DNA of 61,851 nt. It comes from Candidatus Limnocylindria bacterium. Lineage in GTDB: Bacteria; Chloroflexota; Limnocylindria; Limnocylindrales; CSP1-4. A program made the position numbers and the translations under genes. Below are positions 1 to 61,851 of this stretch, piece by piece (position 1 is the stretch's first letter; the number at the start of each line of letters is the position of its first letter). The notes under the pieces were generated by a model, which ran no database searches, had not been told where the DNA came from, and saw nothing but the letters and a program-made list of their open reading frames with translations. Where the stretch lies: assembly GCA_035637675.1 (NCBI GenBank), contig DASPWU010000004.1:1-61851 (forward strand). Reading direction: 5' to 3'.

Positions 1-14
1 GACTTCCCGGTAAG

Positions 15-1193
15 ATGCCGGCCATGCGATTGGCTGGCCGGATGGAGCGCCTCGGTACGGAGACGGCATTCGAGGCCGCGGCGCGCGCCCGCGACCTGGA
101 GGCAACCGGGCGGGATGTCATCCACCTGGAGATCGGCGAGCCCGACTTCGACACGCCGGCGAGCATCCGGGCGGCCGCCAAGCGGGCCCTGGACGACGGC
201 TGGACGCACTACGGACCGGCGCTCGGGTTGCCCGTGCTGCGTGAGGCGATTGCGCTCGACGCGTCCCGTCGGAAGCGCTTTCCGGTCTCCGCCGAGCAGG
301 TCGTGGTCACTCCCGGCGCCAAGCCGATCATGTTCTACGCGATCATGGCACTGGTCGATGAGGGCGACGAGGTCATCTATCCGGATCCAGGCTTCCCAAT
401 CTACGAGTCGATGGCGCGCTTCGTGGGCGCGACCGCGGTGCCCCTGCCGCTGCACCAGGAGCACGAGTTCCGCCTGGATCCTGAGTGGCTCGCCGGGCTC
501 GTGAGTCCGCGGACGCGGCTGATCATCTTCAACTCGCCCGCCAATCCGACCGGCGGGGTCATCGACCGCCAGGACCTCGAGCGGATCGCCGCGATCGCCA
601 TCGAGCACGACCTGGTCGTCCTGGCCGACGAGATCTATGGCCGGATCGTGTACGAGGGCGAGCACGTCTCGATCGCCTCGTTGCCGGGCATGGCCGAGCG
701 GACGATCGTCCTCGATGGGTTCTCCAAGACCTACGCCATGACCGGCTGGCGGCTCGGCTACGCGATCCTGCCGGAGCGGCTCGTGATGCCATTCAGCAGG
801 CTGATCATCAACAGCGTGAGCTGCACGAGCTCGTTCTCGCAGATCGCCGCGGCCGAGGCGCTGCTTGGTCCTCAGCACGAGGTCGAGGCGATGGTCGGCG
901 AGTTCCGCGCCCGGCGCGACCTCGTCGTCGACGGGCTCAACGCGATTCCGGGATTCAGCTGCCTCCGGCCGCAGGGCGCCTTCTACGTCTTCCCGGACGT
1001 CTCGGGGACCGGCCTGACTGGCGCCGAGCTGGCCGACAAGCTCCTGTACGAGGCCGGCGTCTCCGTGCTGGCTGGCACCGCGTTCGGCCAGGTGGGCCGC
1101 GCACACGTCCGGATCAGCTACGCGAACTCCCAGGCCAAGATCCGCGACGCACTCGACCGGATCCGATCGGTCGTTACGCCGCTCGCGGTCTGA
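15..1193 (+). CDS. PLP-dependent aminotransferase, class I/II (aspartate/aromatic aminotransferase-like)
   Basis: 392-aa [18 protein letters not shown] and the PLP-lysine block [13 protein letters not shown] are typical of fold-type I aminotransferases. Confidence 0.85.
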
Positions 1194-1203
1194 GGCGCGA
1201 GCG

Positions 1204-2220
1204 GTGCCCGGAGAAGACGCTCACCGCGCGCGCGTCTTCCTCAGCCGCCGCATTCCGGAGGACGGGCTGCGGCTGATCGTCGACGGGTGCGACGCGACGG
1301 TCTGGCCGGACGAGCTGCCGCCCCCGCGCGACGCGTTGCTTGCCGCCGTCGCCGGCTGCGACGGCATCCTCACCCTGCTCACGGACTTGGTCGACGACGA
1401 GCTGCTCGACGCCGCCGGACCGCAGCTCCGGGTCGTCAGCAACTACGCCGTCGGCTTCGACAATGTCGACGTGCCCGCCTGCACCCGGCGGGGGATTCCC
1501 GTCGGCAACACGCCCGGCGTGCTGACCGACACGACCGCCGACCTGGCCTTCGCGCTGCTCATGGCGGCCGCTCGGCGGCTGCCGGAGGGCGACCGCTACG
1601 TCCGGGCCGGCAACTGGCGAACCTGGGGACCGATGCTCCTGCTGGGACCCGACGTCCACGGCGCGACGCTGGGGATCGTCGGCTTCGGCCGGATCGGTCA
1701 GGCCCTCGCCCGCCGGGCGAGCGGCTTCGGCATGACGGTCCTCTACCACGACGTGAAGGAGTTGCCGGACGACGTGTCGGCGCCACTCGGCGCCACGTTC
1801 GTGGAGCTGGACGAGCTGTTCAAGCGCTCCGATTTCGTCTCGCTCCACGTCAACCTGACGCCGGAGACCAGCCACATGATCAACGCCGAGAGTCTGCGGC
1901 GGATGAAGCCGTCGGCCGTCCTCGTGAACACCTCGCGCGGCCCCGTCGTGGATCAGCCTGCTTTGTACGAGGCGCTTCGCGACGGTGTGATCGCGGCGGC
2001 CGCCCTCGACGTCACGGACCCCGAGCCGATACCGGCCGACGATCCGCTGCTCGGCCTCGACAACTGCCTGATCGTGCCCCACATCGCGTCAGCGTCGCGG
2101 GCTACGCGAGGCAAGATGGCGGAGATGGCGGCCGCAAACCTGCTGGCGGGCGTCCGCGGCGAGCGTCTCCCAACCCCCGTCAACCCCGAGGTCTACGAGC
2201 GTCCGGCTCCCGGACGATAG
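1204..2220 (+). CDS. D-2-hydroxyacid dehydrogenase / glyoxylate-hydroxypyruvate reductase family
   Basis: 338-aa ORF with GTG start. Has the NAD Rossmann motif [24 protein letters not shown] and the catalytic-His block PHIASAS. Confidence 0.85.
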
Positions 2221-2231
2221 ACTCTCGCCGT

Positions 2232-2306
2232 GGGCCGGTAGCTCAACGGCAGAGCAGGCGCCTTTTAAGCGCTTGGTTGTGGGTTCGAGCCCCACCCGGC
2301 TCACCA
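2232..2306 (+). tRNA. tRNA-Lys (anticodon UUU), CCA encoded
   Basis: Hand-folded cloverleaf: acceptor GGGCCGG/CCGGCTC, D stem GCTC/GAGC, anticodon stem GGCGC/GCGCT with loop CTTTTAA, T arm GTGGG-TTCGAGC-CCCAC, discriminator A plus CCA. Confidence 0.9.
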
Positions 2307-2312
2307 CCCACC

Positions 2313-2888
2313 GTGTGTGCGACCGCGAGGCATCCTGCCCTGGACCACGCCGATCATGTCGGGCTGCTGCGAGGCGGTGTGCCACAGGCCGGGCCGGGTA
2401 ACGCGATCTGGGCGGACCTGGGCTCCGGGAGTGGAGCCTTCACGCTTGCCCTTGCCGAGCTGCTTGGCCCGGGAGGTCGCATCGTCTCGGTGGACCGCGA
2501 CGCGGCGGCCCTCCACCAACAGGCCATGGCGATGGCGGCGCGCTTCCCGGACGTCGCCCTCGAGCAGCGGGTGGCCGACTTCACCACCGACCTCGGTCTT
2601 CCACCGCTCGACGGCATCGTCATGGCCAATGCGCTGCATTTCCAGCGCGACCGTGAGGCGATGGTCCGCACGGTCTTTGGCATGCTCCGGCCGGGCGGTC
2701 GATTCGTCCTGGTCGAGTACGACGCGGACCGCGGCAACCCCTGGGTGCCGCACCCGCTCTCGTTCGCCACGTGGCGAACGATGGGCGTCGCCGCCGGGTT
2801 CGAGGAGCCCCAGCTGTTGGGCCGCGTCCCGAGCCGGTTCCTCGGCGCGATCTACTCGGCGCTGGCGATCCGGCCGGACGCCCAGTGA
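2313..2888 (+). CDS. class I SAM-dependent methyltransferase
   Basis: This is the C-terminal part of the 1287..2888 frame. The SAM motif I is ADLGSGSGAFTLALAE, followed by acidic VDRD, MANALHF and RPGGRFVLVEY. The first in-frame start after the tRNA is GTG 2313; the upstream part of the long ORF runs through the tRNA and is not coding. Exact start is uncertain. Confidence 0.7.
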   Translation: MCATARHPALDHADHVGLLRGGVPQAGPGNAIWADLGSGSGAFTLALAELLGPGGRIVSVDRDAAALHQQAMAMAARFPDVALEQRVADFTTDLGLPPLDGIVMANALHFQRDREAMVRTVFGMLRPGGRFVLVEYDADRGNPWVPHPLSFATWRTMGVAAGFEEPQLLGRVPSRFLGAIYSALAIRPDAQ

Positions 2889-4081
2889 GCCGGCGCGGCC
2901 GACATCGACCGCAGCGCATCCGCCAGCCGCTCGTACTGCGAACGGTGGTTGTAGGCCTGGGCGCTGATCCGGAGCAGTCTCGCCCGCGGCCGCTCGCCGG
3001 GACGGAGGGCGGCGGCAACGGGCCAGCCGACGACCGGGACCTCGATCCGGTGCTCGTCGAACAGGCGGATGTCGACGTCATCGGGGAAACGGGGCGGCAG
3101 CGGGAAGGCGGCCATCGCTCCGATCATCAATGGAGGGGCAGGCGGCTCGATCTCGAGTGCCTCGCACAGGAGCTGGCTGGCGGCGAGGGTGAGCTCCCGA
3201 TTGGCGGCCATGAGCTCCGGCCAGCCGCCCGACCGGAGCTCGCCGACGACGCGCAAGGCCTCGGGAATCGACAGCGCCGCCGTTGGATCCGCGGTTCCCG
3301 TCCAATCGAACTCGGCCCGATAGCGCGACCGGTCCGCCTGCGTTTCGTTGGCCCCGTGCGATACGACGAGCGGCCGGATGCGATCGCGCCGGTCCCTGCG
3401 GACGTGGAGGAACGCCGAGCCCTTCGGCGCGCAGATCCACTTATGGGCATTACCGGTCGCGTATGCGGCGCCGATCGCGTTCAGGTCAACGGGCAGCATG
3501 CCCGGCGAGTGGGCGGCATCCAGCAGCGTGTCCACGCCGCGCGCCGAGAGCTCCCGAACCAGTTCGGCGGCCGGAAAGATGAGGGCGGTCGGGCTCGTCA
3601 CGTGGCTGATGAGGGCCAGGCGGGTCCGGTCGGTGACGGCCCCGAGCACCGCGGCGATCACGTCGGCCGGGTCGCCGATCGGGAATGGCACGTGGGCGAC
3701 GACGACCTGCGCCCCATCGCGCGCCGCCACGGCGCGCGCGGCGTTGAGGATGGCGTTGTACTCGTGGTCGGTGGTCAGCAGCTCGTCGCCAGGGTCGAAC
3801 CGGAGGCTCTGGAGGACGGTGTTGACGCCTGTCGTCGCGTTGGTCACGAAGGCGAGGTCGTCCGGGCTCGCCCCGATGAAGGCCGCCAGTGCTTCCCGCG
3901 AGCCCGCCAGCAGACCCTCCAGGTCGCGCCACAGGAACTGGACCGGTTCGGCCTCCATCCGGTCCCGCAGCGCGGCCTGGAATTCGAGGACGTCCCGTGG
4001 GCAGGCCCCGAACGAGCCGTGGTTGAGAAAATCGATCGACGGGTCCAGGCCCCAGCGAGCTGCCTGCGGAGATCCCGTCAT
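2852..4081 (-). CDS. aminotransferase class V-fold PLP enzyme (cysteine desulfurase / isopenicillin-N epimerase-like)
   Basis: 409 aa from ATG 4081 (MTGSPQAARWGLDPSIDFLNHGSFG...). The PLP-lysine block is GNAHKWICAPKGSAF. The Arg/Pro-rich extension to 4639 in the track looks non-coding. Confidence 0.8.
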   Translation of the reverse strand: MTGSPQAARWGLDPSIDFLNHGSFGACPRDVLEFQAALRDRMEAEPVQFLWRDLEGLLAGSREALAAFIGASPDDLAFVTNATTGVNTVLQSLRFDPGDELLTTDHEYNAILNAARAVAARDGAQVVVAHVPFPIGDPADVIAAVLGAVTDRTRLALISHVTSPTALIFPAAELVRELSARGVDTLLDAAHSPGMLPVDLNAIGAAYATGNAHKWICAPKGSAFLHVRRDRRDRIRPLVVSHGANETQADRSRYRAEFDWTGTADPTAALSIPEALRVVGELRSGGWPELMAANRELTLAASQLLCEALEIEPPAPPLMIGAMAAFPLPPRFPDDVDIRLFDEHRIEVPVVGWPVAAALRPGERPRARLLRISAQAYNHRSQYERLADALRSMSAAPAHWASGRIASAE

Positions 4082-4473
4082 CCCTCCGCCTTGGGCGGGG
4101 ATCCGTCGGCGTCGCCCGCGCCCGCACCCGAATCGTCGTCGGGGGTCACGTCGTCTGGGGTCACGTTGCGGGGCGGCTCGACGGCTCGTGGCTCCGGTCG
4201 CACGACCCGGACCGCCTCGGGACGCCGCCCGAGCAGCCGATCCAGCCCACCGCGCCAGGTCACGAACGGCACGAGGTAGACCAGGAAGAGCGCCGGCAAC
4301 AGGTAACGCGTGAGCGGTCGGAACTCGGTCACAGCCACCGCGAGGGCGAGCAGCACCACCGCATAGGTGAGGATCGCCGAGCGCGACCGCCCGTCCAGAT
4401 ACAGCCGGCGGAGCGGCACGGCCAGGACGACGGCCGCCACGACAAGGACGAGGATGAGGACCGCCGCTGGCAC
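4078..4473 (-). CDS. hypothetical small membrane protein (3 predicted TM helices, acidic/Pro-rich tail)
   Basis: 131-aa ORF with GTG start. Hydrophobic segments are AVLILVLVVAAVVLAV, ILTYAVVLLALAVAV and LLPALFLVYLVPF. Its stop overlaps the ATG of the downstream class V enzyme (ATGA), suggesting translational coupling. Confidence 0.5.
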   Translation of the reverse strand: MPAAVLILVLVVAAVVLAVPLRRLYLDGRSRSAILTYAVVLLALAVAVTEFRPLTRYLLPALFLVYLVPFVTWRGGLDRLLGRRPEAVRVVRPEPRAVEPPRNVTPDDVTPDDDSGAGAGDADGSPPKAEG

Positions 4474-4538
4474 CGCGCGATGATAGGCCCGGCGGACTCA
4501 GGATCGCTGGCGGGGTCGTCCCGTGGCGCTCGGGTAGG

Positions 4539-5936
4539 ATGGCCGGACCTCCCATGAGCGTCTCTCGACTCACCAATCCGCTGTCCGGCTGGCTCGCACG
4601 ATGGCGTCCGGTCCTCCCGTTGTTCCTGGGCGAGACCATCGTCTGGACGGGGTTCGGCGCCCTGTTGCCCGTGCTGCCGCTCTTCTACACCGAGCAGGGG
4701 GTCGATCTCGCCACGTTGGGGTTGGTCGTCGCGGCCTGGCCGGCTGCCCGGCTCATAGGCGAGCCGGTCTTTGGGTGGATCGCGGACCGGACGGCGCGAG
4801 TGCCACTCATGGTCGGCAGCCTGGTGGCCACCGGCGTGTTCGTGGCGCTGCCCCTCGCGGTCCACGGCTCCGTCGAGTTCCTGGTGCTGCGGGCACTGGC
4901 CGGCCTGGCAACGGCCGCATACGACCCGGCCGCCCGAGGGCTGCTCAAGGACGCCACCCCGCCCGAGCGACAGGGCGAGGCCTTCGGCCTGTACGGGTCG
5001 GTGCAGATGACCGGGCTGCTCTTCGGGCCGGCGATCGGCGGGCTGGGAGCAGCTGCCTTCGGGTCGATCGGCTTCGTGTTCGTCTTCGGCGGGATCGCGT
5101 CGGTGCTGGCTGCGATTGCTGTGGCCGCCGGTGTCCGCGATCTGCCTCGCCACGGTGCGGTGCCTGCCTTGCCGGCCACCGGGCTGGCCGACTTCCAGCG
5201 GGACGTGCCTCGCCTACGTGAATCGGCCGGGACGGACCGGCAGGGCGCGGCGGCTGACCGTCCGGAGGGACCCGACCGCTCCTCGCAGCGGGTGGCGGAT
5301 CCCGCAGCAGCAGCGCTTCCGGCGCGCCTTGCCAACCGCCTCCTCATCGCCGCGCTCATCGCCAACATCGGGGGCTATTTCGGGGGAGGCACGTACGAGG
5401 TGGTGTGGAGCCTGTTTCTCACCGCGAAGGGTGCCGGGATCGGCTTCATCGGCCTGACATTCATGATGTTTTCGGTGCCGATCCTGGTCATTGGCCCATG
5501 GGTCGGCCGGCTCGTCGATCGTCACGGGAGCCTGGTGTTCCTCGTCGCGGGCTCGATCGCCATCGCCGCGGCCGCTCCGACCTACACCCTGATACAGGAT
5601 CCGGTCTGGGTGCTGCCGCTCCTCGTGGTGGAAGCCTGTGGCTTCGCGTTCATCAACCCGGCGCTATACGCGATCGTCTCGCGGGCAAGCCCGCCCGGCC
5701 GATCCTCGACCGCGCAGGGCCTCTTCGGCGCCGCCGGGACCCTGGGCTTCGTGGTGGCGTCGGTGGTCTCGGGCGCCCTGGCCGTGATTGACATTCGCTG
5801 GCCGTTCTACCTGCTGAGTGCCGTCGTCCTGGGCAGCCTCGGCCTGGCGCTGGCGATCGGCTGGCGGGAGATCGTGGCCGGCACGCCCGGCGACGCACGG
5901 GTGGTGGCACCCGGCGAGCCCGTCCAGACGATCTGA
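4539..5936 (+). CDS. MFS transporter
   Basis: 465 aa with about 12 hydrophobic helices split by a charged central loop. The MFS loop motif is GWIADRTARVPLM (G-x3-D-R-x-G-R-like). Confidence 0.8.
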   Translation: MAGPPMSVSRLTNPLSGWLARWRPVLPLFLGETIVWTGFGALLPVLPLFYTEQGVDLATLGLVVAAWPAARLIGEPVFGWIADRTARVPLMVGSLVATGVFVALPLAVHGSVEFLVLRALAGLATAAYDPAARGLLKDATPPERQGEAFGLYGSVQMTGLLFGPAIGGLGAAAFGSIGFVFVFGGIASVLAAIAVAAGVRDLPRHGAVPALPATGLADFQRDVPRLRESAGTDRQGAAADRPEGPDRSSQRVADPAAAALPARLANRLLIAALIANIGGYFGGGTYEVVWSLFLTAKGAGIGFIGLTFMMFSVPILVIGPWVGRLVDRHGSLVFLVAGSIAIAAAAPTYTLIQDPVWVLPLLVVEACGFAFINPALYAIVSRASPPGRSSTAQGLFGAAGTLGFVVASVVSGALAVIDIRWPFYLLSAVVLGSLGLALAIGWREIVAGTPGDARVVAPGEPVQTI

Positions 5937-5940
5937 GCCG

Positions 5941-6792
5941 ATGGACGATTCGACCCAGACCGCCGCCGCGGCGCCGGGCCCGCGCTCGGCTGGCGACTGG
6001 CGCGACGCTCCGGATGCTGTCGCGCCGACCGTCCTGCTGCTCGGCGGGCTGTTCACCTCCCCGCTCATGTACCGAGCCATGAGGCGCCGGCTGCTGGAGC
6101 GCGGTGCCGCAGAAGTCGTCGTGGCCAACATCTGGCTGCCGGACTGGCTCATAGCCATGCGCCGAGGGATGGGCGCGATCCTGACGCGCTCGGGACGGGC
6201 CCTGCTGCGGGCGGTTGCCGTGTCGGCCGCATCTCCGGACAGTCGGGGTGCGCCCCTGCTGGTGGTGGGTCACTCCGCGGGCGGTCTGACGGCTCGGCTC
6301 CTGACGTCGCCGGAGCCATTCATGGGCCGAAAGCTGGCTGCGGCCCGCCGGATTGGCGCAGTCGTGACGCTCGGGTCGCCCCATGAGGTGGCCCATCGCA
6401 GGTCGATCGGGCGGCTGCTGGCGGCCCGCGTAACGGGCTTCGCCGACCAGGCCGTGCCCGGATCGTTGTTCGCGCCAACGACTGGCTATCTGGCTGTGAG
6501 CTCGCGCTTCGTTGTCGGCCAGCCGGGCGGCAATGTGCGGGAGCGGGCTGCGTCCATGCTCTACCGCGGCATGCTGCCACTGTCCCGGGTGGAGGCGATC
6601 GATGGCGACGGGCTGGTGCCCGTCCGCGCAGCGGGCCTGGCGGATGCCGAGGCCCTGGTCCTGGATGGGATCGTCCATGGCCAGTTGGGCGGATCGCCGT
6701 GGTACGGCTCGCCGGAGGCGATCGACATCTGGTGGCCGCGCGCGGTCGAGGTGTGGCGGGCGGCCCTCAAGGCCCGGCTCGAAGGCGATTGA
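5941..6792 (+). CDS. alpha/beta-hydrolase fold protein (lipase/esterase-like)
   Basis: 283 aa from ATG 5941. Nucleophile elbow is VVGHSAGGLTA (G-x-S-x-G), with VLLLGGL near the N-terminus. The part of the track ORF upstream of 5941 overlaps the MFS gene. Confidence 0.65.
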   Translation: MDDSTQTAAAAPGPRSAGDWRDAPDAVAPTVLLLGGLFTSPLMYRAMRRRLLERGAAEVVVANIWLPDWLIAMRRGMGAILTRSGRALLRAVAVSAASPDSRGAPLLVVGHSAGGLTARLLTSPEPFMGRKLAAARRIGAVVTLGSPHEVAHRRSIGRLLAARVTGFADQAVPGSLFAPTTGYLAVSSRFVVGQPGGNVRERAASMLYRGMLPLSRVEAIDGDGLVPVRAAGLADAEALVLDGIVHGQLGGSPWYGSPEAIDIWWPRAVEVWRAALKARLEGD

Positions 6793-7083
6793 CGCGACTG
6801 AGGCGCCCGAGTCGAGGTGTGGCCAGAAATGCGCCCACAGACTCTTGGGCCGGTCGTGGCCACCCAATCGGCCTCCCGAGGCACGGATGACGGCAGTGTC
6901 GTGCACGGGGGTCCTGCTAACGGGCCAAATCGGCTGCCCGCAAGACATCGGGCTGACCTAGGGGTCTGTCCGTGACTATTTGGCCGCGGAATCGCTCGTC
7001 ACGCTGGTTAGTATTCTGGACGAGAATATGTGGCACGTCGGTCGGGCTCACGTGTGCCGGGGTCGACGATCCCGCTGGCCCGT

Positions 7084-7112
7084 TTGACGCTTGAGGCGCC
7101 TGCCCCTACCAT
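7084..7112 (+). promoter_or_regulatory. sigma70-like promoter for tRNA-fMet
   Basis: TTGACG (7084-7089), a 17-nt spacer, then TACCAT (7107-7112). The tRNA 5' end at 7120 is 7 nt downstream of the -10 element. Confidence 0.45.
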
Positions 7113-7119
7113 TGGCGGT

Positions 7120-7194
7120 CGCGGGGTGGAGCAGCGGCAGCTCGTCGGGCTCATAACCCGAAGGTCGGAGGTTCGAATCCTTCCCCCGCAACCA
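7120..7194 (+). tRNA. initiator tRNA-Met (anticodon CAU), CCA encoded
   Basis: CGCGGGG...CCCCGCA acceptor with a C1xA72 mismatch. The anticodon stem has three consecutive G-C pairs (TCGGG/CCCGA), loop CTCATAA, T arm GGAGG-TTCGAAT-CCTTC. These are the bacterial initiator hallmarks. Confidence 0.9.
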
Positions 7195-7209
7195 ATATCG
7201 ACTTTTCCT

Positions 7210-7244
7210 GAACCCCGGCCCCGACCAGCCGGGGTTCTTCCTTG
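7210..7244. terminator. bidirectional intrinsic terminator-like hairpin
   Basis: GAACCCCGGC-cccgacca-GCCGGGGTTC is a 10-bp GC-rich stem followed by TTCCTTG. It lies between the tRNA-fMet 3' end and the stop of the convergent ABC-2 permease gene. Confidence 0.5.
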
Positions 7245-7249
7245 TCCGG

Positions 7250-8041
7250 CTACTCCCAGCGGAACATTCGGGCGGCGAGGCCGGCCAGGACAACCCCCCA
7301 GGCCGCCAGCAATGCCACCGCTGCGGTTGGATCGCCGGCCATCGTGCCGAGCCCGATCCGGAAGGCGTCGGACAGCGCGGCCGCCGGCAGCACCCCCGCG
7401 AGGTCGGCCACGGGCTGCGGCAGGCGGTCCAGGGGCACGATGACCCCGCCCAGGAGGAGCAACAGCAGGTAGAGGCCGTTCGCGCTGGCCAGGGTGGCCT
7501 CGGCCCGGAGCGTCCCGGCCATGAGAAGGCCGAGGCCGGCGAAGGCCAGCGTCCCCAGCAGCAGCGCCACGGCCACGACGAACGCCGAGGCACCCGCGCC
7601 GGGCGCCCATCCGAAGAGGGCGACCGCGATTGCCACCAGAACGACGAGCTGCAGTAACTCGACCGCGACGACCGCGGCGATCTTGGCCGCGACGAGTCCC
7701 CAGCGGGGCAGCGGCGATCCGCCCAGACGCTTGAGCACGCCGTAGGCGCGCTCGTAGCCGGTCGCGATCCCCAGGCTCACGAGGCTCGTCGAGATCACGG
7801 CCAGGGCGGCGACGCCCGGCAGCAGGAAGTCGATCGGCCGGCCGGTCCCCGTCGGCAGGACGTCCACGGAGCCGAAGAAGACGAGAAGGGCGACGGGGAT
7901 CACCAGCGTGACGAGCAGGTTCTCGGCTCGGCGCGACGTCAGCCGCAGCTCCATCGAGGCCTGGGCGAGCGTGGCTCGCCAGGCTGGAGCAGCGCCCGTG
8001 GCGGCGGGCGTCCAGCGCGCCGGCGTCGAGCTCTCGCTCAC
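7250..8041 (-). CDS. ABC-2 type transporter permease
   Basis: 263 aa from GTG 8041 with six hydrophobic helices, as in ABC-2 (DrrB/NosY-type) permeases. The GTG overlaps the TGA of the upstream ATPase gene (GTGA). Confidence 0.75.
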   Translation of the reverse strand: MSESSTPARWTPAATGAAPAWRATLAQASMELRLTSRRAENLLVTLVIPVALLVFFGSVDVLPTGTGRPIDFLLPGVAALAVISTSLVSLGIATGYERAYGVLKRLGGSPLPRWGLVAAKIAAVVAVELLQLVVLVAIAVALFGWAPGAGASAFVVAVALLLGTLAFAGLGLLMAGTLRAEATLASANGLYLLLLLLGGVIVPLDRLPQPVADLAGVLPAAALSDAFRIGLGTMAGDPTAAVALLAAWGVVLAGLAARMFRWE

Positions 8042-9045
8042 GGCATGTGCCCGCCCTCGCGCTCTTCCTGGCTCTCCGCCGAGCCTTCGGACGCCTTCTC
8101 CGCCAGGAGCTCCAGGTAGCGCTCCTCGAGCGTCCCGCCCCCCGTCGTCACCTCCACAACGAGCAGCTGGCGGGACTCGCACCAGGTCGCCAGTCGGCTG
8201 ACGAGCCCGGGCGCCGGGCTCACGCCGTCGAGGCGATAGTGGCCCCCGCCCTCGTCGACCAGATCCGTGCCGGGCGCGCCGTCCGACAGCCGCTCCGCAA
8301 GCGCATGGCGCTCCGCGTGCGACAGGGGAGCCTCCAGTCGGAATCGAAAGCGCGGCGCGGCGGCGGCCGTCAGCTCGGCGGGGGAGGCGAGCGCGATGAG
8401 CCGGCCCGAATCGATGAACGCGACGCGGTCGGCCAGCCTGTCGACGTCGGCCAGGTCGTGGGTCGTGAGCAGCACCGTGACCCCGGCTACGCGAAGCTCG
8501 CCGATGAGCTGGCGAGTGGCGACCTTGGCCGCCGGGTCCATGCCCGTCGTCGGTTCGTCGAGGACGACCAGCTCCGGTCGCCCGACCAGGGCCAGGGCCA
8601 GCCCGAGGCGCTGCTTCTCCCCGCCCGACAGGACCTTGTAGCGCGTGCCGGCGACGTCTCGGAGGCCGACGACGTCGAGCAGCTCATCGGGGGCGTGCGG
8701 AGCTGCGTAGAAGCTGGCGAACAGCCGCAGGATCTCGGCCGGCGTGGCCTGTGGGTAGACGCCACCGGCCTGGAGCATGAGTCCCAGCCGGGCGCGCAGG
8801 CTGGGCGCGTCGCGGGCCGGGTCCAGGCCGAGCACGCGAACGTCACCGGCGTCCGCCCGGCGGTAGCCCTCGATGATCTCCACCGTCGTGGTCTTGCCGG
8901 CGCCATTGGGGCCGAGAAGCCCGAAGATCTCTCCGCGCCGGACCTCGAACGACAGGCGGGCGACGACGTCCCGGCCGGCATATCGCTTGACCAGGCCGCG
9001 GAGGGCGATCGCAATCTCGGTGGTGTCGGACGGGTTGTCGGTCAT
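8038..9045 (-). CDS. ABC transporter ATP-binding protein (DrrA-like, with C-terminal extension)
   Basis: Walker A GPNGAGKTT, signature LSGGEKQRL, Walker B LVVLDEPTTGMD and H-loop TTHD. There is an extra domain of about 100 aa at the C-terminus. The ATG overlaps the stop of the thioredoxin gene (ATGA). Confidence 0.9.
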   Translation of the reverse strand: MTDNPSDTTEIAIALRGLVKRYAGRDVVARLSFEVRRGEIFGLLGPNGAGKTTTVEIIEGYRRADAGDVRVLGLDPARDAPSLRARLGLMLQAGGVYPQATPAEILRLFASFYAAPHAPDELLDVVGLRDVAGTRYKVLSGGEKQRLGLALALVGRPELVVLDEPTTGMDPAAKVATRQLIGELRVAGVTVLLTTHDLADVDRLADRVAFIDSGRLIALASPAELTAAAAPRFRFRLEAPLSHAERHALAERLSDGAPGTDLVDEGGGHYRLDGVSPAPGLVSRLATWCESRQLLVVEVTTGGGTLEERYLELLAEKASEGSAESQEEREGGHMP

Positions 9046-9485
9046 CCGCCGATGGCTGCGTACTGGCGCTCGAAGTCCGCGGCCGTCAGCTCGCCGATCT
9101 GGCGTGACCGGACGATGCCGTCGCGGTCGATGAAATAGGTCTGCGGCGGGGCGAGGACGGTATACACGCTGGCCCGTGAGCCGTCCGGGTCGGTGAGGGA
9201 TGGCCAGGCGGCACCCTCGGTGGCCGCGAACCGGCGGGCCGCGCCCGCGTCGTCATCGAAGACCACTCCCAGGATCGCGAGGCTCGGATGCCGGGCCTGG
9301 GCGTCCCGGAAGAGCGGAAACTCGGCCCGACACGGGACGCACCAGCTGGCCCAGAAGTTCACGATCACCGGTTTGCCCCGCAGGTTCGCCAGGCTCATCG
9401 ACCGTCCATCGAGCGTGGTCCCGCTCAGTGGTGGCGCCTGATCGCCGACGCGGACGCCGACCGGGCTCGGCGGGGTCACGCCCAC
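9042..9485 (-). CDS. TlpA/ResA-like thiol:disulfide oxidoreductase (thioredoxin fold)
   Basis: Has the WASWCVPCRAEFP CxxC motif. Coordinates are the minimal GTG-started ORF. The same frame upstream (to 9617) encodes a signal-anchor helix, RFDRRQLIGLAIIATIAIIAIVAV, with no ATG/GTG/TTG, so the true start is probably further upstream and non-canonical. Confidence 0.75.
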   Translation of the reverse strand: MGVTPPSPVGVRVGDQAPPLSGTTLDGRSMSLANLRGKPVIVNFWASWCVPCRAEFPLFRDAQARHPSLAILGVVFDDDAGAARRFAATEGAAWPSLTDPDGSRASVYTVLAPPQTYFIDRDGIVRSRQIGELTAADFERQYAAIGG

Positions 9486-9617
9486 GGCGACGATGGCGAT
9501 GATGGCAATCGTCGCGATGATCGCCAGGCCGATGAGCTGGCGCCGGTCGAACCTGCTGTCGGACGTCCGATCGAGCCGGCCGGGCGAGTCGGGTGAAGGG
9601 GTCGTGATGAACCTGCG

Positions 9618-10745
9618 CTACTTGAGCGTGATCGTGCCGGTCATGTTCGCGTGCACCGTGCAGACGAACGGATACTGCCCAGCCGGCAGCGCCGGCACCT
9701 GGTAGACGCGGGTCGCCACGCCGTTGAAGATCTCGCCCCGGAATGCCTCGCTGCCGTCCGCCTTCCTGATCGCCACGTCGTGAGGCGTGCCCTGGTCCTG
9801 GTTCTCGAACGCTATCGTGAACGGCTTGCCGGCCGGCCCGGTCACGTCCGCGGTGGTGAACGCGATGGCCTGCGCGACGATCGTGACGTCGGCCGCCGGC
9901 TTGCCCGCGGGCGGGGAGCCCGGCGCCCCCGATGCTCCCGCGGAAGCCGCGGGGCCCGACCCACTAGCCTCGCCCGGTGCGGGCGACCCGATCGCGGCGC
10001 CGGCACTGCCGGCGCTGCCTTTGGGCGGCAGGATGCCGGCCTGCAGGATCGCCGCGCCGACGATGACGATCGTGAACAGCGCGAACGTTCGCAGCGGGAA
10101 ACCCGGCGCCGGCGGGTTGCGCAGGTGGCCCGTCCGGTCGGCCTCCTCCGTCAGACGGTACTCGAGGCGGGCCGCGCGCCACCAGCCCACGAGCGCGATG
10201 ACGAGGCAGATGAACCCGGCCAGGATCATCCAGCCGCCCACGACGAGACCGGCCAGCAGGACCGCCACGCCGACGGCCGAGGTGAACGGCAGGAAGGTGG
10301 GGCCCGGGACGTGGACGCCCGGCGGCGGACCGCCGTGCTCGACCGTAATGGCCATCGTCCCGGAGCCGGCCACGTGCTCGTATTCGTGCATCCCTTCGCG
10401 CAGCCAGTACAGCAGCGCAAGAACGAGCGCTGCAACACCCAGGAGGGCGCCGGCCGGCCCGACCACCAGGCCGAACAGCACCAGCGCCGTCCCGGCTGCG
10501 CCGAAGAACGGCGCGAACGAGGGCCCTGGAGCGTGGACCCCCGGCGGCGCCACGGACACTCGCCGTCCGAACCCGCGCTGGCGCGGGCCGACGCGGGTGT
10601 ACGCCCAGACGAGCCAGACGAGCCACAGCACGACCGAAGCCAGCAGGGCGATCGGGATCAGCCCGACCAGGGCCCCCCAGTCGGGGATGACGAGCTTGGC
10701 CGTCAGGTCCAGGAACGCGTTCCAGAGCTGCTGCAGCTTCTCCAT
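9618..10745 (-). CDS. polytopic membrane protein: duplicated CtaF-like (oxidase subunit IV C-half-like) module fused to a C-terminal type-1 cupredoxin domain
   Basis: 375 aa. An internal repeat of PPGVH-x-PGP-S/T-F-x-PF plus two TM helices ending in EY covers about nt 10371-10550 and 10149-10331. A sixth TM helix and a G/S/A/P-rich linker follow. The 91-aa C-terminal domain (9621-9893) has ligands H (TPHDV) and C-x2-H-x2-M (FVCTVHANM). Confidence 0.8.
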   Translation of the reverse strand: MEKLQQLWNAFLDLTAKLVIPDWGALVGLIPIALLASVVLWLVWLVWAYTRVGPRQRGFGRRVSVAPPGVHAPGPSFAPFFGAAGTALVLFGLVVGPAGALLGVAALVLALLYWLREGMHEYEHVAGSGTMAITVEHGGPPPGVHVPGPTFLPFTSAVGVAVLLAGLVVGGWMILAGFICLVIALVGWWRAARLEYRLTEEADRTGHLRNPPAPGFPLRTFALFTIVIVGAAILQAGILPPKGSAGSAGAAIGSPAPGEASGSGPAASAGASGAPGSPPAGKPAADVTIVAQAIAFTTADVTGPAGKPFTIAFENQDQGTPHDVAIRKADGSEAFRGEIFNGVATRVYQVPALPAGQYPFVCTVHANMTGTITLK

Positions 10746-10775
10746 CGGCGATGTTGTCGCTGTCCCGCCGAGTGC

Positions 10776-10952
10776 CTAGACGTCGTCCGGCGTGCCGACG
10801 ACGAGGGCATACGCGGCCAGCCCCATCGCGATCCCCAGGGCAGCCAGGGTCGTCGTGCCGCCCGCATCACCGCTCAGGATGAAGTAGACGATGGCGATTA
10901 CGACGAACACTCCCCCAACCGCGAACGCGTTTCTGGGGTGCTTGAACCGCAT
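10776..10952 (-). CDS. small 2-TM oxidase-associated subunit (resembles the N-terminal half of actinobacterial CtaF/subunit IV)
   Basis: This ORF is not in the supplied track because it is under 60 aa. My translation is MRFKHPRNAFAVGGVFVVIAIVYFILSGDAGGTTTLAALGIAMGLAAYALVVGTPDDV, 58 aa. The ATG lies 9 nt after the ctaE stop and the stop lies 30 nt before the next gene. Confidence 0.6.
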   Translation of the reverse strand: MRFKHPRNAFAVGGVFVVIAIVYFILSGDAGGTTTLAALGIAMGLAAYALVVGTPDDV

Positions 10953-10961
10953 GTCGGTCGC

Positions 10962-11591
10962 CTACCTCGAGGGGATGATGTAGAGGATCGAGAACAGGGC
11001 GATCCAGACGACGTCCACGAAGTGCCAGTAGATGGACGTTGCCTCGACGGCGTCGTGATGGCGGGAGGTGAACTGGCCGCTCATCGCCCGGAAGAGCACG
11101 ACGCTGAGCATGATCACGCCGCCCAGGACGTGCGCGCCGTGGAACCCGGTGAGGGTGAAGAACGTGGTTCCGAACGTGCCGTCGGAGAGGCCGAACCCGA
11201 GCTGGCTGTAGTCGTAGGCCTGGCCGATGAGGAACGTGACGCCCATCACAAGGGTGACGGCGATCGCCCGGATCAGGCCGCGACGATCGTCCCGTCGGAT
11301 CGCCCACACGCCCAGCTGGCAGGTGAATGAGCTCGACACGAGGATGATGGTGAGGACGGCCGCCAGCCAGGGCTCGGCGTGCAGGTTGAAGCGCTCGGCC
11401 AGGTGCTCGCCCACCTCGGCAGCCGACGGCGGCCAGGTCGGCGCCGTGGCCCGCACGTTGAAGTAGGCCGCGAAGAGTCCGGCGAAGAACATCACCTCCG
11501 AGCAAATGAACAGGATCATCCCCAGGATCGGGTTGCTGATCCCGTGACGGGGCAGGTCGGCCAGGGCCCCATCGTGCGCCGTCTGGGGCAT
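10962..11591 (-). CDS. ctaE: cytochrome c oxidase subunit III
   Basis: 209 aa from ATG 11591 (MPQTAHDG...). Blocks GMILFICSEVMFFAGLFAAYF, FFTLTGFHGAHVLGG and YWHFVDVVWI are typical of Cox3. It starts 14 nt after the ctaD stop. Confidence 0.9.
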   Translation of the reverse strand: MPQTAHDGALADLPRHGISNPILGMILFICSEVMFFAGLFAAYFNVRATAPTWPPSAAEVGEHLAERFNLHAEPWLAAVLTIILVSSSFTCQLGVWAIRRDDRRGLIRAIAVTLVMGVTFLIGQAYDYSQLGFGLSDGTFGTTFFTLTGFHGAHVLGGVIMLSVVLFRAMSGQFTSRHHDAVEATSIYWHFVDVVWIALFSILYIIPSR

Positions 11592-11605
11592 GACGGTGGA
11601 CGCGC

Positions 11606-13237
11606 TCACGAGTGGCCGCCGTGGCCGCCCGTCCGGCCATGCCGGGCGTCGAACACCGGACGCTCGGACCTGATCTCCGGCAGATGGTCGAAGTTGTAGG
11701 GCGGCGGCGGTGAGCTGGTTGCCCACTCCAGGGTGTTGCCCTCCCACGGGTCGTCGCCGGCCGGCTCACCGTTCCGCAGCGAGATGAGGACGTTCCACAG
11801 GAACGGCAGGGTGGAGGCGGCGATGATGATGCTGCCGACCGTCGCCACGAGGTTGAGCTGGTTCCAGCCCGCGGTCGACGCGTAGGTCGCGATCCGGCGG
11901 GGCATCCCCTCCAGGCCCAGGATGTGCATCGGAAAGAAGGTCATGTTGAACCCGATGAGCATGAGCACGAAATGAATCTTGCCGAGCGTCTCGTTGAGCA
12001 TTCGACCGCTCATCTTGGGGAACCAGTAGTAGACGCCAGCGAATACGCCGAAGACGGAGCCGCCGAACAGGACGTAATGGAGGTGAGCCACGACCCAGTA
12101 CGTGTCGTGGAGGGCGAAGTCCACCGGCACGGCGGAACTGAAGGCGCCGTTGATGCCGCCGATCAGGAACATCGTCAGGAAGCCCAGGGCGAACAGGAGC
12201 GGCGTCGAGAACGTCAGCTGGCCGCGGAAGAGCGTGGCGATCCAGTTGAACATCTTGACCCCGGTTGGCACCGCGATCAGGAACGTCATGAAGCTGAAGA
12301 ACGGCAGGTAGACCGTCCCGGTCGTGAACATGTGGTGGGCCCAGACCGAGAACCCCAGGGCCCCGATGCCGGCCGTCGCGAACACGAAAGCCTTGTACCC
12401 GAACAGCGGCTTGCGTGAGAAGACGGGCAGGACCTCGCTGACAATGCCCATTGCGATGAGGATCATGATGTAGACGGCCGGGTGGGAGTAGAACCAGAAG
12501 ATGTTCTGCCATAGGACGGCGTTGCCGCCGGTCGCCGGATCGAAGAAGTGGCCGCCGTAGTTCCGGTCGATGAACAGCATGATGAGCGCGCTCGCCAGGA
12601 CCGGCGTGGCTAGGAGCACGAGGACGCTGGTCACGAGCGCGGTCCACACGAGGATGGGCATCCGGAACATCGTCATGCCCGGAGCGCGCATCTTGAATAT
12701 CGTGACGAGGAAGTTGATCGAGCCAAGGATGGAGCTCGTCCCGATGAGCGTCACCGCCACGAGCCACAGGTCCGTCCCCACGCCTGAGTACTTCGACTGG
12801 GCCAGCGGGCTGTAGCTCGTCCAGCCCTCCGCGGCCGCGCCGCCGGGGACGAGGAAGCCGGCCAGGATGATGATCCCGGCCAGGGGCAACATCCAGAACG
12901 ACAGCGCGTTGATCCGTGGGAAGGCCATGTCCGGCGCCCCGATCTGGAGTGGCACGACGTAGTTCGCGAAACCGGCCAGGATCGGGATGATGAACAGGAA
13001 GAGCATGAGCGAGGCATGCATCGTGAACAGCTGGTTGTAGAGATCCGGGGAGAACAGCTTGTTCTCCGGCACGGCCAGCTGGCTGCGAACGCCAAGCGCA
13101 AGGACGCCGCCGATGAAGAAGAACACGAACGAGTTGACGAGGTACAGGATCCCGATCTTCTTGTGGTCGGTGGTGGTGACCCACTCGTAGAGCGCGCTCC
13201 GATAGGTGGCGGCAGGCGTCAGCGCGGTGGTCGCCAT
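11606..13237 (-). CDS. ctaD: cytochrome c oxidase subunit I (A-type haem-copper oxidase)
   Basis: 543 aa. Blocks include HKKIGILYL, WFYSHPAVYIMIL (CuB His with cross-link Tyr), VWAHHMFTTG and HDTYWVVAHLHYV. AAGGAG lies upstream of the ATG. Confidence 0.95.
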   Translation of the reverse strand: MATTALTPAATYRSALYEWVTTTDHKKIGILYLVNSFVFFFIGGVLALGVRSQLAVPENKLFSPDLYNQLFTMHASLMLFLFIIPILAGFANYVVPLQIGAPDMAFPRINALSFWMLPLAGIIILAGFLVPGGAAAEGWTSYSPLAQSKYSGVGTDLWLVAVTLIGTSSILGSINFLVTIFKMRAPGMTMFRMPILVWTALVTSVLVLLATPVLASALIMLFIDRNYGGHFFDPATGGNAVLWQNIFWFYSHPAVYIMILIAMGIVSEVLPVFSRKPLFGYKAFVFATAGIGALGFSVWAHHMFTTGTVYLPFFSFMTFLIAVPTGVKMFNWIATLFRGQLTFSTPLLFALGFLTMFLIGGINGAFSSAVPVDFALHDTYWVVAHLHYVLFGGSVFGVFAGVYYWFPKMSGRMLNETLGKIHFVLMLIGFNMTFFPMHILGLEGMPRRIATYASTAGWNQLNLVATVGSIIIAASTLPFLWNVLISLRNGEPAGDDPWEGNTLEWATSSPPPPYNFDHLPEIRSERPVFDARHGRTGGHGGHS

Positions 13238-13247
13238 CGAATGCTCC

Positions 13248-14396
13248 TTACTTCACCGTGAGCGTGCCCGTCATCGACGGGTGGACCGTGCACACGAATG
13301 GGTACGAGCCGGTCTTGAGAGCCGGCACGTTGTAGGTCGCGTCGGCGGGGCCGGTGATGAGTTCGCCCTTGAACGCCACGCTGCCGTCCGGATTCTTGAT
13401 CTCGACGTCGTGCTGGGTTGCGTTGTCCTTGTTGGTGAAGTGGATCTGGAACGGCTTCTCGGCCGGCGCTTCGAGGGTGGCCTTGTCGAACGCGATGTTC
13501 TGGGCCGCGAGCTCCAGGACGGCGCCGGCGGGTGGGCTGCCAGGCGGTGGGCTTCCGGCGGGTGCGCTGCCGGCCGGCGGGCTCGCGGCCGGAGGAGGCG
13601 ACTTCTTGGCCTCCTCGATCTGCTGCTTGAGCCAGGCGTCGTACTCCGCCCGGGTGACCGCCTTGACCTCGAACGTCATGCCACCATGCCCCGCCCCGCA
13701 CAGCTCGGCGCACTGGCCGCGGAACGTCTGTTCTGCATCGCCCGCGTCGACGGTGAAGTCGAAGTTGTTCTCTTTGTTGGGGTCGGTCACGGGGTTGACG
13801 TCGCGCTTGAACAGGAACTTCGGCACGTAGAAGGCGTGAATGACGTCCACGCTGTGGAGCGTGACGTGGATCGGCTCGCCGACCGGAACGACCATCGTCC
13901 CGAAGACGCCATGTCCCTGCGCGTCGGTCGTGAAGAGCGGCGTCTTTCCGTCATCGCTGAGATAGGCGAAGCTCCAGGCGAACCGCTCGGCGACAGCCCT
14001 GACCCGGACGCCCGGGTGATCGCTCTTGGCCTCGACCGCGTTCAGCGTCTGCCACGAGACGACGAACAGGTACAGGACGATGATCGTAGGGATGATGGTC
14101 CAGATGATCTCGACCAGGTTGTTGCCGTGTGTCTGAGGGGGCAGGTCGGCATCGTCGGGCTTGCGCCGGTAGCGAACGACCGCGTAGATGATGGCGCCCT
14201 CGACGGCCAGGAAGATGAGGACCGCGAGGACGAACACGATGTCGTACAGGGACGAGACTTCCGCGCCCTGGGACGTCGATGCGCTTGGCGGGTAGAGCTG
14301 TGGGAACTGGGAGGCGCATCCCGCCGCCACAAGAGCCAACAGCAGCGAGGCCACGATTGCCGCGGGGCGCGTCCGCTTGTTCCTCTTGATCGGCAT
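13248..14396 (-). CDS. ctaC: cytochrome c oxidase subunit II with C-terminal amicyanin-like cupredoxin domain
   Basis: 382 aa: lipoprotein-like signal (LLALVAAGC), two TM helices and a CuA centre (H...CAELCGAGHGGM). A 28-aa P/A/S/G linker (about 13524-13607) follows. The 91-aa cupredoxin domain (13251-13523) has TQHDV and FVCTVHPSM (C-x2-H-x2-M). Confidence 0.9.
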   Translation of the reverse strand: MPIKRNKRTRPAAIVASLLLALVAAGCASQFPQLYPPSASTSQGAEVSSLYDIVFVLAVLIFLAVEGAIIYAVVRYRRKPDDADLPPQTHGNNLVEIIWTIIPTIIVLYLFVVSWQTLNAVEAKSDHPGVRVRAVAERFAWSFAYLSDDGKTPLFTTDAQGHGVFGTMVVPVGEPIHVTLHSVDVIHAFYVPKFLFKRDVNPVTDPNKENNFDFTVDAGDAEQTFRGQCAELCGAGHGGMTFEVKAVTRAEYDAWLKQQIEEAKKSPPPAASPPAGSAPAGSPPPGSPPAGAVLELAAQNIAFDKATLEAPAEKPFQIHFTNKDNATQHDVEIKNPDGSVAFKGELITGPADATYNVPALKTGSYPFVCTVHPSMTGTLTVK

Positions 14397-14572
14397 CGGG
14401 GTCCTCGAGCGCGGGCGCCGGTCGACGTCCGGACCAGGGGCACGGATGAGGGGCCACGGGGGGTCATCGCGACGGTCCCGCCAGCCGGGCAGGACCGGCG
14501 CCCATGATAACCGGAGCGGCTCGACGGCGTGACCCGCCGTTCGACCGCTCGGAGCAGCTGCGCGCCGTTCGG

Positions 14573-14710
14573 GACGCCGCGGTCGCGTGGCAGGTTCGTA
14601 GCGGAGCGCGCCGCGGTCGCGTGGCAGGTGCGTAGCGGAGGGCGCCTCGGTTCCGTGACAGGATGGGCGGCGGAGGGCGCCTCGGTTCCGTGGCAGGATG
14701 GGCGACGATG
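14573..14710. repeat. four-unit tandem array (34/34/35/35 bp) in the ctaC / ctaG divergent region
   Basis: Units start at 14573, 14607, 14641 and 14676. Units 1/2 differ at 3 positions and units 3/4 at 4. All four share the core CGTG(G/A)CAGG at a 34-35 bp period. The array ends on the ATG at 14708. Confidence 0.9.
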
Positions 14711-15832
14711 ATGGCTCGCCGACCTGTCCGTAGCCGGTTTGCCGGCCGCCGGTTCGCCGTCCGCCGGTTCGCCAGGCGCTGGTTTCGGCGGCCGGCGGCG
14801 CACATCGCCGCCGGACTCGTTCTCGCCATAGGCGTCCTCGGCGGTCTCGCGCCGCCGGTGCTTGCCCACGGGGCGAACGCGCTCCTCCCGCCGGCCCCGT
14901 CCGACTTCCTCTTCGACTGGGCGTTCGATGGCCTCGTGACGATTCCGCTCCTGCTGGTCGGCGCCGCCTACCTGTGGGCGGTCGGACGGGTCGATGCGGC
15001 GCACCCGGGAAACAGGGTGCCCCGCTCGCGGATCGTCGCGTTCCTGGCAGGCCTGGCCGTCATCGAGATCGCCCTCCAGTCGATCATCGAGCGCTACGAC
15101 ACGACGCTGTTCTCGGTCCATATGGTCCAGCACATCCTGCTCACGCTGGTTGCGCCGCCACTCCTCGCGCTCGGCGCCCCGATCACGCTCGCGTTGCGCG
15201 TCGCCCGGCCCGAGTTCCGACGCCGCGTCGCCCTGCCGATCCTGCACAGCCGGTTGCTCCGATTCCTGACGTTCCCGGTGGTGGCCTGGCTGCTCTTCGC
15301 CAGCGTCATGTGGGGCACCCACTTCTCGCCCATCTTCAACGAGTCGCTCGAGCAGCCTCTCGTCCACCAGCTCGAGCACCTCGCGTACCTCGTCGCCGGG
15401 CTGCTGTTCTGGTGGCCGGTCGTTGGCGTCGACCCCAGCCCCTGGCGGATCCCGAATCCGGTCCGGGCCATGTACCTGTTCCTGCAGATGCCCCAGAACA
15501 CGTTCCTCGCCCTGGCTATCTACAGTGCCGCCGCTCCGCTCTATCCGCATTACGCAGCGATTCGCATCCGATGGGGGCCCGACCCGCTGATGGATCAGCA
15601 GATCGCGGGCGGCCTCATGTGGATCGTCGGGGATGTCGTCTTCATCGTGGCGATCGTTCTCACCGTCGTCGGGTGGATGCGGTCCGAAGAGCGGGAGGCG
15701 CTGGGGCGCGAGCGCCGCGAGGATGCCCAGATCGCCGCAATCCGCGCCCGGGAAGCCGCCCTGGCGGACAGGCTGGCCGCCGAGCGGCTGGGCGAGGATC
15801 GGGCCGGCGACGAGCGGATCGGAGGGCCGTAG
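14708..15832 (+). CDS. cytochrome c oxidase assembly factor, Caa3_CtaG family membrane protein
   Basis: Polytopic protein with LFSVHMVQHILLTLVAPPLLALGAPITLALR and FLQMPQNTFLALAIY, as in Bacillus-type CtaG (copper insertion). Transcribed divergently from the oxidase operon. The start could be ATG 14708/14711 or the track's ATG 14663. Confidence 0.8.
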   Translation: MMARRPVRSRFAGRRFAVRRFARRWFRRPAAHIAAGLVLAIGVLGGLAPPVLAHGANALLPPAPSDFLFDWAFDGLVTIPLLLVGAAYLWAVGRVDAAHPGNRVPRSRIVAFLAGLAVIEIALQSIIERYDTTLFSVHMVQHILLTLVAPPLLALGAPITLALRVARPEFRRRVALPILHSRLLRFLTFPVVAWLLFASVMWGTHFSPIFNESLEQPLVHQLEHLAYLVAGLLFWWPVVGVDPSPWRIPNPVRAMYLFLQMPQNTFLALAIYSAAAPLYPHYAAIRIRWGPDPLMDQQIAGGLMWIVGDVVFIVAIVLTVVGWMRSEEREALGRERREDAQIAAIRAREAALADRLAAERLGEDRAGDERIGGP

Positions 15833-15851
15833 CGCCAGGCGCCGCCGCTGG

Positions 15852-16913
15852 TCAGCCCGGGATCGGGGCCTGGAGGTATGACCGGTAGCGCTCCGGGTCC
15901 ACGTTCCCGCCGCTGACGATCGCCACGACCGGCCCGTCGATGCCATCCAGGCCTACCTCGCGGAGGTGAAATCGCATGGCCGCCAGGGCGAGGGCTCCGG
16001 ACGGCTCGGCCACGAGCCGGGCCTCCTCGGCCGCCAGCCGGACGGCGGCCGCAATCTCGGCCTCTGTCACGGTCACGATCCGATCGACCAGGGCCGACAG
16101 GTGGGCGAACGTCCGCCGGCCCAGCGACTGCGTCCGGGTGCCGTCGGAAATCGTCCGGATCACCAGCTCGGCCGGCCAGGCCACGATTCGACCCGCCGCC
16201 AGCGACTCCCGAGCATCGGCCGCCAGCTCGGGCTCGACGCCGATGATCCGCGCCGACGGTCGCACGCCTCGGACCGCGGCGGCCACGCCCGACGCCAGGC
16301 CGCCACCCCCGACCGGCACGAGCACGGCGGCGACATCCGGCAGGTCCTCGATGATCTCCAGACCGCAGGTCCCCTGGCCGGCGATGATTCGATCGTCATC
16401 GAAGGGCGGGATGACCGCCAGGCCGTGCTCCGCGGCCAGACCCTCGGCGACGGTGCGGCGCTCGTCGCTCGCGGGGCCCACCGTGATCACCTCCGCACCG
16501 TCGGCGACGACGCGACGGACCTTGAGCGGTGGTGCGTCGGAGGGCATGACCACGACCGCGGGGGCTCCCAGCAGCCGCGCGGCCCGCGCCACGCCCTGCG
16601 CGTGGTTGCCCGAGGAGTAAGTGATCACGCCACGAGCTCGCTCTGCGGGGCTGAGCGACGCGACGGCCACGTAAGCGCCGCGGAGCTTGAACGCGCCGAT
16701 CGGCTGGAGCGACTCGGCCTTGAGGAATCGATGCTCGCCGCTCGGCCCGAAGGGAACGAGCGGCGTTCTCAATGTGATTCCCTGCAGGATGGTCGCGGCA
16801 TCACGAATCGCTTCTAGGCCGACGAGGCCGGGTCCGAGGATGTCGGGGAGGCCGACCGGGTCGAGAGGGACTGGCTCGGGGCCGCCCGACGGGATGGCCG
16901 TTCGGTCAGCCAC
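15852..16913 (-). CDS. threonine ammonia-lyase / threonine dehydratase (PLP fold-type II)
   Basis: PLP lysine in ESLQPIGAFKLRGAY, plus SSGNHAQGVA and a glycine loop PVGGGGLASG. The proposed GTG 16913 overlaps the upstream stop by 8 nt (GTGGCTGA). The track start at 17051 lies inside the upstream gene. Confidence 0.8.
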   Translation of the reverse strand: MADRTAIPSGGPEPVPLDPVGLPDILGPGLVGLEAIRDAATILQGITLRTPLVPFGPSGEHRFLKAESLQPIGAFKLRGAYVAVASLSPAERARGVITYSSGNHAQGVARAARLLGAPAVVVMPSDAPPLKVRRVVADGAEVITVGPASDERRTVAEGLAAEHGLAVIPPFDDDRIIAGQGTCGLEIIEDLPDVAAVLVPVGGGGLASGVAAAVRGVRPSARIIGVEPELAADARESLAAGRIVAWPAELVIRTISDGTRTQSLGRRTFAHLSALVDRIVTVTEAEIAAAVRLAAEEARLVAEPSGALALAAMRFHLREVGLDGIDGPVVAIVSGGNVDPERYRSYLQAPIPG

Positions 16914-17307
16914 GGCCCTGTGCGATGAGCCTGGCGCAGTCGATGCAATGCTCTGCCCAGGGCAGGGCTTCCAGGCGTTCTGGCGCGATTGCCTTGCCGC
17001 ATCGCAGGCAGCGCCCGAACGTTCCCGCGTTGAGCCGGACCAGCGCCGCATCCACCAGCGCGAGCTGTTGCACCGCGCGCTCGCGAAGGGCGAGATCGCG
17101 TTGCTGCTCGAACACGTGACTGGCGGCCGCCGCCTGTGAGCCGTAGGTCATCTGCCCGGGCGGCTGAATGGTCGCCGCCAGCTCGTCGCGGAGCCGGACG
17201 CGCTCAGCCTCGAGCGCGGCTCGCGGGTCGGTCGCGCGGTCCGCTGCCGGGTTGGGGCCAGCGCCGGTTGCGGAGTCGGCCGAGCGCTCGGCCGATGAAG
17301 GATCCAT
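16906..17307 (-). CDS. TraR/DksA-family C4 zinc-finger protein
   Basis: 133 aa from ATG 17307. A coiled-coil-like middle is followed by the C-terminal CLRCGKAIAPERLEALPWAEHCIDC (CxxC-x17-CxxC). Confidence 0.75.
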   Translation of the reverse strand: MDPSSAERSADSATGAGPNPAADRATDPRAALEAERVRLRDELAATIQPPGQMTYGSQAAAASHVFEQQRDLALRERAVQQLALVDAALVRLNAGTFGRCLRCGKAIAPERLEALPWAEHCIDCARLIAQGRG

Positions 17308-17815
17308 GACGCGAGATGGTACGCGTCCCGTGCTCGACGCGGGCGCGGGGGTCATGGCCGGCGAGTTGAGCCGCGTTTCGGCCCGCCTGGTAGGCAGCGG
17401 CGCAGTCGGAGCATTGTCATGAGCAATGCTTTGAGGACGCTCGCCGATGGCGCCGCGCGGCTCCGGCAGCCTCGAGATGGCTCGGCCGGCCTCTGGCCCT
17501 TGCCGTATTCCGAGCATTGTTATGAGGACGCCAACGGCGGGCCGAAGGCCGCCCTGGGTGCTCATGCTCGTACGACGTACGCACGGGCCGAGCTCGCCGG
17601 GGTGTTGAACGATGCGGGCGATGGCGTGGAGGACGCCTTTGCCGCGCCGAAGGCCTCTCCGTAAGCATGCTCGGAATATGTCGACGTGCTATCCGCCCCA
17701 CGACCGCGGCCGTCGCGGGTCCGATAAGCCGCAGCTAAGCGGTGACGAGCAAACTGATCCAACGAGCCACCGGCGTCACCCGGCGACCGGGCTCGCAGTC
17801 GGGGCACGTTGGAGG

Positions 17816-18028
17816 ATGCCCGTGCGCCGCGCGAGCCGGTTCCTGATCGTGATCGTCATCCTGCTGACGCTGGTGGCCGGCGAGTCGACCCCGACCGGCC
17901 TGAATCGGAGCACAGCGGGACCGGAGAATGACCCTGCGGGCTGGCGGTGGGCCGTCGTCGGGCCGACGGATGACCTGGCCGGTTGGCGCTGGGCCGCAAC
18001 CGATCCGACAGGTTGGCGCTGGGACTGA
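17816..18028 (+). CDS. small secreted/membrane-anchored protein with three AGWRW repeats (hypothetical)
   Basis: 70 aa: MPVRRASRFLIVIVILLTLVAGE (signal/anchor), then DPAGWRWA, DLAGWRWA and DPTGWRWD. GGAGG lies at 17811-17815. An in-frame GTG at 17822 has better Shine-Dalgarno spacing than ATG 17816. Confidence 0.45.
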   Translation: MPVRRASRFLIVIVILLTLVAGESTPTGLNRSTAGPENDPAGWRWAVVGPTDDLAGWRWAATDPTGWRWD

Positions 18029-18132
18029 CGCTCGCCGCGCCTCAGGTCGCAACGACACTTCCGCCCTGGCCGTGATCCCGCCCTCGCTTCGCGCCTGGCG
18101 GCGAATCCCGGCTACGGCCTAGTGAAGTTCAC

Positions 18133-18921
18133 TTAGTGGCCGGCCGTGATCCCGGTCGAGTCGGAGCTGAGCCGCTGCGCGAGGTAGACCGGCAGGATTG
18201 AGACGATGATGACGAAGAGCGCGACGACGTTGACGATCGGACGTTGCGCTGCCCGGGAGAGCTGGTTGTAGATCCAGATCGGCAGCGTCTCCTGTGTGCC
18301 CGCGGTGAAGAACGTCACGACGATCTCATCGAAGGACAGGGCGAATGCGAGCAGGCCGCCAGCGAGCAGGGCAGTCCTGATGACCGGGAACGTCACGTAG
18401 CGGAACGTCTGCCAGGCATCCGCGCCGAGGTCCATGGACGCCTCCTCGATCGAGCGCGACGAGCGCCGCAATCGGGCAATGACGTTGTTGAAGACGATGA
18501 CGATGCAGAACGTCGCGTGGCCCACCGCAACCGTGAACGCCGAGAAGCCGATGGCCGCCGTGTTGATCGTCGCGTTGAGGGCCATGCCGGTGACGATGCC
18601 GGGGAGGGCGATCGGCAGCACGAACAGGAAGGAGATGGATTCGCGGCCGAAGAACGAGAATCGATGGATCGCCAGGGCAGCCAGGGAACCCAGCAGGATC
18701 GCCACGATCGTCGCGCCCAACCCCACCTGGACGGACAGGACGAGCGCGTCGATCAGGTCACCATTGGCGAGGGCAACCCCGAACCAGTCGGTCGTGAAGC
18801 GCTCGATCGGCCAGGCCTGGGCGCGGTCGGCGTTGAAGGCGTACAGCGCGATCGTGCCGATCGGGACATACAGGAAGGCGACGACCGCGACGCTCGCGAG
18901 GCGCAGTGCGATCCGGCTCAC
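18133..18921 (-). CDS. ABC transporter permease (PotC/PotI-like, polyamine-type)
   Basis: 262 aa with six TM helices. Has the EAA-type loop EEASMDLGADAWQTFRYVTFP typical of binding-protein-dependent importers. Confidence 0.85.
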   Translation of the reverse strand: MSRIALRLASVAVVAFLYVPIGTIALYAFNADRAQAWPIERFTTDWFGVALANGDLIDALVLSVQVGLGATIVAILLGSLAALAIHRFSFFGRESISFLFVLPIALPGIVTGMALNATINTAAIGFSAFTVAVGHATFCIVIVFNNVIARLRRSSRSIEEASMDLGADAWQTFRYVTFPVIRTALLAGGLLAFALSFDEIVVTFFTAGTQETLPIWIYNQLSRAAQRPIVNVVALFVIIVSILPVYLAQRLSSDSTGITAGH

Positions 18922-18928
18922 GTCGCTC

Positions 18929-19819
18929 TCACAGAGCGTCGAAGGCTCCTAGCCGGCGAGCGCCCAGGAGGTACACGCCCATGATCAGGATGGGCACGGT
19001 CGCGAACGCCGCGGCGAGGGGCACGTTGTTTGCCACGCCCTGTGCCTCGTACACGACGTTGCCGATGAATTGCGTGTTGCCGACGAGCTTCGGCGTGATG
19101 TAGTCGCCCAGCGTGAGCGAGAACGTGAAGATCGAGCCGGCCACGAGCGCCGGCAGGACGAGGGGCAGGACGATCCGCCGGAACGTCGTTGCGCCGCGGC
19201 CACCCAGGTCGGCCGATGCCTCCAGGAGCGAGCTCGGGATCCGTTCCAGCCCGGCGTAGATCGGCAGGATCATGTAGGGCAGCCAGAGATAGCAGAAGAC
19301 CACGACCATCGAGGCGCCGGAGGAGCCCGGACTCAGGCCGGGGGCGCCGAGGACGCCGAACAGCCATTCGAGCGGACCGCCATCGGCCAGCAACACGCGC
19401 CACGCGTAGACCTTGACCAGGTAGCTGGCCCACAGCGGCAGCAGGACCAGGATGAAGAGCACGGATCGGACGCGACGCGACGCCACTCGTGCCATGTAGT
19501 AGGCGATCGGGAAGGCGATGAGCATGTCGACCACGGTCACCAGGGCGGCGACGCCGACCGTTCGGAGGGCAACCGTCCGGTAAACCGGGCTCTCGATGAG
19601 AAGCTCGAAATTGCGCAGGCTGAAGTCGTGGCGGACGGCCGAGGTCGCCGGGTCCAGGTACCAGAAGGCACTGACCAGAAGGACAGCGAGCGAGCCCAGG
19701 TAGACGATCGCGAACCAGCCGACCGGCGGCGTGAGGAGCAACACGAGCTGCGCCCAGCGCCGTCGCCAGAGCATCGCCTGGACGCGACGGAAGAAGCCTG
19801 GCCGAGCGGAGGACGCCAT
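18929..19819 (-). CDS. ABC transporter permease (PotB/PotH-like)
   Basis: 296 aa. The EAA loop is LLEASADLGGRGATTFRRIVLP. Adjacent to the second permease gene. Confidence 0.85.
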   Translation of the reverse strand: MASSARPGFFRRVQAMLWRRRWAQLVLLLTPPVGWFAIVYLGSLAVLLVSAFWYLDPATSAVRHDFSLRNFELLIESPVYRTVALRTVGVAALVTVVDMLIAFPIAYYMARVASRRVRSVLFILVLLPLWASYLVKVYAWRVLLADGGPLEWLFGVLGAPGLSPGSSGASMVVVFCYLWLPYMILPIYAGLERIPSSLLEASADLGGRGATTFRRIVLPLVLPALVAGSIFTFSLTLGDYITPKLVGNTQFIGNVVYEAQGVANNVPLAAAFATVPILIMGVYLLGARRLGAFDAL

Positions 19820-19896
19820 CGCGATCCCGCGCCGTGGCTCAGCGGCCGGCCGGGGATCGGCTCCCCGGCCTGAGCCGCGCGGCCATCAGGGCGTCG

Positions 19897-21183
19897 TCAG
19901 CCCTTGATCTCCGTCCACTTCTGGGTCCAGATCGAGTAGTCGATGCACGTCTGCCCCCGGCTGTCGCCGCAATCGGCGAGCGGCGTCTTCCAGAAGCTGA
20001 TCGCGTCATAGAAGGTCTTGTCGTTGACCCGGTAGGCCGTGCAGAAGTCCTTGAGCGCGTACGGGCCCAGGTTGCCGGCGTCCAGGATCTCGCAGGCCTG
20101 CGGATTCGCCGGAGCCTCTCCGAACGACTCTGCGACCTGGGCCTGGACTTCCTTGGTGACCATCCAGCCCATCCACAGGTACATGCAGTTTGGATGCGTG
20201 GCGTGCGCGGACATCATCCAGGTGTCGGCCCACCCGGTCATCCCTTCGCTGGGGACGACCGCATCGACCTTGACGCCCGCGCCCTTGAGCGTGTTGACCT
20301 GATACGGCCACGTCGTCCCGACGACGCTCGCGCCCGTCGTGAAGTTGTCGATCTCGTCGGTGTAGAGCGACCAGTACTTGCCGACGAGCGGGTGCTGGTC
20401 CTTGAGCAGCTGAACGGCCGCGTCGAACTGCGGCTGGGTGAGCTCGTACACGTCGGTGATCCCGAGCTCGGGCCTATGTGCCTTCAGGTACAGCGCCGCG
20501 TCGGCGATGTAGATCGGGCTGTCATAGTCCGTGATCTTGCCCTTGTACGCCGTAGCCTTGGCCGGGTCGAAGACGACGTCCCAGCTCGTGGGAGCCGGGG
20601 ACACCTTGTCCGTGCGGTACATGAGCGAGTTACCTCCCCACCCATGGGACACGCCGTAATGCTTGCCGTTCACGGTGTTGTGGGGTGGCGATTGCAGGAA
20701 CTCGGCAATGTTGTTCCAGTCGGGGATGAGCGCCGGGTTAATCTCGGCCACATCGCCGTTGGCGATGAGCCGGTTCGTGGCGTCGCCGGACGCCGAGACG
20801 CCGTCATACACGGAGCCGCCGCCCTGCCGCATGAGCGTGACCATCTCGTCGGACGTGTTGCCGACCTTCGACTTGACCTTGCAGCCGGTCTTCGTCTCGA
20901 ACCCGTGCACCCAGTCGTAGGCCTTGAGCGTCGTCGTCGCGTTGGGGACCTTGTTCGAGCCGTCCTCGGCGTAGCCGGCCCAGATGATGATGTTGAGCTC
21001 GCCCTCGGCCTTTCCGATCGACTGCGGCAGGTTGGACGACGGGCTGGGAGCGGCGCTGGCCACCGAAGGCGGCGCCGAAGCGGGCGCTGTCGTCGGTGCC
21101 GGGCTCGGCGTCGCGCCGCCTGAGCAGGCCGACACGACGAGGCCGATCGTGGCCAGCGCCCCCAGCGGGGATCGAGTTTTCAT
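19897..21183 (-). CDS. extracellular solute-binding lipoprotein (PotD/PotF-like)
   Basis: 428 aa from ATG 21183, preceded by GGAGGAGGA. Signal MKTRSPLGALATIGLVVSAC has a lipobox, followed by a low-complexity S/P/A linker and a PBP fold. Confidence 0.8.
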   Translation of the reverse strand: MKTRSPLGALATIGLVVSACSGGATPSPAPTTAPASAPPSVASAAPSPSSNLPQSIGKAEGELNIIIWAGYAEDGSNKVPNATTTLKAYDWVHGFETKTGCKVKSKVGNTSDEMVTLMRQGGGSVYDGVSASGDATNRLIANGDVAEINPALIPDWNNIAEFLQSPPHNTVNGKHYGVSHGWGGNSLMYRTDKVSPAPTSWDVVFDPAKATAYKGKITDYDSPIYIADAALYLKAHRPELGITDVYELTQPQFDAAVQLLKDQHPLVGKYWSLYTDEIDNFTTGASVVGTTWPYQVNTLKGAGVKVDAVVPSEGMTGWADTWMMSAHATHPNCMYLWMGWMVTKEVQAQVAESFGEAPANPQACEILDAGNLGPYALKDFCTAYRVNDKTFYDAISFWKTPLADCGDSRGQTCIDYSIWTQKWTEIKG

Positions 21184-21203
21184 GGGTCCTCCTCCTCGTT
21201 CCG

Positions 21204-22319
21204 TCAGCCGGTGACGGGAAAATTGTGCTGCCGCTTCCACACGAGCCGGACAGCCTTGTCCTGTGACGCCAGTGCCTCCATGGATGAGGTCGCCAGGTTT
21301 TGCTGGGTGACGACGAGCTCGCCGCCGACGTCGAGTGCGACGACGTAGCGGGTATTCGAGCCGAGATAGACGACGCTCCGGATGCGACCCTGCGCGAACG
21401 ACTCGTCGGAAGCAACGGGCGTGTCCGGCTCAGCCAGGCGAATCTTCTCGGGGCGAACCGTGAACGTGCCGGGTTCGCCGACGATCGTTCGGGCGACGTC
21501 GCCGGAAAGCAGGTTGGACGTGCCCACGAAGCCGGCCACGAAGACCGTCGCCGGGCGCTCGTAGACATCGGCGGGCGTGCCGACCTGCTCGATTCGGCCG
21601 CGGTTGAACACGGCCAGTCGGTCGCTCATCGTGAGCGCCTCCTCCTGGTCGTGGGTGACGTAGATGAACGTGATGCCGACCTGCAGCTGGATCGACTTGA
21701 GCTCGATCTGCATCTCCTGGCGCAGCTTCAGGTCCAGTGCGCCGAGCGGCTCATCCAGGAGGAGCACCCGCGGCCGGTTGATGAGCGCGCGGGCAAGCGC
21801 TACCCGTTGCCGCTGGCCGCCCGATAGCTGGGACGGCCGCCGCCGCTCATATCCCTCCAGCCGGACCATCTCGAGCGCGTCGGCCACCCGCGTCCGTCGC
21901 TCACGGACCGGAACCTTCCTGACCATGAGGCCGTACTCGACGTTCTGGCCGACGGACATGTGGGGGAACAGCGCGTAGTCCTGGAAGACCGTATTGACGT
22001 CGCGCTCGAACGGCGCCCGTTGGGTCACGTCCTGGCCGTGGAGCAGGATCCGCCCGGCGGTTGGAAGCTCGAAGCCGGCGATCATCCGAAGGGTCGTCGT
22101 CTTTCCCGAGCCTGACGGCCCGAGCACCGAGAAGAACTCGCCATCGCGGACCGCCAGGTCGATGCCGTCGACGGCGACGACGTCGCCGAACCGCTTCTCC
22201 ACATGATCCAGTCGAACGGCAGCTGCGGCATGGGCGTCGAACGCCGCACCGGGCGACCCATCGGCCGCAGGCGCAGGGCCGGCAATCCGGTCGGGCGCGG
22301 AGACGGTGCTCGGGGTCAA
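21204..22319 (-). CDS. ABC transporter ATP-binding protein (PotA-like)
   Basis: Walker A GPSGSGKTT, signature LSGGQRQRVALARAL, Walker B LLLDEPLGALD, and a C-terminal TOBE-like domain. The only upstream start in frame is TTG 22319, so the start is uncertain. Confidence 0.85.
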   Translation of the reverse strand: MTPSTVSAPDRIAGPAPAADGSPGAAFDAHAAAAVRLDHVEKRFGDVVAVDGIDLAVRDGEFFSVLGPSGSGKTTTLRMIAGFELPTAGRILLHGQDVTQRAPFERDVNTVFQDYALFPHMSVGQNVEYGLMVRKVPVRERRTRVADALEMVRLEGYERRRPSQLSGGQRQRVALARALINRPRVLLLDEPLGALDLKLRQEMQIELKSIQLQVGITFIYVTHDQEEALTMSDRLAVFNRGRIEQVGTPADVYERPATVFVAGFVGTSNLLSGDVARTIVGEPGTFTVRPEKIRLAEPDTPVASDESFAQGRIRSVVYLGSNTRYVVALDVGGELVVTQQNLATSSMEALASQDKAVRLVWKRQHNFPVTG

Positions 22320-22540
22320 GCGAAACCTCTCAGGTCGGACGGATCCTGCGCCACGACGCCATGTCGCTCAGTCTGCCTCGCGCGGCCGTGCCCGAATGCG
22401 GCCACGGCCACGAGTCGGGCGGCCCGGCGCCGGGCGGCAGCCGTTCGCGTGGGTGGCGCGCACTCTGCGTCGGTGCCGCCGACCGTGTCAAGCCAGGGGC
22501 CGGCCGGCGGGACGGCTAGACTCGGCCGGGAGGCCCACCC

Positions 22541-23053
22541 CTGTCCATACCTCACTCCGACCGCCGCCGACGTGTCGCCGTCGCGCTGCTGCTCGCAGCG
22601 CTCGTCGTATCGGCCACCGGCTGCGACGCGGAGGCGGACAGGCCCACCCCGCGCCCGACGCCCGGGACGCCCGCGAATCCTCGAGAGGTCAATCTCATCG
22701 CGCGCGAGTATGCGTTCAGTCCTCCCGCCGTCGATGTCGTTCCGGGCGAAACCATCCTCCTGCACGTCGTCAACGCCGGTCTCGACGTGCACGAGGCGAT
22801 CGTCGGCGACGCCGCCACGCAGGCAGCATGGGAGGCGGCCGAGGCCGCGGTTGCCGGCGCCCCGCCCGGTCCGACGCCGATGGTGAGCGTTCCGCCCGGG
22901 ATCGCCGGATTGCGACTGGTCGTGCGATCCGGGGAGCGGGCCGACGCCATCTGGACCGTGCCTCCGACGGCCGGTCGAATGGTCGTCGGCTGCCATATCC
23001 CTGGCCACTGGGCGAAGGGAATGCAGGTGCCGGTGCGCGCCGTGACGCCCTGA
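22541..23053 (+). CDS. rusticyanin/sulfocyanin-like type-1 cupredoxin lipoprotein
   Basis: The frame is open from 22520. It encodes RRRRVAVALLLAALVVSATGC (lipobox), then EYAFSPPAVDVVPGETILLHVVNAGLDVHEA and VVGCHIPGHWAKGM (C-x4-H-x4-M). There is no ATG/GTG/TTG before the signal peptide. CTG 22541 lies 7 nt after GGGAGG (22528-22533) and is proposed as the start. Confidence 0.7.
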   Translation: MSIPHSDRRRRVAVALLLAALVVSATGCDAEADRPTPRPTPGTPANPREVNLIAREYAFSPPAVDVVPGETILLHVVNAGLDVHEAIVGDAATQAAWEAAEAAVAGAPPGPTPMVSVPPGIAGLRLVVRSGERADAIWTVPPTAGRMVVGCHIPGHWAKGMQVPVRAVTP

Positions 23054-23207
23054 GATTTCGTGTCCGGCGAGGCCGCCGCGCGAGTGATACGCTCAGTACC
23101 TCGTCACCGGCAGGGCCGGCGCGGGGTGACTGGACCGGGCGAGCGGACAGGGGCGACCGGGACATTGGGCGACCGGGCGGCGCGGATCGTCGCAGAGGAG
23201 ACATTCC

Positions 23208-23495
23208 ATGACCTATGTCATCGCCGAGCCATGCATCGACGTGCTCGACATCTCGTGCGTCTCCGTCTGTCCGGTTGATTGCATCCACTACGAAGAGGGG
23301 GTGGATCGCAAGCTGTACATCGACCCGAACGAATGCATCGACTGCGGCGCGTGCGAGCCCGAGTGCCCGGTCAACGCCATCTTCCCCGAGGAATCGTTGC
23401 CCGCCGAGTGGGCCAGCTACACCCAGATCGACGCGACCTGGTACACGGATAAGGCCGCGGCACGGGCGGCCGTCGACGAGGCCAAACCGGCCTGA
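23208..23495 (+). CDS. fdxA: 7Fe-type ferredoxin (3Fe-4S plus 4Fe-4S)
   Basis: [27 protein letters not shown] ... [16 protein letters not shown] is the classic FdxA cysteine pattern. AGAGGAGA lies upstream of the ATG. Confidence 0.9.
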
Positions 23496-23560
23496 AGCCG
23501 CATTGGAGCGGCGCCGGCCCCGCAAGGGACCCGTAAGCTCCGACGGATAGACTGCATCCC

Positions 23561-24490
23561 ATGCGGATCGTCTCCCTTCTGCCGTCGGCCACGGAGATCG
23601 TGTGCGCCCTGGGGCTGAGCCGCCAGCTCGTTGGCGTGACCCACGAATGCGACTGGCCTCCGGAGGCGGTCGGCAAGCCGGTCATGACGCGACCCACGCT
23701 CGACCTGCGCGGCGCGTCCAATCGCGCCATCGATCGGCGCGTCCAGGCGGCCGTCGAGGAAGGGCACGCCCTCTACGAGATCGATGAAGAGGCGCTTCGC
23801 GCCGCCCGGCCGGATCTCATCATCAGCCAGCAGCTCTGCGCCGTCTGCGCTCCCCACCACGCTTCTGTCCAGGAGCTGGCCCGGTCCATCAGCCCGGAGA
23901 TCGCCGTTATCTCGATCGATCCGGCCAGTCTGGAAGGCATCTTCAACTCGATCAGCTCGGTGGGCGCGATGACCGAGACTGAGTCCAAGGCGCTGGCCCT
24001 GCTGGCGCGGCTCCGTGGCCGGCTGGGCCGGCTCGAGCAGAAGGTGGAGAAGGAACGCGCGGCCGGCTTCCGGCCGCTGCGCGTGGTCGGCCTCGAATGG
24101 CTCGACCCACCGTTCGTGGTCGGCCATTGGGTCCCCGAGCAGATTCGTCGCGCCGGCGGCTGGGACCTGCTGGGTCGGGAGGGCGAGCCGGCCGTCCGGA
24201 CGACCTGGTCGGCGATTCGCGACATCGAGCCGGACATGCTCCTGCTCATGCCGTGCGGTTACCATCTGGCCGACACGGTCCGCGAGTTCGGGCGGATGCG
24301 ACGGCCGCCGTTCTGGTCGGACATCCTCGCCGTCCAGCGTCACAACGTGATCGCTCTCGACGGCTCGGCCTATTTCAGCCGGCCGGGGCCGCGGGTGGTC
24401 GACGGCATCTACATGCTGGCCGAGATCTTCGACCCGAATCACTTCGTGGACATCGCCCCGCCGATGAGCTGGGAACCCATCCCCGTCTGA
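23561..24490 (+). CDS. BtuF/Peripla_BP_2-like binding protein without a signal peptide
   Basis: MRIVSLLPSATEIVCALGL..VGVTHECDWP and PDLIISQ are typical of cobalamin/siderophore-type class III binding proteins. The N-terminus has no hydrophobic leader. Confidence 0.65.
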   Translation: MRIVSLLPSATEIVCALGLSRQLVGVTHECDWPPEAVGKPVMTRPTLDLRGASNRAIDRRVQAAVEEGHALYEIDEEALRAARPDLIISQQLCAVCAPHHASVQELARSISPEIAVISIDPASLEGIFNSISSVGAMTETESKALALLARLRGRLGRLEQKVEKERAAGFRPLRVVGLEWLDPPFVVGHWVPEQIRRAGGWDLLGREGEPAVRTTWSAIRDIEPDMLLLMPCGYHLADTVREFGRMRRPPFWSDILAVQRHNVIALDGSAYFSRPGPRVVDGIYMLAEIFDPNHFVDIAPPMSWEPIPV

Positions 24491-24502
24491 CGCGGGGCAG
24501 GT

Positions 24503-25432
24503 TTGATGGCCACGGCCACGACGTTCCGAGCGAGCTTCGCCTGCCTGTGGTGCGGCACCGCCCACACGACGCGGGCGCCGGACGACCTGGAAGGCTGGGC
24601 CCAGCTCTGCCCGGCCTGCCTGGGCCGCGCCGGCGAGAATCCGTTCCTGCGGTTCCGACTCCACGCGGCCATGGCGGACCGGGCGGCTGCCGGGCGCCAC
24701 GGCGAGGAGGCCGGGACGGCCACGCCGGCGGCTCCTGTCGCCCCCGTCGCGGCGATGGAAACCGACGAGATGGTGGCCTATTACGAGGCCCGGGCGCCCG
24801 AATACGACGACTGGTACCTGCGTCGCGGCCGATACGCGCACGGACCCATCGACGACATGGCCTGGCAGGCGGACCTGGACGCCGCGACGACCTGGCTGGA
24901 CGGCCTGCCGCTCGGCGGTCGCATCGTCGAGCTCGCGGCAGGGACGGGCTGGTGGTCGCCGCTGCTGGCGACGAAGGGCGAGCTGTGGTGCTACGACGCC
25001 GCGTCGGCGCCGCTCGATCGTGCTCGTGAGCGACTCCTCGCCCATCGGCTCCGAGCCCATCTTCATGTGCGCGACGCCTGGGCCGACCCGGAGCTGGCGG
25101 CCGACGCGCTGTTCACGGGCTTCTGGCTCAGCCACGTGCCCCGGGCCCGGCTGGCCGATTTCCTGGGCCTGGCCGCCCGCTGGCTGCGATCCGGCGGGAC
25201 GTATGCGTTCATCGACTCGCGTTTCGATCGCCAGTCCTCGGCGGTCGACCATCGGCCTTCACGGGAGGAGGAAACGAGCCTGCGCCGGCTCAACGACGGC
25301 CGGACCTTCTCCATCCCCAAGATCTACTACGAACCCGGCGAGCTCGAGGCGGCGCTCCGCGCGGCCGGCTTTGCCACCGCGACGGTATCGACCACACCAC
25401 GTTTCTTCCTCCTGGGCGTGGCGAGCAGATGA
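24503..25432 (+). CDS. zinc-ribbon plus class I SAM-dependent methyltransferase
   Basis: N-terminal CLWCG...x...CPAC (4-Cys ribbon), a Pro/Ala linker, then the SAM motif I IVELAAGTGWWSPLLA and the post-I acidic YDAA. Confidence 0.7.
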   Translation: MMATATTFRASFACLWCGTAHTTRAPDDLEGWAQLCPACLGRAGENPFLRFRLHAAMADRAAAGRHGEEAGTATPAAPVAPVAAMETDEMVAYYEARAPEYDDWYLRRGRYAHGPIDDMAWQADLDAATTWLDGLPLGGRIVELAAGTGWWSPLLATKGELWCYDAASAPLDRARERLLAHRLRAHLHVRDAWADPELAADALFTGFWLSHVPRARLADFLGLAARWLRSGGTYAFIDSRFDRQSSAVDHRPSREEETSLRRLNDGRTFSIPKIYYEPGELEAALRAAGFATATVSTTPRFFLLGVASR

Positions 25433-25493
25433 TGGTCGCGCTCGCCGACCTGGCGCCCCGGCGGGAGGCATCTGCGCCGGTATACTCGCCGCC

Positions 25494-26351
25494 ATGTCTC
25501 CGCTCGCCCAGCGCAAGATCGCGACTGTAGGATCGGGCGTCATGGCAGAGGCCATGATCGCCGGCCTGCTCCGCGGCGAGCTGGTGGAGCCCGATCAGGT
25601 CGTCGCCAGCCATCCGCGGGCAGACCGTCGCGAGGAGCTCCAGCGCCTGTACCGCATCCGGACGACCGCCTCGAACACGGATGCGGTCGCCGGTGCGGAC
25701 GTCATCCTGCTCGCGATCAAACCGCAGATGCTCGCCCGAGTCGGCCGGGAGATCGCGCCGGCCCTGCGCCGCGGCCAGCTCGTACTGTCGATCATCGCGG
25801 GGGCCACGACGGCGGCGCTGACCGGGATCCTGGGCCACGACCAGGTCGTCCGGAGCATGCCCAACACGCCGGCTCGGCTGGGCCGCGGAATGACCGTCTG
25901 GTACGCCACGCCGGCCACGACTGACGATCAGCGCGGCCAGGCGAGCGCGCTGCTGCGCGCGCTCGGTCACGAGCTGGAGGTCGACGACGAGCGGTTCGTG
26001 GCGATGGCCACCGCGGTCAGTGGGACCGGGCCCACCTACGTATTCCTGGTCATGGAGGCGCTCATCGACGCGGCGGTCCATCTGGGGTTCCCGCGGCACA
26101 TCGCCCACGACCTGGTGGTCGAGACCCTGGAGGGCAGCACCCACTTCGCCAAGCAGAGCGGCGACCATCCGGCCGTCCTCCGGAACATGGTCACGTCGCC
26201 CGGGGGCACGTCGGCGGCGGCCCTCCACGAGCTCGAGTCCGGCCGCTTGCGCACCGTCCTGAGTGAGGCAGTCTGGGCGGCCTATCGGCGGACGGTCGAG
26301 CTCGGTGAACAGCTCGAGGCCACGATCGAGCGCGACGCCGCGTCTCGATGA
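25494..26351 (+). CDS. proC: pyrroline-5-carboxylate reductase
   Basis: 285 aa from ATG 25494. Blocks are IATVGSGVMAEAMIAG (NADP), AIKPQ, RSMPNTPA and the C-terminal VTSPGGTSAAALHELE. Confidence 0.9.
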   Translation: MSPLAQRKIATVGSGVMAEAMIAGLLRGELVEPDQVVASHPRADRREELQRLYRIRTTASNTDAVAGADVILLAIKPQMLARVGREIAPALRRGQLVLSIIAGATTAALTGILGHDQVVRSMPNTPARLGRGMTVWYATPATTDDQRGQASALLRALGHELEVDDERFVAMATAVSGTGPTYVFLVMEALIDAAVHLGFPRHIAHDLVVETLEGSTHFAKQSGDHPAVLRNMVTSPGGTSAAALHELESGRLRTVLSEAVWAAYRRTVELGEQLEATIERDAASR

Positions 26352-28330
26352 GGATCAGGCAACCAGCACAGGCGGAAGCGGGCGAAACGCGGGCGAAACC
26401 GTCGGGCGAGCCACTGACGGTCGAGCACATCGTCGCGGTCGAGGCCCCCCGTGAGTTCCGGCTCGAGCCTCGCGGCCGGGCCGTCGCGTTCACCCAGGAG
26501 GCCGCCGGGACCCGCCAGCTGTTCACGCTCAGCCTGCGGGGCGCCGTGCCGGTACAGGTAACGGCATCGGAGAAGCCGATATCCGACCCGCAATGGTCGC
26601 CCGACGGCCGCCGCCTGGCCTTCGTGCGCGACGGAACGATCCACATCGTGGAGGCGGACGGGGGCCGGCTCGCTACGGTCAGCGAGCACGCGGCCGGCAA
26701 CTCGATGCCGCGCTGGTCGCCGGACGGCCGGCGAATCGCCTTCCTCTCGCGCCGGCGCGGCTGGGGTCAGGTCTGGCTGGTCGACGCGCCGATTCCCCGC
26801 CGCGGCCGTCCCGCCGCGTCGCCGAAGCCTGCCGTAGCCCGCCCGGTCAGTCCGGCCGGCATCGATGCGGACGAGTTCGCCTGGTCACCGGACGGGGCGC
26901 ATCTGGCCGTCGCCGCTCAGCGCGGCCCAACCGTCCGCCACGCGTCGCGAATCTCGATCATCGACGTCGCGACCGGATCGGAGCGTCTCGTCGGCGACGG
27001 CTCGGATTGGGAGTGCGGCCCTCGCTGGCTGCCCGATGGCGGTCTCCTGTTCCTGTCCGACGCGGACGGGTGGTTCCAGGTGATGCGCGTGTCTGCCGAC
27101 GGTGGGCAGCGGACGGCCGTCACCGGGGGCGAGCGTGAGCACGGCGAGCCCGGCGGATCGACGGGTTCCGCGCCGGTTCCATCGCCCGACGGCGGCCGCT
27201 GCCTCCACATCCTCGTCCACGACGGGCTGGCCGACCTCATCGTCACGCCGCTGACCGTCGCGCCCGCCAAGCGCGGCCGCGGCCGGCCGCCCAAGCATCC
27301 CCGCCCGGCCACGGCAGAGGGCACGCCGATCCAGCCGTGGCCGGGCGTGTGGCGCCCGGTCGGCTGGCAGCCGGACTCCGCCTGGGTCGCGGCCGTCGGC
27401 GAGAGCGAAACCCGGCCCCAGGACCTGTGGCTCCTGCCGATCCCCGGCGTGGCTCCTGACGGATCCCGGCCGCGACAGGTGACGCAGTCCCTGCCAGCCG
27501 TTCTGCTGCCTGCAACGTCACGCTTCCCGAAGGCCGAACGAGTGGCGATCACCGCCCGCGACGGCATCCGCCTGGAGGCCAGCCTGTGGCGGCCGCCGGT
27601 CGCGACGGGCAAGCGCGGAGGATCGAAGGTTCCGGCGGTGATCTTTCCCCACGGCGGGCCGACCTGGCAGGCCTACCGGGCGTGGTTGCCGTTCAAGCAG
27701 CTGCTCGTGCGCGACGGCTTCGCGTTCCTCGACGTCGACTTCCGCGGCTCAACGGGCTACGGCCGTCGCTTCCGCGAGGCGAACATGGGCGAGTGGGGCC
27801 ACGCCGACGTGTTCGACCTGATCGATGCCGGCCGGTGGCTCCAGGAGCAACCGTGGTGCGACGGCCGGCTGGCGGTGTACGGCGGGTCGTACGGCGGCTA
27901 CATGGTCCTGTGCGCCCTCGTCGAGGAGCCGGCGATGTGGCGCGCCGGCGTGGACCTCTACGGGGATTCCGAGATCGCCGAGAGTTACCGCCACGGCGAT
28001 CGGGTCGGCAGGATCGACCTGGAGCGGCAGATGGGCATGCCGGATGACCCAGAGCGAGCGCCCATGTTCAGGCGGGGCTCGCCGCTCTATCGCGCCGAGC
28101 GGATCGAGGCGCCCCTCCTGATCCTCCACGGCCGCAAGGACAAGCGGGTCGTGCCCCTGATGACCGAGAAGATGGTCGAGGCCCTCGAGATCGAGGGCAA
28201 GCACCACGAGGTCCGTTGGTACGACGACGAGGGCCACGGCTGGCAGGCGCGCGAGAACCGCCGCGACGCATTCAACCGGATCAGAGACTTCCTCCGAAAG
28301 CACGTCCTGGAGGCGCCGGTCGACAGCTGA
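26348..28330 (+). CDS. S9 family serine peptidase (prolyl oligopeptidase / acylaminoacyl-peptidase) with N-terminal beta-propeller
   Basis: 660 aa. WSPDG repeats occur in the N-terminal half. The nucleophile is GGSYGGYM, with the catalytic Asp and His region (HGRKDKRV, DDEGHG). The ATG overlaps the proC stop (ATGA). Confidence 0.85.
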   Translation: MRIRQPAQAEAGETRAKPSGEPLTVEHIVAVEAPREFRLEPRGRAVAFTQEAAGTRQLFTLSLRGAVPVQVTASEKPISDPQWSPDGRRLAFVRDGTIHIVEADGGRLATVSEHAAGNSMPRWSPDGRRIAFLSRRRGWGQVWLVDAPIPRRGRPAASPKPAVARPVSPAGIDADEFAWSPDGAHLAVAAQRGPTVRHASRISIIDVATGSERLVGDGSDWECGPRWLPDGGLLFLSDADGWFQVMRVSADGGQRTAVTGGEREHGEPGGSTGSAPVPSPDGGRCLHILVHDGLADLIVTPLTVAPAKRGRGRPPKHPRPATAEGTPIQPWPGVWRPVGWQPDSAWVAAVGESETRPQDLWLLPIPGVAPDGSRPRQVTQSLPAVLLPATSRFPKAERVAITARDGIRLEASLWRPPVATGKRGGSKVPAVIFPHGGPTWQAYRAWLPFKQLLVRDGFAFLDVDFRGSTGYGRRFREANMGEWGHADVFDLIDAGRWLQEQPWCDGRLAVYGGSYGGYMVLCALVEEPAMWRAGVDLYGDSEIAESYRHGDRVGRIDLERQMGMPDDPERAPMFRRGSPLYRAERIEAPLLILHGRKDKRVVPLMTEKMVEALEIEGKHHEVRWYDDEGHGWQARENRRDAFNRIRDFLRKHVLEAPVDS

Positions 28331-28787
28331 CCGGCGGCGGCGTGTGCCGTGGAGACAGGACGGCGCGACCTCCACCGTCCTCCATATCACGGCCATGATT
28401 ATCCGGACGGAATCCCGGCCGCTGCGGCCTCCAGGTCGACCATTTGCGCGGATTGAGCGCTGGCGGCATGCGCACCGTGCGCATCATCCGGCCCCAGGAT
28501 GCGCCGAACGGGCGAGGCCAGGGCATCGTGCGCACGTCCCATGCAGTTCATAGCAATGCTCGTGATATTCGGGAGGTCATGGGCCGTTGCGCAGGCCGGC
28601 CACGCCGCGGTCGCCAGCGGCCGAGTCTTCAAGACCCCCTCTGACCGGGTTGGTCCGCCGGAGATGGCGCTGGTTCGACCGCCACTTAACCGGTGGTTCC
28701 CTCCTTTGCGGCGTTGATTCTCCGCCTGATGGGAGTTGGGAGTACGGTGCCGATATTGGGTTGGCATCTGGATCCAGATGGGTCGAC

Positions 28788-29177
28788 ATGTCGAGCAATC
28801 CACTGCGCGTCCTCGCGCCGCTACCTGTTGGACAATTCGTCTTGTTCGTCCTTTTCGCCCTCTCGTCGAGCGGTTGCGGGTTGGGATATCCGACATTCGT
28901 CCATCAGCGCCGATGCCGACGGCGACTCTCCATGCAGTGAGCCCTGCTGCCGATATTTGGGTTGAGTTGCGGCGACCACTTCAGCTTCCCGCCCCCCACC
29001 CCTGGCGCCACGTGTCGTGTGGCGAAGGCGCACAGTCCGACGGCCGCGCTCGGACCCGTCCTGGGCTCGGGGCCAACCTATCCGGCCGGCCTGGGATTGG
29101 CCGCGACGCTCGAGATCAACGGCGCCCCGGCGGTCGCGGGTTACCGCTACGTCAAAGTCCTGTGGGTCATCGACTGA
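28788..29177 (+). pseudogene. lipoprotein-like ORF interrupted by one in-frame TGA (possible pseudogene)
   Basis: ATG 28788 opens MSSNPLRVLAPLPVGQFVLFVLFALSSSGC (lipobox), which runs to a TGA at 28938-28940. The same frame continues for 79 codons to ...TLEINGAPAVAGYRYVKVLWVID and stops at 29175-29177. Codon third positions look less G/C-rich than in neighbouring genes. Confidence 0.3.
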
Positions 29178-29193
29178 CCCCTTTTTCCGGCCC

Positions 29194-29772
29194 TCAGGCC
29201 TTGGCCTGTGCGGCCCGGCGCCCTATTCGCCGGCTGCGCGGCAACCTGCCGGCCCGCCGCGACCCCGGACCTCCGCCCTGTGCGGCGCCAGGCTCGGCCG
29301 AGATCACGCTGATGGAGCCGTCCACCTCAAGCACGGCCAGGTGGACTTCGTTGACGTGCTCGACGCCATGCTCGCGGAGGGCGGCCAGGAGCTCCTCCAT
29401 GCTGATCTCCTCCTCGCGCATCGCCCTGGGGTCGGGAACGCCGTCGACGATGAGAATGCGGGGCTCGCCGATGAGTGCCCGCTCGAGGCGCTGCGACCGG
29501 CTCACCGCGATCTGGATGACCCGGGCGATGGCGATGATGACGATGGTCGACACGACGCCGCCGAGAACCGTCGTGTTGTCGCCGACCATGGCGTTCTGCA
29601 CCCCATTGGCGACCACCAGCAGGACCACCAGGTCCGGCGTCGTCAGCTGGCCGACCTCGCGCTTGCCGCCCACGCGCAGGGCGATCACGAGGAACAGGTA
29701 GATGACCGCCGAGCGCAGCGCCACGCCGATCAGCCCTGAGCCCAGGTCCGGCACGTTCGCGATGTCGGGCAC
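29194..29772 (-). CDS. DUF421 (YetF-like) membrane protein
   Basis: 192 aa. The N-terminal TM region contains GKREVGQLTTPDLVVLLVVAN, followed by a soluble C-terminal domain (ILIVDG...EELLAALREHG), matching my recollection of the YetF/DUF421 family. Confidence 0.7.
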   Translation of the reverse strand: MPDIANVPDLGSGLIGVALRSAVIYLFLVIALRVGGKREVGQLTTPDLVVLLVVANGVQNAMVGDNTTVLGGVVSTIVIIAIARVIQIAVSRSQRLERALIGEPRILIVDGVPDPRAMREEEISMEELLAALREHGVEHVNEVHLAVLEVDGSISVISAEPGAAQGGGPGSRRAGRLPRSRRIGRRAAQAKA

Positions 29773-29822
29773 GGCCGGAGTCTAGCCGCTGCCGGGCCCA
29801 CATCGCGCGGTACCATCCGCCG

Positions 29823-30800
29823 ATGACTGCCGCGCGCAGCCTGCGCCAGCTGCCCGATCGTGCGCTCCGGTCGACGTTCCTGACGCTGTCGCGACGCCGC
29901 GGGCTGGGCAGGCTGGCCACGCGTCTGCCGGTGACCAGGTCGCTGGTCGCCCGCTTCGTGGCAGGCGAGACGCTCGACGAGGCGCTCGACGCCCTCGATC
30001 GGCTCCGAGCCGCCGGCCTGCGGACCACCGTCGACGTGCTCGGCGAGTCGGTCGACACCGCGGCGGCCGCCCGATCCGCGGCGGGTGCGTACGTCGAGGT
30101 GCTGGATGGGCTTGCTGCCCGCGGCCTGGACGGGAACGTCAGCCTGAAGCTCACCCAGATGGGCCTCGACGTCGACCCCGCTCTGGCCCGCGAGAACGTG
30201 GGGCGGATCGTGACCCGAGCCGCCCACCACGGCTCGTTCGTCCGGATCGACATGGAGGACCATTCCAGGACCGACGCGACGCTGGATCTGTGGCGGGCCG
30301 TCCGGCCGCTCAACCGTGCGTCGGGCGACACGGGCGTGGTCATCCAGGCCGCCCTCCGGCGGAGCCCGGCCGATCTCGATTCGATCATCGCCGAGCAGGG
30401 CCGCGTCCGGCTGTGCAAGGGCGCCTACAACGAGCCGGCATCGGTGGCCTTCGTCGACCGGGCGGAGGTGGACCGCGCGTACGCCGGGCTCATGGAACGG
30501 CTTCTCCGCGACGGCACGTTCCCGGCCATCGCCACGCACGACGAACACCTCATCAGGAGGGCCATCCGGTTCGCCCGGGAGGCCGGCATTGTTCGCGACC
30601 GATTCGAGTTCCAGATGCTGTACGGCGTCCGCCGCGATCTCCAGGACCAGCTCCGCCGGGCGGGCTACGGCGTGCGCGTCTACGTCCCGTTCGGGACGGA
30701 GTGGTATCCGTACTTCATGCGCCGTCTCGCAGAGCGTCCGGCCAACGTCGCGTTCGTCCTGCGCAGCGTGCTGCGGGAGAAGCGCAGCCCCGGCGAATAG
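29823..30800 (+). CDS. proline dehydrogenase (monofunctional PRODH)
   Basis: 325 aa. Blocks are VSLKLTQMGL, VRIDMEDH, RLCKGAY.EP, ATHD, FQMLYGVR and VYVPFG.EWYPYFMRRLAERPAN. Confidence 0.9.
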   Translation: MTAARSLRQLPDRALRSTFLTLSRRRGLGRLATRLPVTRSLVARFVAGETLDEALDALDRLRAAGLRTTVDVLGESVDTAAAARSAAGAYVEVLDGLAARGLDGNVSLKLTQMGLDVDPALARENVGRIVTRAAHHGSFVRIDMEDHSRTDATLDLWRAVRPLNRASGDTGVVIQAALRRSPADLDSIIAEQGRVRLCKGAYNEPASVAFVDRAEVDRAYAGLMERLLRDGTFPAIATHDEHLIRRAIRFAREAGIVRDRFEFQMLYGVRRDLQDQLRRAGYGVRVYVPFGTEWYPYFMRRLAERPANVAFVLRSVLREKRSPGE

Positions 30801-30830
30801 CCGCGCCGGTCGGCCGAATGGCGGCGACGG

Positions 30831-31343
30831 TCAGCCGAGCGCGTCCCGAAGCTGTGCGGCGTGCTCCTCGAGATGGCCCACCACGAACCGCTCGGTCGCC
30901 TCTGCAAGTGGCATCTCGCCGCGCGTCGAGTGGATCCCGAGCCGACCGGCCTCAGCGGCGTTCAGCTCCGACAGCCGCCGCTCCAGGCGATCGATGGTCG
31001 AATCGATCCGGTCGAACAGCTCGCGCGCCGGCAACGTCCGATCGCGCTCGATCGTCGCGATGCGCAGCTCGTTGGTGACGACCCTGCCGAACGGCGCAGC
31101 CTCGACCGGCGAGGCGAGGATGCGCTCGAGCTCGCCCAGCCAGAACGGCAGCATCTCGGCGACGTGGGCAAGGACCTCCGGCGGGCCCCAGTGCGCCTCG
31201 GGCTCCGTGCCGAACCGCTCGGCCAGCGGCCAGGGCTCGCCTGCCATGACCGCCGGCCGCAGGTCACGGAGGGCGCGCCGGGTGCGCCGCAGCCGCTCGA
31301 GCTGATCGGCCAGGGGCTCGGCCTTGATGGCGGGTTGGTTCAT
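30831..31343 (-). CDS. DinB-family (DinB_2-like) protein
   Basis: 170 aa from ATG 31343. It is helical with conserved His positions (VLAHVAEM, VGHLEEHAAQL) typical of the DinB/YfiT metal-binding four-helix bundle. Confidence 0.6.
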   Translation of the reverse strand: MNQPAIKAEPLADQLERLRRTRRALRDLRPAVMAGEPWPLAERFGTEPEAHWGPPEVLAHVAEMLPFWLGELERILASPVEAAPFGRVVTNELRIATIERDRTLPARELFDRIDSTIDRLERRLSELNAAEAGRLGIHSTRGEMPLAEATERFVVGHLEEHAAQLRDALG

Positions 31344-31479
31344 GATCTGTCGATGCCTCACGGCTGCGCTTGACGCCTCGGACGGGCCTTTCATACTGGC
31401 CACAACCGACGGGCGCGACCAGTGTCGCACCGTCCACCCGCTCCCGCGCGCCGCGCGCCATGCACCGGAGGAAGCGTCG

Positions 31480-32658
31480 ATGACGCAGATCCTGCCACCC
31501 ACCAGCCAGGGTGCCGCCAACCAGTCCGGCGCCGTACTCAACAAGGACGCCTACGCCGAGGCCCAGGACTTTCTGCCCCTCAAAGGCATCGACCACGTCG
31601 AGTTCTGGGTCGGCAACGCTCGCCAGGCGTCGGCCTACTACCGCGCCCTGTGGGGCTTTACGCCGATCGCCTTTGCGGGTCTCGAGACGGGGATTCGCGA
31701 CCGGGCGAGCTATGTCATGCGCCGCAACGACATCACCTTCGTGTTCACGGCACCGTTGACGCCGGACGGCGAGATCGCCGACCACGTCCGGCGCCACGGA
31801 GACGGCGTCCGCGACATCGCCTTCGCCGTCGACGACGCGGGGTCGGCCTTCCACGAGACGACGTCGCGCGGGGCGGTGGCGGCTATGGAACCCACAGAGC
31901 TCGACGGAGGCGAGGACGGCGTGCTCAAGCGCTCGGCCGTCCGGACCTACGGCGATGTCCGCCACTCGTTCGTGGACCGGAGCGGCTACCACGGCGTGTT
32001 CGCCCCCGGCTACCGCAGGGTCAAGAAACCGGCCCGAGCAGCGGAGGGGCTGAGCCTCCTGGAAGTCGACCACTGCGTCGGCAACGTCGGGCTCGGCCAG
32101 ATGGACGAGTTCGTCGCGTTCTACCGCGACGTGTTCGGCTTCAGCCAGCTCATCCACTACGACGACAAGGTCATCCACACCGAGTACAGCGCCCTGATGT
32201 CGAAGGTCATGACCGACGGCAACGGGCGGATCAAGTTCCCGATCAACGAGCCGGCGACCGGCAAGAAGAAGAGCCAGATCCAGGAATTCCTCGATTGGTA
32301 CCTCGATCCGGGGACCCAGCACATCGCGCTCCGGACGGAGGACATCGTCGGGACGGTTCGTCGGCTGCGCGAGAGCGGGGTCGAATTCCTCGGGCTGCCG
32401 CACGAGTACTACGCGACGCTCGCCGATCGCGTGGGCGACGTCGGCGTCCCGATCGAGACGCTCGAGGAGCTGGGCATCGAGGCCGATCGCGACGAGGAGG
32501 GCTACCTGCTCCAGATCTTCACCCGGCCGGTGCAGGATCGGCCGACCTTCTTCTTCGAGATCATCGAGCGGCACGGCTCGCGCGGCTTCGGCGTCGGCAA
32601 CTTCAAGGCCCTGTTCGAAGCGATCGAGCGCGAGCAGGCGAAACGCGGCAACCTCTAG
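31480..32658 (+). CDS. hppD: 4-hydroxyphenylpyruvate dioxygenase
   Basis: 392 aa from ATG 31480, preceded by GGAGGAAG. Blocks are IDHVEFWVGNA, VDHCVGNV, SQIQEFL..Y.G.G.QHIAL, LLQIFT and FFEIIER.G..GFG.GNFKALFEAIE. Confidence 0.9.
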   Translation: MTQILPPTSQGAANQSGAVLNKDAYAEAQDFLPLKGIDHVEFWVGNARQASAYYRALWGFTPIAFAGLETGIRDRASYVMRRNDITFVFTAPLTPDGEIADHVRRHGDGVRDIAFAVDDAGSAFHETTSRGAVAAMEPTELDGGEDGVLKRSAVRTYGDVRHSFVDRSGYHGVFAPGYRRVKKPARAAEGLSLLEVDHCVGNVGLGQMDEFVAFYRDVFGFSQLIHYDDKVIHTEYSALMSKVMTDGNGRIKFPINEPATGKKKSQIQEFLDWYLDPGTQHIALRTEDIVGTVRRLRESGVEFLGLPHEYYATLADRVGDVGVPIETLEELGIEADRDEEGYLLQIFTRPVQDRPTFFFEIIERHGSRGFGVGNFKALFEAIEREQAKRGNL

Positions 32659-32677
32659 CCGGCCAACGTCGTCGCCC

Positions 32678-32986
32678 ATGGCATCCGTCGCGGACCTGGT
32701 CGAGGAGCCGGCCCTCCGGCAGCTGGTCGGTCCCGAGCCGTACGCCGAGGGCCTCGCGCTCGCTGATGCCGGATCCGTCCGATTCGTCGAGTTCGGGCCG
32801 GTTATGGTGGTGGCCGAGATTGCCGACGGGTCGCCGAAGCCCCGGGTCGAGCTCGTGTCGCGCAGCGGCGAGCTTGCCTGGCGGTGCGAGTGCGAGGAGG
32901 GCAGGACCGGCCTGGGCTGTCGTCACCTGGCGGCGGCGGGCATCGAGACCTGGCGGCAGTCACCCGCGCGCCGCGGGGAGAAATAG
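32678..32986 (+). CDS. SWIM zinc-finger domain protein
   Basis: 102 aa with WRCECEEGRTGLGCRHL, the CxC-x(n)-CxH SWIM signature. Confidence 0.55.
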   Translation: MASVADLVEEPALRQLVGPEPYAEGLALADAGSVRFVEFGPVMVVAEIADGSPKPRVELVSRSGELAWRCECEEGRTGLGCRHLAAAGIETWRQSPARRGEK

Positions 32987-33017
32987 GTCGGTCACCAACC
33001 AGCCGGAGGAACTGACA

Positions 33018-33446
33018 ATGACCCGCTACGCGCGGATCGCCTTCGCCGGGCTTGCCTGGCTGTTCGTCGCGGCCATCGTCATCCAGGTGTTCCTGATCGG
33101 GCTCGGCCTGTTCGGCGACGTTGCCTACCGCCAGACGCACATCGAGTTCGGCTACTCGATCGGCATCCTGGTGCTGCTTCTGCTGATCGCCGCCCTTGTC
33201 GCCCGGCCTGGACTCCGCACGCTTGGACTGGTGATCGGGCTGTTCGTGCTGTACATCGTCCAGACGCTGCTGCCGAGCGCCCGCCAGGCGTACCCGGCGA
33301 TCGCCGCGCTCCACCCGGTGAACGCCTTGCTGATCTTTGGCCTTTCCCTCTACGTCGCGCGGTCGGCCTTGGCCCTCGCCCGTCTGGGCGGCGAGCCGGG
33401 CGTGGGAGTTGCTCCCGCCGCCGCGCCCCGCGACACCGCCTCGTGA
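33018..33446 (+). CDS. hypothetical 4-TM membrane protein
   Basis: 142 aa from ATG 33018, preceded by GGAGGA. Four hydrophobic helices. No recognisable family. Confidence 0.5.
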   Translation: MTRYARIAFAGLAWLFVAAIVIQVFLIGLGLFGDVAYRQTHIEFGYSIGILVLLLLIAALVARPGLRTLGLVIGLFVLYIVQTLLPSARQAYPAIAALHPVNALLIFGLSLYVARSALALARLGGEPGVGVAPAAAPRDTAS

Positions 33447-33715
33447 TCGAGGCCGAGTGGCGGCTGCCATCCACTTGCCCGCAGCCCTAGCGCTGTCAGC
33501 GCTACTCCCAGGCGAACGCCGGCAACAACGAGCAGGCCGGGCACCCGGCGGACCGTCCTCGTGCTCGCCACGAGCGTGATCGACGCCGATGGGAGGTCGA
33601 AACTGCGCCCATCGCCGGCTTATGTCTTCGCCAGTGGCAGTCTCAACGCTGGAGGCGATGCGCCATGTATCAACGCCCTTCGAGCCGATTGGACATTCTC
33701 CGGGTGGTGAGGGCC

Positions 33716-34177
33716 CTACGCGTGCACACCTAAGACGCGAATGCCGACGCGAACGGCGACCACCCAGATGAGCGCCATGGGGAACGCCAGAAGGAACACC
33801 GGGAGTCCGAGGAACCCAAGTCCCAGGAACCCGAAGAGGATCGCGCCGGCCACGACCTCGCCAGGGCCACTGCCTCCAGCCAGCTGAGCCAGTGCGGCCA
33901 AAGCGAACGCACCGAGCACAACGGCCGATCGAGCGAAACCCACAGCGGAGGCGACGCCGGCACGCCATCCGGGACGGGCGGCATGGTCGGCGAGCAACCA
34001 GCCCAGGAGGGCGGCGAGCGGCGCCATCGCCATCGTGATGGAACGCTCGATCGAGGTCTCCGCTCTCATAATCAAGATGGGAAGCGCCACGAGACTGATC
34101 AAGACGCCGGCGCCGGAGCCAAGCAGTCGGACCCGGGAGAGTCGCCTGGGCCACAACGTGATACTCACGAGTATCAC
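33716..34177 (-). CDS. hypothetical polytopic membrane protein
   Basis: 153-aa ORF made almost entirely of hydrophobic helices (GVLISLVALPILI, LAALLGWLL, VVLGAFALAALAQL, ILFGFLGLGFLGLPVFLLAF). No family recognised. Confidence 0.4.
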   Translation of the reverse strand: MILVSITLWPRRLSRVRLLGSGAGVLISLVALPILIMRAETSIERSITMAMAPLAALLGWLLADHAARPGWRAGVASAVGFARSAVVLGAFALAALAQLAGGSGPGEVVAGAILFGFLGLGFLGLPVFLLAFPMALIWVVAVRVGIRVLGVHA

Positions 34178-34252
34178 AATACATCGAGCCGTGACATGTC
34201 AATGCGCGCTTCTCATCAAGTGAAGGGACCGATTGGTCCGGTCTAGACTCGG

Positions 34253-35272
34253 GTGATGAGGATTGCCCATGTTCGAGAGCGTCACGGTCCAGTCGGAACG
34301 TCCTGGCGGCTGGCGGCCGCGCTCGACGACGATGGTGCGACCTGGCTCGACCTCGATCTTGCCCGGCGCCGCCTCGTCCGCCGCCACGCGGAGCGGGCCC
34401 ACAACAGCGCCCTGTTCCGGCAGCCGATCACGACGCTGGACGACCTGCTCGCCGCGGGCCATCGCGTGGCCGCGCTCAAGGATGTCGTCGATGGCTTCGA
34501 GCCAGGCGGCGAGGACGACGACGACGCGGTGCTGGACGCCGCCGACCTGGCCTTCGGACCACCGATCCTCCGGCCGCCGACCTTGCGCGACTTCTACGCC
34601 TTTGAGCGCCACGTGGCCACGATGTGGCAGCGGCGGGGTGGCGAGGTACCCCAGGCGTGGTATCGGCTGCCGATCTTCTACTTCGGGAACGTGTCGGAGA
34701 TCCGCGGCCCGGACGACCCGGTGTGGGCGCCGCGCGGGTCGGCAGAGCTGGACTTCGAGCTGGAGGTCGGCGCCATCGTGGATGCGTCGGCCCGCGACCT
34801 AGACCCGGATCGCGCGGAGGACGCGATCGGGGGCTACTGCATCCTCAACGACTGGTCGGCGCGCGACCTCCAGCGCGACGAGACCACCGTTCGCCTGGGC
34901 CCGGCCAAGGGCAAGGACTTCGCCACGACGATCGGTCCGTGGCTGGTCACTCCGGACGAGCTGACCGACGCTCGCGCGCCGGGCTCGACCGGGCCGGACC
35001 TGGCCATGACCGCTGACGTGAACGGCCAGGCGATCAGCCACGGGACGTGGTCCGCCGCACAGTTCAGCTTCGGTCAGATGCTCGCCCGGGCATCGGCCGA
35101 CGCTCTCCTCCGGCCGGGCGACCTCATCGGCAGCGGAACGGTGGGGACGGGCTGCCTGCTCGAGGTCAAGGACGAGACCCTGGGCCGGTACCTGCAACCG
35201 GGCGATGCCGTCACGCTCCGGATCGAGCGCCTGGGTGAGCTCCGTACGCCGATCGTGGAGCGCCCCGCGTGA
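34253..35272 (+). CDS. fumarylacetoacetate hydrolase (FAH) family protein
   Basis: 339 aa with start at GTG 34253 or ATG 34256. FAH-fold blocks are ELDFELEVGAIV, NDWSARDLQ, KGKDF and GDLIGSGTVG. It lies in a cluster with hppD and hmgA. Confidence 0.8.
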   Translation: MMRIAHVRERHGPVGTSWRLAAALDDDGATWLDLDLARRRLVRRHAERAHNSALFRQPITTLDDLLAAGHRVAALKDVVDGFEPGGEDDDDAVLDAADLAFGPPILRPPTLRDFYAFERHVATMWQRRGGEVPQAWYRLPIFYFGNVSEIRGPDDPVWAPRGSAELDFELEVGAIVDASARDLDPDRAEDAIGGYCILNDWSARDLQRDETTVRLGPAKGKDFATTIGPWLVTPDELTDARAPGSTGPDLAMTADVNGQAISHGTWSAAQFSFGQMLARASADALLRPGDLIGSGTVGTGCLLEVKDETLGRYLQPGDAVTLRIERLGELRTPIVERPA

Positions 35273-35288
35273 TAGCGTCGTTGCGAAC

Positions 35289-36422
35289 ATGACCGTTCCG
35301 ACGGCAGCGTCCCACTCAGCCGGCGTGCCCGTGCCGGATCTCCCCGCCGGGCTCCAGACGCCGTGCCTGGTGGTCGATCTCGATGTCGTCGACCGCAACG
35401 CCCGACGGCTGCAGGACGAGCTCGACCGGCGTGGCGTGCGCCTGCGGCCGCACGTCAAGACCCACAAGAGCGTCGCGCTCGGGCGGCTCCAGCTGGAGAG
35501 CGGCGCCGCCGGTCTCACGGTTGGCACACTTGGCGAAGCGGAGGTCATGGCGGCGGCCGGCCTCAACGACCTATTCCTCGCGTATCCCCTCTGGGCCGAA
35601 GGTGCGAAGGCCGCCAGGTTGCGCGCCCTGCACGAGTCGATCGGGCTGATCGTCGGCGTCGACTCGCGGGCCGGCGCCGAGCGGCTGGCCGCGGCAGTTG
35701 CCGGGACGAAGCGGCCCCTGCGGGTGGTGATCGAGCTCGACTCGGGTGGGCACCGAACCGGCGCCGGCAATCCCGGAGAAGCGGTCGCCGTCGCACTCGC
35801 CGCGCAGAAGCTCGACCTGCACGTGCTGGGCGTGTTCACTCATGGCGGGCACAGCTACGCGGGTCCCGACGCCGGCGCCCCGGCGGCAGCCGACGAGGTG
35901 CGATCCCTCGGCCAGGCGGCGGATGCGCTCAGCGCGGCGGAGATCCCGGTGGAAGTCGTCAGCGCGGGATCGACGCCGACGGCCGTCGACGCCGCCACGG
36001 GCCAGGTCAACGAGATTCGCGCCGGGACGTATCTGCTCGGCGACCGGCAGCAGGTCGCGCTGGGGTCCATCTCGCCGGACGGCATCGCCCTCCACGTCGC
36101 GGCGACGGTCGTCAGCACGACCGTTCCGGGCCAGGTCATCCTGGATGCAGGAGCGAAGTGCTTGACGAAGGACCTGCCGCCGTACCTCGACGGCCACGGC
36201 CTCCTGCCGGCCTACCCGGAGGCCTTCATCGAGCGGCTCTACGACTACCACGGCGCGACGCGGATTCCAGACGGCCAGGCTGCACCGGCGCTTGGCGAGA
36301 TCGTGGCCATCGTTCCCAACCATGTCTGCCCGGTGGTCGACCTGTTCGACTCGTTCGTGGCGGTTCGGGGCGGCGAAATCGTCGGTCGCTGGCCGGTGGA
36401 CGCCCGAGGCCGCTCCGGCTGA
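35289..36422 (+). CDS. alanine-racemase-fold PLP enzyme (D-threonine aldolase / DSD1 D-serine dehydratase-like)
   Basis: 377 aa from ATG 35289. TPCLVVDLD..NA, the PLP lysine in RPHVKTHKS and a C-terminal beta domain (VPNHVCP) match the D-TA family. Confidence 0.7.
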   Translation: MTVPTAASHSAGVPVPDLPAGLQTPCLVVDLDVVDRNARRLQDELDRRGVRLRPHVKTHKSVALGRLQLESGAAGLTVGTLGEAEVMAAAGLNDLFLAYPLWAEGAKAARLRALHESIGLIVGVDSRAGAERLAAAVAGTKRPLRVVIELDSGGHRTGAGNPGEAVAVALAAQKLDLHVLGVFTHGGHSYAGPDAGAPAAADEVRSLGQAADALSAAEIPVEVVSAGSTPTAVDAATGQVNEIRAGTYLLGDRQQVALGSISPDGIALHVAATVVSTTVPGQVILDAGAKCLTKDLPPYLDGHGLLPAYPEAFIERLYDYHGATRIPDGQAAPALGEIVAIVPNHVCPVVDLFDSFVAVRGGEIVGRWPVDARGRSG

Positions 36423-36552
36423 CCCGAGTGAACCCTCAGGCGACGGGCGATCTCGGGAAGGAGCCGATCCTCACGACGCGGACCGCCGGGACGGCCTCGG
36501 TCACGGTTACCGCAGGAATGGGCGGCGTAGACTCGGGCCGTCAGGAGGTTCG

Positions 36553-37776
36553 ATGTACTACGTCCGCCGCGGCGAGGTGCCCCAGCAGCGCCACACGCAG
36601 CTCCGCTCACCGTCTGGCCAGCTCTACGCGGAGGAGCTGTTCGGGGTCGAGGGCTTCACCGGCCGCAGCTCGCTGCTCTACCACCTCGTGCCGCCGACCC
36701 GGACGCATCGAATCGAGCCGGTCAGCGACCTTCGCCTGGAGGCGTCCGAGGACGGGGTCCACCGGCACCGGCTGATCAAGACCGGCGGGGTCGAGCCGGC
36801 GGGGGACGTCGTGACCGGCCGGATCGCGCTGTTCTTCAACGGCGACGTGACCATGGGCGTCGTCCGCCCGGCGCGGGCCATGCCGGCCGGCACGTTCTAC
36901 CGGAACGGCATCGCCGACGAGATGCTCTTTGTCCATGAGGGGAGCGGCGTCTGCGACACGGTCTTCGGGCCAATCCGCTACGGCCCGGGCGATTATCTCG
37001 TGCTGCCGATCGGCACCACGTGGCGGCTGGATCCGGACGAGGGCTCGGCCCAGCGGATGCTCTGGCTGGAGAGCCCATCCGAGCTCGAGCCGCCAAGGCG
37101 CTACCGGAACGACTATGGCCAACTGCTGGAGCACTCACCCTATTCGCAGCGGGACATCCATGCCCCGGCCGAGGTGCCGCCCCGCGACGACGCCGGGGAG
37201 TTCGTCATCCACGTCCGGACGGCGGACAGGATCACCGCCTATCACTACCGTCACCATCCGTTCGACGTGGTGGGCTGGGACGGCTACCTCTGGCCGTTCC
37301 GATTCAACATCGGCGACTTCCAGCCGATCACGGGGCGCGTCCACCAGCCGCCGCCCGTCCATCAGACCTTCCAGGGCCGGAACTTCGTGGTCTGCTCCTT
37401 CGTGCCGCGCAAGTTCGACTACCACCCCCTCGCGATCCCGGCGCCGTACAACCACTCGAACATCAACAGCGACGAGGTGATCTACTACGTGGCCGGCAAC
37501 TTCATGAGCCGGCGCGGGGTCGAGATCGCGTCGTTCACCGACCATCCGGCGGGCATCCCTCACGGCCCGCATCCGGGCACCGTGGAGGCATCGATCGGCA
37601 AGGAGGGGACCGAGGAGCTGGCGGTCATGGTCGACACGTTCAATCCGCTGCGGATCACGACACAGGCCGCCGGGCTCGACGATCCCGCGTATCCCTACTC
37701 CTGGCTGCCCGCCGACGACCACGCACGGGAAGCGTCAGAGCTCGCGGCCCGCGGGCCGGAGGCCTTCCCCGACTGA
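36553..37776 (+). CDS. hmgA: homogentisate 1,2-dioxygenase (short actinobacterial type)
   Basis: 407 aa from ATG 36553, preceded by AGGAGG. The N-terminus is YYVRRGEVPQQRHTQLRSP.GQLYAEELFG.EGF.G.SSLLYH, followed by a cupin core. Confidence 0.8.
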   Translation: MYYVRRGEVPQQRHTQLRSPSGQLYAEELFGVEGFTGRSSLLYHLVPPTRTHRIEPVSDLRLEASEDGVHRHRLIKTGGVEPAGDVVTGRIALFFNGDVTMGVVRPARAMPAGTFYRNGIADEMLFVHEGSGVCDTVFGPIRYGPGDYLVLPIGTTWRLDPDEGSAQRMLWLESPSELEPPRRYRNDYGQLLEHSPYSQRDIHAPAEVPPRDDAGEFVIHVRTADRITAYHYRHHPFDVVGWDGYLWPFRFNIGDFQPITGRVHQPPPVHQTFQGRNFVVCSFVPRKFDYHPLAIPAPYNHSNINSDEVIYYVAGNFMSRRGVEIASFTDHPAGIPHGPHPGTVEASIGKEGTEELAVMVDTFNPLRITTQAAGLDDPAYPYSWLPADDHAREASELAARGPEAFPD

Positions 37777-37813
37777 GCCTTCGCCCGATCCTGCGCGCCG
37801 GTCGGGTCGTGGG

Positions 37814-38458
37814 TCAGCCCGATCGCCCGATGGTCGCGTGCCAGGCCCGGGCGCCGGCGTCGTGGAGTCGCGTCGCGAACCGCACCTCCTCGATCGCCAT
37901 GACCGTCCACCCATCGGGGAACGCGGCGCGGATCTCCGGCTGGCTCACGCGTCGCGGCCCGCCGCCCCAGGGCTCACGGTCGCAGAAGCACAGCAGGTGG
38001 ACGACGCCGCTCGGTTCGACGACGTCGCCTAGCGCCGCGACGTACCGCTCCCGATCGGGATCGTCGAACGTGTGGAACAGCCCGCAATCGAGGACCGATC
38101 CGAACGATCGCCCCAGCTCGGACAGCGACATCGCGTCGCCGACAACGAACTCGACGTCGAGCGCCCTCGCGGCTGCCTTCTTTCGCGCCCGATCGACGGC
38201 GAGCTGGGCGCCGTCGAGGCCGACGACCTCCAACCCCAGCCCTGCCAGGTACAAGGCGTTCTCGCCGGTCCCGCAGCCCGCATCGAGGACCGGCGATCGG
38301 AACCTGCCGGCGCTCGCGATGGTGACCACGACCGGTTGCGGACGGCCGATGTCCCAGGGCGGCGGCGGCCCGCGATAGGCGTCCTCCCAGCCGAGGAACG
38401 GATCCGTCACGGTCGGAGGCGCCGCAGGGGAGTCATGGGCGCCGATTGTAGGAGCCAC
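37814..38458 (-). CDS. class I SAM-dependent methyltransferase
   Basis: 214 aa with motif I VLDAGCGTGENALYLAGLG, the acidic VGLDGA, and VVGDA. Confidence 0.75.
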   Translation of the reverse strand: MAPTIGAHDSPAAPPTVTDPFLGWEDAYRGPPPPWDIGRPQPVVVTIASAGRFRSPVLDAGCGTGENALYLAGLGLEVVGLDGAQLAVDRARKKAAARALDVEFVVGDAMSLSELGRSFGSVLDCGLFHTFDDPDRERYVAALGDVVEPSGVVHLLCFCDREPWGGGPRRVSQPEIRAAFPDGWTVMAIEEVRFATRLHDAGARAWHATIGRSG

Positions 38459-38516
38459 GGCGGAGCGGCCGAACTCGCGCGGAGCGTCCTAAGCGACACC
38501 GGTCGAGCATGGCCCA

Positions 38517-39485
38517 CTACTCGTCGGCCATCCGAACGGCCGGCCTGATCGAGCTGAACGTCTCCGGCGGAGCCTGGGCCACGAGCACTCCCACGATGAT
38601 GAGCGCCCCGCCGGCGAGTTGGGTCGGCGCCATCGTCTGGCCGAAGATGATCGCCGCGAGTGTGATCGTCCAGATGGGCTCGATCGTGCTGACCAGGGCC
38701 GCCTGGCTGCTGCCGATGCGGCGGGCGCCGGCGTAGAAGCCCTCGATAGCGATGAACGTCGCCACAACGGCCACCCCGACCAGCCCGGGCCAGGCGGCGG
38801 CCGGGATCCGGTCCGGCCATAGCGGCACTCCGAGGAGGATGCCGCTGAGCCAGTAGGTCGCGGCGGTGGCGGTCATCATCAGGGCGGTTGCCACGGCCAC
38901 GTCGGTACCGCCGTCGGCATCCACCGCGACCGTCTCTCGGCGCTCGCCCGCCAGTCGGGCTGCCAGGACGATCCAGATCGAATAGATGATCGGCGACGCG
39001 AGGATGAGGACCAACCCCGCGACCGGGGGCGTCTCGCCGGCAGGGATGCCCCCTACCGCGAGCACGACCCCGACCATCGCCAGGCCGAGAGCAAACCACG
39101 AGCGGCGACCCTCGAGCCGACGGCCCAGGCGGAGGCTCATGACCGCCACGATGGCCGGATAGATGTACACGATGATCGAGGCGAGCGAGACCGAGACGAC
39201 CTCGAGGCCCGCGTAATACGTGCCGGAATTCGCGGTGTAGAGGACTCCCAGCGCTATGGCCACGATCGCGGTTCGCCGGTCGAGCAGCCGCAGTCCGCGT
39301 CGCCGGTCCGGCCAGGCCAGGACCCAGAGCCAGGCGAGGACGGCCGCGAAGCCGAATCGCCAGGCAGACAGGACCTGCCAGCCCACGCCCGCCTCGTAGA
39401 CCGGCTGTGCGAACAGCCCGCCCGAGCCGAATCCGCAGGCCGAAACGAGCACGAGGAGGAGCCCGAACTCCCGTCGCCGGTCCAT
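38517..39485 (-). CDS. EamA/DMT-family transporter
   Basis: 322 aa from ATG 39485 with 10 hydrophobic helices in two EamA-like halves. The upstream part of the track ORF is Arg-rich and unlikely to be coding. Confidence 0.75.
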   Translation of the reverse strand: MDRRREFGLLLVLVSACGFGSGGLFAQPVYEAGVGWQVLSAWRFGFAAVLAWLWVLAWPDRRRGLRLLDRRTAIVAIALGVLYTANSGTYYAGLEVVSVSLASIIVYIYPAIVAVMSLRLGRRLEGRRSWFALGLAMVGVVLAVGGIPAGETPPVAGLVLILASPIIYSIWIVLAARLAGERRETVAVDADGGTDVAVATALMMTATAATYWLSGILLGVPLWPDRIPAAAWPGLVGVAVVATFIAIEGFYAGARRIGSSQAALVSTIEPIWTITLAAIIFGQTMAPTQLAGGALIIVGVLVAQAPPETFSSIRPAVRMADE

Positions 39486-39579
39486 TCGCCCGAGCCTAGC
39501 AGGGGAGCACGGCCGCTCGCCGCGGCCGCTGGTCGCTCGCCGCTCCCTCTGGCCGCTCGCCTCCGCGTCGGCGCGGCGC

Positions 39580-40137
39580 GTGACCGCATGCGCAGAGTGG
39601 CCCGTTTGGCGCGGCCGACCTACACTGGAATGTGTGAGTGAAGCCGCGGTGTCGAAGACCGTCACGGAGCGCGTTCCGACGCTCCTCGACGAGCCGATCA
39701 AGGTCCTCCAGCGGCGCGATCCGGTGCGCGTCGCGCCGGGCACGAGCCTGGCCGCCTGCCTCCTCGCCATTCAGCGGACGGGCACCGGCGACAGCGTGGT
39801 CGTGGCAGATCCCGATGGGCGCCTGCGCGGAGTGCTGACCGAGCGCGACATCGTCGCCCGCCTCGTCGGCACGGATGAGGACCTGGCCCAGCCGGTCGAG
39901 GCCCTGATGAACACCCAGCCTCGCCTGCTCCACTTCGAGGATCCCATCCGGGACGCGATCGCGCTCATGGAGACCGGACGCTTTCGCAACGTCCCGATCG
40001 TCGACGATGAGGGTTTGATCGCCGGGATCGTCCGGCCCCAGGACGTCCTTCGCTACCTGGCCGAAGCATTCCCCGAAGAGGTCCTCAACCTGCCGCCTCG
40101 GCCTCACCAACGCATGAAGGAGCCCGAGGGCGCGTGA
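39580..40137 (+). CDS. CBS-pair domain protein
   Basis: Two CBS motifs ([20 protein letters not shown] and [20 protein letters not shown]). The start is uncertain: GTG 39580 or GTG 39634. The stop overlaps the GTG of korA (GTGA). Confidence 0.7.
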
Positions 40138-41993
40138 CCACCGCCGAACGAAAGCTTCCCACCCAGGATCTCGAGCGCGTCACGATCCGTTTCGCCGGCG
40201 ACTCCGGCGACGGGATGCAGCTCACCGGCACCCAGTTCACCCGGACGGCGGCGGTCTTCGGCAACGACGTCAGCACGCTGCCGGACTTCCCGGCCGAGAT
40301 CCGCGCCCCGGCCGGTTCGCTGCCAGGAGTCAGCGGCTTCCAGATCAGCTTCAGCAGCCTGGACATCCACACGCCGGGCGACCAGCCCGACGTGCTGGTG
40401 GCGATGAACCCGGCGGCGCTCAAGTCCAACCTTGACGACCTGCCGGCGGGCGGGGCGCTCATCGTCAACGAGGATGCCTTCACCAAGACGAACCTCAACA
40501 AGGTGGGCTACGCCGAGAACCCGCTGACGGACGGCTCGCTCAAGCCGTACACCGTCTTCGCCATTCCCATCTCCACGCTCAACGCCCGGGCGCTGGAAGG
40601 CCTGGAGATGTCGAACAAGCAGGTCGACCTGACGAAGAACTTCTTCGCGCTGGGGCTCATGTTCTGGCTGTACGAGCGGACCATGGACCCCACGCTCCGC
40701 TGGATCGACGACAAGTTCAAGGCCAAGCAGGTCATCGCCGAGGCCAACAAGCGCGCGCTCAAGGCGGGCTATGCGTTCGGCGAGACGACCGAGATGTTCC
40801 ACACGCATTACCGGGTGGCGCCGGCGCACCTGCCGGCCGGCCACTACCGGAACATCACCGGGAACGAGGCGACAGCCCTGGGATTTGTGGCCGCCAGCAC
40901 GAAGGCCGGCCGGCCCATCTTCTACGGCAGCTACCCGATCACGCCCGCCTCGGACATCCTCCACCAGCTGTCGGGCTACAAGAACTTCGGCGTGCGGACC
41001 TTCCAGGCCGAGGACGAGATCGCCGCGATCGGCTCGGCGATCGGCGCCAGCTACGGCGGTGCCCTGGGTATGACCGCCTCATCGGGCCCCGGGATCGCGC
41101 TCAAGTCGGAGGCGCTGGGCCTCGCGATCATGGTCGAGTTGCCGCTCGTCGTCATCGACGTCCAGCGAGCCGGCCCATCCACGGGCATGCCCACCAAGAC
41201 CGAGCAGGCGGACCTGCTGCAGGTCATGTTCGGCCGGAACTCCGACTCGCCGGTCGCGGTGGTCGCCCCGTCCACCCCGGCCGACTGCTTCGAGATGGCG
41301 GTCGAGGCGGCCCGGATCGCGCTCAAGTACATGACCCCGGTCGTCTATCTCTCGGATGCATTCCTTGCCACCGGCGCCGAGCCGTGGCGCATCCCGAGCG
41401 TCGATTCCCTGCCCGAGATCGGGGTGCAGAACCGCGTCGAGCGAGAGGGATTCCATCCGTACGATCGCGATCCCACGACGCTGGCCCGACCGTGGGCGGT
41501 GCCGGGCACTGCCGGGTTGGAGCATCGGATCGGCGGGCTGGAGAAGGCCGACATCACGGGCAACGTCAGCTACGACCCGGACAATCACCATCGGATGCAG
41601 ATGCTGCGCCAGGCGAAGATCGCGGGGATCGCGGACGACATCCCGGAGCTGGTCGCGTCCGGCCCCGAGCGCGGTGAGCTCCTCGTCCTTGGCTGGGGTT
41701 CCACGTACGGCTCGATCCGGAGTGCCGTCGAGCGACTCCAGTCGGACGGCCGAAGCATCGCCCACGCGCATTTGCGCTACCTGAATCCCTTCCCACGGAA
41801 CCTCGGCGACGTCCTGCGACGGTACGACCGCGTGCTCATTCCCGAGATCAACCTGGGCCAGCTCTCGATGCTCATCCGAGCCCGATTCCTGGTCGACGCG
41901 ATCGGCTACAACCGGGTTCGCGGCAAGCCATTCAGGATTTCGGAGATCGTCAGCGCAGCCGAGGCCGCGCTCAACGGGGAGACCCTCCAGTGA
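40134..41993 (+). CDS. korA: 2-oxoacid:ferredoxin oxidoreductase subunit alpha (2-oxoglutarate type)
   Basis: 619 aa. Blocks are [26 protein letters not shown] and [18 protein letters not shown], fused gamma/alpha domains typical of actinobacterial KorA. Confidence 0.9.
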
Positions 41994-43057
41994 CCGAATC
42001 GGCTACCGGCAATGGCAAGGCCGGTCTCAGCGCGGAAAACCAGGCCGTCCTCACGCAGCTGACGCGCAAGGACTTCGTGTCCGACCAGGAGGTCCGCTGG
42101 TGCCCGGGCTGCGGCGACTACTCGATCCTGGCCCAGACCCAGAAGGTCATGCCGGATTTCGGGTTCGCAAGGGAGAACATCGTCTTCATCAGCGGCATCG
42201 GCTGCTCCGGACGGCTGCCGTACTACATGAACGCGTACGGCTTCCACACGATCCACGGACGCGCGCCGACGCTCGCCACGGGGCTGAAGGCCTCTCGCCC
42301 GGACCTCATGGTCTGGGTCATCACCGGTGACGGGGACGCGCTGTCCATCGGCGGCAACCACCTGCTCCACTCGTTGCGTCGCAACGTGGACATCAAGCTG
42401 GTGATGTTCAACAACCGGATCTACGGGCTGACCAAGGGCCAGGCCAGCCCCACGTCGGAGCTCGGCAAGCGCACGAAGTCGACCCCGGACGGCACGATCG
42501 ACCATCCGATCATGCCGCTCAGCGTCGCGCTTGCCGCCGAGGCGACCTTCGTCGCCCGCTCGGTGGACACCCACACCGAGCACCTCCAGCAGACGCTGGA
42601 GCAAGCCGGCCGGCACAAGGGCTCGGCCTTCATCGAGGTCCTGCAGAACTGCAACATCTTCAACGACGGCGCCTGGCGATCGTTCACCGATCGAGAGGTC
42701 CGCGAAGACCGCATGCTCACCCTGGAGCATGGCAAGCCGATGCTCTTCGGCAAGGACCGGGACCAGGGCCTGCGATTGCGCGGCCTCCACCCGGAGGTCG
42801 TCCGGATCGGCGAGAACGGCGTCACCGAAGCGGACATCCTGGTGCACGATCAGCACGCCGAGGATCCCTACCTCGCGTTCATGCTCAGCCGCATCTTCGC
42901 GCCGGACTTCCCGGTGCCGGTCGGGGTCATCCGCGACGTCCAGCGGCCCACGCACGACGAGCTGATGACGGCCCAGCTCGAGGCCGCGATCGCGCAGCGT
43001 GGCCCGGGCGACCTCGGTCGCCTGCTCAACGAAGGCGAGACGTGGACCGTCGAATAG
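41990..43057 (+). CDS. korB: 2-oxoacid:ferredoxin oxidoreductase subunit beta (TPP-binding)
   Basis: 355 aa with [18 protein letters not shown] and the TPP motif [12 protein letters not shown]...[10 protein letters not shown]. Overlaps the korA stop by 4 nt. Confidence 0.9.
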
Positions 43058-43092
43058 CGACGGTGCAGGATGCCTGACACCCGGATCGCTCG

Positions 43093-43593
43093 ATGATCTG
43101 TCCGGCGTGCGGCTTCGACAACATCGCGGGCAACGACGAATGCGATCGCTGCGGAACGCCGCTCGCCGGGGCGGACCTGCCCGCCCCGCAGACGCGCTTC
43201 GAGGCCCGGCTGGTCGATGGGAGGCTGTCCGGCCTGGCCTCGCACTCTCCGCGAACCGTCGAGCCCGGAACGCTGGTGGCGGACGTCATCGCGACCATGC
43301 GGGCTGACGGCCTCGACGGCGTCCTGGTCGTCGAGGATGGGCGCCTGATCGGCATCTTCACGGAGCGCGACGCGCTGCTCAAGCTGGCCGGCCGGACCCT
43401 TGCCGGGATCTCGGTCAACGACGTCATGACCGCCGACCCGGTCGTCCTCCGCGAGGAAGACACGGTCGCGGTGGCGATCCACAAGATGGCGCTGGGCGGT
43501 TTCCGGCACATCCCGCTGGTGGACGGTGGCCGACCGACCGGGATCGTCACGGCACGCGACGTCTTCCACCGCATCGCCGAGATCGTCGGCTGA
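43093..43593 (+). CDS. zinc-ribbon plus CBS-pair domain protein
   Basis: N-terminal CPACGFDN....CDRCG (4 Cys), then two CBS motifs (VLVVEDGRLIGIFTERDALL and IPLVDGGRPTGIVTARDVF). Confidence 0.75.
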   Translation: MICPACGFDNIAGNDECDRCGTPLAGADLPAPQTRFEARLVDGRLSGLASHSPRTVEPGTLVADVIATMRADGLDGVLVVEDGRLIGIFTERDALLKLAGRTLAGISVNDVMTADPVVLREEDTVAVAIHKMALGGFRHIPLVDGGRPTGIVTARDVFHRIAEIVG

Positions 43594-43597
43594 CGTC

Positions 43598-43993
43598 GTG
43601 AGCGAATCGGTGACCGCGCCGCGGGTCGTCGTCCTGGCCGATGACCTCATCTGGCAGACGCGCCTGGTCGGCACGCTGCGGGCGATCGGCGCGGATGCCG
43701 CTCGAGCCAGGGGCGACGCCGGGCTCGAGGATACCCTGGCCGGCGTCGACGCGGTCGTCGTCGATCTCACGGCGCGCAACTACGACCCGATCGCAGCGAT
43801 CGAGCAGGCCGCCGCGGCCGGGCGCCGCGTCCTGGCGGTCGGCCAGCACGACGACGCCCAGCAGCGCAAGCGGGCATTGGCGGCCGGGGCCGAACGGGTC
43901 TACGCCTACCGCAAGCTATTCGAGGACGGCCCGGCAACGCTGGCGGCGTGGCTCGGTCCCGATGCGCTCGGCATCCAGGAGGGTTACGGATGA
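43598..43993 (+). CDS. stand-alone receiver (CheY-like) domain protein, tentative
   Basis: 131 aa from GTG 43598. VVVLADD, AVVVDL and AAGAERVY..K follow the beta-alpha pattern of receiver domains. The stop overlaps the next ATG (ATGA). Confidence 0.45.
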   Translation: MSESVTAPRVVVLADDLIWQTRLVGTLRAIGADAARARGDAGLEDTLAGVDAVVVDLTARNYDPIAAIEQAAAAGRRVLAVGQHDDAQQRKRALAAGAERVYAYRKLFEDGPATLAAWLGPDALGIQEGYG

Positions 43994-45174
43994 CGGATAT
44001 CGCCGCCCATCCGGCCATAGCCGCGTCGCGCTATGCCGAACGCCTGGAAGCCGCCACACGTCTGATCGAGGACCAAGGCCTCGGCGCGCTGCTCGTTGGC
44101 GTCGGGCCGGACCTGCGCTACCTGACCGGATACGTGGCCATGCCGCTCGAGCGCCTGACGATGCTCGTGGTTCGGGCTGGCGCCCCGGTCGTGCTGGTCG
44201 TCCCCAGGCTCGAAGCCGATCCTGCACGCCGATCCCCGGCCGTCGATTCGGGTGCCGTGGAGGTCGTCACCTGGGAGGAGACGGCGGATCCATACGAGCT
44301 CGTGGCGGCGGCCGCCCGGCTCGACGGCGCAGGTCAGCGGGTCCACCGATCGACGACCGTCGCCGTCAACGACACGCTCTGGTCGAGTCATCTGCTCCAA
44401 TTGCAGTCGGCTCTGCCGGCCACCCAGTTCGAACGCGCATCGGCCGTCACCCGCGAGCTGCGCATGATCAAGGACGCCGACGAGATCGCGCTGCTCCGGC
44501 TTGCGGCGCATGCCGCCGACAGGGTTGAGGACCAGATCGCGGCAGGGCGCCTGGTGGGCCGGACCGAGGCCGACGTCGCTCGCGAGACACGCGAGCGGCT
44601 CATCGCGGAGGGTCACGAGCGCGCGGACTTCGCGATCGTGGCCTCGGGACCCAACGCAGCGTCGCCCCACCACGAAGCCTCCGATCGCGTCATCCAGGCG
44701 GGCGAGCCGATCGTGCTCGACATCGGCGGCTTCCGCGACGGCTATGCCAGCGATACGACTCGAACGCTGTGGCCCACCGGGGGCGATTCGTCCCGAATGC
44801 CGGAGCCGGAGTTCCTGGCCGCCTTCGATGTCCTCCACCGGGCCCAGGCAACGGCGACCGCGGCCGTGCGGCCGGGCGTGGCGGTCGAACGGATCGACGC
44901 CATGGCTCGCGCGATCATCACCGAGGCTGGCTACGGCCCGAACTTCATCCATCGAACGGGCCACGGTATCGGGCTGGAGGTCCACGAGGAGCCCTATCTG
45001 GTCTCAGGAAATGCCGAGCCCCTCCAAGCCGGCATGGCCTTCAGCGTTGAGCCGGGCATCTACGTCGAGGGCCGCTGGGGCATGCGGCTGGAGGACATCG
45101 TGGTGTGCGGCTCCACCGGGCCCGAATCGCTCAATCGATCTGCGCTCGACCTGCGAGTCGTCGACGGCCGCTGA
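43990..45174 (+). CDS. M24 family metallopeptidase (Xaa-Pro dipeptidase/aminopeptidase P-like)
   Basis: 394 aa. The creatinase-like N-domain is followed by a pita-bread domain with metal ligands in VLDIGG...GYASDTTRT, HRTGHGIGLEVHE and FSVEPGIY. Confidence 0.85.
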   Translation: MTDIAAHPAIAASRYAERLEAATRLIEDQGLGALLVGVGPDLRYLTGYVAMPLERLTMLVVRAGAPVVLVVPRLEADPARRSPAVDSGAVEVVTWEETADPYELVAAAARLDGAGQRVHRSTTVAVNDTLWSSHLLQLQSALPATQFERASAVTRELRMIKDADEIALLRLAAHAADRVEDQIAAGRLVGRTEADVARETRERLIAEGHERADFAIVASGPNAASPHHEASDRVIQAGEPIVLDIGGFRDGYASDTTRTLWPTGGDSSRMPEPEFLAAFDVLHRAQATATAAVRPGVAVERIDAMARAIITEAGYGPNFIHRTGHGIGLEVHEEPYLVSGNAEPLQAGMAFSVEPGIYVEGRWGMRLEDIVVCGSTGPESLNRSALDLRVVDGR

Positions 45175-45545
45175 GGCTGCGCCCAGGAGGAGCAGCCCAC
45201 TTCGCCGTGCGCGTCTGGGGACCACCCCTTCTGCGCGATGCGCGTCAGGGCATGTTCCCGACCTCTTCGGACGAACTGACATCGAGTTGCCCCGAAGATA
45301 TGCCCTGGGCGCATGCGGACGAATCGGCTCGCACCCGCCCGGAGCCGCGGCACGGCCATGCACTCGCACCGGGGCAGGGGCGGGCGGTCGGCGCGGGAGG
45401 TAGAATGCCGCCACCGGTGCGACCGAGCACTGACGCACCCCGAACCGACCTGGATCCGCATGTCTGCCACAACCCGCGGCGAGCCCTCGCCGCGATCCCT
45501 CGCCCAAGGGCGGTCCGCGTCTCCGGCCGCGACCGTACGTACGAG

Positions 45546-46226
45546 ATGAGCCGTCGCCATCGCGAACGCGGTCACGGCCGATCGCATCGATCGGATGCCA
45601 CCCATGGTGGCCTGTCTCGTCACGTCCCGGCGCCTCCGCTCCAGGGCCCGGCGCCTTCGGTCCAGGGACCGGCGCCTTCGCTTCAGAGACCGGCGCCTCC
45701 GCTCCAGGGCCCGGCGTCGCCGCCTCCTGGCCCCGTGTCGCCGCCTCCTGGCCCCGTGTCGCCGCCTCTTGGCCTGGCGGCCTCGCCATCGCCCCTGGCT
45801 GCTCCGCTCCAGGCGCCCGTGGTCGTGCCTTCGTCTGGGCCTGTTGTTGCGGGCGAGCGCTTCGCGAGCGACGCGGCGCCAGTAGAGGGGACTCCCGACC
45901 CAGCATCGGGTGGCGAGCAGGCCGGGCCCAACGCCCGGCTCAATGGCGGCTCATGCACGCCGGCCCAGCTTCGCCGCTTCATCAAGAGCCGTGCGTGGGT
46001 CCCGATGCATGAGCTTCGTCGCCGGTTTGCCATCAACGGCTCCGAGGACGAGATGACCCTGGTGGAAGTTGACGGCAGCGGCCTTTTCATCGGCTTGCCC
46101 GACCGCGAGGGTCGCATCCTCGGCGACCTCCTCCGGGGCGGCGAGGTGGGCTTCGAGCTGTCACAGGATCCTGCCTCACCGGTCGTCGTTGGTGTCTATC
46201 CGATGCGACCGGTGCCGCGGCCCTAG
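45546..46226 (+). CDS. hypothetical protein: basic N-terminus, seven 7-aa Pro-rich repeats, conserved-looking C-terminal domain
   Basis: 226 aa from ATG 45546. Repeats are PAPPLQG/PAPSVQG/PAPSLQR/PAPPLQG then PASPPPG/PVSPPPG/PVSPPLG. The C-terminal part (CTPAQLRRFIKSRAWVPMHELRRRFAINGSEDEMTLVEVDGSGLFIGL...) has coding-like composition. No family recognised. Confidence 0.5.
   Translation: MSRRHRERGHGRSHRSDATHGGLSRHVPAPPLQGPAPSVQGPAPSLQRPAPPLQGPASPPPGPVSPPPGPVSPPLGLAASPSPLAAPLQAPVVVPSSGPVVAGERFASDAAPVEGTPDPASGGEQAGPNARLNGGSCTPAQLRRFIKSRAWVPMHELRRRFAINGSEDEMTLVEVDGSGLFIGLPDREGRILGDLLRGGEVGFELSQDPASPVVVGVYPMRPVPRP
45627..45773 (+). repeat. seven tandem 21-bp units (in-phase, coding)
   Basis: Four copies of CCGGCGCCT(C/T)CG(C/G)T(C/T)CAG(G/A)G(C/A) at 45627-45710. 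Three copies of CC(G/C)G(C/T)GTCGCCGCCTC(C/T)TGGC follow at 45711-45773. Confidence 0.9.
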
Positions 46227-46837
46227 GTCGGCAACAGAACCCCCTCGCGGGCCAGCAATTCCCGCTTGATCGCCAGGCGCTGCTCGCGGCTGCCCCACCT
46301 GTCACCGCCGTACCCGCCGAGCGTGCCGTCCCCGGCGATCACGCGATGGCATGGGATCACGAGCCCGATCGGGTTGCGACTGACCGCCCCGCCGACGGCA
46401 CGTGCCGCCCCTGGGGCGCCGATGCGCCGAGCCAGCCGGCCGTAGCTCGTCGTCTCGCCGAACGGAACCTGGCGAACGGCCTCGAGCACCCGGCGATCCC
46501 AGGCCGTCCCGGTTCGCAGGTCGATCGGCACCTCGTCGAAGGCCGCCCGCTCTCCCGAAAGGAACGCCGCGAGCGCGGCAGCGGCACGATCGAGGACGTC
46601 GCGCGCGGGGGATCGCACCTGGGATCGAGCCTGGGAGGCCATCGCCTCGACCGGCGATCCCATCGCCGCCTCGACCGGCGATCCCACCCGGCGACGGAGC
46701 GAGGCAACGAACGCCTCGGTCGGCGTCATGAGCTCGAGTCCGACGAGGCCGATCTCACTGGCGGCGAGATGGATCGGCCCCCACGGACCGGGCACCACGA
46801 GCCACAGGATCGGCGGCTCGAACGACGCGTCGATCAC
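46223..46837 (-). CDS. ogt: methylated-DNA--protein-cysteine methyltransferase
   Basis: 204 aa from GTG 46837, 4 nt after the upstream stop. Active site is IPCHRVI with helix-turn-wing TTSYGRLARRIG..GAARAVGGAVSRNP. Its stop shares the palindrome CTAG with the convergent gene. Confidence 0.85.
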   Translation of the reverse strand: MIDASFEPPILWLVVPGPWGPIHLAASEIGLVGLELMTPTEAFVASLRRRVGSPVEAAMGSPVEAMASQARSQVRSPARDVLDRAAAALAAFLSGERAAFDEVPIDLRTGTAWDRRVLEAVRQVPFGETTSYGRLARRIGAPGAARAVGGAVSRNPIGLVIPCHRVIAGDGTLGGYGGDRWGSREQRLAIKRELLAREGVLLPT

Positions 46838-46841
46838 GCGC

Positions 46842-49800
46842 TCAGCCCTCGAGGCTCGACCAGCGCGACCGCGCTCGGCGCGCCGCGGCCAGGTTCCCCT
46901 TCCGCTCGTACGCGGCCACTGCCGCCGACGCGTGGCGAAGGGCGTCCGACGGCCGGCTGGCGCCGGCAAGCGCCTCGGCAGCCATCTCCTGGCTCCAGCC
47001 GATCATGTCGAGCTGGTCAGAGCCGGACAGGAGCGCGATTGCGTCTCGGGCCGAGGCCTCGGCTTCCGCGTGACGACCTTGTCGCGCGTGGAGCTTCGCC
47101 TCGACGCCACGCCACAGGCACTGCGACGCGATGTCGTCGGCGGCCGAGGTCTCGCGGCATTCGGCGACCAGCGCGATCGCCTCGGCATCCCGGCCCTGCC
47201 GGGCGCACAGGTCGGCGTACCGGCCGAGGAGCGTCGACGTCCCGGATCGCTCGCCGAGGGCGCGGTACTGGCCGATACCGAGGCGTAGCTCGCGCTCGGC
47301 GGCCTCGTCGTCGCCGGCCAGCCGCTCGACGTCCGAGGAAAACAGGCTGACGCCGGCCAGCAAGAGGACCAGGCCCCGCTCCTGCCGCTCGACCCGGGCC
47401 GACCGATACATCACCCGGGCTTCCTCGTAGCGTCCGATCCTGGCCAGGAGACCGGCGATCCGCGGATCCCCTCCCGCGACAGGGTGCGCCCGGCCGGCGG
47501 TCGCCCTGATCTCCAGGATCCGGCCGACCGCCTCCCGAACCGGCGTCGGCCCGAAATAGAGCGCGCTCGGAATCCACGTGCGAAGATCGTCGACCTCGCG
47601 GCCGGCCTCGGCGGCGAGGGCGTGGTCGAGTGCCTGCAGCCACGCCGCCTCTGCCGCTGCCCATTGGCACCGATTGCGAGACACGTCTCCCCGGAGCCGC
47701 CAGGCTCGCGACAGCCCCAGCTCGTCGCCGGCCGAGGCGAACGCCGCCCGCGCCTCATCGGCAGCGGCCAGCGTCTCCTCCGCACGGATCGACGGATCCA
47801 CCTTGTCCCGGACGGCGAGTGCGGCCAGCCGCGCGTGCCACGTTCCGGGAACGTCGCCGCGTGCCTCGGCGGCAGCCAGGGCGGCCGCGGCGGACGCCGC
47901 GGCCGCATCCAGCTCGCCGACCGCGAACTGGGCCGCCGACATCTCCACCAGGCGCATCGGTCGGGCTCGCCTGTCGGGCGCCGTCAGGTCCGTCGATCGA
48001 GACAACAGGTGCGCGGCGGCCTGGGCGTCGCCTCGGTCACGCGCCTTCAGGGCGACGGCCCAGAGCAGGTCGCTCGCCCGGCGGGCCATCGCCGCCGCCG
48101 CGTCGCTGTTGGGCATCAGCTCGGCTCGATAGCGGGCCGCTTGCTCCAGGTGATAGGCGATGATTTCCTCGAACTCCGGGCGGTCCCCGGCGGTCCGCTC
48201 GAGCCAAGCCGCGAAACGCTCGTGGAGGTCCGCCCGCTCGTCCTTGGGCATCCCCCCGTAAGCGGCGTCGCGGATCAAAAGGTGCCGGAATCGATAGGCC
48301 TCGTCCGAGGCGCCTGGCTGGAGGTCGGGCCTGATGAGCTCCTTGCGGACCAGGTTGAGCAGGCTGCCGGGCACGGCCGGCCGCTCGTCGTCCGGTGTCA
48401 GCTCGGCCACTGCGCCGCGCGAGAACTGCTTGCCGACGACCGACGCGCGCTCGATCGCGCTCCGTTCGCGCCGGGCCAGACGATCCAGCCGTGCTGCGAT
48501 GAGGGCGGCGATGGTCGGTGGGACGACGAGATCGGCCAGATCGCCGACCGGTACCCAGCCGTCGCTGGTGGGCCGCAGCCGGCCGTCGTCGACCAGCATC
48601 GCCACCAGCTCTTCCACGAACAGCGGGTTCCCTTCACCCGCTTCCACGATCCGCCGGGCGGCGACATCCGGCATCTGCCAGCCGCCCAGCAGGTTCGCCG
48701 CAAGCCTGCCGCTGTCCTCCGCCGAGAGCGGCTCGAGCAGCGTCGTCGTAGCGTTGCGCCTGCCGCCACTCCAGTTCGGACGAGCCTCGAGCAGCTCGGG
48801 TCGGGCCATGCAACAGAGCAGGATCGGAGCTCGGCGACTCCAGTCCGCGACGTGCTCGATGAGGTCCAGGAGGCTCGATTCTGCCCAGTGGAGGTCGTCG
48901 AACACGACGATCAGCGGGCGCCGGGCCGCCAACGTCTCGTAGAGGCGCCGGGTGGCCCAGGCGATCTCCTCCGCCCGGGCCGGTGCCTCGCCTGCCATGC
49001 CCAGCGCCCCGAGCAGCCCGTCCGCGATCGCCGCGGCGCGATCCTGACCGGTCAGCATTCCGGTCAGCCGATCTCGGGCGGCCGCGGCGCCGGTCGTGTC
49101 GGCGATCCTGGCCGCCGCCCGGATCGTCTGGGTCACCGGCCAGTAGGTGATGCCGTCGCCATATGGCAGGCACCGCCCGCGCAGGATCGTCGCCTCCTCG
49201 CGGGCCAATTGCAGGAACTCCCGGACGAGCCGGCTCTTGCCCACCCCGGCGGCGCCCAGGACCGTCATGAGCTGGCAGCTGGGGCCGGAGCGAGATCGCT
49301 CGAAGGCCTCGCGCAGGAGCCTGATCTCACGCTTGCGGCCGACGAGTGGCGAGTTGAGCCGGCCGGCAATCGGTTGGGCTCGTTGTGCCACCGCCAGCAG
49401 GCGATGGGCAAGGATCGGCTCGGCCTTGCCCTTCACGGTCAGTGGCGGGAGAGCCTCGGTCGTCACGGCGCCGCGAACGAGCCGCACGGTCGTCGCTCCC
49501 AGCAGGATGTCGCCGGCTCGCGCGACCTGCTCGAGCCGGGCGCCGACGTTGACGGCGTCGCCGGTCACGAACGTGCCGCCGGCCGACGGATTGCCGGTGA
49601 CCACCTCGCCGGTGTTGACGCCGATCCGCACCGAAAGCCGGAGGCGCCACAGGCGCTCGAGCTCGACGTTCAGCCCTTCGAGCGCGGCCCGCATGTCGGC
49701 CGCCGCGCGCACGGCCCGGAGCGCGTCGTCCTCATGTGCCACCGGCAGGCCGAAGACGGCCATGATCGCGTCGCCGACGAACTTCTCGACCGTTCCGCCG

Positions 49801-50120
49801 TGGCGCTCGATGACCACTCGCATCGCGCCGAAGTAGCGGTCCAGGACCCGCCGGACGGTCTCCGGGTCGAGCCGCTCGCCGAGCCCGGTCGAGTCGGCCA
49901 GGTCGCTGAACAGGATCGTGACGGTTCGGCGAGTCTCCCGGCCCGCAACCCCCGGACCGGTCGATTCGGTCGGCAGGCTCGCCCCGTTGCCGGCGGGAGC
50001 CGCCGCGCGGCCATCCGAGCGAACCGTGGCTCCCGCCGGCGCAAGCAGCGCGACGCCACACGCCATGCAGAACCGGGCGGCATCCGGGTTGGAGGCGGCA
50101 CACGACGGGCAGCTGGCCAT
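46842..50120 (-). CDS. multidomain signalling protein: zinc ribbon, class III adenylate/guanylate cyclase, AAA_16/STAND P-loop NTPase, TPR-like repeats
   Basis: 1092 aa. N-terminal CPSC...CMACG, then the cyclase block TILFSDLADSTG...KFVGDAIMAVFG...GVNTGEVV. The P-loop is VLGAAGVGKSRL with Walker B IVVFDDLHWA. A long helical-repeat C-terminus follows with no recognisable HTH at the end. Confidence 0.85.
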   Translation of the reverse strand: MASCPSCAASNPDAARFCMACGVALLAPAGATVRSDGRAAAPAGNGASLPTESTGPGVAGRETRRTVTILFSDLADSTGLGERLDPETVRRVLDRYFGAMRVVIERHGGTVEKFVGDAIMAVFGLPVAHEDDALRAVRAAADMRAALEGLNVELERLWRLRLSVRIGVNTGEVVTGNPSAGGTFVTGDAVNVGARLEQVARAGDILLGATTVRLVRGAVTTEALPPLTVKGKAEPILAHRLLAVAQRAQPIAGRLNSPLVGRKREIRLLREAFERSRSGPSCQLMTVLGAAGVGKSRLVREFLQLAREEATILRGRCLPYGDGITYWPVTQTIRAAARIADTTGAAAARDRLTGMLTGQDRAAAIADGLLGALGMAGEAPARAEEIAWATRRLYETLAARRPLIVVFDDLHWAESSLLDLIEHVADWSRRAPILLCCMARPELLEARPNWSGGRRNATTTLLEPLSAEDSGRLAANLLGGWQMPDVAARRIVEAGEGNPLFVEELVAMLVDDGRLRPTSDGWVPVGDLADLVVPPTIAALIAARLDRLARRERSAIERASVVGKQFSRGAVAELTPDDERPAVPGSLLNLVRKELIRPDLQPGASDEAYRFRHLLIRDAAYGGMPKDERADLHERFAAWLERTAGDRPEFEEIIAYHLEQAARYRAELMPNSDAAAAMARRASDLLWAVALKARDRGDAQAAAHLLSRSTDLTAPDRRARPMRLVEMSAAQFAVGELDAAAASAAAALAAAEARGDVPGTWHARLAALAVRDKVDPSIRAEETLAAADEARAAFASAGDELGLSRAWRLRGDVSRNRCQWAAAEAAWLQALDHALAAEAGREVDDLRTWIPSALYFGPTPVREAVGRILEIRATAGRAHPVAGGDPRIAGLLARIGRYEEARVMYRSARVERQERGLVLLLAGVSLFSSDVERLAGDDEAAERELRLGIGQYRALGERSGTSTLLGRYADLCARQGRDAEAIALVAECRETSAADDIASQCLWRGVEAKLHARQGRHAEAEASARDAIALLSGSDQLDMIGWSQEMAAEALAGASRPSDALRHASAAVAAYERKGNLAAARRARSRWSSLEG

Positions 50121-50174
50121 CGCCCTGGAGTGTACGAGGCGCGCGTCGCGCGACGGTCGGCTTCGAGGAGAGCC

Positions 50175-50226
50175 ACGGAGCGAGAGTTACGGAGCGAGAG
50201 TTACTGAGCGGAGTTACGGAGCGAAC
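50175..50226. repeat. 14-bp tandem repeat (about 3.7 units) spanning the stop of the KAS gene
   Basis: ACGGAGCGAGAGTT at 50175-50188 and 50189-50202, ACTGAGCGGAGTT at 50203-50215, and a partial ACGGAGCGAAC at 50216-50226. The last units provide the final codons and TAA of the 50214..51491 gene. Confidence 0.85.
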
Positions 50227-51491
50227 CGCCGGAAGATCGCGACGGCATTCTGGCCACCGAAGCCGAAGCCATTGATCATCGCCGTGCCTACCTTGGCCTG
50301 CCGCTTGACGAGCGGCACGTAGTCCAGGTCGCACTCGGGCAGGTCGGGGTTCTCCAGGTTCGCCGTCGGCGGAATCCAGCCGTCCCGGATAGCACCCAGG
50401 GCGGTGAGCGCGGAGACCGCTCCGGCGGCGCCCAGCAGGTGGCCGACCATCGACTTCGGGGAGCTGATCGGGACACGCTTCGCCCGGTCGCCGAACGCCA
50501 GCTTGATCGCGCGCGTCTCCGTCACATCGTTGAGCGGCGTGGACGTGCCGTGCGCGACGACGTAATCGATGTCCGTCGGCCCGACGTCCGCATCGCGCAT
50601 CGCTCGGGTCATCGCCATCGCCGCGCCGCGGCCGGTCGGTTCCGGCGCGCTGATGTGGTACGCGTCCGCTGTGAGGGCAGCGCCGATCACCTCGGCCTGG
50701 ATGAGGTCGCCTGCTCCCCGGGCGAGTGCGTGCTCGGCGGATTCGATGACGGCGCAGGCCGCCCCCTCGCCGAACAGGAAGCCGTCACGGTCCCGGTCGA
50801 ACGGCCGCGACGCGTGCGTCGGGTCGTCGTTGCGCTTCGACAGGGCGCCCATGTTGCCCAGTGCGGCGAAGGCGATCGGCAGGAGGGCCGCCTCGGATCC
50901 GCCGGCGATGACGACGTCGCATTCGCCGGACCGGATCAGGCGCAGGGCGTCCTGGAACGCGATCACGCTGCTGGCGCAGGCCGCCACCTGGGTGATCACG
51001 GGGCCGGTCAGGCCGTACTTCATGCTGACCTGCGCGGCGCCCATCGAGCCCGACAAGGCCGGGATCGCGAACGGGCTCACCTGGCCGGGGCCCTTCGCGG
51101 CGAGCGTGGCAGTCCCCTCGATGACCTGCTCCATACCGCCACCGCCGGTATTGAGGACCACGGCCGTCCGGTCGCGGCGCTCCGGGCTCCAGTCGGAAAA
51201 GTCGAGACCGGATTGATGGACCGCTTCGGTTGCGGCCGCCATCGCGAAATGGATGAACCGGCTCATCCGGCGGGCCATCTTGCGGTCCATCGCGGTCGTC
51301 GGGTCGAAGTCCTTGACTTCGGCCGCAATGCGAACGTCGAATCCGGTCGTGTCGAACGACGTGATGGGGCCGCCGCCTGACATCCCCTCGAGGAGGTTGG
51401 CCCAGAAGGTGCCCGCATCGTTGCCGATCGGCGTCACGGCACCGACGCCCGTTACCACGGCGCGCCGAGCAGGATCTAGGCCGGGTGGCAC
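50214..51491 (-). CDS. beta-ketoacyl-ACP synthase II (KAS II, second copy)
   Basis: 425 aa with GTG start. RRAVVTGVGAVTPIG, active-site Cys in AACASS, and His residues in HGTSTP and GHLLGAAG. Confidence 0.9.
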   Translation of the reverse strand: MPPGLDPARRAVVTGVGAVTPIGNDAGTFWANLLEGMSGGGPITSFDTTGFDVRIAAEVKDFDPTTAMDRKMARRMSRFIHFAMAAATEAVHQSGLDFSDWSPERRDRTAVVLNTGGGGMEQVIEGTATLAAKGPGQVSPFAIPALSGSMGAAQVSMKYGLTGPVITQVAACASSVIAFQDALRLIRSGECDVVIAGGSEAALLPIAFAALGNMGALSKRNDDPTHASRPFDRDRDGFLFGEGAACAVIESAEHALARGAGDLIQAEVIGAALTADAYHISAPEPTGRGAAMAMTRAMRDADVGPTDIDYVVAHGTSTPLNDVTETRAIKLAFGDRAKRVPISSPKSMVGHLLGAAGAVSALTALGAIRDGWIPPTANLENPDLPECDLDYVPLVKRQAKVGTAMINGFGFGGQNAVAIFRRFAP

Positions 51492-51558
51492 GCTGGCGTC
51501 ACTTCGTGCGGTTCATGGGCAGTGGGATTGTAGCGGGCGTTCGTCGTCGGCCGGCCCG

Positions 51559-51656
51559 CCCATCACGCCGGAGGAGCCTCGCCCACGGGCCGGCCGCCGA
51601 GCACTCGCACCTGCCCCGACCCATCACGCCGGAGGAGCCTCGCCCACGAGCCGGCC
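51559..51656. repeat. two 37-bp direct repeats (61-bp period) between the two KAS genes
   Basis: CCCATCACGCCGGAGGAGCCTCGCCCACG(G/A)GCCGGCC at 51559-51595 and 51620-51656, with one mismatch. Confidence 0.9.
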
Positions 51657-51668
51657 ACGAATGAGGGC

Positions 51669-52931
51669 TCAATCCCCCTCGTAGCGGCGGAAGATGACCG
51701 CGCCGTTGTGCCCGCCGAGGCCGATGTTGTTCGACAGCGCATAGCGGACCTTCATCGGGGTGGCCTCGCTGACGACCCACAGGTCGCACTCGGGGTCGGG
51801 CTCGCGGTAGTTGATGGTGGGCGGCACGCACTGCTCGGCGACCGTCATGACGGTGGCGAAAGCCTCGAATGCACCGGCGGCTCCCATCATGTGGCCCGTC
51901 ATCGACTTCGTCCCGCTGATGGCGACCTGGGGGGTGTGGTCACCGAAGACGGTCCAGATCGCCTCGGCCTCCCGCTGGTCGCCCAATGGGGTGGAGGTGC
52001 CGTGGGGGTTGATGACGTCCACCTCGTCGGCCGGGACGCCGCGTCGGTCGAGTGCCATCTTCATCGCTCGCGCCGAGCCGGCGCCGCCCGCCACCGGCTG
52101 GATCATGTCCCAGCCGTCGGCGGCCGAGCCGTAGCCGACGACCTCCGCGTAGATGTGCGCCCCGCGCGCCTTGGCCAGCTCGAGGTCCTCGAGGAAGAGC
52201 GAGCCTGCTCCCTCGCCAAGGACGAAGCCGTCCCGCGTCTTGTCGAATGGCCGCGAGACCGTTTCCAGGCCCTCGCCCGGTCGCGGCATTCCCAGGCCCC
52301 GCATGTTGCCGAAGCCCGCGTGGGCGACCTCCAGCAGCGGCATCTCCGCGGATCCGCTGATGACCGCGATGCAGTCGCCCCGGCGAATGGCCTCGGCGCC
52401 CTCGGCGACGTTGTGTGTCCCCGTGGCACAGGCGGACACGATGCAGATGTTGTGGCCGATGGCGCCCGTCTCGATCGCGATCATTCCCGACGTCGAGTCG
52501 ACCAGGCCGTTGGCGATGAACGTCGGTGGAACGGCCCGCGGCCCCTTCTCCTGGAGCGTCCGCCAGCTGTCGATCATGAGCTGCTGGCCGCCCGCGCCGG
52601 AGCCGAAAACGACACCGACCTCGGTCCGGTTCTCATCGTCGATCTCGAAGCCCGAGTCGGCGACGGCCTGCTTGGCGGCGGCCACGCCGTACTGGAGGCT
52701 GACTTCCGTCCGGCGGATGGCCTTGGCATCGAGCCACTCAGTGGGGACGAAGCCTTTCACTTCGCCGGCCACCTTGGCCTCGTAGCGGCTGATGTCGAAC
52801 CGGGTGATCTCGCCGAGGCCGCTCTTGCCCCGGATCAGGTTGTCCCAGGCGGTCTGCTTGTCGTTGCCGACGGGGCTGATGACGCCGAGTCCGGTGACGA
52901 CGACGCGACGTGAATAGTCGGGCTTGCGCAC
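51669..52931 (-). CDS. beta-ketoacyl-ACP synthase II (KAS II, first copy)
   Basis: 420 aa with GTG start. RRVVVTGLGVISPVG, active-site Cys in SACATG, HGTSTP and GHMMGAAG. Confidence 0.9.
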   Translation of the reverse strand: MRKPDYSRRVVVTGLGVISPVGNDKQTAWDNLIRGKSGLGEITRFDISRYEAKVAGEVKGFVPTEWLDAKAIRRTEVSLQYGVAAAKQAVADSGFEIDDENRTEVGVVFGSGAGGQQLMIDSWRTLQEKGPRAVPPTFIANGLVDSTSGMIAIETGAIGHNICIVSACATGTHNVAEGAEAIRRGDCIAVISGSAEMPLLEVAHAGFGNMRGLGMPRPGEGLETVSRPFDKTRDGFVLGEGAGSLFLEDLELAKARGAHIYAEVVGYGSAADGWDMIQPVAGGAGSARAMKMALDRRGVPADEVDVINPHGTSTPLGDQREAEAIWTVFGDHTPQVAISGTKSMTGHMMGAAGAFEAFATVMTVAEQCVPPTINYREPDPECDLWVVSEATPMKVRYALSNNIGLGGHNGAVIFRRYEGD

Positions 52932-52967
52932 GGTGGTTGTGGCTCTCCAGGCTCTTTGGGGTGACGG

Positions 52968-53936
52968 TCAGGCCGTGGCGGCCGTCGCGAACGCGACGGC
53001 CAACCGATCCGGCGCAGCGGGGTCGTCGGTCGGGATCGCCTCGACGTCCGGCGCGATCCGCTTGATGAGGCCGCACAGCACACGGCCCGGGCCGATCTCG
53101 AGGAACGTGTCCACACCTTCGCCGGTCATGCGCTCGATCGCGGCGACCCAGTCCACGCCGGTCGTGAGGTGATCGACCAGCTCGGCTCGGCACGAGTCGG
53201 CGGTCGCGAGCGTTCGGGCGTCGGCGTTGGCCAGCAGCGGCGGGCTTGGATCCTGGAAGCGGACGCCCGTGAGGACGGTTTGCATCCCCGCGGCTGCTTC
53301 GGCCATCAGTGGGGAGTGAGCCGCCACGCTGACCGGCAGCTCGATGGCCCGGCGGGCGCCCAGCTCGCGGGCGATCGCGAGCGACGCCTCCACGGCCGGG
53401 CGCTCGCCGCTGACGACGATCTGGCCCGGCGAGTTGCGGTTGGCAATGCCAAACGTCCCGTGGAGGCGGGCCGCCACGAGCAGTTCCGGCAGGCGCGAGT
53501 CGTCGAGCCCGATGATGGCCGCCATCCGGCCCTCACGCCCGGCTCCCGATTCCTGCATGAGCCGGCCGCGCTCACGTACCAGCTGGATCGCGTCGGCGAA
53601 CGAGACCGCCCCGGCCGCTACCAGCGCGGAGTACTGACCCATCGAGTGGCCGGCGGCGAATGCCGGCTCTGGTGGAGCGATCCCGGCTGCTGCCCACCGT
53701 TCACGCAGCGCGGCCAGGTACGCGATCGACGTCGCCAGGAGCGCCGGCTGGGCGTTGACCGTGAGGTCGAGCGTCTCCGCGGGACCTTCCCAGGCGAGGC
53801 GGGTGATCGGCTCGCCGAGCACCTCGTCAGCCTCCCGGAAGACGGCCGACGCAGCGGGAGATGCGGCGGCGAGGGCCCGGCCCATGCTCACGGACTGGGA
53901 TCCCTGGCCGGGGAAGACAAAGGCGGTTTGGCTCAT
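52968..53936 (-). CDS. fabD: malonyl-CoA:ACP transacylase
   Basis: 322 aa from ATG 53936. FVFPGQGSQ, nucleophile GHSMGQYSA, and VSVAAHSPLM. Confidence 0.9.
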   Translation of the reverse strand: MSQTAFVFPGQGSQSVSMGRALAAASPAASAVFREADEVLGEPITRLAWEGPAETLDLTVNAQPALLATSIAYLAALRERWAAAGIAPPEPAFAAGHSMGQYSALVAAGAVSFADAIQLVRERGRLMQESGAGREGRMAAIIGLDDSRLPELLVAARLHGTFGIANRNSPGQIVVSGERPAVEASLAIARELGARRAIELPVSVAAHSPLMAEAAAGMQTVLTGVRFQDPSPPLLANADARTLATADSCRAELVDHLTTGVDWVAAIERMTGEGVDTFLEIGPGRVLCGLIKRIAPDVEAIPTDDPAAPDRLAVAFATAATA

Positions 53937-54068
53937 GCGCTCCTGCGAGGATGGTGCTCTGGACACTCAGAGGATATGCGTGGAGACCGAACCCACGCGG
54001 CAGAGCACGTGCAACATTGCATCCAATCCTGGCCCGTCGTACGCTCAAGGCGCCATGATTCACGAACC

Positions 54069-54671
54069 ATGACCGAAGAACGATCCCTCTCCGCCCGACG
54101 ACCGACGCCTCCGCTTCGCACGAACCGTCCGATGGCCCCCCGGCGTGCCATCGCCCGGATGTTCGAGGCCGACCTGTCGGCCCCGGTGGTCAACGCGGGC
54201 CTACGCACATCCAATCCGCGCGAGCTCTCGGAGCGGGTGGCGATGGGCCGAGCGCTGTGGCGCGAGCTCGTGGTGGGCTTTGCCTCGCAGCTCGGGCGTC
54301 TTCGCCTCGGCTTCACCCAGCTCGCCGCACTGTACGTCCTTGCGGATGGTGGCGTCACCACCGTCTCCGACCTTGCCGACACCCTGGGCCGATCGCCCTC
54401 CGCGACGTCCCGCCTGGTCGACGGGCTCGTCCGGCGACGGCTGGTGGAGCGTCGGCCGGAGACCGAGGACCGCCGCCAGAAGACGCTCTGGCTCACGCAG
54501 CGAGGGAAAGCCCTGTTGCGGATGGTCGATCGAGCGCGCGCGGACCAGTTCCTCTCTGCCGTCCGGCCGATGCCGCGCGCGGAGCGGGCCCTCATCGCGA
54601 TGGGGGTCGCTGCCCTGGCGACCCATGCGATCTCCCGGCGAGGCCGGCTGATCAAGGCGCCGACTGACTGA
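54069..54671 (+). CDS. MarR-family transcriptional regulator
   Basis: 200 aa from ATG 54069. The winged HTH is TTVSDLADTLGRSPSATSRLVDGLVRRRLVERRPETEDRRQKTLWLTQRG. Transcribed divergently from fabD. The rest of the 500-aa track ORF is antisense to fabD. Confidence 0.8.
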   Translation: MTEERSLSARRPTPPLRTNRPMAPRRAIARMFEADLSAPVVNAGLRTSNPRELSERVAMGRALWRELVVGFASQLGRLRLGFTQLAALYVLADGGVTTVSDLADTLGRSPSATSRLVDGLVRRRLVERRPETEDRRQKTLWLTQRGKALLRMVDRARADQFLSAVRPMPRAERALIAMGVAALATHAISRRGRLIKAPTD

Positions 54672-54696
54672 GGAGCCACGGCCGCGCCGGCCGCCG

Positions 54697-56124
54697 CTAC
54701 CCGCAGAAGCGACGGACCACGTCGTAGAGCACCGGCAGTCCGAACCGCAGCGCCTCGAGCGAGACGCGCTCGTCCACCCCGTGGAACCGGTCGAGGAACC
54801 GTTCCTCGGGCGCCATCCGTAGCGGCGAGAAGCCGTAGGTCGGGACGCCGAGCCGCAGACCGGTCGACTTGGCGTCCGTCGAGAACGGCGCCATGGCCGG
54901 GACCGGGATCGCCTCCGGATCGTGGTCCCGGAGCGTGTCGGCCATGATCCGGTACAGCGGCGTGTCGATCGGCGCTTCCACCGGCTCGCCGGACACCACG
55001 ACCTCCACGTCCGTGGCGGGCCACAGCTCGTCACCCATCCGACGCCGCAGCTCCTCGCGCATCGCCGGCTCGGGGGTCCCTGGCAGCTGGCGCACGTCGA
55101 GCTCGATGACCGCCTCGCCCGGGATGACGTTGTACTTCACGCCTGCCTGGACGACGTTCGGGCTTACCGTGTCGCGCAGGAGCGCGCTCGTCGCGCGGGC
55201 CACCATCGGGTCGCACATGCCGGCGAGGCCCGCCGCGCTCCGGCGCGGATCCGGATCGGACGCCGCCGAGATCGCCCGGGTCAGGCCAAGGCCCAGCTCC
55301 GGCGCCGCCACATCGATCGCCGCGAAGAGGCGCTCCATGACCGGCGTCATGCGAACCTCTCCGGGCCGAGCCAAACGCTCCACGATGCGGGCAGCGAGAA
55401 CGGCCGCGTTGTCCTCGCGCGGCATCGAGCCATGGCCGGCGGTCCCCCTGACCCGCAGCCGGTAGACGATGAACCCCTTCTCGGCCACCTGGATCGGATA
55501 GAACCGGCGGCCGCCGAGCTCGATCGACACGCCGCCGGCCTCGTTGAGCGCGCCGTCGGCCTGGAGCCACTCCGGACGGTTGTCGACGAGCCAGCGTGCT
55601 CCGGCCAGCCCACCGGCCTCCTCGTCGGCGGTCGCCGTGAACAGCACGTCCCGCCGCAGGCCGGGAATGGGATCGCGGGCCGGGTCTCGGCCGGCGGCCC
55701 TCGCCTCGGATGCGAGCAGGCGCAGGACGCCGAGCTCCATTGCGACCATGGCCTTCATGTCCACCGCGCCCCGGCCGAACACGTATCCGTCGGCGACGTC
55801 CGCTCCGAATGGGTCGTGCGTCCAGCCCTCGTCCGGGGCGGGCACGACGTCGAGGTGGCTGAGCAGGAGGAGCGGGCCGCCGGCGCTGCCGTCGCCGCGG
55901 AGTCGGGCGGCGATCGAGCCGCGACCCGGGAAGGGCTCCACGACCTCGGACGGGATGCCCTCGTCCGCCAGTACGGCCGCCAGGTGTCGGGCGGCCAGGA
56001 TCTCGTCGCCCGGCGGATTGACCGTCCGCAGCCGGATCAGGTCGCGCAGGTCGGCCACCAGGCGCTCGTGCGCCCGTCGCCAGGCCGTGGCATCCAGACG
56101 ATTGGAGGGGCGGGCGTCGATCAC
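54697..56124 (-). CDS. M20 family metallopeptidase (dipeptidase / ArgE-DapE-CPG2-like)
   Basis: 475 aa with GTG start. LLLSHLDVVP, RGAVDMK, TADEEAGG and a dimerisation-domain insert. Confidence 0.8.
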   Translation of the reverse strand: MIDARPSNRLDATAWRRAHERLVADLRDLIRLRTVNPPGDEILAARHLAAVLADEGIPSEVVEPFPGRGSIAARLRGDGSAGGPLLLLSHLDVVPAPDEGWTHDPFGADVADGYVFGRGAVDMKAMVAMELGVLRLLASEARAAGRDPARDPIPGLRRDVLFTATADEEAGGLAGARWLVDNRPEWLQADGALNEAGGVSIELGGRRFYPIQVAEKGFIVYRLRVRGTAGHGSMPREDNAAVLAARIVERLARPGEVRMTPVMERLFAAIDVAAPELGLGLTRAISAASDPDPRRSAAGLAGMCDPMVARATSALLRDTVSPNVVQAGVKYNVIPGEAVIELDVRQLPGTPEPAMREELRRRMGDELWPATDVEVVVSGEPVEAPIDTPLYRIMADTLRDHDPEAIPVPAMAPFSTDAKSTGLRLGVPTYGFSPLRMAPEERFLDRFHGVDERVSLEALRFGLPVLYDVVRRFCG

Positions 56125-56152
56125 CGCGACGGAGGCACCTCGGGTCAGCCGG

Positions 56153-56449
56153 TCATTGCCCGGCGCCGTAGCCCAGGGCCAGGCCGACGAGCGACACGAT
56201 CAATCCGGAGCCGACGATGAGCACGACCATCGCGATGAGCAACCGGACGTATCGCGCCTCCCTGCGCCGCGTGCGCTCGAGATCGGGGTCGTTGCCGCCC
56301 GGGATGTACGCCGACGAGAGGCCGCGGGCCCGCGCCGCGAGATCGCGCTCGGTCACCGGTGGTAGGTCGGGGCGGGGCTGCTGTGGGTCATCCATGTCCC
56401 GATCATGATGCCCCGGCTCGGTCGGCATCGCCGTACCTCCAGCGATCAT
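56153..56449 (-). CDS. hypothetical small protein with C-terminal TM helix
   Basis: 98 aa. A charged N-terminal part is followed by YVRLLIAMVVLIVGSGLIVSLVGLALGY. The ATG directly abuts the stop of the upstream LLM gene (TGAATG). Confidence 0.4.
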   Translation of the reverse strand: MIAGGTAMPTEPGHHDRDMDDPQQPRPDLPPVTERDLAARARGLSSAYIPGGNDPDLERTRRREARYVRLLIAMVVLIVGSGLIVSLVGLALGYGAGQ

Positions 56450-57340
56450 TCAGCCGACCGCCTCGCGAAGTGGCTCGGCAAGCCGGCGCGCCGCCATGAC
56501 GAGACCGTCGGGTCCGTCTGCGGCCCGGACGGCGAGAACCATATCCGTCGCACCGGCGGTCACGAACTCCCGGGCCGTCTGCAGGGCCGCCGTCCAGTCG
56601 GGATCCTGCGTGATGTTGATCTGGCCGATGAACCGGAATCCGGTCGGCTCGCGATCGACTCGCTCCATCGCGGCGAGAAGCTCGCCTCGCTTCGCACGAA
56701 AGTACGACACGTCTCCGGCATTCACGCCCGGGAGGACCCAGCCGTCGGCGGCTCGGGCCGCCAGCGCGATGCCGCGCGGCTTCTGGCCGCCGAGGATGAT
56801 GAGCGGGCCGCCCTGACGGATCGGGGGCGGCAGGTTCGTCGCTCCGGCGAGCGGATAGAACGGATCGGGTCGGGTCACACCGGTCGGCCGGTAGGCGGCG
56901 TCGCTGAACAAGGCCCGGATGGTGTCCACGGCCGAGATCAGGCGGTCGATCCGTTCACCGATGGGCGGCATCTCGATCCCGAATGGGCCATGCTCGCCTT
57001 CGTACCAGCCCGCGCCGAGGCCGAGCATGAATCGTCCCCCGGTCGCCAGGTCCAGGACGGTGGCCGCCTTCGCCAGGACCGCCGGGTGGCGAAAGGTGTT
57101 CGAGAGCACGCTGTGGCCGACGAATTTGCCCGGCACCCGGTGGACCAGCGTTCCGAGGAGGGTCAGCGCCTCGAGGGATGGCCCCGGCGGGTCGGGGTTC
57201 ATGTTGGTGAGGTGGTCGTTCAACCAGGCGGACTCGAAGACGTCGAGATCGCCCGCCTGAGCCCACATCGCGTCGAGCGTCGACCAGTCGACGTCCTGCG
57301 GGGAGGTCTTGAAGCCGATGGAGATCCCGCGCTCGCTCAC
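56450..57340 (-). CDS. LLM-class (luciferase-like) F420/flavin-dependent oxidoreductase
   Basis: 296 aa from GTG 57340, which overlaps the ilvD stop (GTGA). Blocks are [40 protein letters not shown] and GGPLIILGG. Confidence 0.8.
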
Positions 57341-59094
57341 CTCGCGGCGAGGCCGGCTGTCATGCGGGCGCCGGTCGTGATCGCGCCCTCGGAGGCGGAC
57401 GAGACGAGGGCCGCGTACTTGGCCATCACGCCCCCGACGTAGCGGGGAGGCCGCGTGGTCAGGCTCGATCGGCGTCGGTCGAGCTCGGCCGTCGGGACGT
57501 CCAGGTCCAGCGCCTTGCGGTCGACGTCGATGACGATCGTGTCGCCCTCGTCGACCAGTGCGATCGGGCCGCCCAGGGCCGCCTCGGGAGCGACGTGGCC
57601 GATCATGAGCCCATGGGTTCCCCCCGAGAACCGGCCGTCGGTCAGGAGCGCGACCGAATCGCCCAGCCCTTCGCCGACGAGCGCCGCCGTAACGCTCAGC
57701 ATCTCCTGCATGCCCGGCCCCCCGACCGGCCCCTCGTAGCGGATGACGACGACGTCGCCGGGCTTGATCCGCTGGGCGCGGACCGCCTCGTAGCACTCCG
57801 CTTCCGAATCGAAGACCCGAGCCGGCCCTCTATGCAGGCGCCGCTCGTGACCGGCCAGCTTGACCACGCAGCCGTCCGGCGCCAGCGAGCCGCGGAGGAT
57901 CGTCAGGCCGCCGACCGGCTTGATCGGCTTCTCGATCGGGACGACCACCGACTGCCCGGGCGTCTCGACGGCGGCTTCCGCAATCTCGGCGATGGTCCGT
58001 CCGTCGACCGTGGGGGCGTCGCCGTGGAGCAGGTTCCGCTTCAGCAGCTCGCGCATGACGAGGCCGATCCCGCCCGCGTCGTACATCTCCGAGGCCGAGT
58101 AGCGGCCGCCCGGCTTCATGTCGGCGACGATCGGCGTTCGGTCGGCGATCGTCCCGAAATCGTCCACTGCAAGCTCGATGCCGAACTCGTGGGCGATGGC
58201 GAGCAGATGGAGCACGCCGTTGGTGGAACCGCCGGTCGCGGCGACCGACGCGATCCCGTTCTCGAGCGCCGCTCGAGTGACGATGGCGGACGGCCGGACG
58301 TCGCGCCGCACCAGGTCCATCACCAGCTCGCCGGAGCGCCGCGCGGCCTCGTCCTTCTTCGGGTCCTCCGCGGGAATCCCGTTGAGCCCGGCCGGAGAGA
58401 GGCCGATGAACTCGAGGACCATGCTCATCGTGTTGGCCGTGTACTGGCCGCCGCACGCGCCGGCGCCCGGGCAGGCGACGTTCTCGATCTCGTACAGCTC
58501 GTCGAGTCCGATCTTGCCGGCCCGGTAGGCGCCGATGGCCTCGTAGACACTGACGATGTCGACGTTGCGACCCTTGTAGACGCCCGGATAGATCGTCCCG
58601 TTGTAGAGGGCGAGACCGGGCACGTCGAGGCGGGCGAGCGCCATCGCGGCGCCCGGCATGGTCTTGTCGCAGCCGACCAGGCAGACGAGGCCGTCCAGGA
58701 GGTGACCGCGGACGACGAGCTCGATCGAGTCGGCGATGACCTCGCGGCTGATCAGGCTCGTCTTCATGCCCTCCGTGCCCATGGTGACGCCGTCGCTCAC
58801 CGACACCGTGTTGAACTCCATGGGCGTGCCGCCGGCGGCCCGGATGCCGTCCTTGACCGACTGGGCCAGCCGTCGCTGGTTGTAGTTGCACGGCATGGTC
58901 TCGATCCAGGTCGTCGCCACCCCGACCAGGGGCTTGGCCAGATCGTCGTCCGTGAAGCCGATCGCCTTGAGCATGGATCGGGCGCCGGCCCGGTCGGGAC
59001 CGTCGGTGAGGGCGGCCGAATGTCGCTTGGCCGGATCGCTCGGCCGATCGTACGGGAGTCCGGAGGGGTGGCCGGAGACGGCGGGATCGGGCAT
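57337..59094 (-). CDS. ilvD: dihydroxy-acid dehydratase
   Basis: 585 aa from ATG 59094. Blocks are [41 protein letters not shown] and [17 protein letters not shown]. Confidence 0.9.
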
Positions 59095-59531
59095 CGTTGC
59101 TCCTCGATCGATGCTTCGGGGCGGAGTCCAGTCTACGCGTCGAGGCCCATGGCGGCCGCTCGGCCAAGCCTCCGTGGCCCGGCCCGGCCTCCGAGCAAGG
59201 TGGCCAGATGACCTCCCCGGGACCGCAGGCCAACTCCGGCTCTGTCTCGCCCATCTCTCCGCGTTTCGGTAGCCGGATTCGTAAAACAGCAAATTGCTGG
59301 CGCGCTCCTGCTCGTCGAGCTGAGATCAACTCCGGCCCACGGACCGCTCGGTGGGAAGGTGGACATCTGTCCGGGCGGAAATCGGTTGGCCCATTGCTCG
59401 TCGGTACGGCTTACACAACGCGAACACGACCGGCCGGCCCCGCGTACATCGCCGCCGCAGCCTGCCCGCATCGACGCCCGCTCACCGGGGGTTCCACGGG
59501 GAGTCCGGGTCCCACGACGGAGGTCCAGCTC

Positions 59532-60086
59532 ATGAAGCTCCGACTCTGGCTCGCATCGGGCGCCCTCACCCTGAGCAGCCTGCTCGCCGCCATCGCTGTC
59601 CCGGCCAGCACGCTGGCGACGACCGCGGCTATCGGATCGACGACTGCCGCCACCACAGCGGCCGCCTGCACGGACGGCCATTGGCCGCGGAGCGTGCAGG
59701 GCCGGCCGACGCTGTGGCATGCCGGCGCCCGCGCGGGCGACTACATCTGGCACGACTCGAACGGCTGGCACGTGCGCGTCACCCACGCGACGTCAAGCCA
59801 CTACGTGTTCAGCGGGAAGATCGTGTCGAGCGCGCCGCTCGACGCGGCGCCGGTCAAGCTCGAGGGCCGCGACTTCGTCGCCCTCAGCGCCGATCGCAAG
59901 ACGATCACCTACCGGCTCGTCAACTACGGCGGGATCGACGGCTTCAACTTCCGAACCTCATGCGCGCAGAGCCTGTCATTCCTGGGCTACATGAACGGCG
60001 CCAAGCTGCCGGTGACCCGGATCTGGCTCGGCTACTACAACGTCCATCCGCTGCAGAACCCGTTTACCGTCACCCGCGTGATCTGA
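59532..60086 (+). CDS. hypothetical secreted protein
   Basis: 184 aa from ATG 59532. Signal peptide MKLRLWLASGALTLSSLLAAIAVPAST, a Thr/Ala-rich linker, then a beta-rich domain. No family recognised. Confidence 0.55.
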   Translation: MKLRLWLASGALTLSSLLAAIAVPASTLATTAAIGSTTAATTAAACTDGHWPRSVQGRPTLWHAGARAGDYIWHDSNGWHVRVTHATSSHYVFSGKIVSSAPLDAAPVKLEGRDFVALSADRKTITYRLVNYGGIDGFNFRTSCAQSLSFLGYMNGAKLPVTRIWLGYYNVHPLQNPFTVTRVI

Positions 60087-60155
60087 GAAGCCTCGAACGA
60101 TCGGGATCGGCGGCCACCCGATGGGCGGCCGCCGTCTTTCATGCACCGAGAGTGC

Positions 60156-61364
60156 TCAGCGGGCGCAGGCCCCGGTGGAGACCGGTTTCGTTCGGGTCAG
60201 GGCAGGCGAGACCCGCTGCGAGACCTCGACCGGCGTCAGGGCATAGCCCACCTGAACGTCGCTCTTCGCCTCGGCGAAGATGACGCCGCCGACGGTGCCG
60301 TCGGTGAGGATCAACGGACCACCGCTGTCTCCACGGTCGATACGAGCACTGAGCTCGAGGATCATCCGGGTGACCTTCTTCTCGCTGTAGATGTCCCGGC
60401 CCTCGGCTGCATACCTTCCCGCGACACCGGCCGGGATGACCGTGAGCGGCTTACCGAGCGGATGGCCGAGCGCAGCGCCCTTGGCCTGCGTCGGCGGGTC
60501 CTGGCTCGCGAACCGGAGAGACGGCGCAGGCATGTCGGGGGCCCACAGGAGTGCGATGTCGAGGGCCGGATCGAACAGCACGACCGTGGCCGTCGCGTGG
60601 ACCCCGCTGTCCTGCGAGACCTGCTGGCGCTTGCCACCGGCAACGACGTGGGCGTTCGTCACGAAATACCCGCGGCTGATGGCAAACCCCGTGCCCGACA
60701 GCTCGTAGTCGCACGCGTCGGCCGTGACCTTGACCGTGCTGGCAAAGGCGCCAGCGGCGATGCGTGTCGCCTCCTGAGTTGACGGCGTATTGACCGGCGT
60801 CGCCGGGAATGGCTCGAGCCCGACGAAGACCTCCGGCAGGCCGGAGGCGTCCAGCAGGCGGCCGAGACTGCCCGCGATATCCGTCGGCGGCGGCAAAACT
60901 GAGTTGAGCTGCCGGATGGTCCACGAGGTCTGGGCCAGGCTGGACATGTTTGGAATGGCGCCGGCTGCCAGGATGCCACCGGCGAGCCAGACGACGAGGA
61001 GACCCTGAGCCGCTCCCAGCACCGCCCCCGCCAGTCGATTCGCGTCGCCCAGCACGCCGCCGCGGACGCGGTAATGGACAGCCCGGCCGGACGCCGAACC
61101 GAGTGCCTCGCCGATGCCGACCGCGAAGATGAGGCCACTGAGGACGATGAGCGCGCGCAGCGGCGGTTCCATCTCCTGGATGGACGGCTTGACGACCGGC
61201 AGCGCCAGGAGGGCGATGCCTCCACCTGCGACCGCGCCCAGCAGGCCGCCAAGCTGCGGAAAGAACCCCGACCGGGCGCCGAGCAGTGAGGCGATGACGA
61301 CGATGGCCAGCGCGACGACATCGAGTGCGTTCGGTCCTGGGGTCGCGCCCACGCTCGGGTCCAC
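60156..61364 (-). CDS. MarP-like membrane serine protease (CvpA domain plus trypsin-like S1 domain)
   Basis: N-terminal 4-TM CvpA-like region. The S1 domain has GTGFAI..GYFVTNAHVV (His), LDIALL (Asp) and GDSGGPL (Ser). Start proposed at GTG 61364; the track's 61526 start runs through a repeat array. Confidence 0.8.
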   Translation of the reverse strand: MDPSVGATPGPNALDVVALAIVVIASLLGARSGFFPQLGGLLGAVAGGGIALLALPVVKPSIQEMEPPLRALIVLSGLIFAVGIGEALGSASGRAVHYRVRGGVLGDANRLAGAVLGAAQGLLVVWLAGGILAAGAIPNMSSLAQTSWTIRQLNSVLPPPTDIAGSLGRLLDASGLPEVFVGLEPFPATPVNTPSTQEATRIAAGAFASTVKVTADACDYELSGTGFAISRGYFVTNAHVVAGGKRQQVSQDSGVHATATVVLFDPALDIALLWAPDMPAPSLRFASQDPPTQAKGAALGHPLGKPLTVIPAGVAGRYAAEGRDIYSEKKVTRMILELSARIDRGDSGGPLILTDGTVGGVIFAEAKSDVQVGYALTPVEVSQRVSPALTRTKPVSTGACAR

Positions 61365-61425
61365 CCGCGCAGTATCCGTTACCGGATGTCGCGATGTTCG
61401 GCTCGTTCGGCGCCGCGACGGCCCC

Positions 61426-61525
61426 GACGCACGACGGCCCCGACGCACGACGGCTCCCCTGACGCACGGCCCCCCTGACGCACGGCCCCCTTGACGCCCC
61501 GCGGCCCTGACGCCCCGCGGCCCCA
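61426..61525. repeat. degenerate 15-19 bp tandem repeats upstream of the MarP-like gene
   Basis: Six units each begin with GACGC, at 61426, 61442, 61461, 61478, 61493 and 61508. Four are of type GACGCAC(GAC)GGC(T)CCCC(T) and two are GACGCCCCGCGGCCC. Confidence 0.85.
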
Positions 61526-61717
61526 TGCCGTTGCGGCATCGGCCCCACCATTACCGGACGGCATGCCGGGCGCCGTGTCGGCTCCAGACGAGCCAATCAG
61601 CCCGCCTATCGACCCGGCTATGGGCGTGATCGATGCGCCGGCGGACTACGGCCCGCTCTCGGCCCCTCAAAGGCCCTTGGCCCACGGACTGTGGCCGGAT
61701 AACGATCACACGGCCAG

Positions 61718-61761
61718 GTGCCACCACGTCCCGGTCACCTGAGTGCCACCACGTCCCGGTC
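61718..61761. repeat. perfect 19-bp direct repeat (25-bp period)
   Basis: GTGCCACCACGTCCCGGTC occurs at 61718-61736 and 61743-61761. This is about 40-80 bp upstream of a possible gene start at the window edge. Confidence 0.9.
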
Positions 61762-61798
61762 GGTAGTGTGGAAGGAAACGGGCTGGAGGAGGGTTGAC

Positions 61799-61851
61799 GT
61801 GGGCGAAAAACGAGCCCTGCTCGGTCGGCGCGCCGGCGTGAGATGGTCGCC
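61799..61851 (+). CDS. possible 5' end of a gene running off the window
   Basis: GGAGGAGGG (61785-61793) is followed after 5 nt by GTG 61799. The frame is open to the window end. Only 17 codons are visible, so no function can be assigned. Confidence 0.3.
   Translation, partial: MGEKRALLGRRAGVRWS

Follow-up and report, generated by a model that had tools for sequence, protein, structure and literature searches.

The nitrous oxide reductase system NosDFY(L) is an ABC-2 system encoded together with a multicopper respiratory enzyme. System I cytochrome c maturation combines the ABC ATPase and ABC-2-type permease of CcmAB with the TlpA-like thioredoxin CcmG, all encoded with a haem-protein pathway, and CydDC exports a thiol or reductant for other oxidases. 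Bradyrhizobium TlpA and Bacillus ResA are membrane-anchored thioredoxins that carry a WCxPC motif and whose genes accompany those of an oxidase, and caa3 oxidases carry an extra C-terminal redox domain, a cytochrome c, on subunit II. To our knowledge, the well-studied Bacillus and Paracoccus build aa3 oxidases without an ABC-2 exporter of the kind described below. A 2022 review on bacterial oxidase assembly factors, which names no such transporter, states that CoxB and Sco are reduced by TlpA (PMC9145763, citing Abicht 2014).

An A-family oxidase operon ending in an ABC-2 exporter

We analyzed a 61,851-nucleotide stretch of DNA from a Candidatus Limnocylindria bacterium (contig DASPWU010000004.1), referred to as the window. 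In it lies this Limnocylindria-class Chloroflexota bacterium's main operon for an A-family haem-copper oxidase (Table 1). Pfam and NCBIfam profiles together with the translations confirmed eight genes on the minus strand at 7250-14396, in the 5' to 3' order CoxII-cupredoxin, CoxI, CoxIII, a 58-residue protein, a CtaF-like-cupredoxin protein, a TlpA/ResA-type thioredoxin, the ABC ATPase and the ABC-2 permease. An earlier sequence-only reading had described this order, these domains and a translationally coupled unit, all of which the profile matches and junctions bear out: the first four intergenic gaps are 10, 14, 9 and 30 nt, and the TlpA/ATPase and ATPase/permease junctions are ATGA and GTGA overlaps, respectively. 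No promoter-like site was found in a sequence scan of the minus strand, and the sole terminator-like match on that strand (13019-13003) lies within the ctaD coding sequence. The hairpin reported past the permease is present; however, its T-rich tail is on the plus strand, behind a convergent tRNA-Met, and it therefore resembles a shared or bidirectional terminator. The ctaG gene is divergent, as had been noticed, and is also the divergent partner of the operon in relatives. Since tandem repeats form the N-terminal part of its ORF, translation of ctaG probably begins downstream of 14663.

Table 1. Features of the oxidase operon and its flanks, in window coordinates.
Feature	Position	Strand or orientation	Evidence and remarks
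ctaG (Caa3_CtaG-type CuB insertion factor)	14663-15832	+, divergent	PF09678 E 4e-79
ctaC (CoxII + C-terminal cupredoxin)	13248-14396	-	COX2_TM 1e-15, COX2 1e-10, Cupredoxin_1 1e-11
ctaD (CoxI, A-family haem-copper oxidase)	11606-13237	-	PF00115 E 9e-163
ctaE (CoxIII)	10962-11591	-	PF00510 E 3.5e-41; ATG at 11591; 14-nt gap to ctaD
58-aa two-helix membrane protein	10776-10952	-	position conserved in relatives
CtaF-like + cupredoxin membrane protein, 375 aa	9618-10745	-	Cupredoxin_1 5.6e-10; weak Cyt_c_ox_IV 5.5e-4
TlpA/ResA/CcmG-type thioredoxin, WCVPC, N-terminal membrane anchor	9042-9617	-	AhpC-TSA 1.4e-22, Redoxin 2.3e-19
ABC ATPase, DrrA/ABCA class, C-terminal extension	8038-9045	-	ABC_tran 5e-26; ATG overlaps TlpA stop
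ABC-2 (type V) permease, six helices	7250-8041	-	PF01061 7e-19; GTG overlaps ATPase stop
GC-rich hairpin	7210-7237		between permease stop and convergent tRNA-Met; 10 bp, 8 GC; operon end
tRNA-Met	7120-7194	convergent to operon	hairpin 7210-7237 behind tRNA

Subunit I scores above the cut-off of the CtaD/CoxA equivalog TIGR02891 (721.5 versus 670.75 bits), as does subunit II with the CoxB model TIGR02866 (157.2 versus 147.7 bits, NCBIfam). The translation of subunit II shows the CuA ligands H...CxExCx3Hx2M (H...CAELCGAGHGGM) and, in its C-terminal type-1 (blue) copper domain, the ligands H...Cx2Hx2M. A second type-1 copper domain follows two CtaF-like repeat modules and a low-complexity linker in the translation of the 375-residue protein, whose Cyt_c_ox_IV match falls below the Pfam cut-off; many of its homologues have precomputed PF12270 matches. 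Thus, two fused blue-copper domains occupy the place of the cytochrome c domain in caa3 enzymes, and Pfam found no c-type cytochrome domain in the operon proteins. The 58-residue ORF has no match in Pfam or NCBIfam; it is kept at the equivalent position in relatives with 43-69% identity, where it is annotated as a gene of 58-69 residues, and likely represents a small oxidase subunit. The top-scoring oxidase models are those of the actinobacterial aa3 type (NF050116/7/9), yet all remain below their cut-offs (741 versus 880, 196 versus 250 and 172 versus 190 bits), which makes this type the nearest kind by sequence without membership in it. The former designation as "aa3" was an assumption: the haem type is not readable from sequence, and neither ctaA nor ctaB is among the window ORFs scanned. 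Haem A use by this oxidase is thus only presumed, an observation that counts against a haem O/A-related reading of the operon.

The thioredoxin has the fold, the CxxC motif (WCVPC) and the transmembrane helix of the TlpA/ResA/CcmG type. Its reading frame, which encodes the membrane anchor, indeed opens directly behind the TAG stop of the preceding gene; however, no ATG, GTG or TTG precedes GTG 9485, which lies past the anchor, and the start codon is therefore possibly non-canonical. The specific models score below cut-off (TlpA NF047696, 50 versus 230 bits; ResA NF002854, 82 versus 170 bits), as does the DsbE subfamily match. Neither the operon nor the other window ORFs scanned showed a gene for CcdA/DsbD, the usual electron donor.

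Class and fold of the ABC-2 pair

Both components are recognized as an ABC-2/type V exporter, with PF00005 (92 bits) and PF01061 (68.6 bits) above cut-off. The top-scoring specific models are of the Drr type and stay below their cut-offs: drrA TIGR01188 for the ATPase (200 versus 312 bits), DrrB-family TIGR00025 for the permease (78.5 versus 147 bits) and the DrrAB-subfamily model TIGR01247 (42 versus 223 bits). The nearest solved relatives of the ATPase are the nucleotide-binding domains of ABCA7/3/4/1, to which it aligns best including its C-terminal extension, followed by NosF (1.7e-40). With the AF2 model of the permease (pLDDT 92), Foldseek matched ABCH, KpsM, Wzm, NosY, TarG and ABCG; the TM-scores were 0.64-0.72 to ABCH and KpsM and 0.50-0.58 to NosY. 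The nearest folds, ABCH (ceramide), KpsM and Wzm, are lipid or glycolipid exporters. The permease has no periplasmic domain in the model or the Foldseek matches and not a single His or Cys in its translation, and no conserved His, Cys or Met column was found across 30 family members.

By sequence and fold, the exporter is DrrAB/ABCA-like type V and neither NosFY nor CcmAB. An identity as NosFY was rejected because the NosY family PF12679 matches the permease only with E 0.51, as compared with 7e-19 for ABC2_membrane. An identity as CcmAB was rejected as well: PF03379 (CcmB) has no match in the permease and weak ones in two of the 30 family members, CcmB is absent from the top Foldseek matches, and no ccmC, ccmD or ccmE was found nearby. 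A placement of the permease with NosY or CcmB thus did not hold, as profiles and fold group it with DrrB/ABC2_membrane-type exporters.

These features bear on the proposal of a NosFY-like device that specifically matures the extracytoplasmic copper centres of the cupredoxin-fused oxidase, i.e., CuA and two blue-copper domains. That three copper proteins and a TlpA-type thioredoxin share an operon with the pair, and that ctaG adjoins this operon, argues for such a device, as do NosF among the nearer ATPase relatives and NosY among the fold matches. However, a role through metal binding by the permease finds no foothold in a protein without His, Cys or a periplasmic domain, and neither the operon nor the other window ORFs scanned showed a NosD/NosL-like or Sco/PCuAC gene.

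Gene neighbourhoods in Chloroflexota and Actinomycetota

The oxidase-tlpA-ABC block is carried by all 22 Limnocylindria-type loci extending upstream of the ABC pair. As the block recurs with differing downstream genes, and with permease identity down to 56%, synteny is conserved beyond the source genome. The 4-nt overlaps are also kept, at the TlpA/ATPase junction in 17 and at the ATPase/permease junction in 15 of 19 such loci. When oxidase-biogenesis genes were counted within 10 kb of the ABC pair, linkage was found in 18/21 Limnocylindria-type loci.

The closest permease relatives are spread across Actinomycetota (Streptomyces, Frankia and Actinomadura) with 52-57% identity, and the ATPases of these copies share 42-51%. 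Haem A synthase (ctaA) and/or ctaB is encoded no more than 10 kb away in 44 of 47 Actinomycetes loci, frequently 0-140 nt downstream, and the best Streptomyces match is the copy between sufR/sufBD and ctaA in every locus with enough flank. These copies adjoining ctaA/ctaB are the closest relatives of the exporter. The linkage of ABC and ctaA in Actinomycetes could also be one inherited arrangement instead of repeated selection, which would weigh against an assembly role, as do the aa3 oxidases that Bacillus and Paracoccus build without an exporter of this kind. The pair abuts tlpA, ctaB, ctaA or ctaG-cox genes in 7/8 Acidimicrobiia/unclassified loci. There are at least four arrangements, namely cox-tlpA-ABC, ABC-ctaA(-ctaB), ABC facing tlpA-ctaB, and ABC facing ctaG-coxIII-coxI-coxII. 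The exporter family is therefore common to Chloroflexota and Actinomycetota and is repeatedly found beside oxidase-biogenesis genes, so that the tie to the oxidase suspected in the sequence-only reading reaches well beyond this genome, into another phylum.

The specificity for copper did not fare equally well. Two actinobacterial loci do have ctaG at a distance of 23-657 nt from the permease gene. However, tblastn revealed no gene for a cupredoxin-fused oxidase up to 10 kb from the pair in loci of Streptomyces, Frankia, Actinomadura and Acidimicrobiia; the commonest neighbour there is ctaA. The pair is accordingly not restricted to cupredoxin-fused oxidases, a dedicated link to their copper centres is not supported, and we regard the NosFY-like copper device as very unlikely. 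Of the proposal of a maturation component instead of a drug exporter, the link to oxidase biogenesis in two phyla remains and the dedication to copper does not.

The distribution of tlpA concerns another explanation, in which the cargo of the pair is a thiol of low molecular weight or another reductant that, once exported, keeps the TlpA-type thioredoxin and outer-face cysteines reduced in a CydDC-like manner. The conserved tlpA/ATPase overlap, the spacing of 20-43 nt between tlpA and the permease gene at four Acidimicrobiia/unclassified loci and the lack of CcdA/DsbD among the ORFs scanned fit this explanation, although CcdA could reside elsewhere in the genome. However, no tlpA was found near the pair in 44 Actinomycetes loci, and the known substrates of the DrrAB/ABCA type V class are hydrophobic or lipid-linked compounds rather than small soluble thiols, making thiol export very unlikely.

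In the eight Ktedonobacteria/other Chloroflexota loci, the pair resides amid unrelated genes without any oxidase linkage (0/8), an observation unfavourable to an assembly role. It would suit a housekeeping exporter of lipids, envelope components or drugs whose proximity to the oxidase reflects aerobic co-expression or inherited gene order, as would the DrrA/DrrB-type, ABCA and lipid/glycolipid exporters among the top matches. The mycobacterial literature points in the same direction, proposing drug efflux or mycolate or LM/LAM export and reporting oleate sensitivity (PMC8829022, PMC2440535, PMC6656915, PMC13279779). Against such an exporter stand the four arrangements beside oxidase-biogenesis genes in two phyla and the translational coupling within the Limnocylindria oxidase operon, whereas the genes beyond vary. 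We know of neither mycolate nor LM/LAM in Streptomyces, Acidimicrobiia or Chloroflexota, and these two hypotheses therefore cannot account for the conservation there. Overall, we consider a housekeeping exporter without a direct assembly role doubtful.

The mycobacterial counterparts are probably Rv1458c and Rv1457c, judging from the gene context with sufR/sufBD upstream and ctaA downstream (PMC2440535, PMC4745158). They are still carried as drug-efflux or unknown-function genes and have been portrayed as part of a drug pump encoded by three genes or of an exporter of envelope lipids (PMC8829022, PMC2440535). Disruption of the genes at the matching locus causes a growth defect, and they are retained in M. 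leprae (PMC7761784, PMC6300501). Transposon insertions in these genes confer sensitivity to oleate, in a screen shared with ndh and etfD mutants (PMC13279779), and KEGG assigns Rv1456c to oxidative phosphorylation (PMC4745158). We found no literature proposal of an oxidase-assembly role. The novelty suggested for the linkage is nevertheless a qualified one: public genomes already show the actinobacterial ABC-ctaA cluster, and other hypotheses have been discussed for the mycobacterial genes.

A candidate assembly factor and its relation to known systems

The ctaA/ctaB-linked relatives, the DrrAB/ABCA-like class and the permease without His or Cys support a role in oxidase biogenesis and not a copper-specific one; handling of haem O/A fits better. 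The exporter is probably an undescribed oxidase-assembly helper, neither copper-specific nor a drug pump. We thus read the locus, with a probability of roughly one half, as an oxidase operon in which the exporter is a conserved assembly factor for the actinobacterial-type oxidase, likely with haem O/A as cargo. The exporter would be a conserved accessory factor, probably a homodimeric half-transporter of two ATPases and two six-helix permeases, in which ATP hydrolysis could power the movement or release of a hydrophobic molecule, embedded in the membrane, toward the outer membrane face. Because ctaA/ctaB are the most widely recurring neighbours and the permease lacks metal ligands, the cargo would most likely be farnesylated haem (haem O/A), passed between CtaB, CtaA and subunit I, by a logic parallel to CcmAB in cytochrome c maturation. 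The adjacent thioredoxin may act like CcmG or TlpA on extracytoplasmic cysteines, at the CuA site and possibly in CtaA loops. More tentatively, and with a clearly lower probability, the pair may represent a new class of assembly factors for haem-copper oxidases in Actinomycetota and Chloroflexota, in which ATP would drive the movement or release of farnesylated haem (O/A) at the membrane for insertion into subunit I. If true, such a device would explain the need for Rv1457c/Rv1458c in normal growth of M. tuberculosis.

Compared with the known systems, the pair shares the top NCBIfam models, the ABCA-like ATPase and the type V permease fold with DrrAB (daunorubicin/PDIM exporter) and ABCA lipid transporters, while its scores are below the family cut-offs and it lies among respiratory genes, not among genes for making antibiotics or lipids. 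The Rv1458c-Rv1457c-Rv1456c genes differ in having been described as a drug pump or envelope-lipid exporter, the likeness here resting on context and literature. The thioredoxin resembles Bradyrhizobium TlpA and Bacillus ResA in fold, anchor and motif; with every specific model below cut-off, it is termed TlpA-like here. Unlike in caa3 oxidases, the extra domain of subunit II is an amicyanin-like blue-copper domain (Cx2Hx2M), and a second one is present on the CtaF-like subunit. NosF and NosY are recognizable relatives, whereas the present pair lacks a NosD/NosL partner and a periplasmic docking domain, and its orthologues are not tied to copper enzymes. The ctaA-adjacent actinobacterial pair belongs to the same family, with the same ATPase-then-permease order and oxidase-biogenesis neighbours; the pair described here is located downstream of the cox structural genes and tlpA, not flanked by sufR and ctaA. 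CcmAB with CcmG comprises the same trio of components and offers a possible model for the ATP-driven release of a haem intermediate.

Organization of the oxidase operon

The system is an operon for an oxidase in which a type V ABC exporter, composed of an ABC ATPase and an ABC-2 permease (hereafter, the pair), is embedded. The eight open reading frames show the codon bias of real genes (GC3 of 0.85–0.93; the window has a G+C content of ~70%), and the homologues of the window proteins bear the names Candidatus Limnocylindrales and phylum Chloroflexota. Pfam and NCBIfam upheld the gene list and order of the sequence-only reading as well as its divergent Caa3_CtaG-type gene, and the junctions are exactly as it had described, with gaps of 10, 14, 9, and 30 nt followed by ATGA and GTGA overlaps. 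The public annotation of a protein identical to the permease (P0001) begins at an internal ATG (234 aa, MELRL...), but alignments of homologues, like the conservation of the 4-nt overlap, favour the longer frame of 263 aa, which starts with the GTG at 8041.

The hairpin claimed to follow the permease is present as a 10-bp hairpin located between the permease stop codon and a convergent tRNA-Met gene, but its T-rich tail is on the plus strand and points to the tRNA-Met side. On the operon strand, an A-rich stretch lies 3' of the hairpin, which, as an intrinsic terminator of the operon, would thus be atypical. Scanning for consensus sites gave no promoter-like match on the minus strand and a sole minus-strand terminator-like one, located within the ctaD coding sequence. 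The Rfam scan of the region returned nothing beyond the tRNA.

Features of the oxidase operon region and selected features of related loci; domain assignments are from Pfam and NCBIfam
Feature	Position	Strand	Assignment
Operon, eight genes	7250-14396	minus	
tRNA-Met	7120-7194		convergent
Hairpin	7210-7237		
ABC-2 permease	7250-8041	minus	ABC2_membrane
ABC ATPase	8038-9045	minus	ABC ATPase
tlpA		minus	AhpC-TSA/Redoxin thioredoxin, WCVPC motif
tlpA membrane anchor	9485-9617	minus	
CtaF-like protein, 375 aa		minus	weak CtaF (Cyt_c_ox_IV) match, second Cupredoxin_1 domain
CtaF-like blue-copper C-terminus	9618-9900	minus	amicyanin-like
CtaF-like membrane part	9900-10745	minus	
58-aa two-helix ORF		minus	no family match
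ctaE, subunit III		minus	subunit III
ctaD, subunit I		minus	subunit I, E 9e-163
ctaC, subunit II		minus	C-terminal Cupredoxin_1 domain
Subunit II blue-copper C-terminus	13248-13550	minus	amicyanin-like
34-nt tandem repeat	14575-14704		3.6 copies, 87% matches
ctaG	14663-15832	plus	Caa3_CtaG, E 4e-79, divergent
15-nt repeat	14733-14798		4.3 copies
DksA/TraR zinc finger and PLP enzyme	16906-17565, 15852-17051		
YHS/upstream set in relatives	L001 777-947; L085 428-598; L086 549-689; L087 229-399; L088 1-117		
Genes called fused in relatives	L085 8068-9357; L087 8637-10325		

The translations retain the CuA ligands in subunit II and the type-1 copper signature H...Cx2Hx2M in both cupredoxin domains (FVCTVHPSM and FVCTVHANM). 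The oxidase appears, from its sequence, to possess two built-in type-1 copper electron-entry domains instead of a cytochrome c domain. The operon records, for the Limnocylindria-type lineage, an oxidase type in which two blue-copper domains are built in; the lineage of the window organism is abundant in soil and freshwater. Our literature search on Limnocylindria together with cytochrome c oxidase found no report. Within the CtaF-like protein, the membrane part consists of an internally duplicated unit, with two modules each opening with PPGVH(A/V)PGP(S/T)F.PF and followed by two hydrophobic helices.

The divergent ctaG-ctaC region contains a 34-nt tandem repeat reaching into the annotated 5' end of ctaG, and a 15-nt repeat encodes an RRFA-like N-terminus of the ctaG frame. 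The repeats may form an array with a regulatory role, and ctaG probably starts further downstream than annotated.

Conservation of the block and the start of tlpA

Synteny is conserved beyond this genome. Starting from the permease, we found the block in 18 Limnocylindria-type loci, two of which (L010 and L016) start inside the block at a contig end, and a search from the CtaF-cupredoxin protein added four, resulting in 22. The conserved order is divergent ctaG, ctaC-cupredoxin, ctaD, ctaE, the small ORF, CtaF-cupredoxin, tlpA, ATPase, and permease, even in loci where the permease identity to the window decreases to 56%. The three Limnocylindria-type loci lacking the block are contigs that end at the pair. 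Beyond the permease, the neighbours vary (tRNA and MFS in the window; LiaF/PspC, ABATE, GCV_T, sigma factors, or an aminotransferase elsewhere), indicating that the permease is the last gene of the block and that the block is kept together as a unit. A 4-nt overlap recurs at the tlpA/ATPase junction in 17 of 19 loci and at the ATPase/permease junction in 15 of 19, and the exceptions look like frameshifted assemblies.

Some relatives have genes called as fusions of tlpA and ATPase (429 aa) or of ATPase and permease (562 aa), and several representatives of 570–650 aa, P0133, P0183, and P0191 among these fused-type relatives, have the permease at the C-terminus. These fusions may be genuine or may reflect frameshift errors at the 4-nt overlaps. 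Relatives also carry a conserved YHS-domain mini-protein (46–56 aa, CGM...FC), a DksA/TraR zinc finger, and a PLP enzyme 5' of ctaG. The window retains the latter two; the YHS-domain mini-gene is missing from it.

The tlpA frame had been described as opening directly after the preceding stop codon. From the TAG of the preceding gene onwards it is indeed open, and a membrane anchor is encoded, but the first ATG, GTG, or TTG in it is the GTG at 9485, located past the anchor; most orthologues likewise have none of the three codons upstream. We compared the window with L002, L005–L008, L010–L012, L028, L057, and L069, all loci of relatives. An ATG lies immediately 5' of the conserved P-R-R-P-I-L motif in L069, ACG takes the same or the corresponding position in nine other loci, and canonical starts occur some codons later in L057 (TTG) and L010 (GTG). 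The comparison suggests that translation initiates or re-initiates at a near-cognate codon right behind the upstream stop codon. We rejected stop-codon readthrough from CtaF-cupredoxin into tlpA, which share a frame in the window, as a conserved mechanism because the frame relation varies among orthologues and because the thioredoxin of such a fusion would end up on the wrong membrane face.

Class and genomic neighbourhoods of the exporter

By the placement test that the sequence-only reading had set, the permease groups with DrrB-type drug/lipid exporters and not with NosY or CcmB, whereas the conserved synteny points the opposite way. The best NCBIfam models are drrA for the ATPase and TIGR00025 (DrrB-family) for the permease, both under the cut-off. 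Among solved structures, the ATPase with its C-terminal extension best matches the nucleotide-binding domains of ABCA7/3/4/1 (E 1e-60 to 1e-48), followed by NosF (1.7e-40) and Rv1218c. The confident AlphaFold model of the permease (pLDDT 92) resembles membrane domains of type V exporters, with ABCH-9C in complex with ceramide and KpsM at TM scores of 0.64–0.72, and also Wzm, TarG, and ABCG. NosY reaches a TM score of 0.50–0.58 with an r.m.s.d. of about 7 Å, and CcmB is outside the top 50 matches. Of 30 family members, 29–30 match ABC2_membrane and ABC2_membrane_3, 13 weakly match the NosY-type family, and two weakly match CcmB.

An exhaustive HMMER search identified 245 representative clusters of permease relatives at E ≤ 1e-30, and at least 597 relatives emerged from a scan that took one genome per species. 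The best 80 of these include, besides Chloroflexota, Streptomyces, Kitasatospora, Frankia, Actinomadura, Streptosporangiaceae, and Acidimicrobiia at 52–57% identity, a high value for ABC-2 permeases compared between phyla. On a complete Streptomyces chromosome, sufD, sufB, and an ArsR/SufR-like regulator on the opposite strand precede the ATPase, the permease, one ORF with only a sub-threshold TPR match, and COX15-CtaA, past which an amidohydrolase-family gene and a UbiA-family haem O synthase gene follow on the opposite strand. In Frankia, ctaA starts 44 nt after the permease.

By tblastn across all loci, we tallied oxidase-biogenesis genes within 10 kb of the pair. The cox-tlpA block accompanies the pair in 18 of 21 Limnocylindria-type loci, and ctaA and/or ctaB in 44 of 47 loci of Actinomycetes, with ctaA often 0–140 nt downstream on the same strand. 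Seven of eight loci from Acidimicrobiia or unclassified Actinomycetota have tlpA, ctaB, ctaA, or ctaG-cox genes: four have a convergent tlpA-like gene 20–43 nt past the permease (three with ctaB beyond), two have ctaG, coxIII, and coxI adjoining the pair (the longer locus adding coxII and ctaB), and one has ctaB and ctaA. The pair thus stands beside oxidase-biogenesis genes in at least four arrangements in two phyla. The linkage is not universal: all eight loci from Ktedonobacteria and other Chloroflexota have unrelated neighbours (HSP20, MOSC, GNAT, hydrolase), and scanning the Ktedonobacteria neighbours revealed no hidden oxidase genes.

Possible role of the exporter

The conserved, translationally coupled place inside the oxidase operon, together with the independent proximity to ctaA, ctaB, tlpA, and ctaG-cox genes in another phylum, argues that the pair functions in oxidase biogenesis. 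The sequence-only reading had proposed a component dedicated to the copper centres; its link to the oxidase is real and crosses phyla, but the link to copper is unsupported. A NosFY-like copper role is a weak alternative, as the family is abundant at loci without a nearby cupredoxin-fused oxidase gene, the pair lacks metal ligands and Nos-type partners, and haem A synthase is the commonest neighbour of the family. The window permease contains neither histidine nor cysteine, no His, Cys, or Met column is conserved in the family alignment, and a periplasmic domain is missing from the model.

The type V exporters in this clade take cargo that is hydrophobic, embedded in the membrane, or linked to lipid, and haem O and haem A both carry a farnesyl group. 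For this reason, we favour, by inference, a role in handling haem O/A, which would pass between CtaB, CtaA, and subunit I with the pair handling the transfer, and the adjoining thioredoxin would act on outer-face cysteines. Export of a reductant for TlpA by the pair is an unlikely alternative, and a housekeeping function in lipid or drug export, playing no direct part in assembly, is a more probable one.

The probable mycobacterial members of the family have been labelled in this way. Rv1459c–Rv1456c of M. tuberculosis are described as translationally coupled and conserved in Corynebacterineae, and Rv1458c (ATPase) and Rv1457c (ABC-2 permease) were proposed as a lipoglycan flippase (PMC2440535), and lipoglycan export is also the label given elsewhere (PMC6656915). 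Rv1456c–58c has been named a drug efflux pump (PMC8829022, PMC7761784, PMC6300501); it is reportedly conserved throughout the mycobacteria, M. leprae included, and disrupting it causes a growth defect (PMC7761784). A 2026 study lists rv1457c and rv1458c among genes of unknown function and found mutants in them to be sensitive to oleate, in a screen that also yielded ndh and etfD mutants (PMC13279779). The KEGG assignment of Rv1456c to oxidative phosphorylation (PMC4745158) fits COX15-CtaA at the same position in Streptomyces and Frankia; we found no literature on Rv1456c together with haem A synthase. Based on the shared gene context, the window pair is probably equivalent to the M. tuberculosis pair; looking through protein clusters for a named Mycobacterium member yielded nothing of use, and searching the literature by locus tag gave only unrelated matches. 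No ABC transporter figures in a 2022 review of the factors that assemble bacterial cytochrome oxidases (PMC9145763), and we found no proposal of an oxidase-assembly role for this exporter family in the literature. The cross-phylum neighbourhood provides a concrete hypothesis, testable in C. glutamicum, M. smegmatis, and S. coelicolor, and for this candidate tuberculosis target the focus may shift from efflux to respiration. Among known systems, the proposed handling of haem O/A by the window pair would resemble the role of CcmAB for haem in cytochrome c maturation.

Follow-up and report, generated by a model that had tools for sequence, protein, structure and literature searches.

The membrane protein encoded by gene X is probably an integral subunit of an A2-type CuA aa3 oxidase in Limnocylindria-like Chloroflexota, in which a duplicated hairpin of subunit III carries a tethered cupredoxin that would relay electrons to CuA. 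The gene lies in a 61,851-nucleotide stretch of DNA, which we refer to as the window. We found at least 928 homologues. X is encoded in 374 genomes, the source organisms of all X genes being uncultured MAGs. A full-text literature search returned no published description of the X fusion or of Limnocylindria oxidases. From its N-terminus, X consists of an N-terminal helix, a first TM helix (TM0), two hairpins of subunit III type, a further helix (TM5), a linker and a cupredoxin of the type-1 copper class, encoded as follows.

9618-10745, minus strand: gene X, 375-aa membrane protein
10593-10745, minus strand: residues 1-51, amphipathic helix (2-19) and first TM helix (23-51)
10368-10556, minus strand: repeat 1, residues 64-126, with the PPGVHAPGPSFAPF motif, a two-helix hairpin and then YWLREGMHEY
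10152-10334, minus strand: repeat 2, residues 138-198, with the PPGVHVPGPTFLPF motif, a two-helix hairpin and then GWWRAARLEY
10038-10094, minus strand: TM5, residues 218-236, predicted to cross the membrane outward from the cytoplasmic side
9894-10022, minus strand: tether, residues 242-284, flexible and G/S/A/P-rich
9621-9893, minus strand: cupredoxin domain, residues 285-375, putative type-1 copper site with a C-x2-H-x2-M loop as in amicyanin

The AlphaFold2 model places six TM helices at residues 23-51, 78-95, 97-126, 152-169, 171-205 and 218-236. Residues W8, P21, D22 and W23 are invariant among orthologues, and a conserved EADRTGH motif lies on the cytoplasmic side ahead of TM5. The G/S/A/P linker that the initial annotation had noticed ahead of the cupredoxin corresponds to residues 242-284, which are predicted to be disordered (pLDDT<50 in AlphaFold2) and differ in length and sequence between orthologues. 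K+R amounts to 10.4 in the predicted cytoplasmic loops versus 1.7 outside. The N-terminus is predicted to lie outside; both hairpins would start and finish in the cytoplasm, and the sixth helix would then take the chain outward. The cupredoxin is accordingly predicted to sit outside the membrane, as had been proposed, and the homology of the hairpins with subunit III TM1-2 agrees with this orientation. The membrane module is almost never found without its cupredoxin among 376 representative clusters, the exceptions being fragments or frameshifted calls. Six representatives of odd length (P0169, P0174, P0178, P0184, P0240 and P0255) were considered as variant architectures and discarded as frameshifted or arginine-rich mistranslations.

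The two hairpins are copies of one another. Residues 66-121 align without gaps to residues 140-195, with 30 of 56 positions identical, and the Smith-Waterman score of 146 compares with 29.9 +/- 6.0 for shuffled sequences (z=19; 0 of 1000 shuffles reach 146). The copies map to nt ~10383-10550 and ~10161-10328, in agreement with the positions at which an internal duplication had previously been marked, and each is a two-helix hairpin with EY at its end, also as described there. Profile searches trace the repeats to subunit III. The repeat 1 profile (A4) matched TM1-2 of the mouse (7o37_c, E=2.4e-6) and R. sphaeroides (1m56_C, E=1.6e-5) proteins, and the repeat 2 profile (A3) matched residues 10-65 of 1m56_C (E=2.3e-6). 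More than 12 further COX3 chains were recovered by the repeat profiles at E<1e-3, together with residues 544-597 of the Thermus caa3 I+III fusion (2yev_A). Common to the X repeats and subunit III is the motif H-x-P-x-PS-x-x-P ... W-(W/L)-R-(D/E) ... E.

The initial annotation had likened the repeated module to CtaF, recalling for it a motif GFFSPHSWWP ... VFEY, which is indeed present in the M. tuberculosis chain 8hcr_H. The X protein of this window matches the Pfam family PF12270 (Cyt_c_ox_IV) with residues 150-188 on profile positions 84-122 at 20.5 bits (E=5.5e-4), below the gathering threshold of 26.9 bits. All 36 aligned orthologues match the family at E<=0.01, the best being P0053 (50.5 bits, E=2.8e-13), and each of the 10 orthologues examined individually exceeds 26.9 bits; in six of these 10 both repeats match, at profile positions ~82-125, the C-terminal half of CtaF. 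A profile match to subunit IV, as had been anticipated, is therefore held by the orthologues above threshold but not by the window protein itself. In actinobacteria, CtaE and CtaF together make up subunit III, with helices 1-2 coming from CtaF (PMC8361435), and it is because CtaF provides these helices that the orthologues match its family.

Direct comparisons with CtaF gave less. The full X family profile matched no solved CtaF chain at E<=10 in a PDB profile search, and in hhalign the X family was matched only weakly by M. tuberculosis CtaF or by an alignment dominated by mycobacteria (E=0.026, prob 1.9%; P=0.0016), the CtaF alignment being of low diversity, with only near-identical mycobacterial sequences returned by the homologue search. 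Foldseek found no significant match for the model of the X membrane part (best E=0.76); its nine best matches are all CtaF, COX3 or CtaE chains, at E values of ~0.8-3 that are individually non-significant. Judged by sequence, the X repeats are the N-terminal hairpin (TM1-2) of canonical subunit III, and CtaF is the actinobacterial version of that piece. The initial proposal of a duplicated oxidase subunit fused to a second blue-copper domain is hence supported, with the duplicated unit refined to the subunit III TM1-2 hairpin. From this homology, the X hairpins would be expected to dock at the subunit III TM1-2 site of the oxidase. An origin of TM5 and the EADRTGH loop from the loop and helix 3 of subunit III was also considered and set aside, the local alignment score of 15 falling below the shuffled mean of 19.5.

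The C-terminal domain of X has a close paralogue on subunit II of the oxidase. The last 91 residues of X and of CtaC align without gaps at 50 of 91 identical positions, the same figure as in the earlier count (BLASTP, 55% identity over 89 aa, E=1e-31). The four ligands assigned at domain positions H38, C78, H81 and M84 hold up as X residues H322, C362, H365 and M368, which are invariant in the 36 aligned sequences. The domain matches Pfam Cupredoxin_1 at 39.6 bits (cut-off 27; E=5.6e-10), and its fold is confidently modelled by AlphaFold2 (pLDDT>95). Best fold matches in Foldseek were amicyanin (1id2_A, E=6.4e-8) and auracyanin (E=1e-7), a PDB profile search matched amicyanin at E=3.4e-10, and the full-length X model recovered cupredoxins only in Foldseek. 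From its ligand set, the domain is expected to bind copper.

Gene X belongs to an oxidase operon. The order ctaC-cupredoxin, ctaD, ctaE, small ORF, X, TlpA-like gene and ABC-2 genes is almost invariant across 80 genomes of Limnocylindria (Chloroflexota). Conservation of X beside oxidase genes, on which the initial annotation had staked its reading, is borne out: ctaE is immediately upstream in 80/80 loci and ctaC is upstream in 65/65, with the cupredoxin fusion in 64 of these 65. The order COX3-X-redoxin is kept in divergent members too. In the window, the neighbouring genes are as follows.

7250-9045, minus strand: ABC-2 type transporter (Pfam), ATPase at 8038-9045 and permease at 7250-8182
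9042-9617, minus strand: TlpA/ResA-like thiol-disulfide oxidoreductase with a CVPC motif (Pfam AhpC-TSA and Redoxin)
10776-10952, minus strand: small ORF of 58 aa with two TM helices, between ctaE and X
10962-11591, minus strand: ctaE, 5-helix subunit III, 209 aa from the ATG at 11591
11606-13237, minus strand: ctaD, subunit I (Pfam COX1, 9e-163)
13248-14396, minus strand: ctaC, subunit II (Pfam COX2_TM, COX2 and Cupredoxin_1)
14663-15832, plus strand: Caa3_CtaG-type oxidase assembly factor, divergently transcribed (Pfam, 4.1e-79)

The piece of subunit III that is duplicated in X is missing from ctaE, which lacks canonical helices 1-2 (its Pfam COX3 match spans only profile positions 78-255 of 258). 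CtaD carries YSHPAVY at residue 250; we take YSHPxVY instead of HPEVY in subunit I to denote an A2-type oxidase. CtaC combines a lipoprotein-type signal, an intact CuA motif (CAELCGAGHGGM), a P/A/S linker and the paralogous C-terminal cupredoxin (nt 13251-13523), and a Pfam search found no haem c domain (CxxCH) on it. Because the CuA motif is intact and the haem c domain is absent, the oxidase would require an external one-electron donor.

The 58-aa ORF occupies the same position in 76 of 80 loci and is probably an additional small oxidase subunit. It bears a weak resemblance to the N-terminal half of CtaF (hhalign P=0.0024); a search with it gave one CtaF at 19.6 bits and other CtaF sequences at ~10 bits, the same as decoys, and Pfam yielded no PF12270 match for 11 variants of the ORF. 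The TlpA-like gene is downstream of X in 75/76 loci, and the in-frame sequence that codes for its TM anchor precedes the first canonical start codon. We considered and rejected readthrough of the X stop codon into this in-frame ORF, as the same frame is not kept elsewhere (e.g. L002 and L004); the shared frame probably reflects chance and a non-canonical start. The Caa3_CtaG-type gene is conserved in 64/65 loci, and the ABC-2 genes at the operon end are present in 68/71. No other respiratory genes were found within the window.

Beyond the window, all six related genomes checked have a Rieske/cytochrome b cluster at a distance of 5-18 kb from X. There, the genes for cyt b(N), cyt b(C) and Rieske are followed by one for a protein of the form TM-cytochrome c-linker-cupredoxin, so that the Rieske/cytochrome b complex has a third paralogous cupredoxin on its cytochrome c subunit, and this gene is followed in turn by a conserved gene for a Kelch beta-propeller membrane protein. 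The three cupredoxin classes (X, CtaC and cytochrome c) share 50-53% identity between and 53-58% within classes, and their consensus surface motifs are almost the same; a tree partly separates the X class from the CtaC class. The cluster itself is absent from this window but is probably present in this genome, since the first two genes of the window are syntenic with L084. Because a third paralogous cupredoxin sits on the nearby Rieske/cytochrome b complex, the idea of a copper relay, raised in the initial annotation, gains support.

In our favoured interpretation, X would supply the oxidase with two tandem copies of the subunit III N-terminal hairpin that the 5-helix CtaE lacks, and its disordered tether of ~45 residues would keep an amicyanin-like type-1 copper domain outside the membrane. 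This domain would act as a tethered one-electron carrier alongside its paralogue on the CtaC C-terminus, with electrons passing from the cupredoxin of the complex III cytochrome c subunit to the oxidase-borne cupredoxins and from there to CuA. The system would resemble a caa3 oxidase or the actinobacterial bcc-aa3 supercomplex, except that the bridging haem c domains would be replaced by copper domains. This suggests that the task of cytochrome c in other systems falls to copper domains here. More tentatively, and at somewhat less than even chance, we postulate a 'copper-wired' obligate III-IV supercomplex in Limnocylindria-type Chloroflexota, built on three tethered paralogous cupredoxins and dispensing with a diffusible carrier. 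In such an assembly, electrons would hop between like cupredoxins on their way from quinol to oxygen, and X would occupy the place at which complexes III and IV are in contact in the supercomplexes of actinobacteria.

The cupredoxin of X need not be an obligatory carrier. AcoP, a membrane-anchored cupredoxin, binds tightly to its oxidase and is required for optimal activity (PMC4059628), and X could likewise be a structural or stabilising partner, with CuA fed mainly via the CtaC cupredoxin or another carrier. The CtaC cupredoxin, present in 64/65 genomes, could render the X domain redundant for electron entry, and the essential part of X could be the hairpins alone. We consider this unlikely, since X keeps its copper ligands unchanged throughout the family and a membrane module devoid of cupredoxin is so rarely encountered among the representative clusters. 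Moreover, in L047 a CtaC that lacks the cupredoxin is accompanied by an X that keeps its own, which argues that the X domain is not the dispensable one.

The two oxidase-borne cupredoxins could alternatively be entry points for different donors, one the bc complex and the other a separate periplasmic or extracellular system, such as a dehydrogenase or a metal oxidation pathway, as with amicyanin or rusticyanin. The nearest solved relatives of the X cupredoxin are amicyanins, which serve a dedicated dehydrogenase; the partial separation of the X and CtaC classes in the tree and the conserved Kelch protein gene would also fit. However, the cupredoxin classes are nearly as alike between as within themselves and share surface motifs, suggesting a common set of partners, and the operon has no conserved genes for a dehydrogenase or for metal oxidation, so that we view separate donors as rather improbable. 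A role in copper delivery, with X as a membrane-tethered chaperone for CuA or the type-1 sites that works with the TlpA-like reductase and CtaG and is not a permanent subunit, seems to us very improbable. X is indeed placed between structural genes and the thiol reductase, the Caa3_CtaG assembly factor and ABC-2 transporter are conserved in the cluster, and some copper chaperones have cupredoxin-like folds. Yet H-C-H-M ligands with a C-x2-H-x2-M loop make an electron-transfer type-1 site, as in amicyanin, whereas PCuAC has a Met/His-rich site and Sco a CxxxC site. In its membrane part, X shows homology to a structural element of subunit III that CtaE lacks, and the bc complex bears the same cupredoxin module on its cytochrome c subunit, which fits electron transfer and not chaperoning.

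To our knowledge, only a few solutions to the last carrier of such chains have been described: soluble cytochrome c or cupredoxins, haem c on subunit II (caa3) and the dihaem QcrC. This locus would add another, in which the same blue-copper module occurs twice on the oxidase and, in related genomes, also on complex III. Limnocylindria are an abundant, uncultured lineage of soil and freshwater. If the relay is real, it would provide a natural system for electron hopping between tethered, near-identical copper centres, a view of how a modular subunit III has been split, duplicated and reused as a membrane anchor, and a case of respiratory chains that rely less on haem c and more on copper. A specific annotation, as an oxidase subunit of split subunit III/CtaF-like type that bears a tethered cupredoxin, would become available for hundreds of proteins whose present label is no more than 'plastocyanin' or 'cupredoxin domain-containing protein'.

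Among known systems, the nearest to X is CtaF (cytochrome c oxidase polypeptide 4, PF12270; bcc-aa3 supercomplex, PDB 6ADQ, 6HWH, 8HCR and 7Q21). Like X, CtaF is a separate membrane protein and, as proposed for X, it provides a 5-helix CtaE with counterparts of subunit III helices 1-2 (PMC8361435); as in the X repeats its SPHSWWP motif is followed by a hairpin that ends in FEY. CtaF has ~140 aa, 4 TM helices, one hairpin and no extramembrane domain, whereas X has 375 aa and six TM helices, comprising two hairpins and two further TM helices, and carries the tethered cupredoxin; CtaF is found in Actinomycetota and X in Chloroflexota. The X profile matches canonical subunit III directly, but not the solved CtaF chains. 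The X repeats correspond to residues ~8-65 of the R. sphaeroides, mouse, human and bovine subunits III (E=2e-6 to 4e-4), sharing with them H-x-x-x-PS-x-WP, the hairpin and W-W-R-D ... E, and the likeness stops before helix 3. Compared with the canonical 7-helix subunit III, the hairpin in X is a detached piece that is encoded after ctaE, occurs as a tandem duplicate and is joined to other elements.

The caa3 oxidase of Thermus thermophilus (PDB 2YEV) has an A2-type subunit I and bears its carrier domain, as CtaC does, on the C-terminus of subunit II. The carrier is a haem c domain in caa3 and a type-1 copper cupredoxin in CtaC and, unlike in caa3, a second carrier domain is held by the subunit III/IV-like X. 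In actinobacteria, QcrC is a membrane-anchored, two-domain dihaem cytochrome cc on complex III that forms the bridge to CuA and replaces soluble cytochrome c (PMC8361435). Its Limnocylindria counterpart, encoded beside the Rieske/cytochrome b genes, is a TM-anchored cytochrome c with a second redox domain, which is a cupredoxin instead of haem c and is matched by cupredoxins on the oxidase.

Cupredoxins anchored at an oxidase have precedents. AcoP of Acidithiobacillus ferrooxidans is membrane-anchored, comes from an oxidase gene cluster and is physically associated with the oxidase (PMC4059628). It has an unusual green copper site and an acidophile as host. Sulfocyanin (SoxE) in the Sulfolobus SoxM supercomplex is likewise a membrane-anchored cupredoxin encoded and associated with a terminal oxidase. 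Unlike X, both AcoP and SoxE are single-domain cupredoxins on a simple single-helix anchor that is not homologous to subunit III or CtaF. By sequence and fold, the X C-terminal domain is matched best by amicyanin, with the same C-x2-H-x2-M ligand loop in the alignment, and by auracyanin, the Chloroflexus carrier that connects alternative complex III with the oxidase or the reaction centre. These two are free-standing, soluble or lipid-anchored proteins, whereas the cupredoxin of X is covalently tethered to what is probably a subunit of the oxidase.

The gene at 9618-10745 (-) encodes a 375-aa protein, here termed X, in which a C-terminal cupredoxin follows an internally duplicated membrane module. 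In pairwise alignment, its last 91 residues match the last 91 of the subunit II product (CtaC, 13248-14396) gap-free at 50/91 positions (55% identity, E=1e-31 in BLASTP), and His, Cys, His and Met occupy domain positions 38, 78, 81 and 84 in both cupredoxins. Local alignment of X residues 66-121 with 140-195, each a two-helix hairpin ending in EY, gave 30/56 identities without gaps, at a score 19 standard deviations over shuffles. All features that the initial annotation had given for X, including the terminal domain with its ligand spacing and the internal duplication, are thus present where it placed them and lie far beyond chance. An AlphaFold2 model, with an alignment of 36 orthologues as input, starts with an amphipathic helix at the N-terminus, followed by six transmembrane helices and then by residues 242-278 as a disordered linker, and ends in the cupredoxin, the latter with pLDDT >95.

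X is the fifth gene of an oxidase operon, which runs ctaC, ctaD, ctaE, a 58-aa ORF, X, and then TlpA/ResA-like and ABC-2 transporter genes, all on the minus strand:

13248-14396, minus strand: ctaC, with COX2_TM, COX2 and C-terminal Cupredoxin_1 domains
10776-10952, minus strand: unannotated two-helix ORF of 58 aa (MRFKHPRNAF...), between ctaE and X
9618-10745, minus strand: X, 375 aa
downstream of X, minus strand: TlpA/ResA-like thiol-disulfide oxidoreductase
7250-9045, minus strand: ABC-2 type exporter, ATPase and permease, at the end of the operon
divergent from the operon: Caa3_CtaG assembly gene

The CuA motif of CtaC is intact and the protein bears no haem c domain; CtaD carries YSHPAVY, which we take to denote the A2 subtype. 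The 209-aa CtaE matches only positions 78-255 of the 258 in the COX3 profile, and is therefore a five-helix subunit III without helices 1 and 2. The 58-aa ORF, preceded by a GAGG ribosome-binding site, probably encodes a further small oxidase subunit, since it is kept at its position in 76/80 related loci; it has no Pfam match to PF12270 and a weak likeness to the N-terminal half of mycobacterial CtaF (hhalign P=0.0024). The transmembrane anchor of the TlpA-like protein (LIGLAIIATIAIIAIVAV; window 9486-9617, -) lies in frame upstream of the first ATG/GTG/TTG, in a segment with no canonical start codon, and shares the frame of X with only the TAG stop of X between them. Because this shared frame is not kept in other loci, a non-canonical start (ATC/CTG) seems likelier than readthrough. 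Elsewhere, the window encodes ordinary metabolic and transport functions, with no further respiratory complex.

The membrane module had been described as CtaF-like, CtaF being the actinobacterial oxidase subunit IV (Pfam Cyt_c_ox_IV). This held for the family, with 36/36 aligned orthologues matching the Pfam profile (top score 50.5 bits), but not for the window protein itself, whose 20.5 bits fall short of the 26.9-bit cut-off. In six of 10 orthologues examined individually, both repeats matched the C-terminal half of CtaF, at profile positions about 82-125. When a profile of each repeat was built and searched separately against solved structures, repeat 2 matched Rhodobacter sphaeroides subunit III (1m56_C residues 10-65, E=2.3e-6) and repeat 1 mouse COX3 (E=2.4e-6), with further matches to human, bovine and other COX3 chains and to the Thermus caa3 I+III fusion. 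Both matches fall on helices 1 and 2 of canonical subunit III, at its N-terminus, with a common signature of His-x-x-x-Pro-Ser-x-Trp-Pro, the hairpin, and then Trp-Trp-Arg-Asp ... Glu. In actinobacteria, helices 1-2 are provided by CtaF, and CtaE and CtaF jointly correspond to subunit III (PMC8361435). The CtaF-like module and the subunit III hairpin are thus one piece seen from two sides, which X carries in two copies. Direct similarity of the X family profile to solved CtaF chains was not detectable, and hhalign of X with CtaF was weak. When the fold of the membrane part was searched against 350,542 chains, none matched significantly; the nine top-ranked were all CtaF, COX3 or CtaE. X is not a CtaF family member in the strict sense, because its architecture differs and the window protein falls below threshold.

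Lysine and arginine counts averaged over the family are 10.4 in the loops predicted to be cytoplasmic and 1.7 in the N-terminus, two hairpin turns and post-TM5 segment. The cytoplasmic (N) side is where canonical subunit III has its N-terminus and its helix 2-3 loop. Since both lines agree, the hairpin ends of X are predicted to face the cytoplasm and the cupredoxin to lie outside, where the initial annotation had put it.

With one genome taken per species, X relatives occur in 374 genomes, of which the best 80 are without exception MAGs of Chloroflexota, most of them under the label Candidatus Limnocylindria or Limnocylindrales. Gene order in these 80 loci is nearly fixed: ctaE is directly upstream of X in 80/80, ctaC upstream in all 65 assessable loci, with a C-terminal cupredoxin on 64/65, ctaG divergent in 64/65, the TlpA-like gene downstream in 75/76 and ABC-2 genes at the operon end in 68/71, which bears out the expected linkage to oxidase genes. 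In the one locus whose CtaC lacks the cupredoxin (L047, a Limnocylindrales locus; CtaC at 3437-4372), CtaC stops inside the P/A/S linker, and X retains its own cupredoxin. The membrane module is rare, a search of 1.84 billion representative proteins at E<=1e-3 having given just 376 clusters; its apparent architectural variants were rejected as frameshifted calls. Two divergent members (P0242 and P0206) retain the whole X architecture and the COX3-X-redoxin order, with a motif, PPGVHxxxPSWWP, even nearer to CtaF and COX3.

A third cupredoxin is found on a Rieske/cytochrome b complex of the same lineage:

L050 13102-14169, minus strand: 355-aa protein about 5 kb from X, with N-terminal membrane anchor, cytochrome c domain (CARCH), Ser/Thr/Pro linker and C-terminal cupredoxin
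L083 5818-10505 and L084 5925-10591: Rieske/split-cytochrome-b clusters, present also in L050, L085, L086 and L087

The architecture of the 355-aa protein defines a large conserved family, and its gene comes after those for the N- and C-terminal parts of cytochrome b and the Rieske protein; the product is therefore the cytochrome c subunit of that complex. The cluster lies 5-18 kb from X in 6/6 genomes with both placed on one contig. In L084 it is followed by class I/II aminotransferase and 2-hydroxyacid dehydrogenase genes, the first two of our window (15-2220, +), so the genome of the window probably has the cluster a short way outside the left window edge. A conserved membrane-anchored Kelch beta-propeller protein follows the cluster and a Fer4/Pyr_redox_2 oxidoreductase precedes it. 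Genes similar to a window gene (46842-50120, -) whose product, about 1100-1200 aa long, combines adenylate/guanylate cyclase and AAA_16 domains also adjoin it (L083 12608-16186, L085 7612-8041).

The four copper ligands of X are invariant in the orthologue alignment, its Cys-x2-His-x2-Met loop is that of amicyanin, and its cupredoxin comes closest, by sequence and by fold, to amicyanins, auracyanins and plastocyanins, which are all electron carriers. The three cupredoxin classes (X, CtaC and cytochrome c subunit) are 50-53% identical between classes and 53-58% within them, with almost identical consensus sequences. When the cupredoxins of X (9621-9893) and CtaC (13251-13523) were compared along with those of 61 related loci, same-genome pairs averaged 53% (up to 69%), orthologues across genomes 53-55% and X-CtaC pairs overall only 49%, which hints at concerted evolution or at constraint shared via common partners.

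CuA has to be supplied by a one-electron donor at the outer face, and the oxidase carries no haem c domain; read most economically, the tethered type-1 copper domains would serve as the donor system for CuA. The results establish the architecture of X and its homologies, the conservation of its ligands, its predicted topology and its gene linkage; we infer copper binding, assembly of X into the enzyme and every transfer of the following path. Starting at the Rieske centre, electrons would reach the haem c of the complex III subunit and next the cupredoxin on that subunit; the cupredoxin of X, of CtaC or of both would then take them over and hand them to CuA. In mycobacteria, the surface that touches complex III is made up of CtaE and CtaF (PMC8361435); by homology to CtaF, the X anchor would sit at this interface if a supercomplex forms.

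X might instead serve chiefly to stabilise the oxidase, like AcoP (PMC4059628), although its invariant ligands, and the retention of its cupredoxin in L047 where that of CtaC is lost, argue against this. The adjoining assembly genes would suit a copper-insertion factor, which X could be; however, its ligand set, its homology to a structural subunit and the presence of the same cupredoxin module on complex III all favour electron transfer. That the X and CtaC cupredoxins serve different donors is less likely, given the very similar consensus of the three classes and an operon with no other donor genes. We favour a donor system for CuA, an assessment that rests throughout on sequence inference from uncultured organisms.

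Targeted full-text searches of the literature yielded no description of the X fusion or of Limnocylindria oxidases, and databases label X homologues 'plastocyanin' or 'cupredoxin domain-containing protein'. Functionally, the system is akin to caa3 oxidases and the actinobacterial bcc-aa3 supercomplexes (PMC8361435), both of which have a carrier built in, and also to oxidase-associated cupredoxins, AcoP among them. In caa3 oxidases, however, subunit II bears haem c, which CtaC lacks, and the X-operon oxidase is therefore not caa3.

Follow-up and report, generated by a model that had tools for sequence, protein, structure and literature searches.

The terminal oxidase encoded in DNA of an uncultured soil bacterium of the Chloroflexota is likely an A2-type, caa3-like enzyme in which a type-1 cupredoxin takes the place of the subunit II cytochrome c and serves as a tethered relay to CuA. 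The whole stretch of DNA analysed, 61.8 kb in length, is referred to as the window. Within it, subunit II and its parts were located as follows.

13248..14396, minus strand: ctaC, oxidase subunit II with C-terminal cupredoxin (382 aa, ATG start)
13617..14009, minus strand: CuA domain of subunit II (about residues 130-260)
13524..13607, minus strand: P/A/S/G-rich flexible linker (residues K264-G291, 28 aa)
13251..13523, minus strand: type-1 copper cupredoxin domain of ctaC (residues 292-382, 91 aa)
13410-13412, minus strand: codon of H329, type-1 copper ligand of ctaC
13290-13292, minus strand: codon of C369, type-1 copper ligand of ctaC
13281-13283, minus strand: codon of H372, type-1 copper ligand of ctaC
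13272-13274, minus strand: codon of M375, type-1 copper ligand of ctaC

From N- to C-terminus, the ctaC product consists of two membrane helices (residues 42-75 and 93-121 in the full-length predicted model), the CuA domain, the linker and the type-1 copper domain, and its N-terminus is probably a signal/lipoprotein peptide with Cys27. Pfam matches were obtained for COX2_TM (PF02790, residues 33-115, E 1.1e-15), COX2 (PF00116, residues 166-247, E 1.2e-10) and Cupredoxin_1 (PF13473, residues 294-381, E 1.4e-11), and the score of 157.2 bits against TIGR02866 (CoxB) exceeded the curated cut-off of 147.7. The two-helix anchor, the periplasmic cupredoxin and the CuA ligands identify the protein as subunit II of the CuA type (CoxB/CtaC). 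The CuA ligands H187, C229, E231 (backbone ligand), C233, H237 and M240 were checked at the codon level; they complete the pattern H...CxExCx3Hx2M and are invariant in 42 homologues, as is W141, which we take to be the electron-entry Trp by its counterpart W121 in Paracoccus. The linker (KKSPPPAASPPAGSAPAGSPPPGSPPAG, codons checked) varies in length and sequence among homologues, and pLDDT falls below 50 at residues 270-289 in the full-length model. A chance motif or spurious ORF was excluded by a GC3 of 0.89, the Pfam and NCBIfam matches and the existence of more than 2,600 homologues. An earlier note on this DNA had read a normal CuA centre, a 28-aa P/A/S/G linker and a 91-aa domain from the letters and had suggested a Pfam search for COX2 plus cupredoxin; the invariant ligand set, the codon check and the three Pfam matches agree with that reading.

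The ligands of the C-terminal domain are spaced C-x2-H-x2-M, as in the amicyanin loop CTPHPFM. H329, C369, H372 and M375 are invariant in the 42 ctaC homologues, at 52-96% identity, and across 31 domain sequences, and all four align with the ligands of amicyanin 1ID2 in HMMER. The AlphaFold model of the domain has eight strands and a mean pLDDT of 96.1, and its top Foldseek matches were the auracyanins 6KOL, 2AAN and 1QHQ (TM 0.82-0.85) and amicyanins; probability was 1.00 against auracyanin, amicyanin, pseudoazurin and azurin. Because the ligands are invariant, the domain folds and the ligands align on amicyanin, the type-1 site is not a chance motif, and the Greek-key beta-sandwich with its aligned His and Cys-Xn-His-Xm-Met places the domain among type-1 cupredoxins. 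Both the His plus Cys-x2-His-x2-Met set with an amicyanin-like loop, recognized in the earlier note, and the cupredoxin fold that it expected from structure prediction were thus recovered. In the window ctaC, Asp comes directly after the His ligand (QHDV); most homologues and classical cupredoxins have Asn there. Structural matches also included FtrB (8VUK) and a Bacillus anthracis protein (4HCF), examples of the non-redox copper or iron-uptake proteins that Cupredoxin_1 also takes in. On the basis of the conserved ligands and the model, the domain is expected to bind copper.

The best PDB sequence match of the ctaC core was subunit II of the Thermus caa3 oxidase (2YEV_B, E 9e-31), with an alignment that reaches the linker and stops just before the Thermus cytochrome c domain. 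The closest non-fused relatives of this subunit II carry a monohaem cytochrome c where ctaC has the cupredoxin; they come from Ardenticatenales, Thermomicrobiales, Dehalococcoidia, Thermoflexales, Gaiellales and Conexibacter. A CxxCH tail was found on subunit II in ten loci (L020, L021, L023-L026, L029, L031, L063, L075), which belong to other Chloroflexota classes, Actinomycetota and one Sericytochromatia MAG. No CxxCH was found in ctaC or any other product of the oxidase operon, as the earlier note had said, and the C-terminal position at which caa3 subunit II has its CxxCH cytochrome c domain is held by Cupredoxin_1 instead. Subunit I scored above the TIGR02891 cut-off and contains YSHPAV from residue 250, its segment FWFYSHPAVY aligning with FWFFGHPEVY in five actinobacterial A1 structures. 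By a rule reportedly set out by Pereira et al. in 2001, A2 oxygen reductases have YSHP in helix VI of subunit I and A1 enzymes the GHPE glutamate, and the Tyr-Ser pair of ctaD accordingly marks the A2 type. Because the relatives hold a cytochrome c at the same position and subunit I has the A2 motif, the oxidase is of the caa3 type with its cytochrome c swapped for type-1 copper. The proposal that a blue-copper domain occupies the caa3 cytochrome c slot is therefore supported by the Thermus match, the relatives and the A2 motif. The caa3 enzymes to which the earlier note compared the oxidase are an apt reference; its other comparison, with actinobacterial aa3 and QcrC, is less so, given YSHPAV against FGHPEV in subunit I.

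The remaining genes of the operon and its assembly factor, with the further cupredoxin, are listed below.

11606..13237, minus strand: ctaD, oxidase subunit I, A2 type (543 aa; PF00115, E 9e-163)
10962..11591, minus strand: ctaE, oxidase subunit III (209 aa; PF00510, E 5.4e-41)
10776..10952, minus strand: small two-helix membrane protein (58 aa)
9618..10745, minus strand: subunit-IV-like polytopic membrane protein (375 aa; PF13473, E 5.6e-10)
9621..9890, minus strand: second type-1 cupredoxin, on the subunit-IV-like protein (H322, C362, H365, M368)
9042..9485, minus strand: TlpA/ResA-like periplasmic thioredoxin (AhpC-TSA, Redoxin and ResA/DsbE/TlpA matches)
14663..15832, plus strand: CtaG assembly factor, caa3-type (PF09678, E 4.1e-79; divergently transcribed)

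The longest ORF of ctaE extends to 11747 and overlaps ctaD; its start is probably the ATG at 11589-11591, as suggested by where ctaD ends and by homologues of 209-229 aa. The 58-aa protein, for which no Pfam match was obtained, is probably a small oxidase subunit; homologues are equivalently placed in 12 of 16 related loci, and ORFs of 63-69 aa were called there in L001 and L002. The subunit-IV-like protein contains two copies of a PPGVHxPGPxF hairpin, and about 45 aa of linker lead to its cupredoxin. The match of this protein to PF12270 (CtaF-like) is weak, at 20.5 bits against a cut-off of 26.9 and over residues 150-188 alone; homologues likewise gave weak or faint matches, but PF12270 is on record for P0329, P0330 and P0334. 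The second cupredoxin is 55% identical to that of ctaC, and its ligands, with codons checked, are invariant in 16 loci (L001-L016), which also keep the two-cupredoxin operon and the subunit-IV-like architecture. It presumably faces the outside of the membrane. The earlier, sequence-only reading did not include this domain (gene 9618-10745). The thioredoxin, present at the equivalent position in L001, L002 and L086, probably keeps copper-site cysteines reduced during assembly. CtaG is at the equivalent position in L001 and L002.

The window was found to have no c-type cytochrome gene, nor did 17 loci have one at a distance of up to 8-10 kb from the fused operon, so that the adjacent haem-c donor gene named in the earlier note as possible counter-evidence did not appear. 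Two CxxCH strings occur in the window, both in spurious frames overlapping real genes; the possibility of a hidden c-type cytochrome was rejected, as the two ORFs are wrong-frame or antisense over a gene of the pyruvate:ferredoxin-oxidoreductase family and a cyclase/AAA gene. Likewise, no cytochrome c, Rieske or cytochrome b genes adjoin the fused operon in L001-L017, where the CxxCH ORFs nearby were solely a DksA-type zinc finger (L002) and an unannotated 169-aa ORF (L003).

Related contigs carry a complex III operon with a monohaem cytochrome c that itself bears a cupredoxin of the same subfamily (44-53% identity). The gene for this protein is the fourth in a cytochrome b/Rieske operon in six loci; one CxxCH was present in all 119 proteins checked, and H303, C343, H346 and M349 are conserved. 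These contigs come from relatives of the source organism, because the first two genes of the window are collinear with them and 66-77% identical. The lineage thus probably still uses haem c; the source genome would be expected to encode the cytochrome c-cupredoxin complex III, and the Rieske/cytochrome b complex with this protein is the likely upstream electron donor. No single contig or named MAG had both complex III and the fused oxidase, and lineage relatedness is the sole link between them; the ERZ accessions among the related sequences refer to assemblies of entire metagenomes rather than MAGs. When metagenomes were scanned with the leftmost protein of the window, 80 loci were returned, none of which had complex III or cta genes. 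Synteny between the window and L090 stops at a tRNA-Lys, gene order near the left edge of the window is not strongly conserved, and the Rfam scan of the window returned two tRNAs and nothing else. Complex III may lie elsewhere in the genome or be absent.

In the proposed path, direction and partners are read from sequence and models, and electrons would be relayed by tethered type-1 copper. The ctaC cupredoxin would move at the outer membrane face on its 28-residue flexible linker, take up one electron at a time and hand it to CuA, from which it would pass to haem a and then to the haem a3-CuB site. The second cupredoxin, on its linker of about 45 residues on the subunit-IV-like protein, would probably be a second acceptor or relay. 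The donor would likely be the Rieske/cytochrome b complex through its membrane-anchored monohaem cytochrome c with the third cupredoxin of the same subfamily, so that electrons would reach complex IV from complex III by a hand-off from copper to copper among tethered domains, with no freely diffusing carrier. That Limnocylindria-type Chloroflexota have such a carrier-free III-IV link of three tethered type-1 copper domains on flexible arms, one on the complex III cytochrome c and two on the oxidase (subunit II and the subunit-IV-like protein), is put forward tentatively, at somewhat less than even probability.

The tethered cupredoxins might also feed CuA from a donor other than complex III, such as a periplasmic dehydrogenase, alternative complex III (ACIII) or Fe(II). 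Amicyanin receives electrons from methylamine dehydrogenase, alternative complex III has been proposed as the donor of auracyanin, and rusticyanin and sulfocyanin take electrons from an external reductant such as Fe(II); the nearest structures of the ctaC domain, auracyanin and amicyanin, are thus partners of non-bc donors. Two oxidase-tethered domains could serve two donors, and the separate contigs of complex III and the oxidase fit this reading as well. It is nevertheless unlikely, since the cytochrome c encoded in the Rieske/cytochrome b operon of a related lineage bears a cupredoxin of this very subfamily, and neither the roughly 40 scanned genes of the window nor the surroundings of the operon in relatives included genes for methylamine dehydrogenase, ACIII or iron oxidation.

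We regard it as quite improbable that the cupredoxins handle copper, as a chaperone, buffer or insertase for CuA/CuB, rather than carry electrons. In favour of copper handling are the TlpA-like thioredoxin and CtaG of the operon, the lack of a Sco or PCuAC gene nearby, and the non-redox copper binders covered by PF13473 and the structural matches (4HCF, 8VUK). CuA chaperones known so far have Met/His or CxxxC sites, however, unlike the canonical, invariant His/Cys/His/Met set with its amicyanin-length loop; the cupredoxin replaces cytochrome c position for position, and it recurs on the cytochrome c of complex III, a protein with no need for copper insertion. That both partner complexes are redox enzymes speaks for electron transfer and against a role in oxidase assembly. 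Very improbable is a mainly structural role, as a docking or supercomplex module or an evolutionary leftover, with CuA reduced directly by cytochrome c: W141 and the CuA site are intact, which makes direct reduction conceivable, and relatives encode a complex III cytochrome c, but four ligands invariant at 52% overall identity and in three host proteins are hard to explain without metal binding, and a flexible low-complexity linker suggests a mobile rather than a fixed domain.

Compared with the caa3 (A2) oxidases of Thermus thermophilus (2YEV) and Rhodothermus marinus, the enzyme has the same two-helix anchor, CuA, linker and C-terminal one-electron carrier, the YSHP motif in subunit I and a caa3-type CtaG. 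The carrier is a type-1 cupredoxin without CxxCH instead of a cytochrome c, a second carrier domain is present on the subunit-IV-like protein, and the genes for subunits I and III, fused in Thermus, are separate. The closest PDB subunit I was that of actinobacterial aa3 in the CIII2CIV2 supercomplex (M. smegmatis 6HWH, 6ADQ; E about 1e-200), and the extra membrane protein weakly resembles actinobacterial subunit IV/CtaF (PF12270). Actinobacterial aa3 is, however, of A1 type (FGHPEV against YSHPAV in the window ctaD), and its CtaC lacks a carrier domain, electrons arriving from dihaem QcrC. Membership of that group was rejected, as CtaC (196.5/250), CtaD (741.5/880) and CtaE (171.2/190) all scored below the cut-offs of the NCBIfam models for actinobacterial aa3 (NF050116, NF050117, NF050119).

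Among blue copper proteins, the auracyanins of Chloroflexus and Roseiflexus (2AAN, 1QHQ, 6KOL) belong to the same phylum and are the best structural match; they are membrane-tethered and thought to link quinol oxidoreductase to the reaction centre or an oxidase. Sequence identity to them is just 20-22%, and they are separate proteins with their own anchor (123-139 residues in solved chains), whereas the ctaC domain has 91 residues, an amicyanin-length ligand loop and a covalent place in the oxidase. Paracoccus amicyanin shares the short C-x2-H-x2-M loop and gave the best PDB sequence match of the cupredoxin (1ID2, E 8.5e-5), but amicyanin is soluble and the ctaC cupredoxin tethered. Identity as amicyanin was rejected (TIGR02657 equivalog, 18.8 bits against a cut-off of 110.2), and no mau or methylamine dehydrogenase genes were present among the window genes scanned. 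The SoxM oxidase supercomplex of Sulfolobus acidocaldarius, with its sulfocyanin SoxE, was reportedly described by Lübben in 1994 and by Komorowski and Schäfer in 2001. SoxE is a membrane-bound type-1 copper link from a Rieske/cytochrome b module to the CuA subunit II and replaces cytochrome c. The window oxidase would likewise use built-in, membrane-bound type-1 copper instead of cytochrome c; SoxM, however, is archaeal and of another oxidase type, has SoxE as a separate subunit and contains no haem c at all. Subunit IIa of the haloarchaeal ba3 (B-type) oxidases bears a covalently fused halocyanin, so that there too a membrane subunit of the oxidase carries its blue-copper donor (PMC3128077). 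The enzyme, however, is an archaeal B-type, the copper domain is N-terminal to the single-helix IIa and not C-terminal to the CuA subunit, and no second tethered domain is present, unlike in the window operon.

The subunit II-cupredoxin fusion is common in uncultured Limnocylindria-like MAGs, where the genes are annotated just as "cytochrome c oxidase subunit II". A well-annotated, characterized subfamily, which the earlier note had allowed for as counter-evidence, was not found, and the full-text literature (subscription-only work lies outside that scope) yielded no description of a bacterial fusion of this kind, the halocyanin-IIa fusion being the one precedent that it contained. One locus with the fusion, L017, is labelled Frankiaceae, which suggests transfer or a second origin. 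To that extent the wiring proposed for the oxidase would be a different one among bacteria; tethered or built-in blue copper as such has archaeal precedents in halocyanin and sulfocyanin. Of 147 representative proteins with this cupredoxin domain, 23 also match Pfam SoxE. Related membrane proteins carry 3 to 8 or more tandem cupredoxins.

Respiratory chains are defined in part by how electrons travel from the oxidation of quinol to the terminal oxidase. Known routes are soluble cytochrome c, fused cytochrome c (caa3), the dihaem bridge of Actinobacteria and separate blue-copper carriers (auracyanin, sulfocyanin, halocyanin, plastocyanin). Type-1 copper tethered covalently to a bacterial A2-type oxidase in place of cytochrome c would add a further route, and the second tethered copy and the matching complex III domain strengthen the case. 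The three-domain link, if true, would be unlike soluble cytochrome c, the caa3 fusion of cytochrome c or the rigid bridge formed by dihaem QcrC, and the membrane proteins with tandem cupredoxins would in that case act as 'copper wires', the counterpart of multihaem cytochromes. Haem and copper in one structural slot would provide a natural experiment relevant to the trade-off between iron and copper use. The 91-residue domain, which should express easily, would make a simple test system. The findings are a reason to give these genes a fuller annotation than just "cytochrome c oxidase subunit II". For this abundant, uncultured class of soil and freshwater bacteria, the conserved gene architecture points to a copper-based electron feed to the oxidase that would be widespread, and new relative to the archaeal precedents.

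The translation of ORF 13248-14396 in the earlier note was reproduced exactly. This ORF, ctaC, is followed on the minus strand by ctaD, ctaE, a 58-aa ORF and a 375-aa membrane protein, in that order; these four genes, the last with a second cupredoxin, go beyond what had been noted before. The genes of this region are as follows.

14663-15832, divergent from the cta operon: CtaG, caa3-type
13248-14396, minus strand: ctaC, subunit II with C-terminal cupredoxin, 382 aa, GC3 0.89
11606-13237, minus strand: ctaD, subunit I, with the motif FWFYSHPAVY
probable start at 11591, minus strand: ctaE
10776-10952, minus strand: unannotated two-helix ORF, 58 aa, between ctaE and the subunit-IV-like gene
9618-10745, minus strand: subunit-IV-like polytopic membrane protein with C-terminal cupredoxin, 375 aa
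9042-9485, minus strand: TlpA/ResA-like thioredoxin, directly after the cta operon

The HMM search proposed in the earlier note was carried out with Pfam, which found COX2_TM (33-115), COX2 (166-247) and Cupredoxin_1 (294-381, E 1.4e-11) in CtaC; the NCBIfam CoxB equivalog cut-off was also passed (157.2 versus 147.7 bits). At codon level, the normal CuA centre (H187, C229, E231, C233, H237, M240) was confirmed, as were the linker of 28 residues (K264-G291) and the putative type-1 ligands (H329, C369, H372, M375); in the loop CTVHPSM the spacing is C-x2-H-x2-M, like that of amicyanin, as had been claimed. More than 2,600 homologues were retrieved from 5.8 billion proteins, and the three-domain architecture was common to 120/120 of the best of these. 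In an alignment of 42 homologues (52-96% identity), neither the four type-1 ligands nor any of the CuA ligands varied, and the linker differed in length and sequence. The isolated cupredoxin was predicted by AlphaFold2 to be an eight-stranded sandwich (mean pLDDT 96.1), with the linker at pLDDT <50 in the full-length model. In a Foldseek search of the PDB, the top matches were auracyanins from Roseiflexus and Chloroflexus (6KOL, 2AAN, 1QHQ; TM 0.82-0.85), with many amicyanin entries after them. The best PDB sequence match was amicyanin 1ID2, and each of the four residues (His, Cys, His, Met) aligned with one of its ligands. Both window cupredoxins carry Asp after the first His ligand (13407-13412, in QHDV; 9777-9782, in PHDV), at a position that is Asn (PHNV) in most homologues and in classical cupredoxins; the Asp might tune the copper site.

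The subunit II core was closest to that of Thermus thermophilus caa3 oxidase (2YEV_B, E 9e-31), and the alignment stopped within the Pro/Ala-rich linker, at the point after which the cytochrome c domain comes in the Thermus structure. C-terminal tails were read for the nearest non-fusion subunit II genes, and in 10 of these (from Ardenticatenales, Thermomicrobiales, Dehalococcoidia, Thermoflexales, Gaiellales, Conexibacter and a Sericytochromatia MAG) the exact position of the cupredoxin was taken by a cytochrome c domain with one CxxCH. Subunit I has FWFYSHPAVY, as against FWFFGHPEVY in five actinobacterial A1 structures; the Tyr-Ser signature marks A2-type enzymes, including the Thermus and Rhodothermus caa3 oxidases. 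Because of the Thermus-like core, the cytochrome c at the same site in relatives, the A2 motif and the caa3-type CtaG, the enzyme is best described as a caa3-type oxidase with the c domain swapped for type-1 copper. The parallel drawn earlier with actinobacterial aa3/QcrC fits less well; CtaC, CtaD and CtaE all fall below the NCBIfam actinobacterial cut-offs.

The 375-aa protein contains a duplicated PPGVHxPGPxF hairpin, with weak likeness to subunit IV/CtaF, and ends in the second cupredoxin after a Gly/Ser/Ala/Pro linker of ~45 residues. This domain is 55% identical to that of CtaC, and its ligands (H322, C362, H365, M368) were invariant, and the two-cupredoxin arrangement kept, in 16/16 related loci. 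Since a Lys/Arg-rich loop precedes the last hydrophobic segment, the positive-inside rule would place the second cupredoxin outside the cell membrane, where CuA also lies. The 58-aa ORF was without a match in the Pfam search; it is kept in position in most related loci and probably encodes a small oxidase subunit. The thioredoxin and then an ABC-2 transporter lie 3' of the cta operon in relatives too. The thioredoxin, ABC ATPase and ABC-2 permease (7250-9485, minus strand), found likewise in the two-cupredoxin loci L001 and L002, may resemble in their arrangement the NosFY-type ABC systems of copper-enzyme maturation.

When one genome of each GTDB species was scanned, the full-length fusion was found in 15 species representatives, with no isolate among them. 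Fourteen were closely related (MAGs labelled Chloroflexota, Candidatus Limnocylindrales, 'uncultured Chloroflexia' and one Patescibacteria), and one was more distant (40% identity, labelled Frankiaceae). Among relatives with a name, the closest indicate the class Limnocylindria. The 'Patescibacteria group' MAG (locus L010, 50% identity) has a complete two-cupredoxin operon and the 'Frankiaceae' MAG (L017, 40% identity) has the cupredoxin on CtaC alone; either horizontal transfer or errors of binning or labelling would account for these two. The cupredoxin subfamily itself is large, with 2,543 of 1.84 billion cluster representatives matching at E<=1e-3; many of the matches are membrane-anchored proteins in which the domain is repeated in tandem, from twice to eight or more times. 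Examples with 3, 4 or 8 or more type-1 cupredoxins, joined by Pro/Gly-rich linkers, are the proteins P0121, P0122, P0127, P0133 and P0244 and an ORF of locus L086 (10001-11329). In one Actinomycetota MAG, the gene for P0122 is the last of a cta operon that is genuinely caa3-type, in the slot of the window's subunit-IV-like protein. Such tandem proteins may be copper analogues of multihaem 'wires'.

Subfamily matches also led to a family of ~356-aa proteins in which a membrane helix at the N-terminus and a single cytochrome c domain are followed by a C-terminal cupredoxin of the subfamily; this cupredoxin shares 44-53% identity with the two of the window. Exactly one CxxCH was present in 119/119 members examined, and H303, C343, H346 and M349 were conserved in at least 97% of these. 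At six loci (L083, 126-3232; L087, L088, L089, L090, L171) the gene is fourth in a Rieske/split-cytochrome-b operon, with the order ferredoxin/flavin oxidoreductase, split cytochrome b (242 + 202 aa), Rieske protein, cytochrome c-cupredoxin and Kelch beta-propeller (~487 aa). The Fer4_20/Pyr_redox_2 gene precedes cytochrome b in 5/5 loci reaching upstream (L087-L090, L171), overlapping its start by 4 nt in 4/5, with a larger gap in L171. The first two genes of the window are collinear with these contigs and 66-77% identical.

15-1193: aminotransferase, first gene of the window
1204-2220: 2-hydroxyacid dehydrogenase, second gene of the window

On the complex III contigs this pair lies 3-6 kb downstream of the complex III operon. 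Judged by sequence, the organisms behind these contigs are related to that of the window; as a yardstick, the proline dehydrogenases of the window and of L002 share 67% identity. Synteny ends at tRNA-Lys (2232-2306), and when metagenomes were scanned with the window's aminotransferase, none of the loci returned had complex III or the cta operon. The two operons were not found in one genome, so that the proposal of the cytochrome c-cupredoxin complex III as the likely donor to the oxidase holds at the level of the lineage. The tRNA-Lys(UUU), on the plus strand, stands at the exact end of collinearity with L090 and L093; tRNA-Met(CAU) (7120-7194, plus strand) follows 4.8 kb beyond, with an MFS transporter and one unassigned ORF between, and the interval could be a rearrangement or insertion point.

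Elsewhere, the window carries an amino-acid catabolism cluster (29823-37776, plus strand; proline dehydrogenase, 4-hydroxyphenylpyruvate-dioxygenase-like, fumarylacetoacetase, D-serine-dehydratase-like and weakly homogentisate-dioxygenase-like genes), a two-subunit 2-oxoacid:ferredoxin oxidoreductase flanked by CBS-domain proteins (39580-43593, plus strand) and a 1092-aa adenylate/guanylate cyclase fused to an AAA ATPase-type regulator (46842-50120, minus strand). Just two CxxCH strings occur in the window, both in spurious frames over the oxidoreductase and cyclase/AAA genes.

In the proposed route, electrons would pass from quinol through the Rieske/cytochrome b complex to haem c, on to the type-1 copper tethered to complex III, and from there to the oxidase-tethered type-1 copper on subunit II and/or the subunit-IV-like protein. 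CuA would then be reduced, probably through the conserved W141, and would pass electrons to haem a, haem a3-CuB and O2. Type-1 copper potentials are usually +200 to +400 mV and bracket that of CuA, so the steps would be thermodynamically reasonable; linkers of 28-45 residues could reach tens of ångströms, a span in keeping with a swinging-arm hand-off between tethered copper domains. The tethered cupredoxins might instead be fed by a different donor. A copper-chaperone or purely structural role is disfavoured, because the canonical ligand set is invariant in three different redox-enzyme hosts and the cytochrome c is replaced position for position.

A blue-copper donor built into an oxidase has a functional precedent among Archaea in the sulfocyanin SoxE of the SoxM supercomplex. 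Another is found in ba3 oxidases, where subunit IIa is fused to halocyanin (PMC3128077). A bacterial subunit II-cupredoxin fusion was not described in the non-subscription full-text literature searched, and source records name the fusion just "cytochrome c oxidase subunit II". In structure the carrier domain is similar to auracyanin and in its loop to amicyanin, but it belongs to neither family. The enzyme would share the way of working of caa3 oxidases but lacks the haem c domain that defines them; generically annotated and uncharacterised, the bacterial subunit II fusion is real and widespread.
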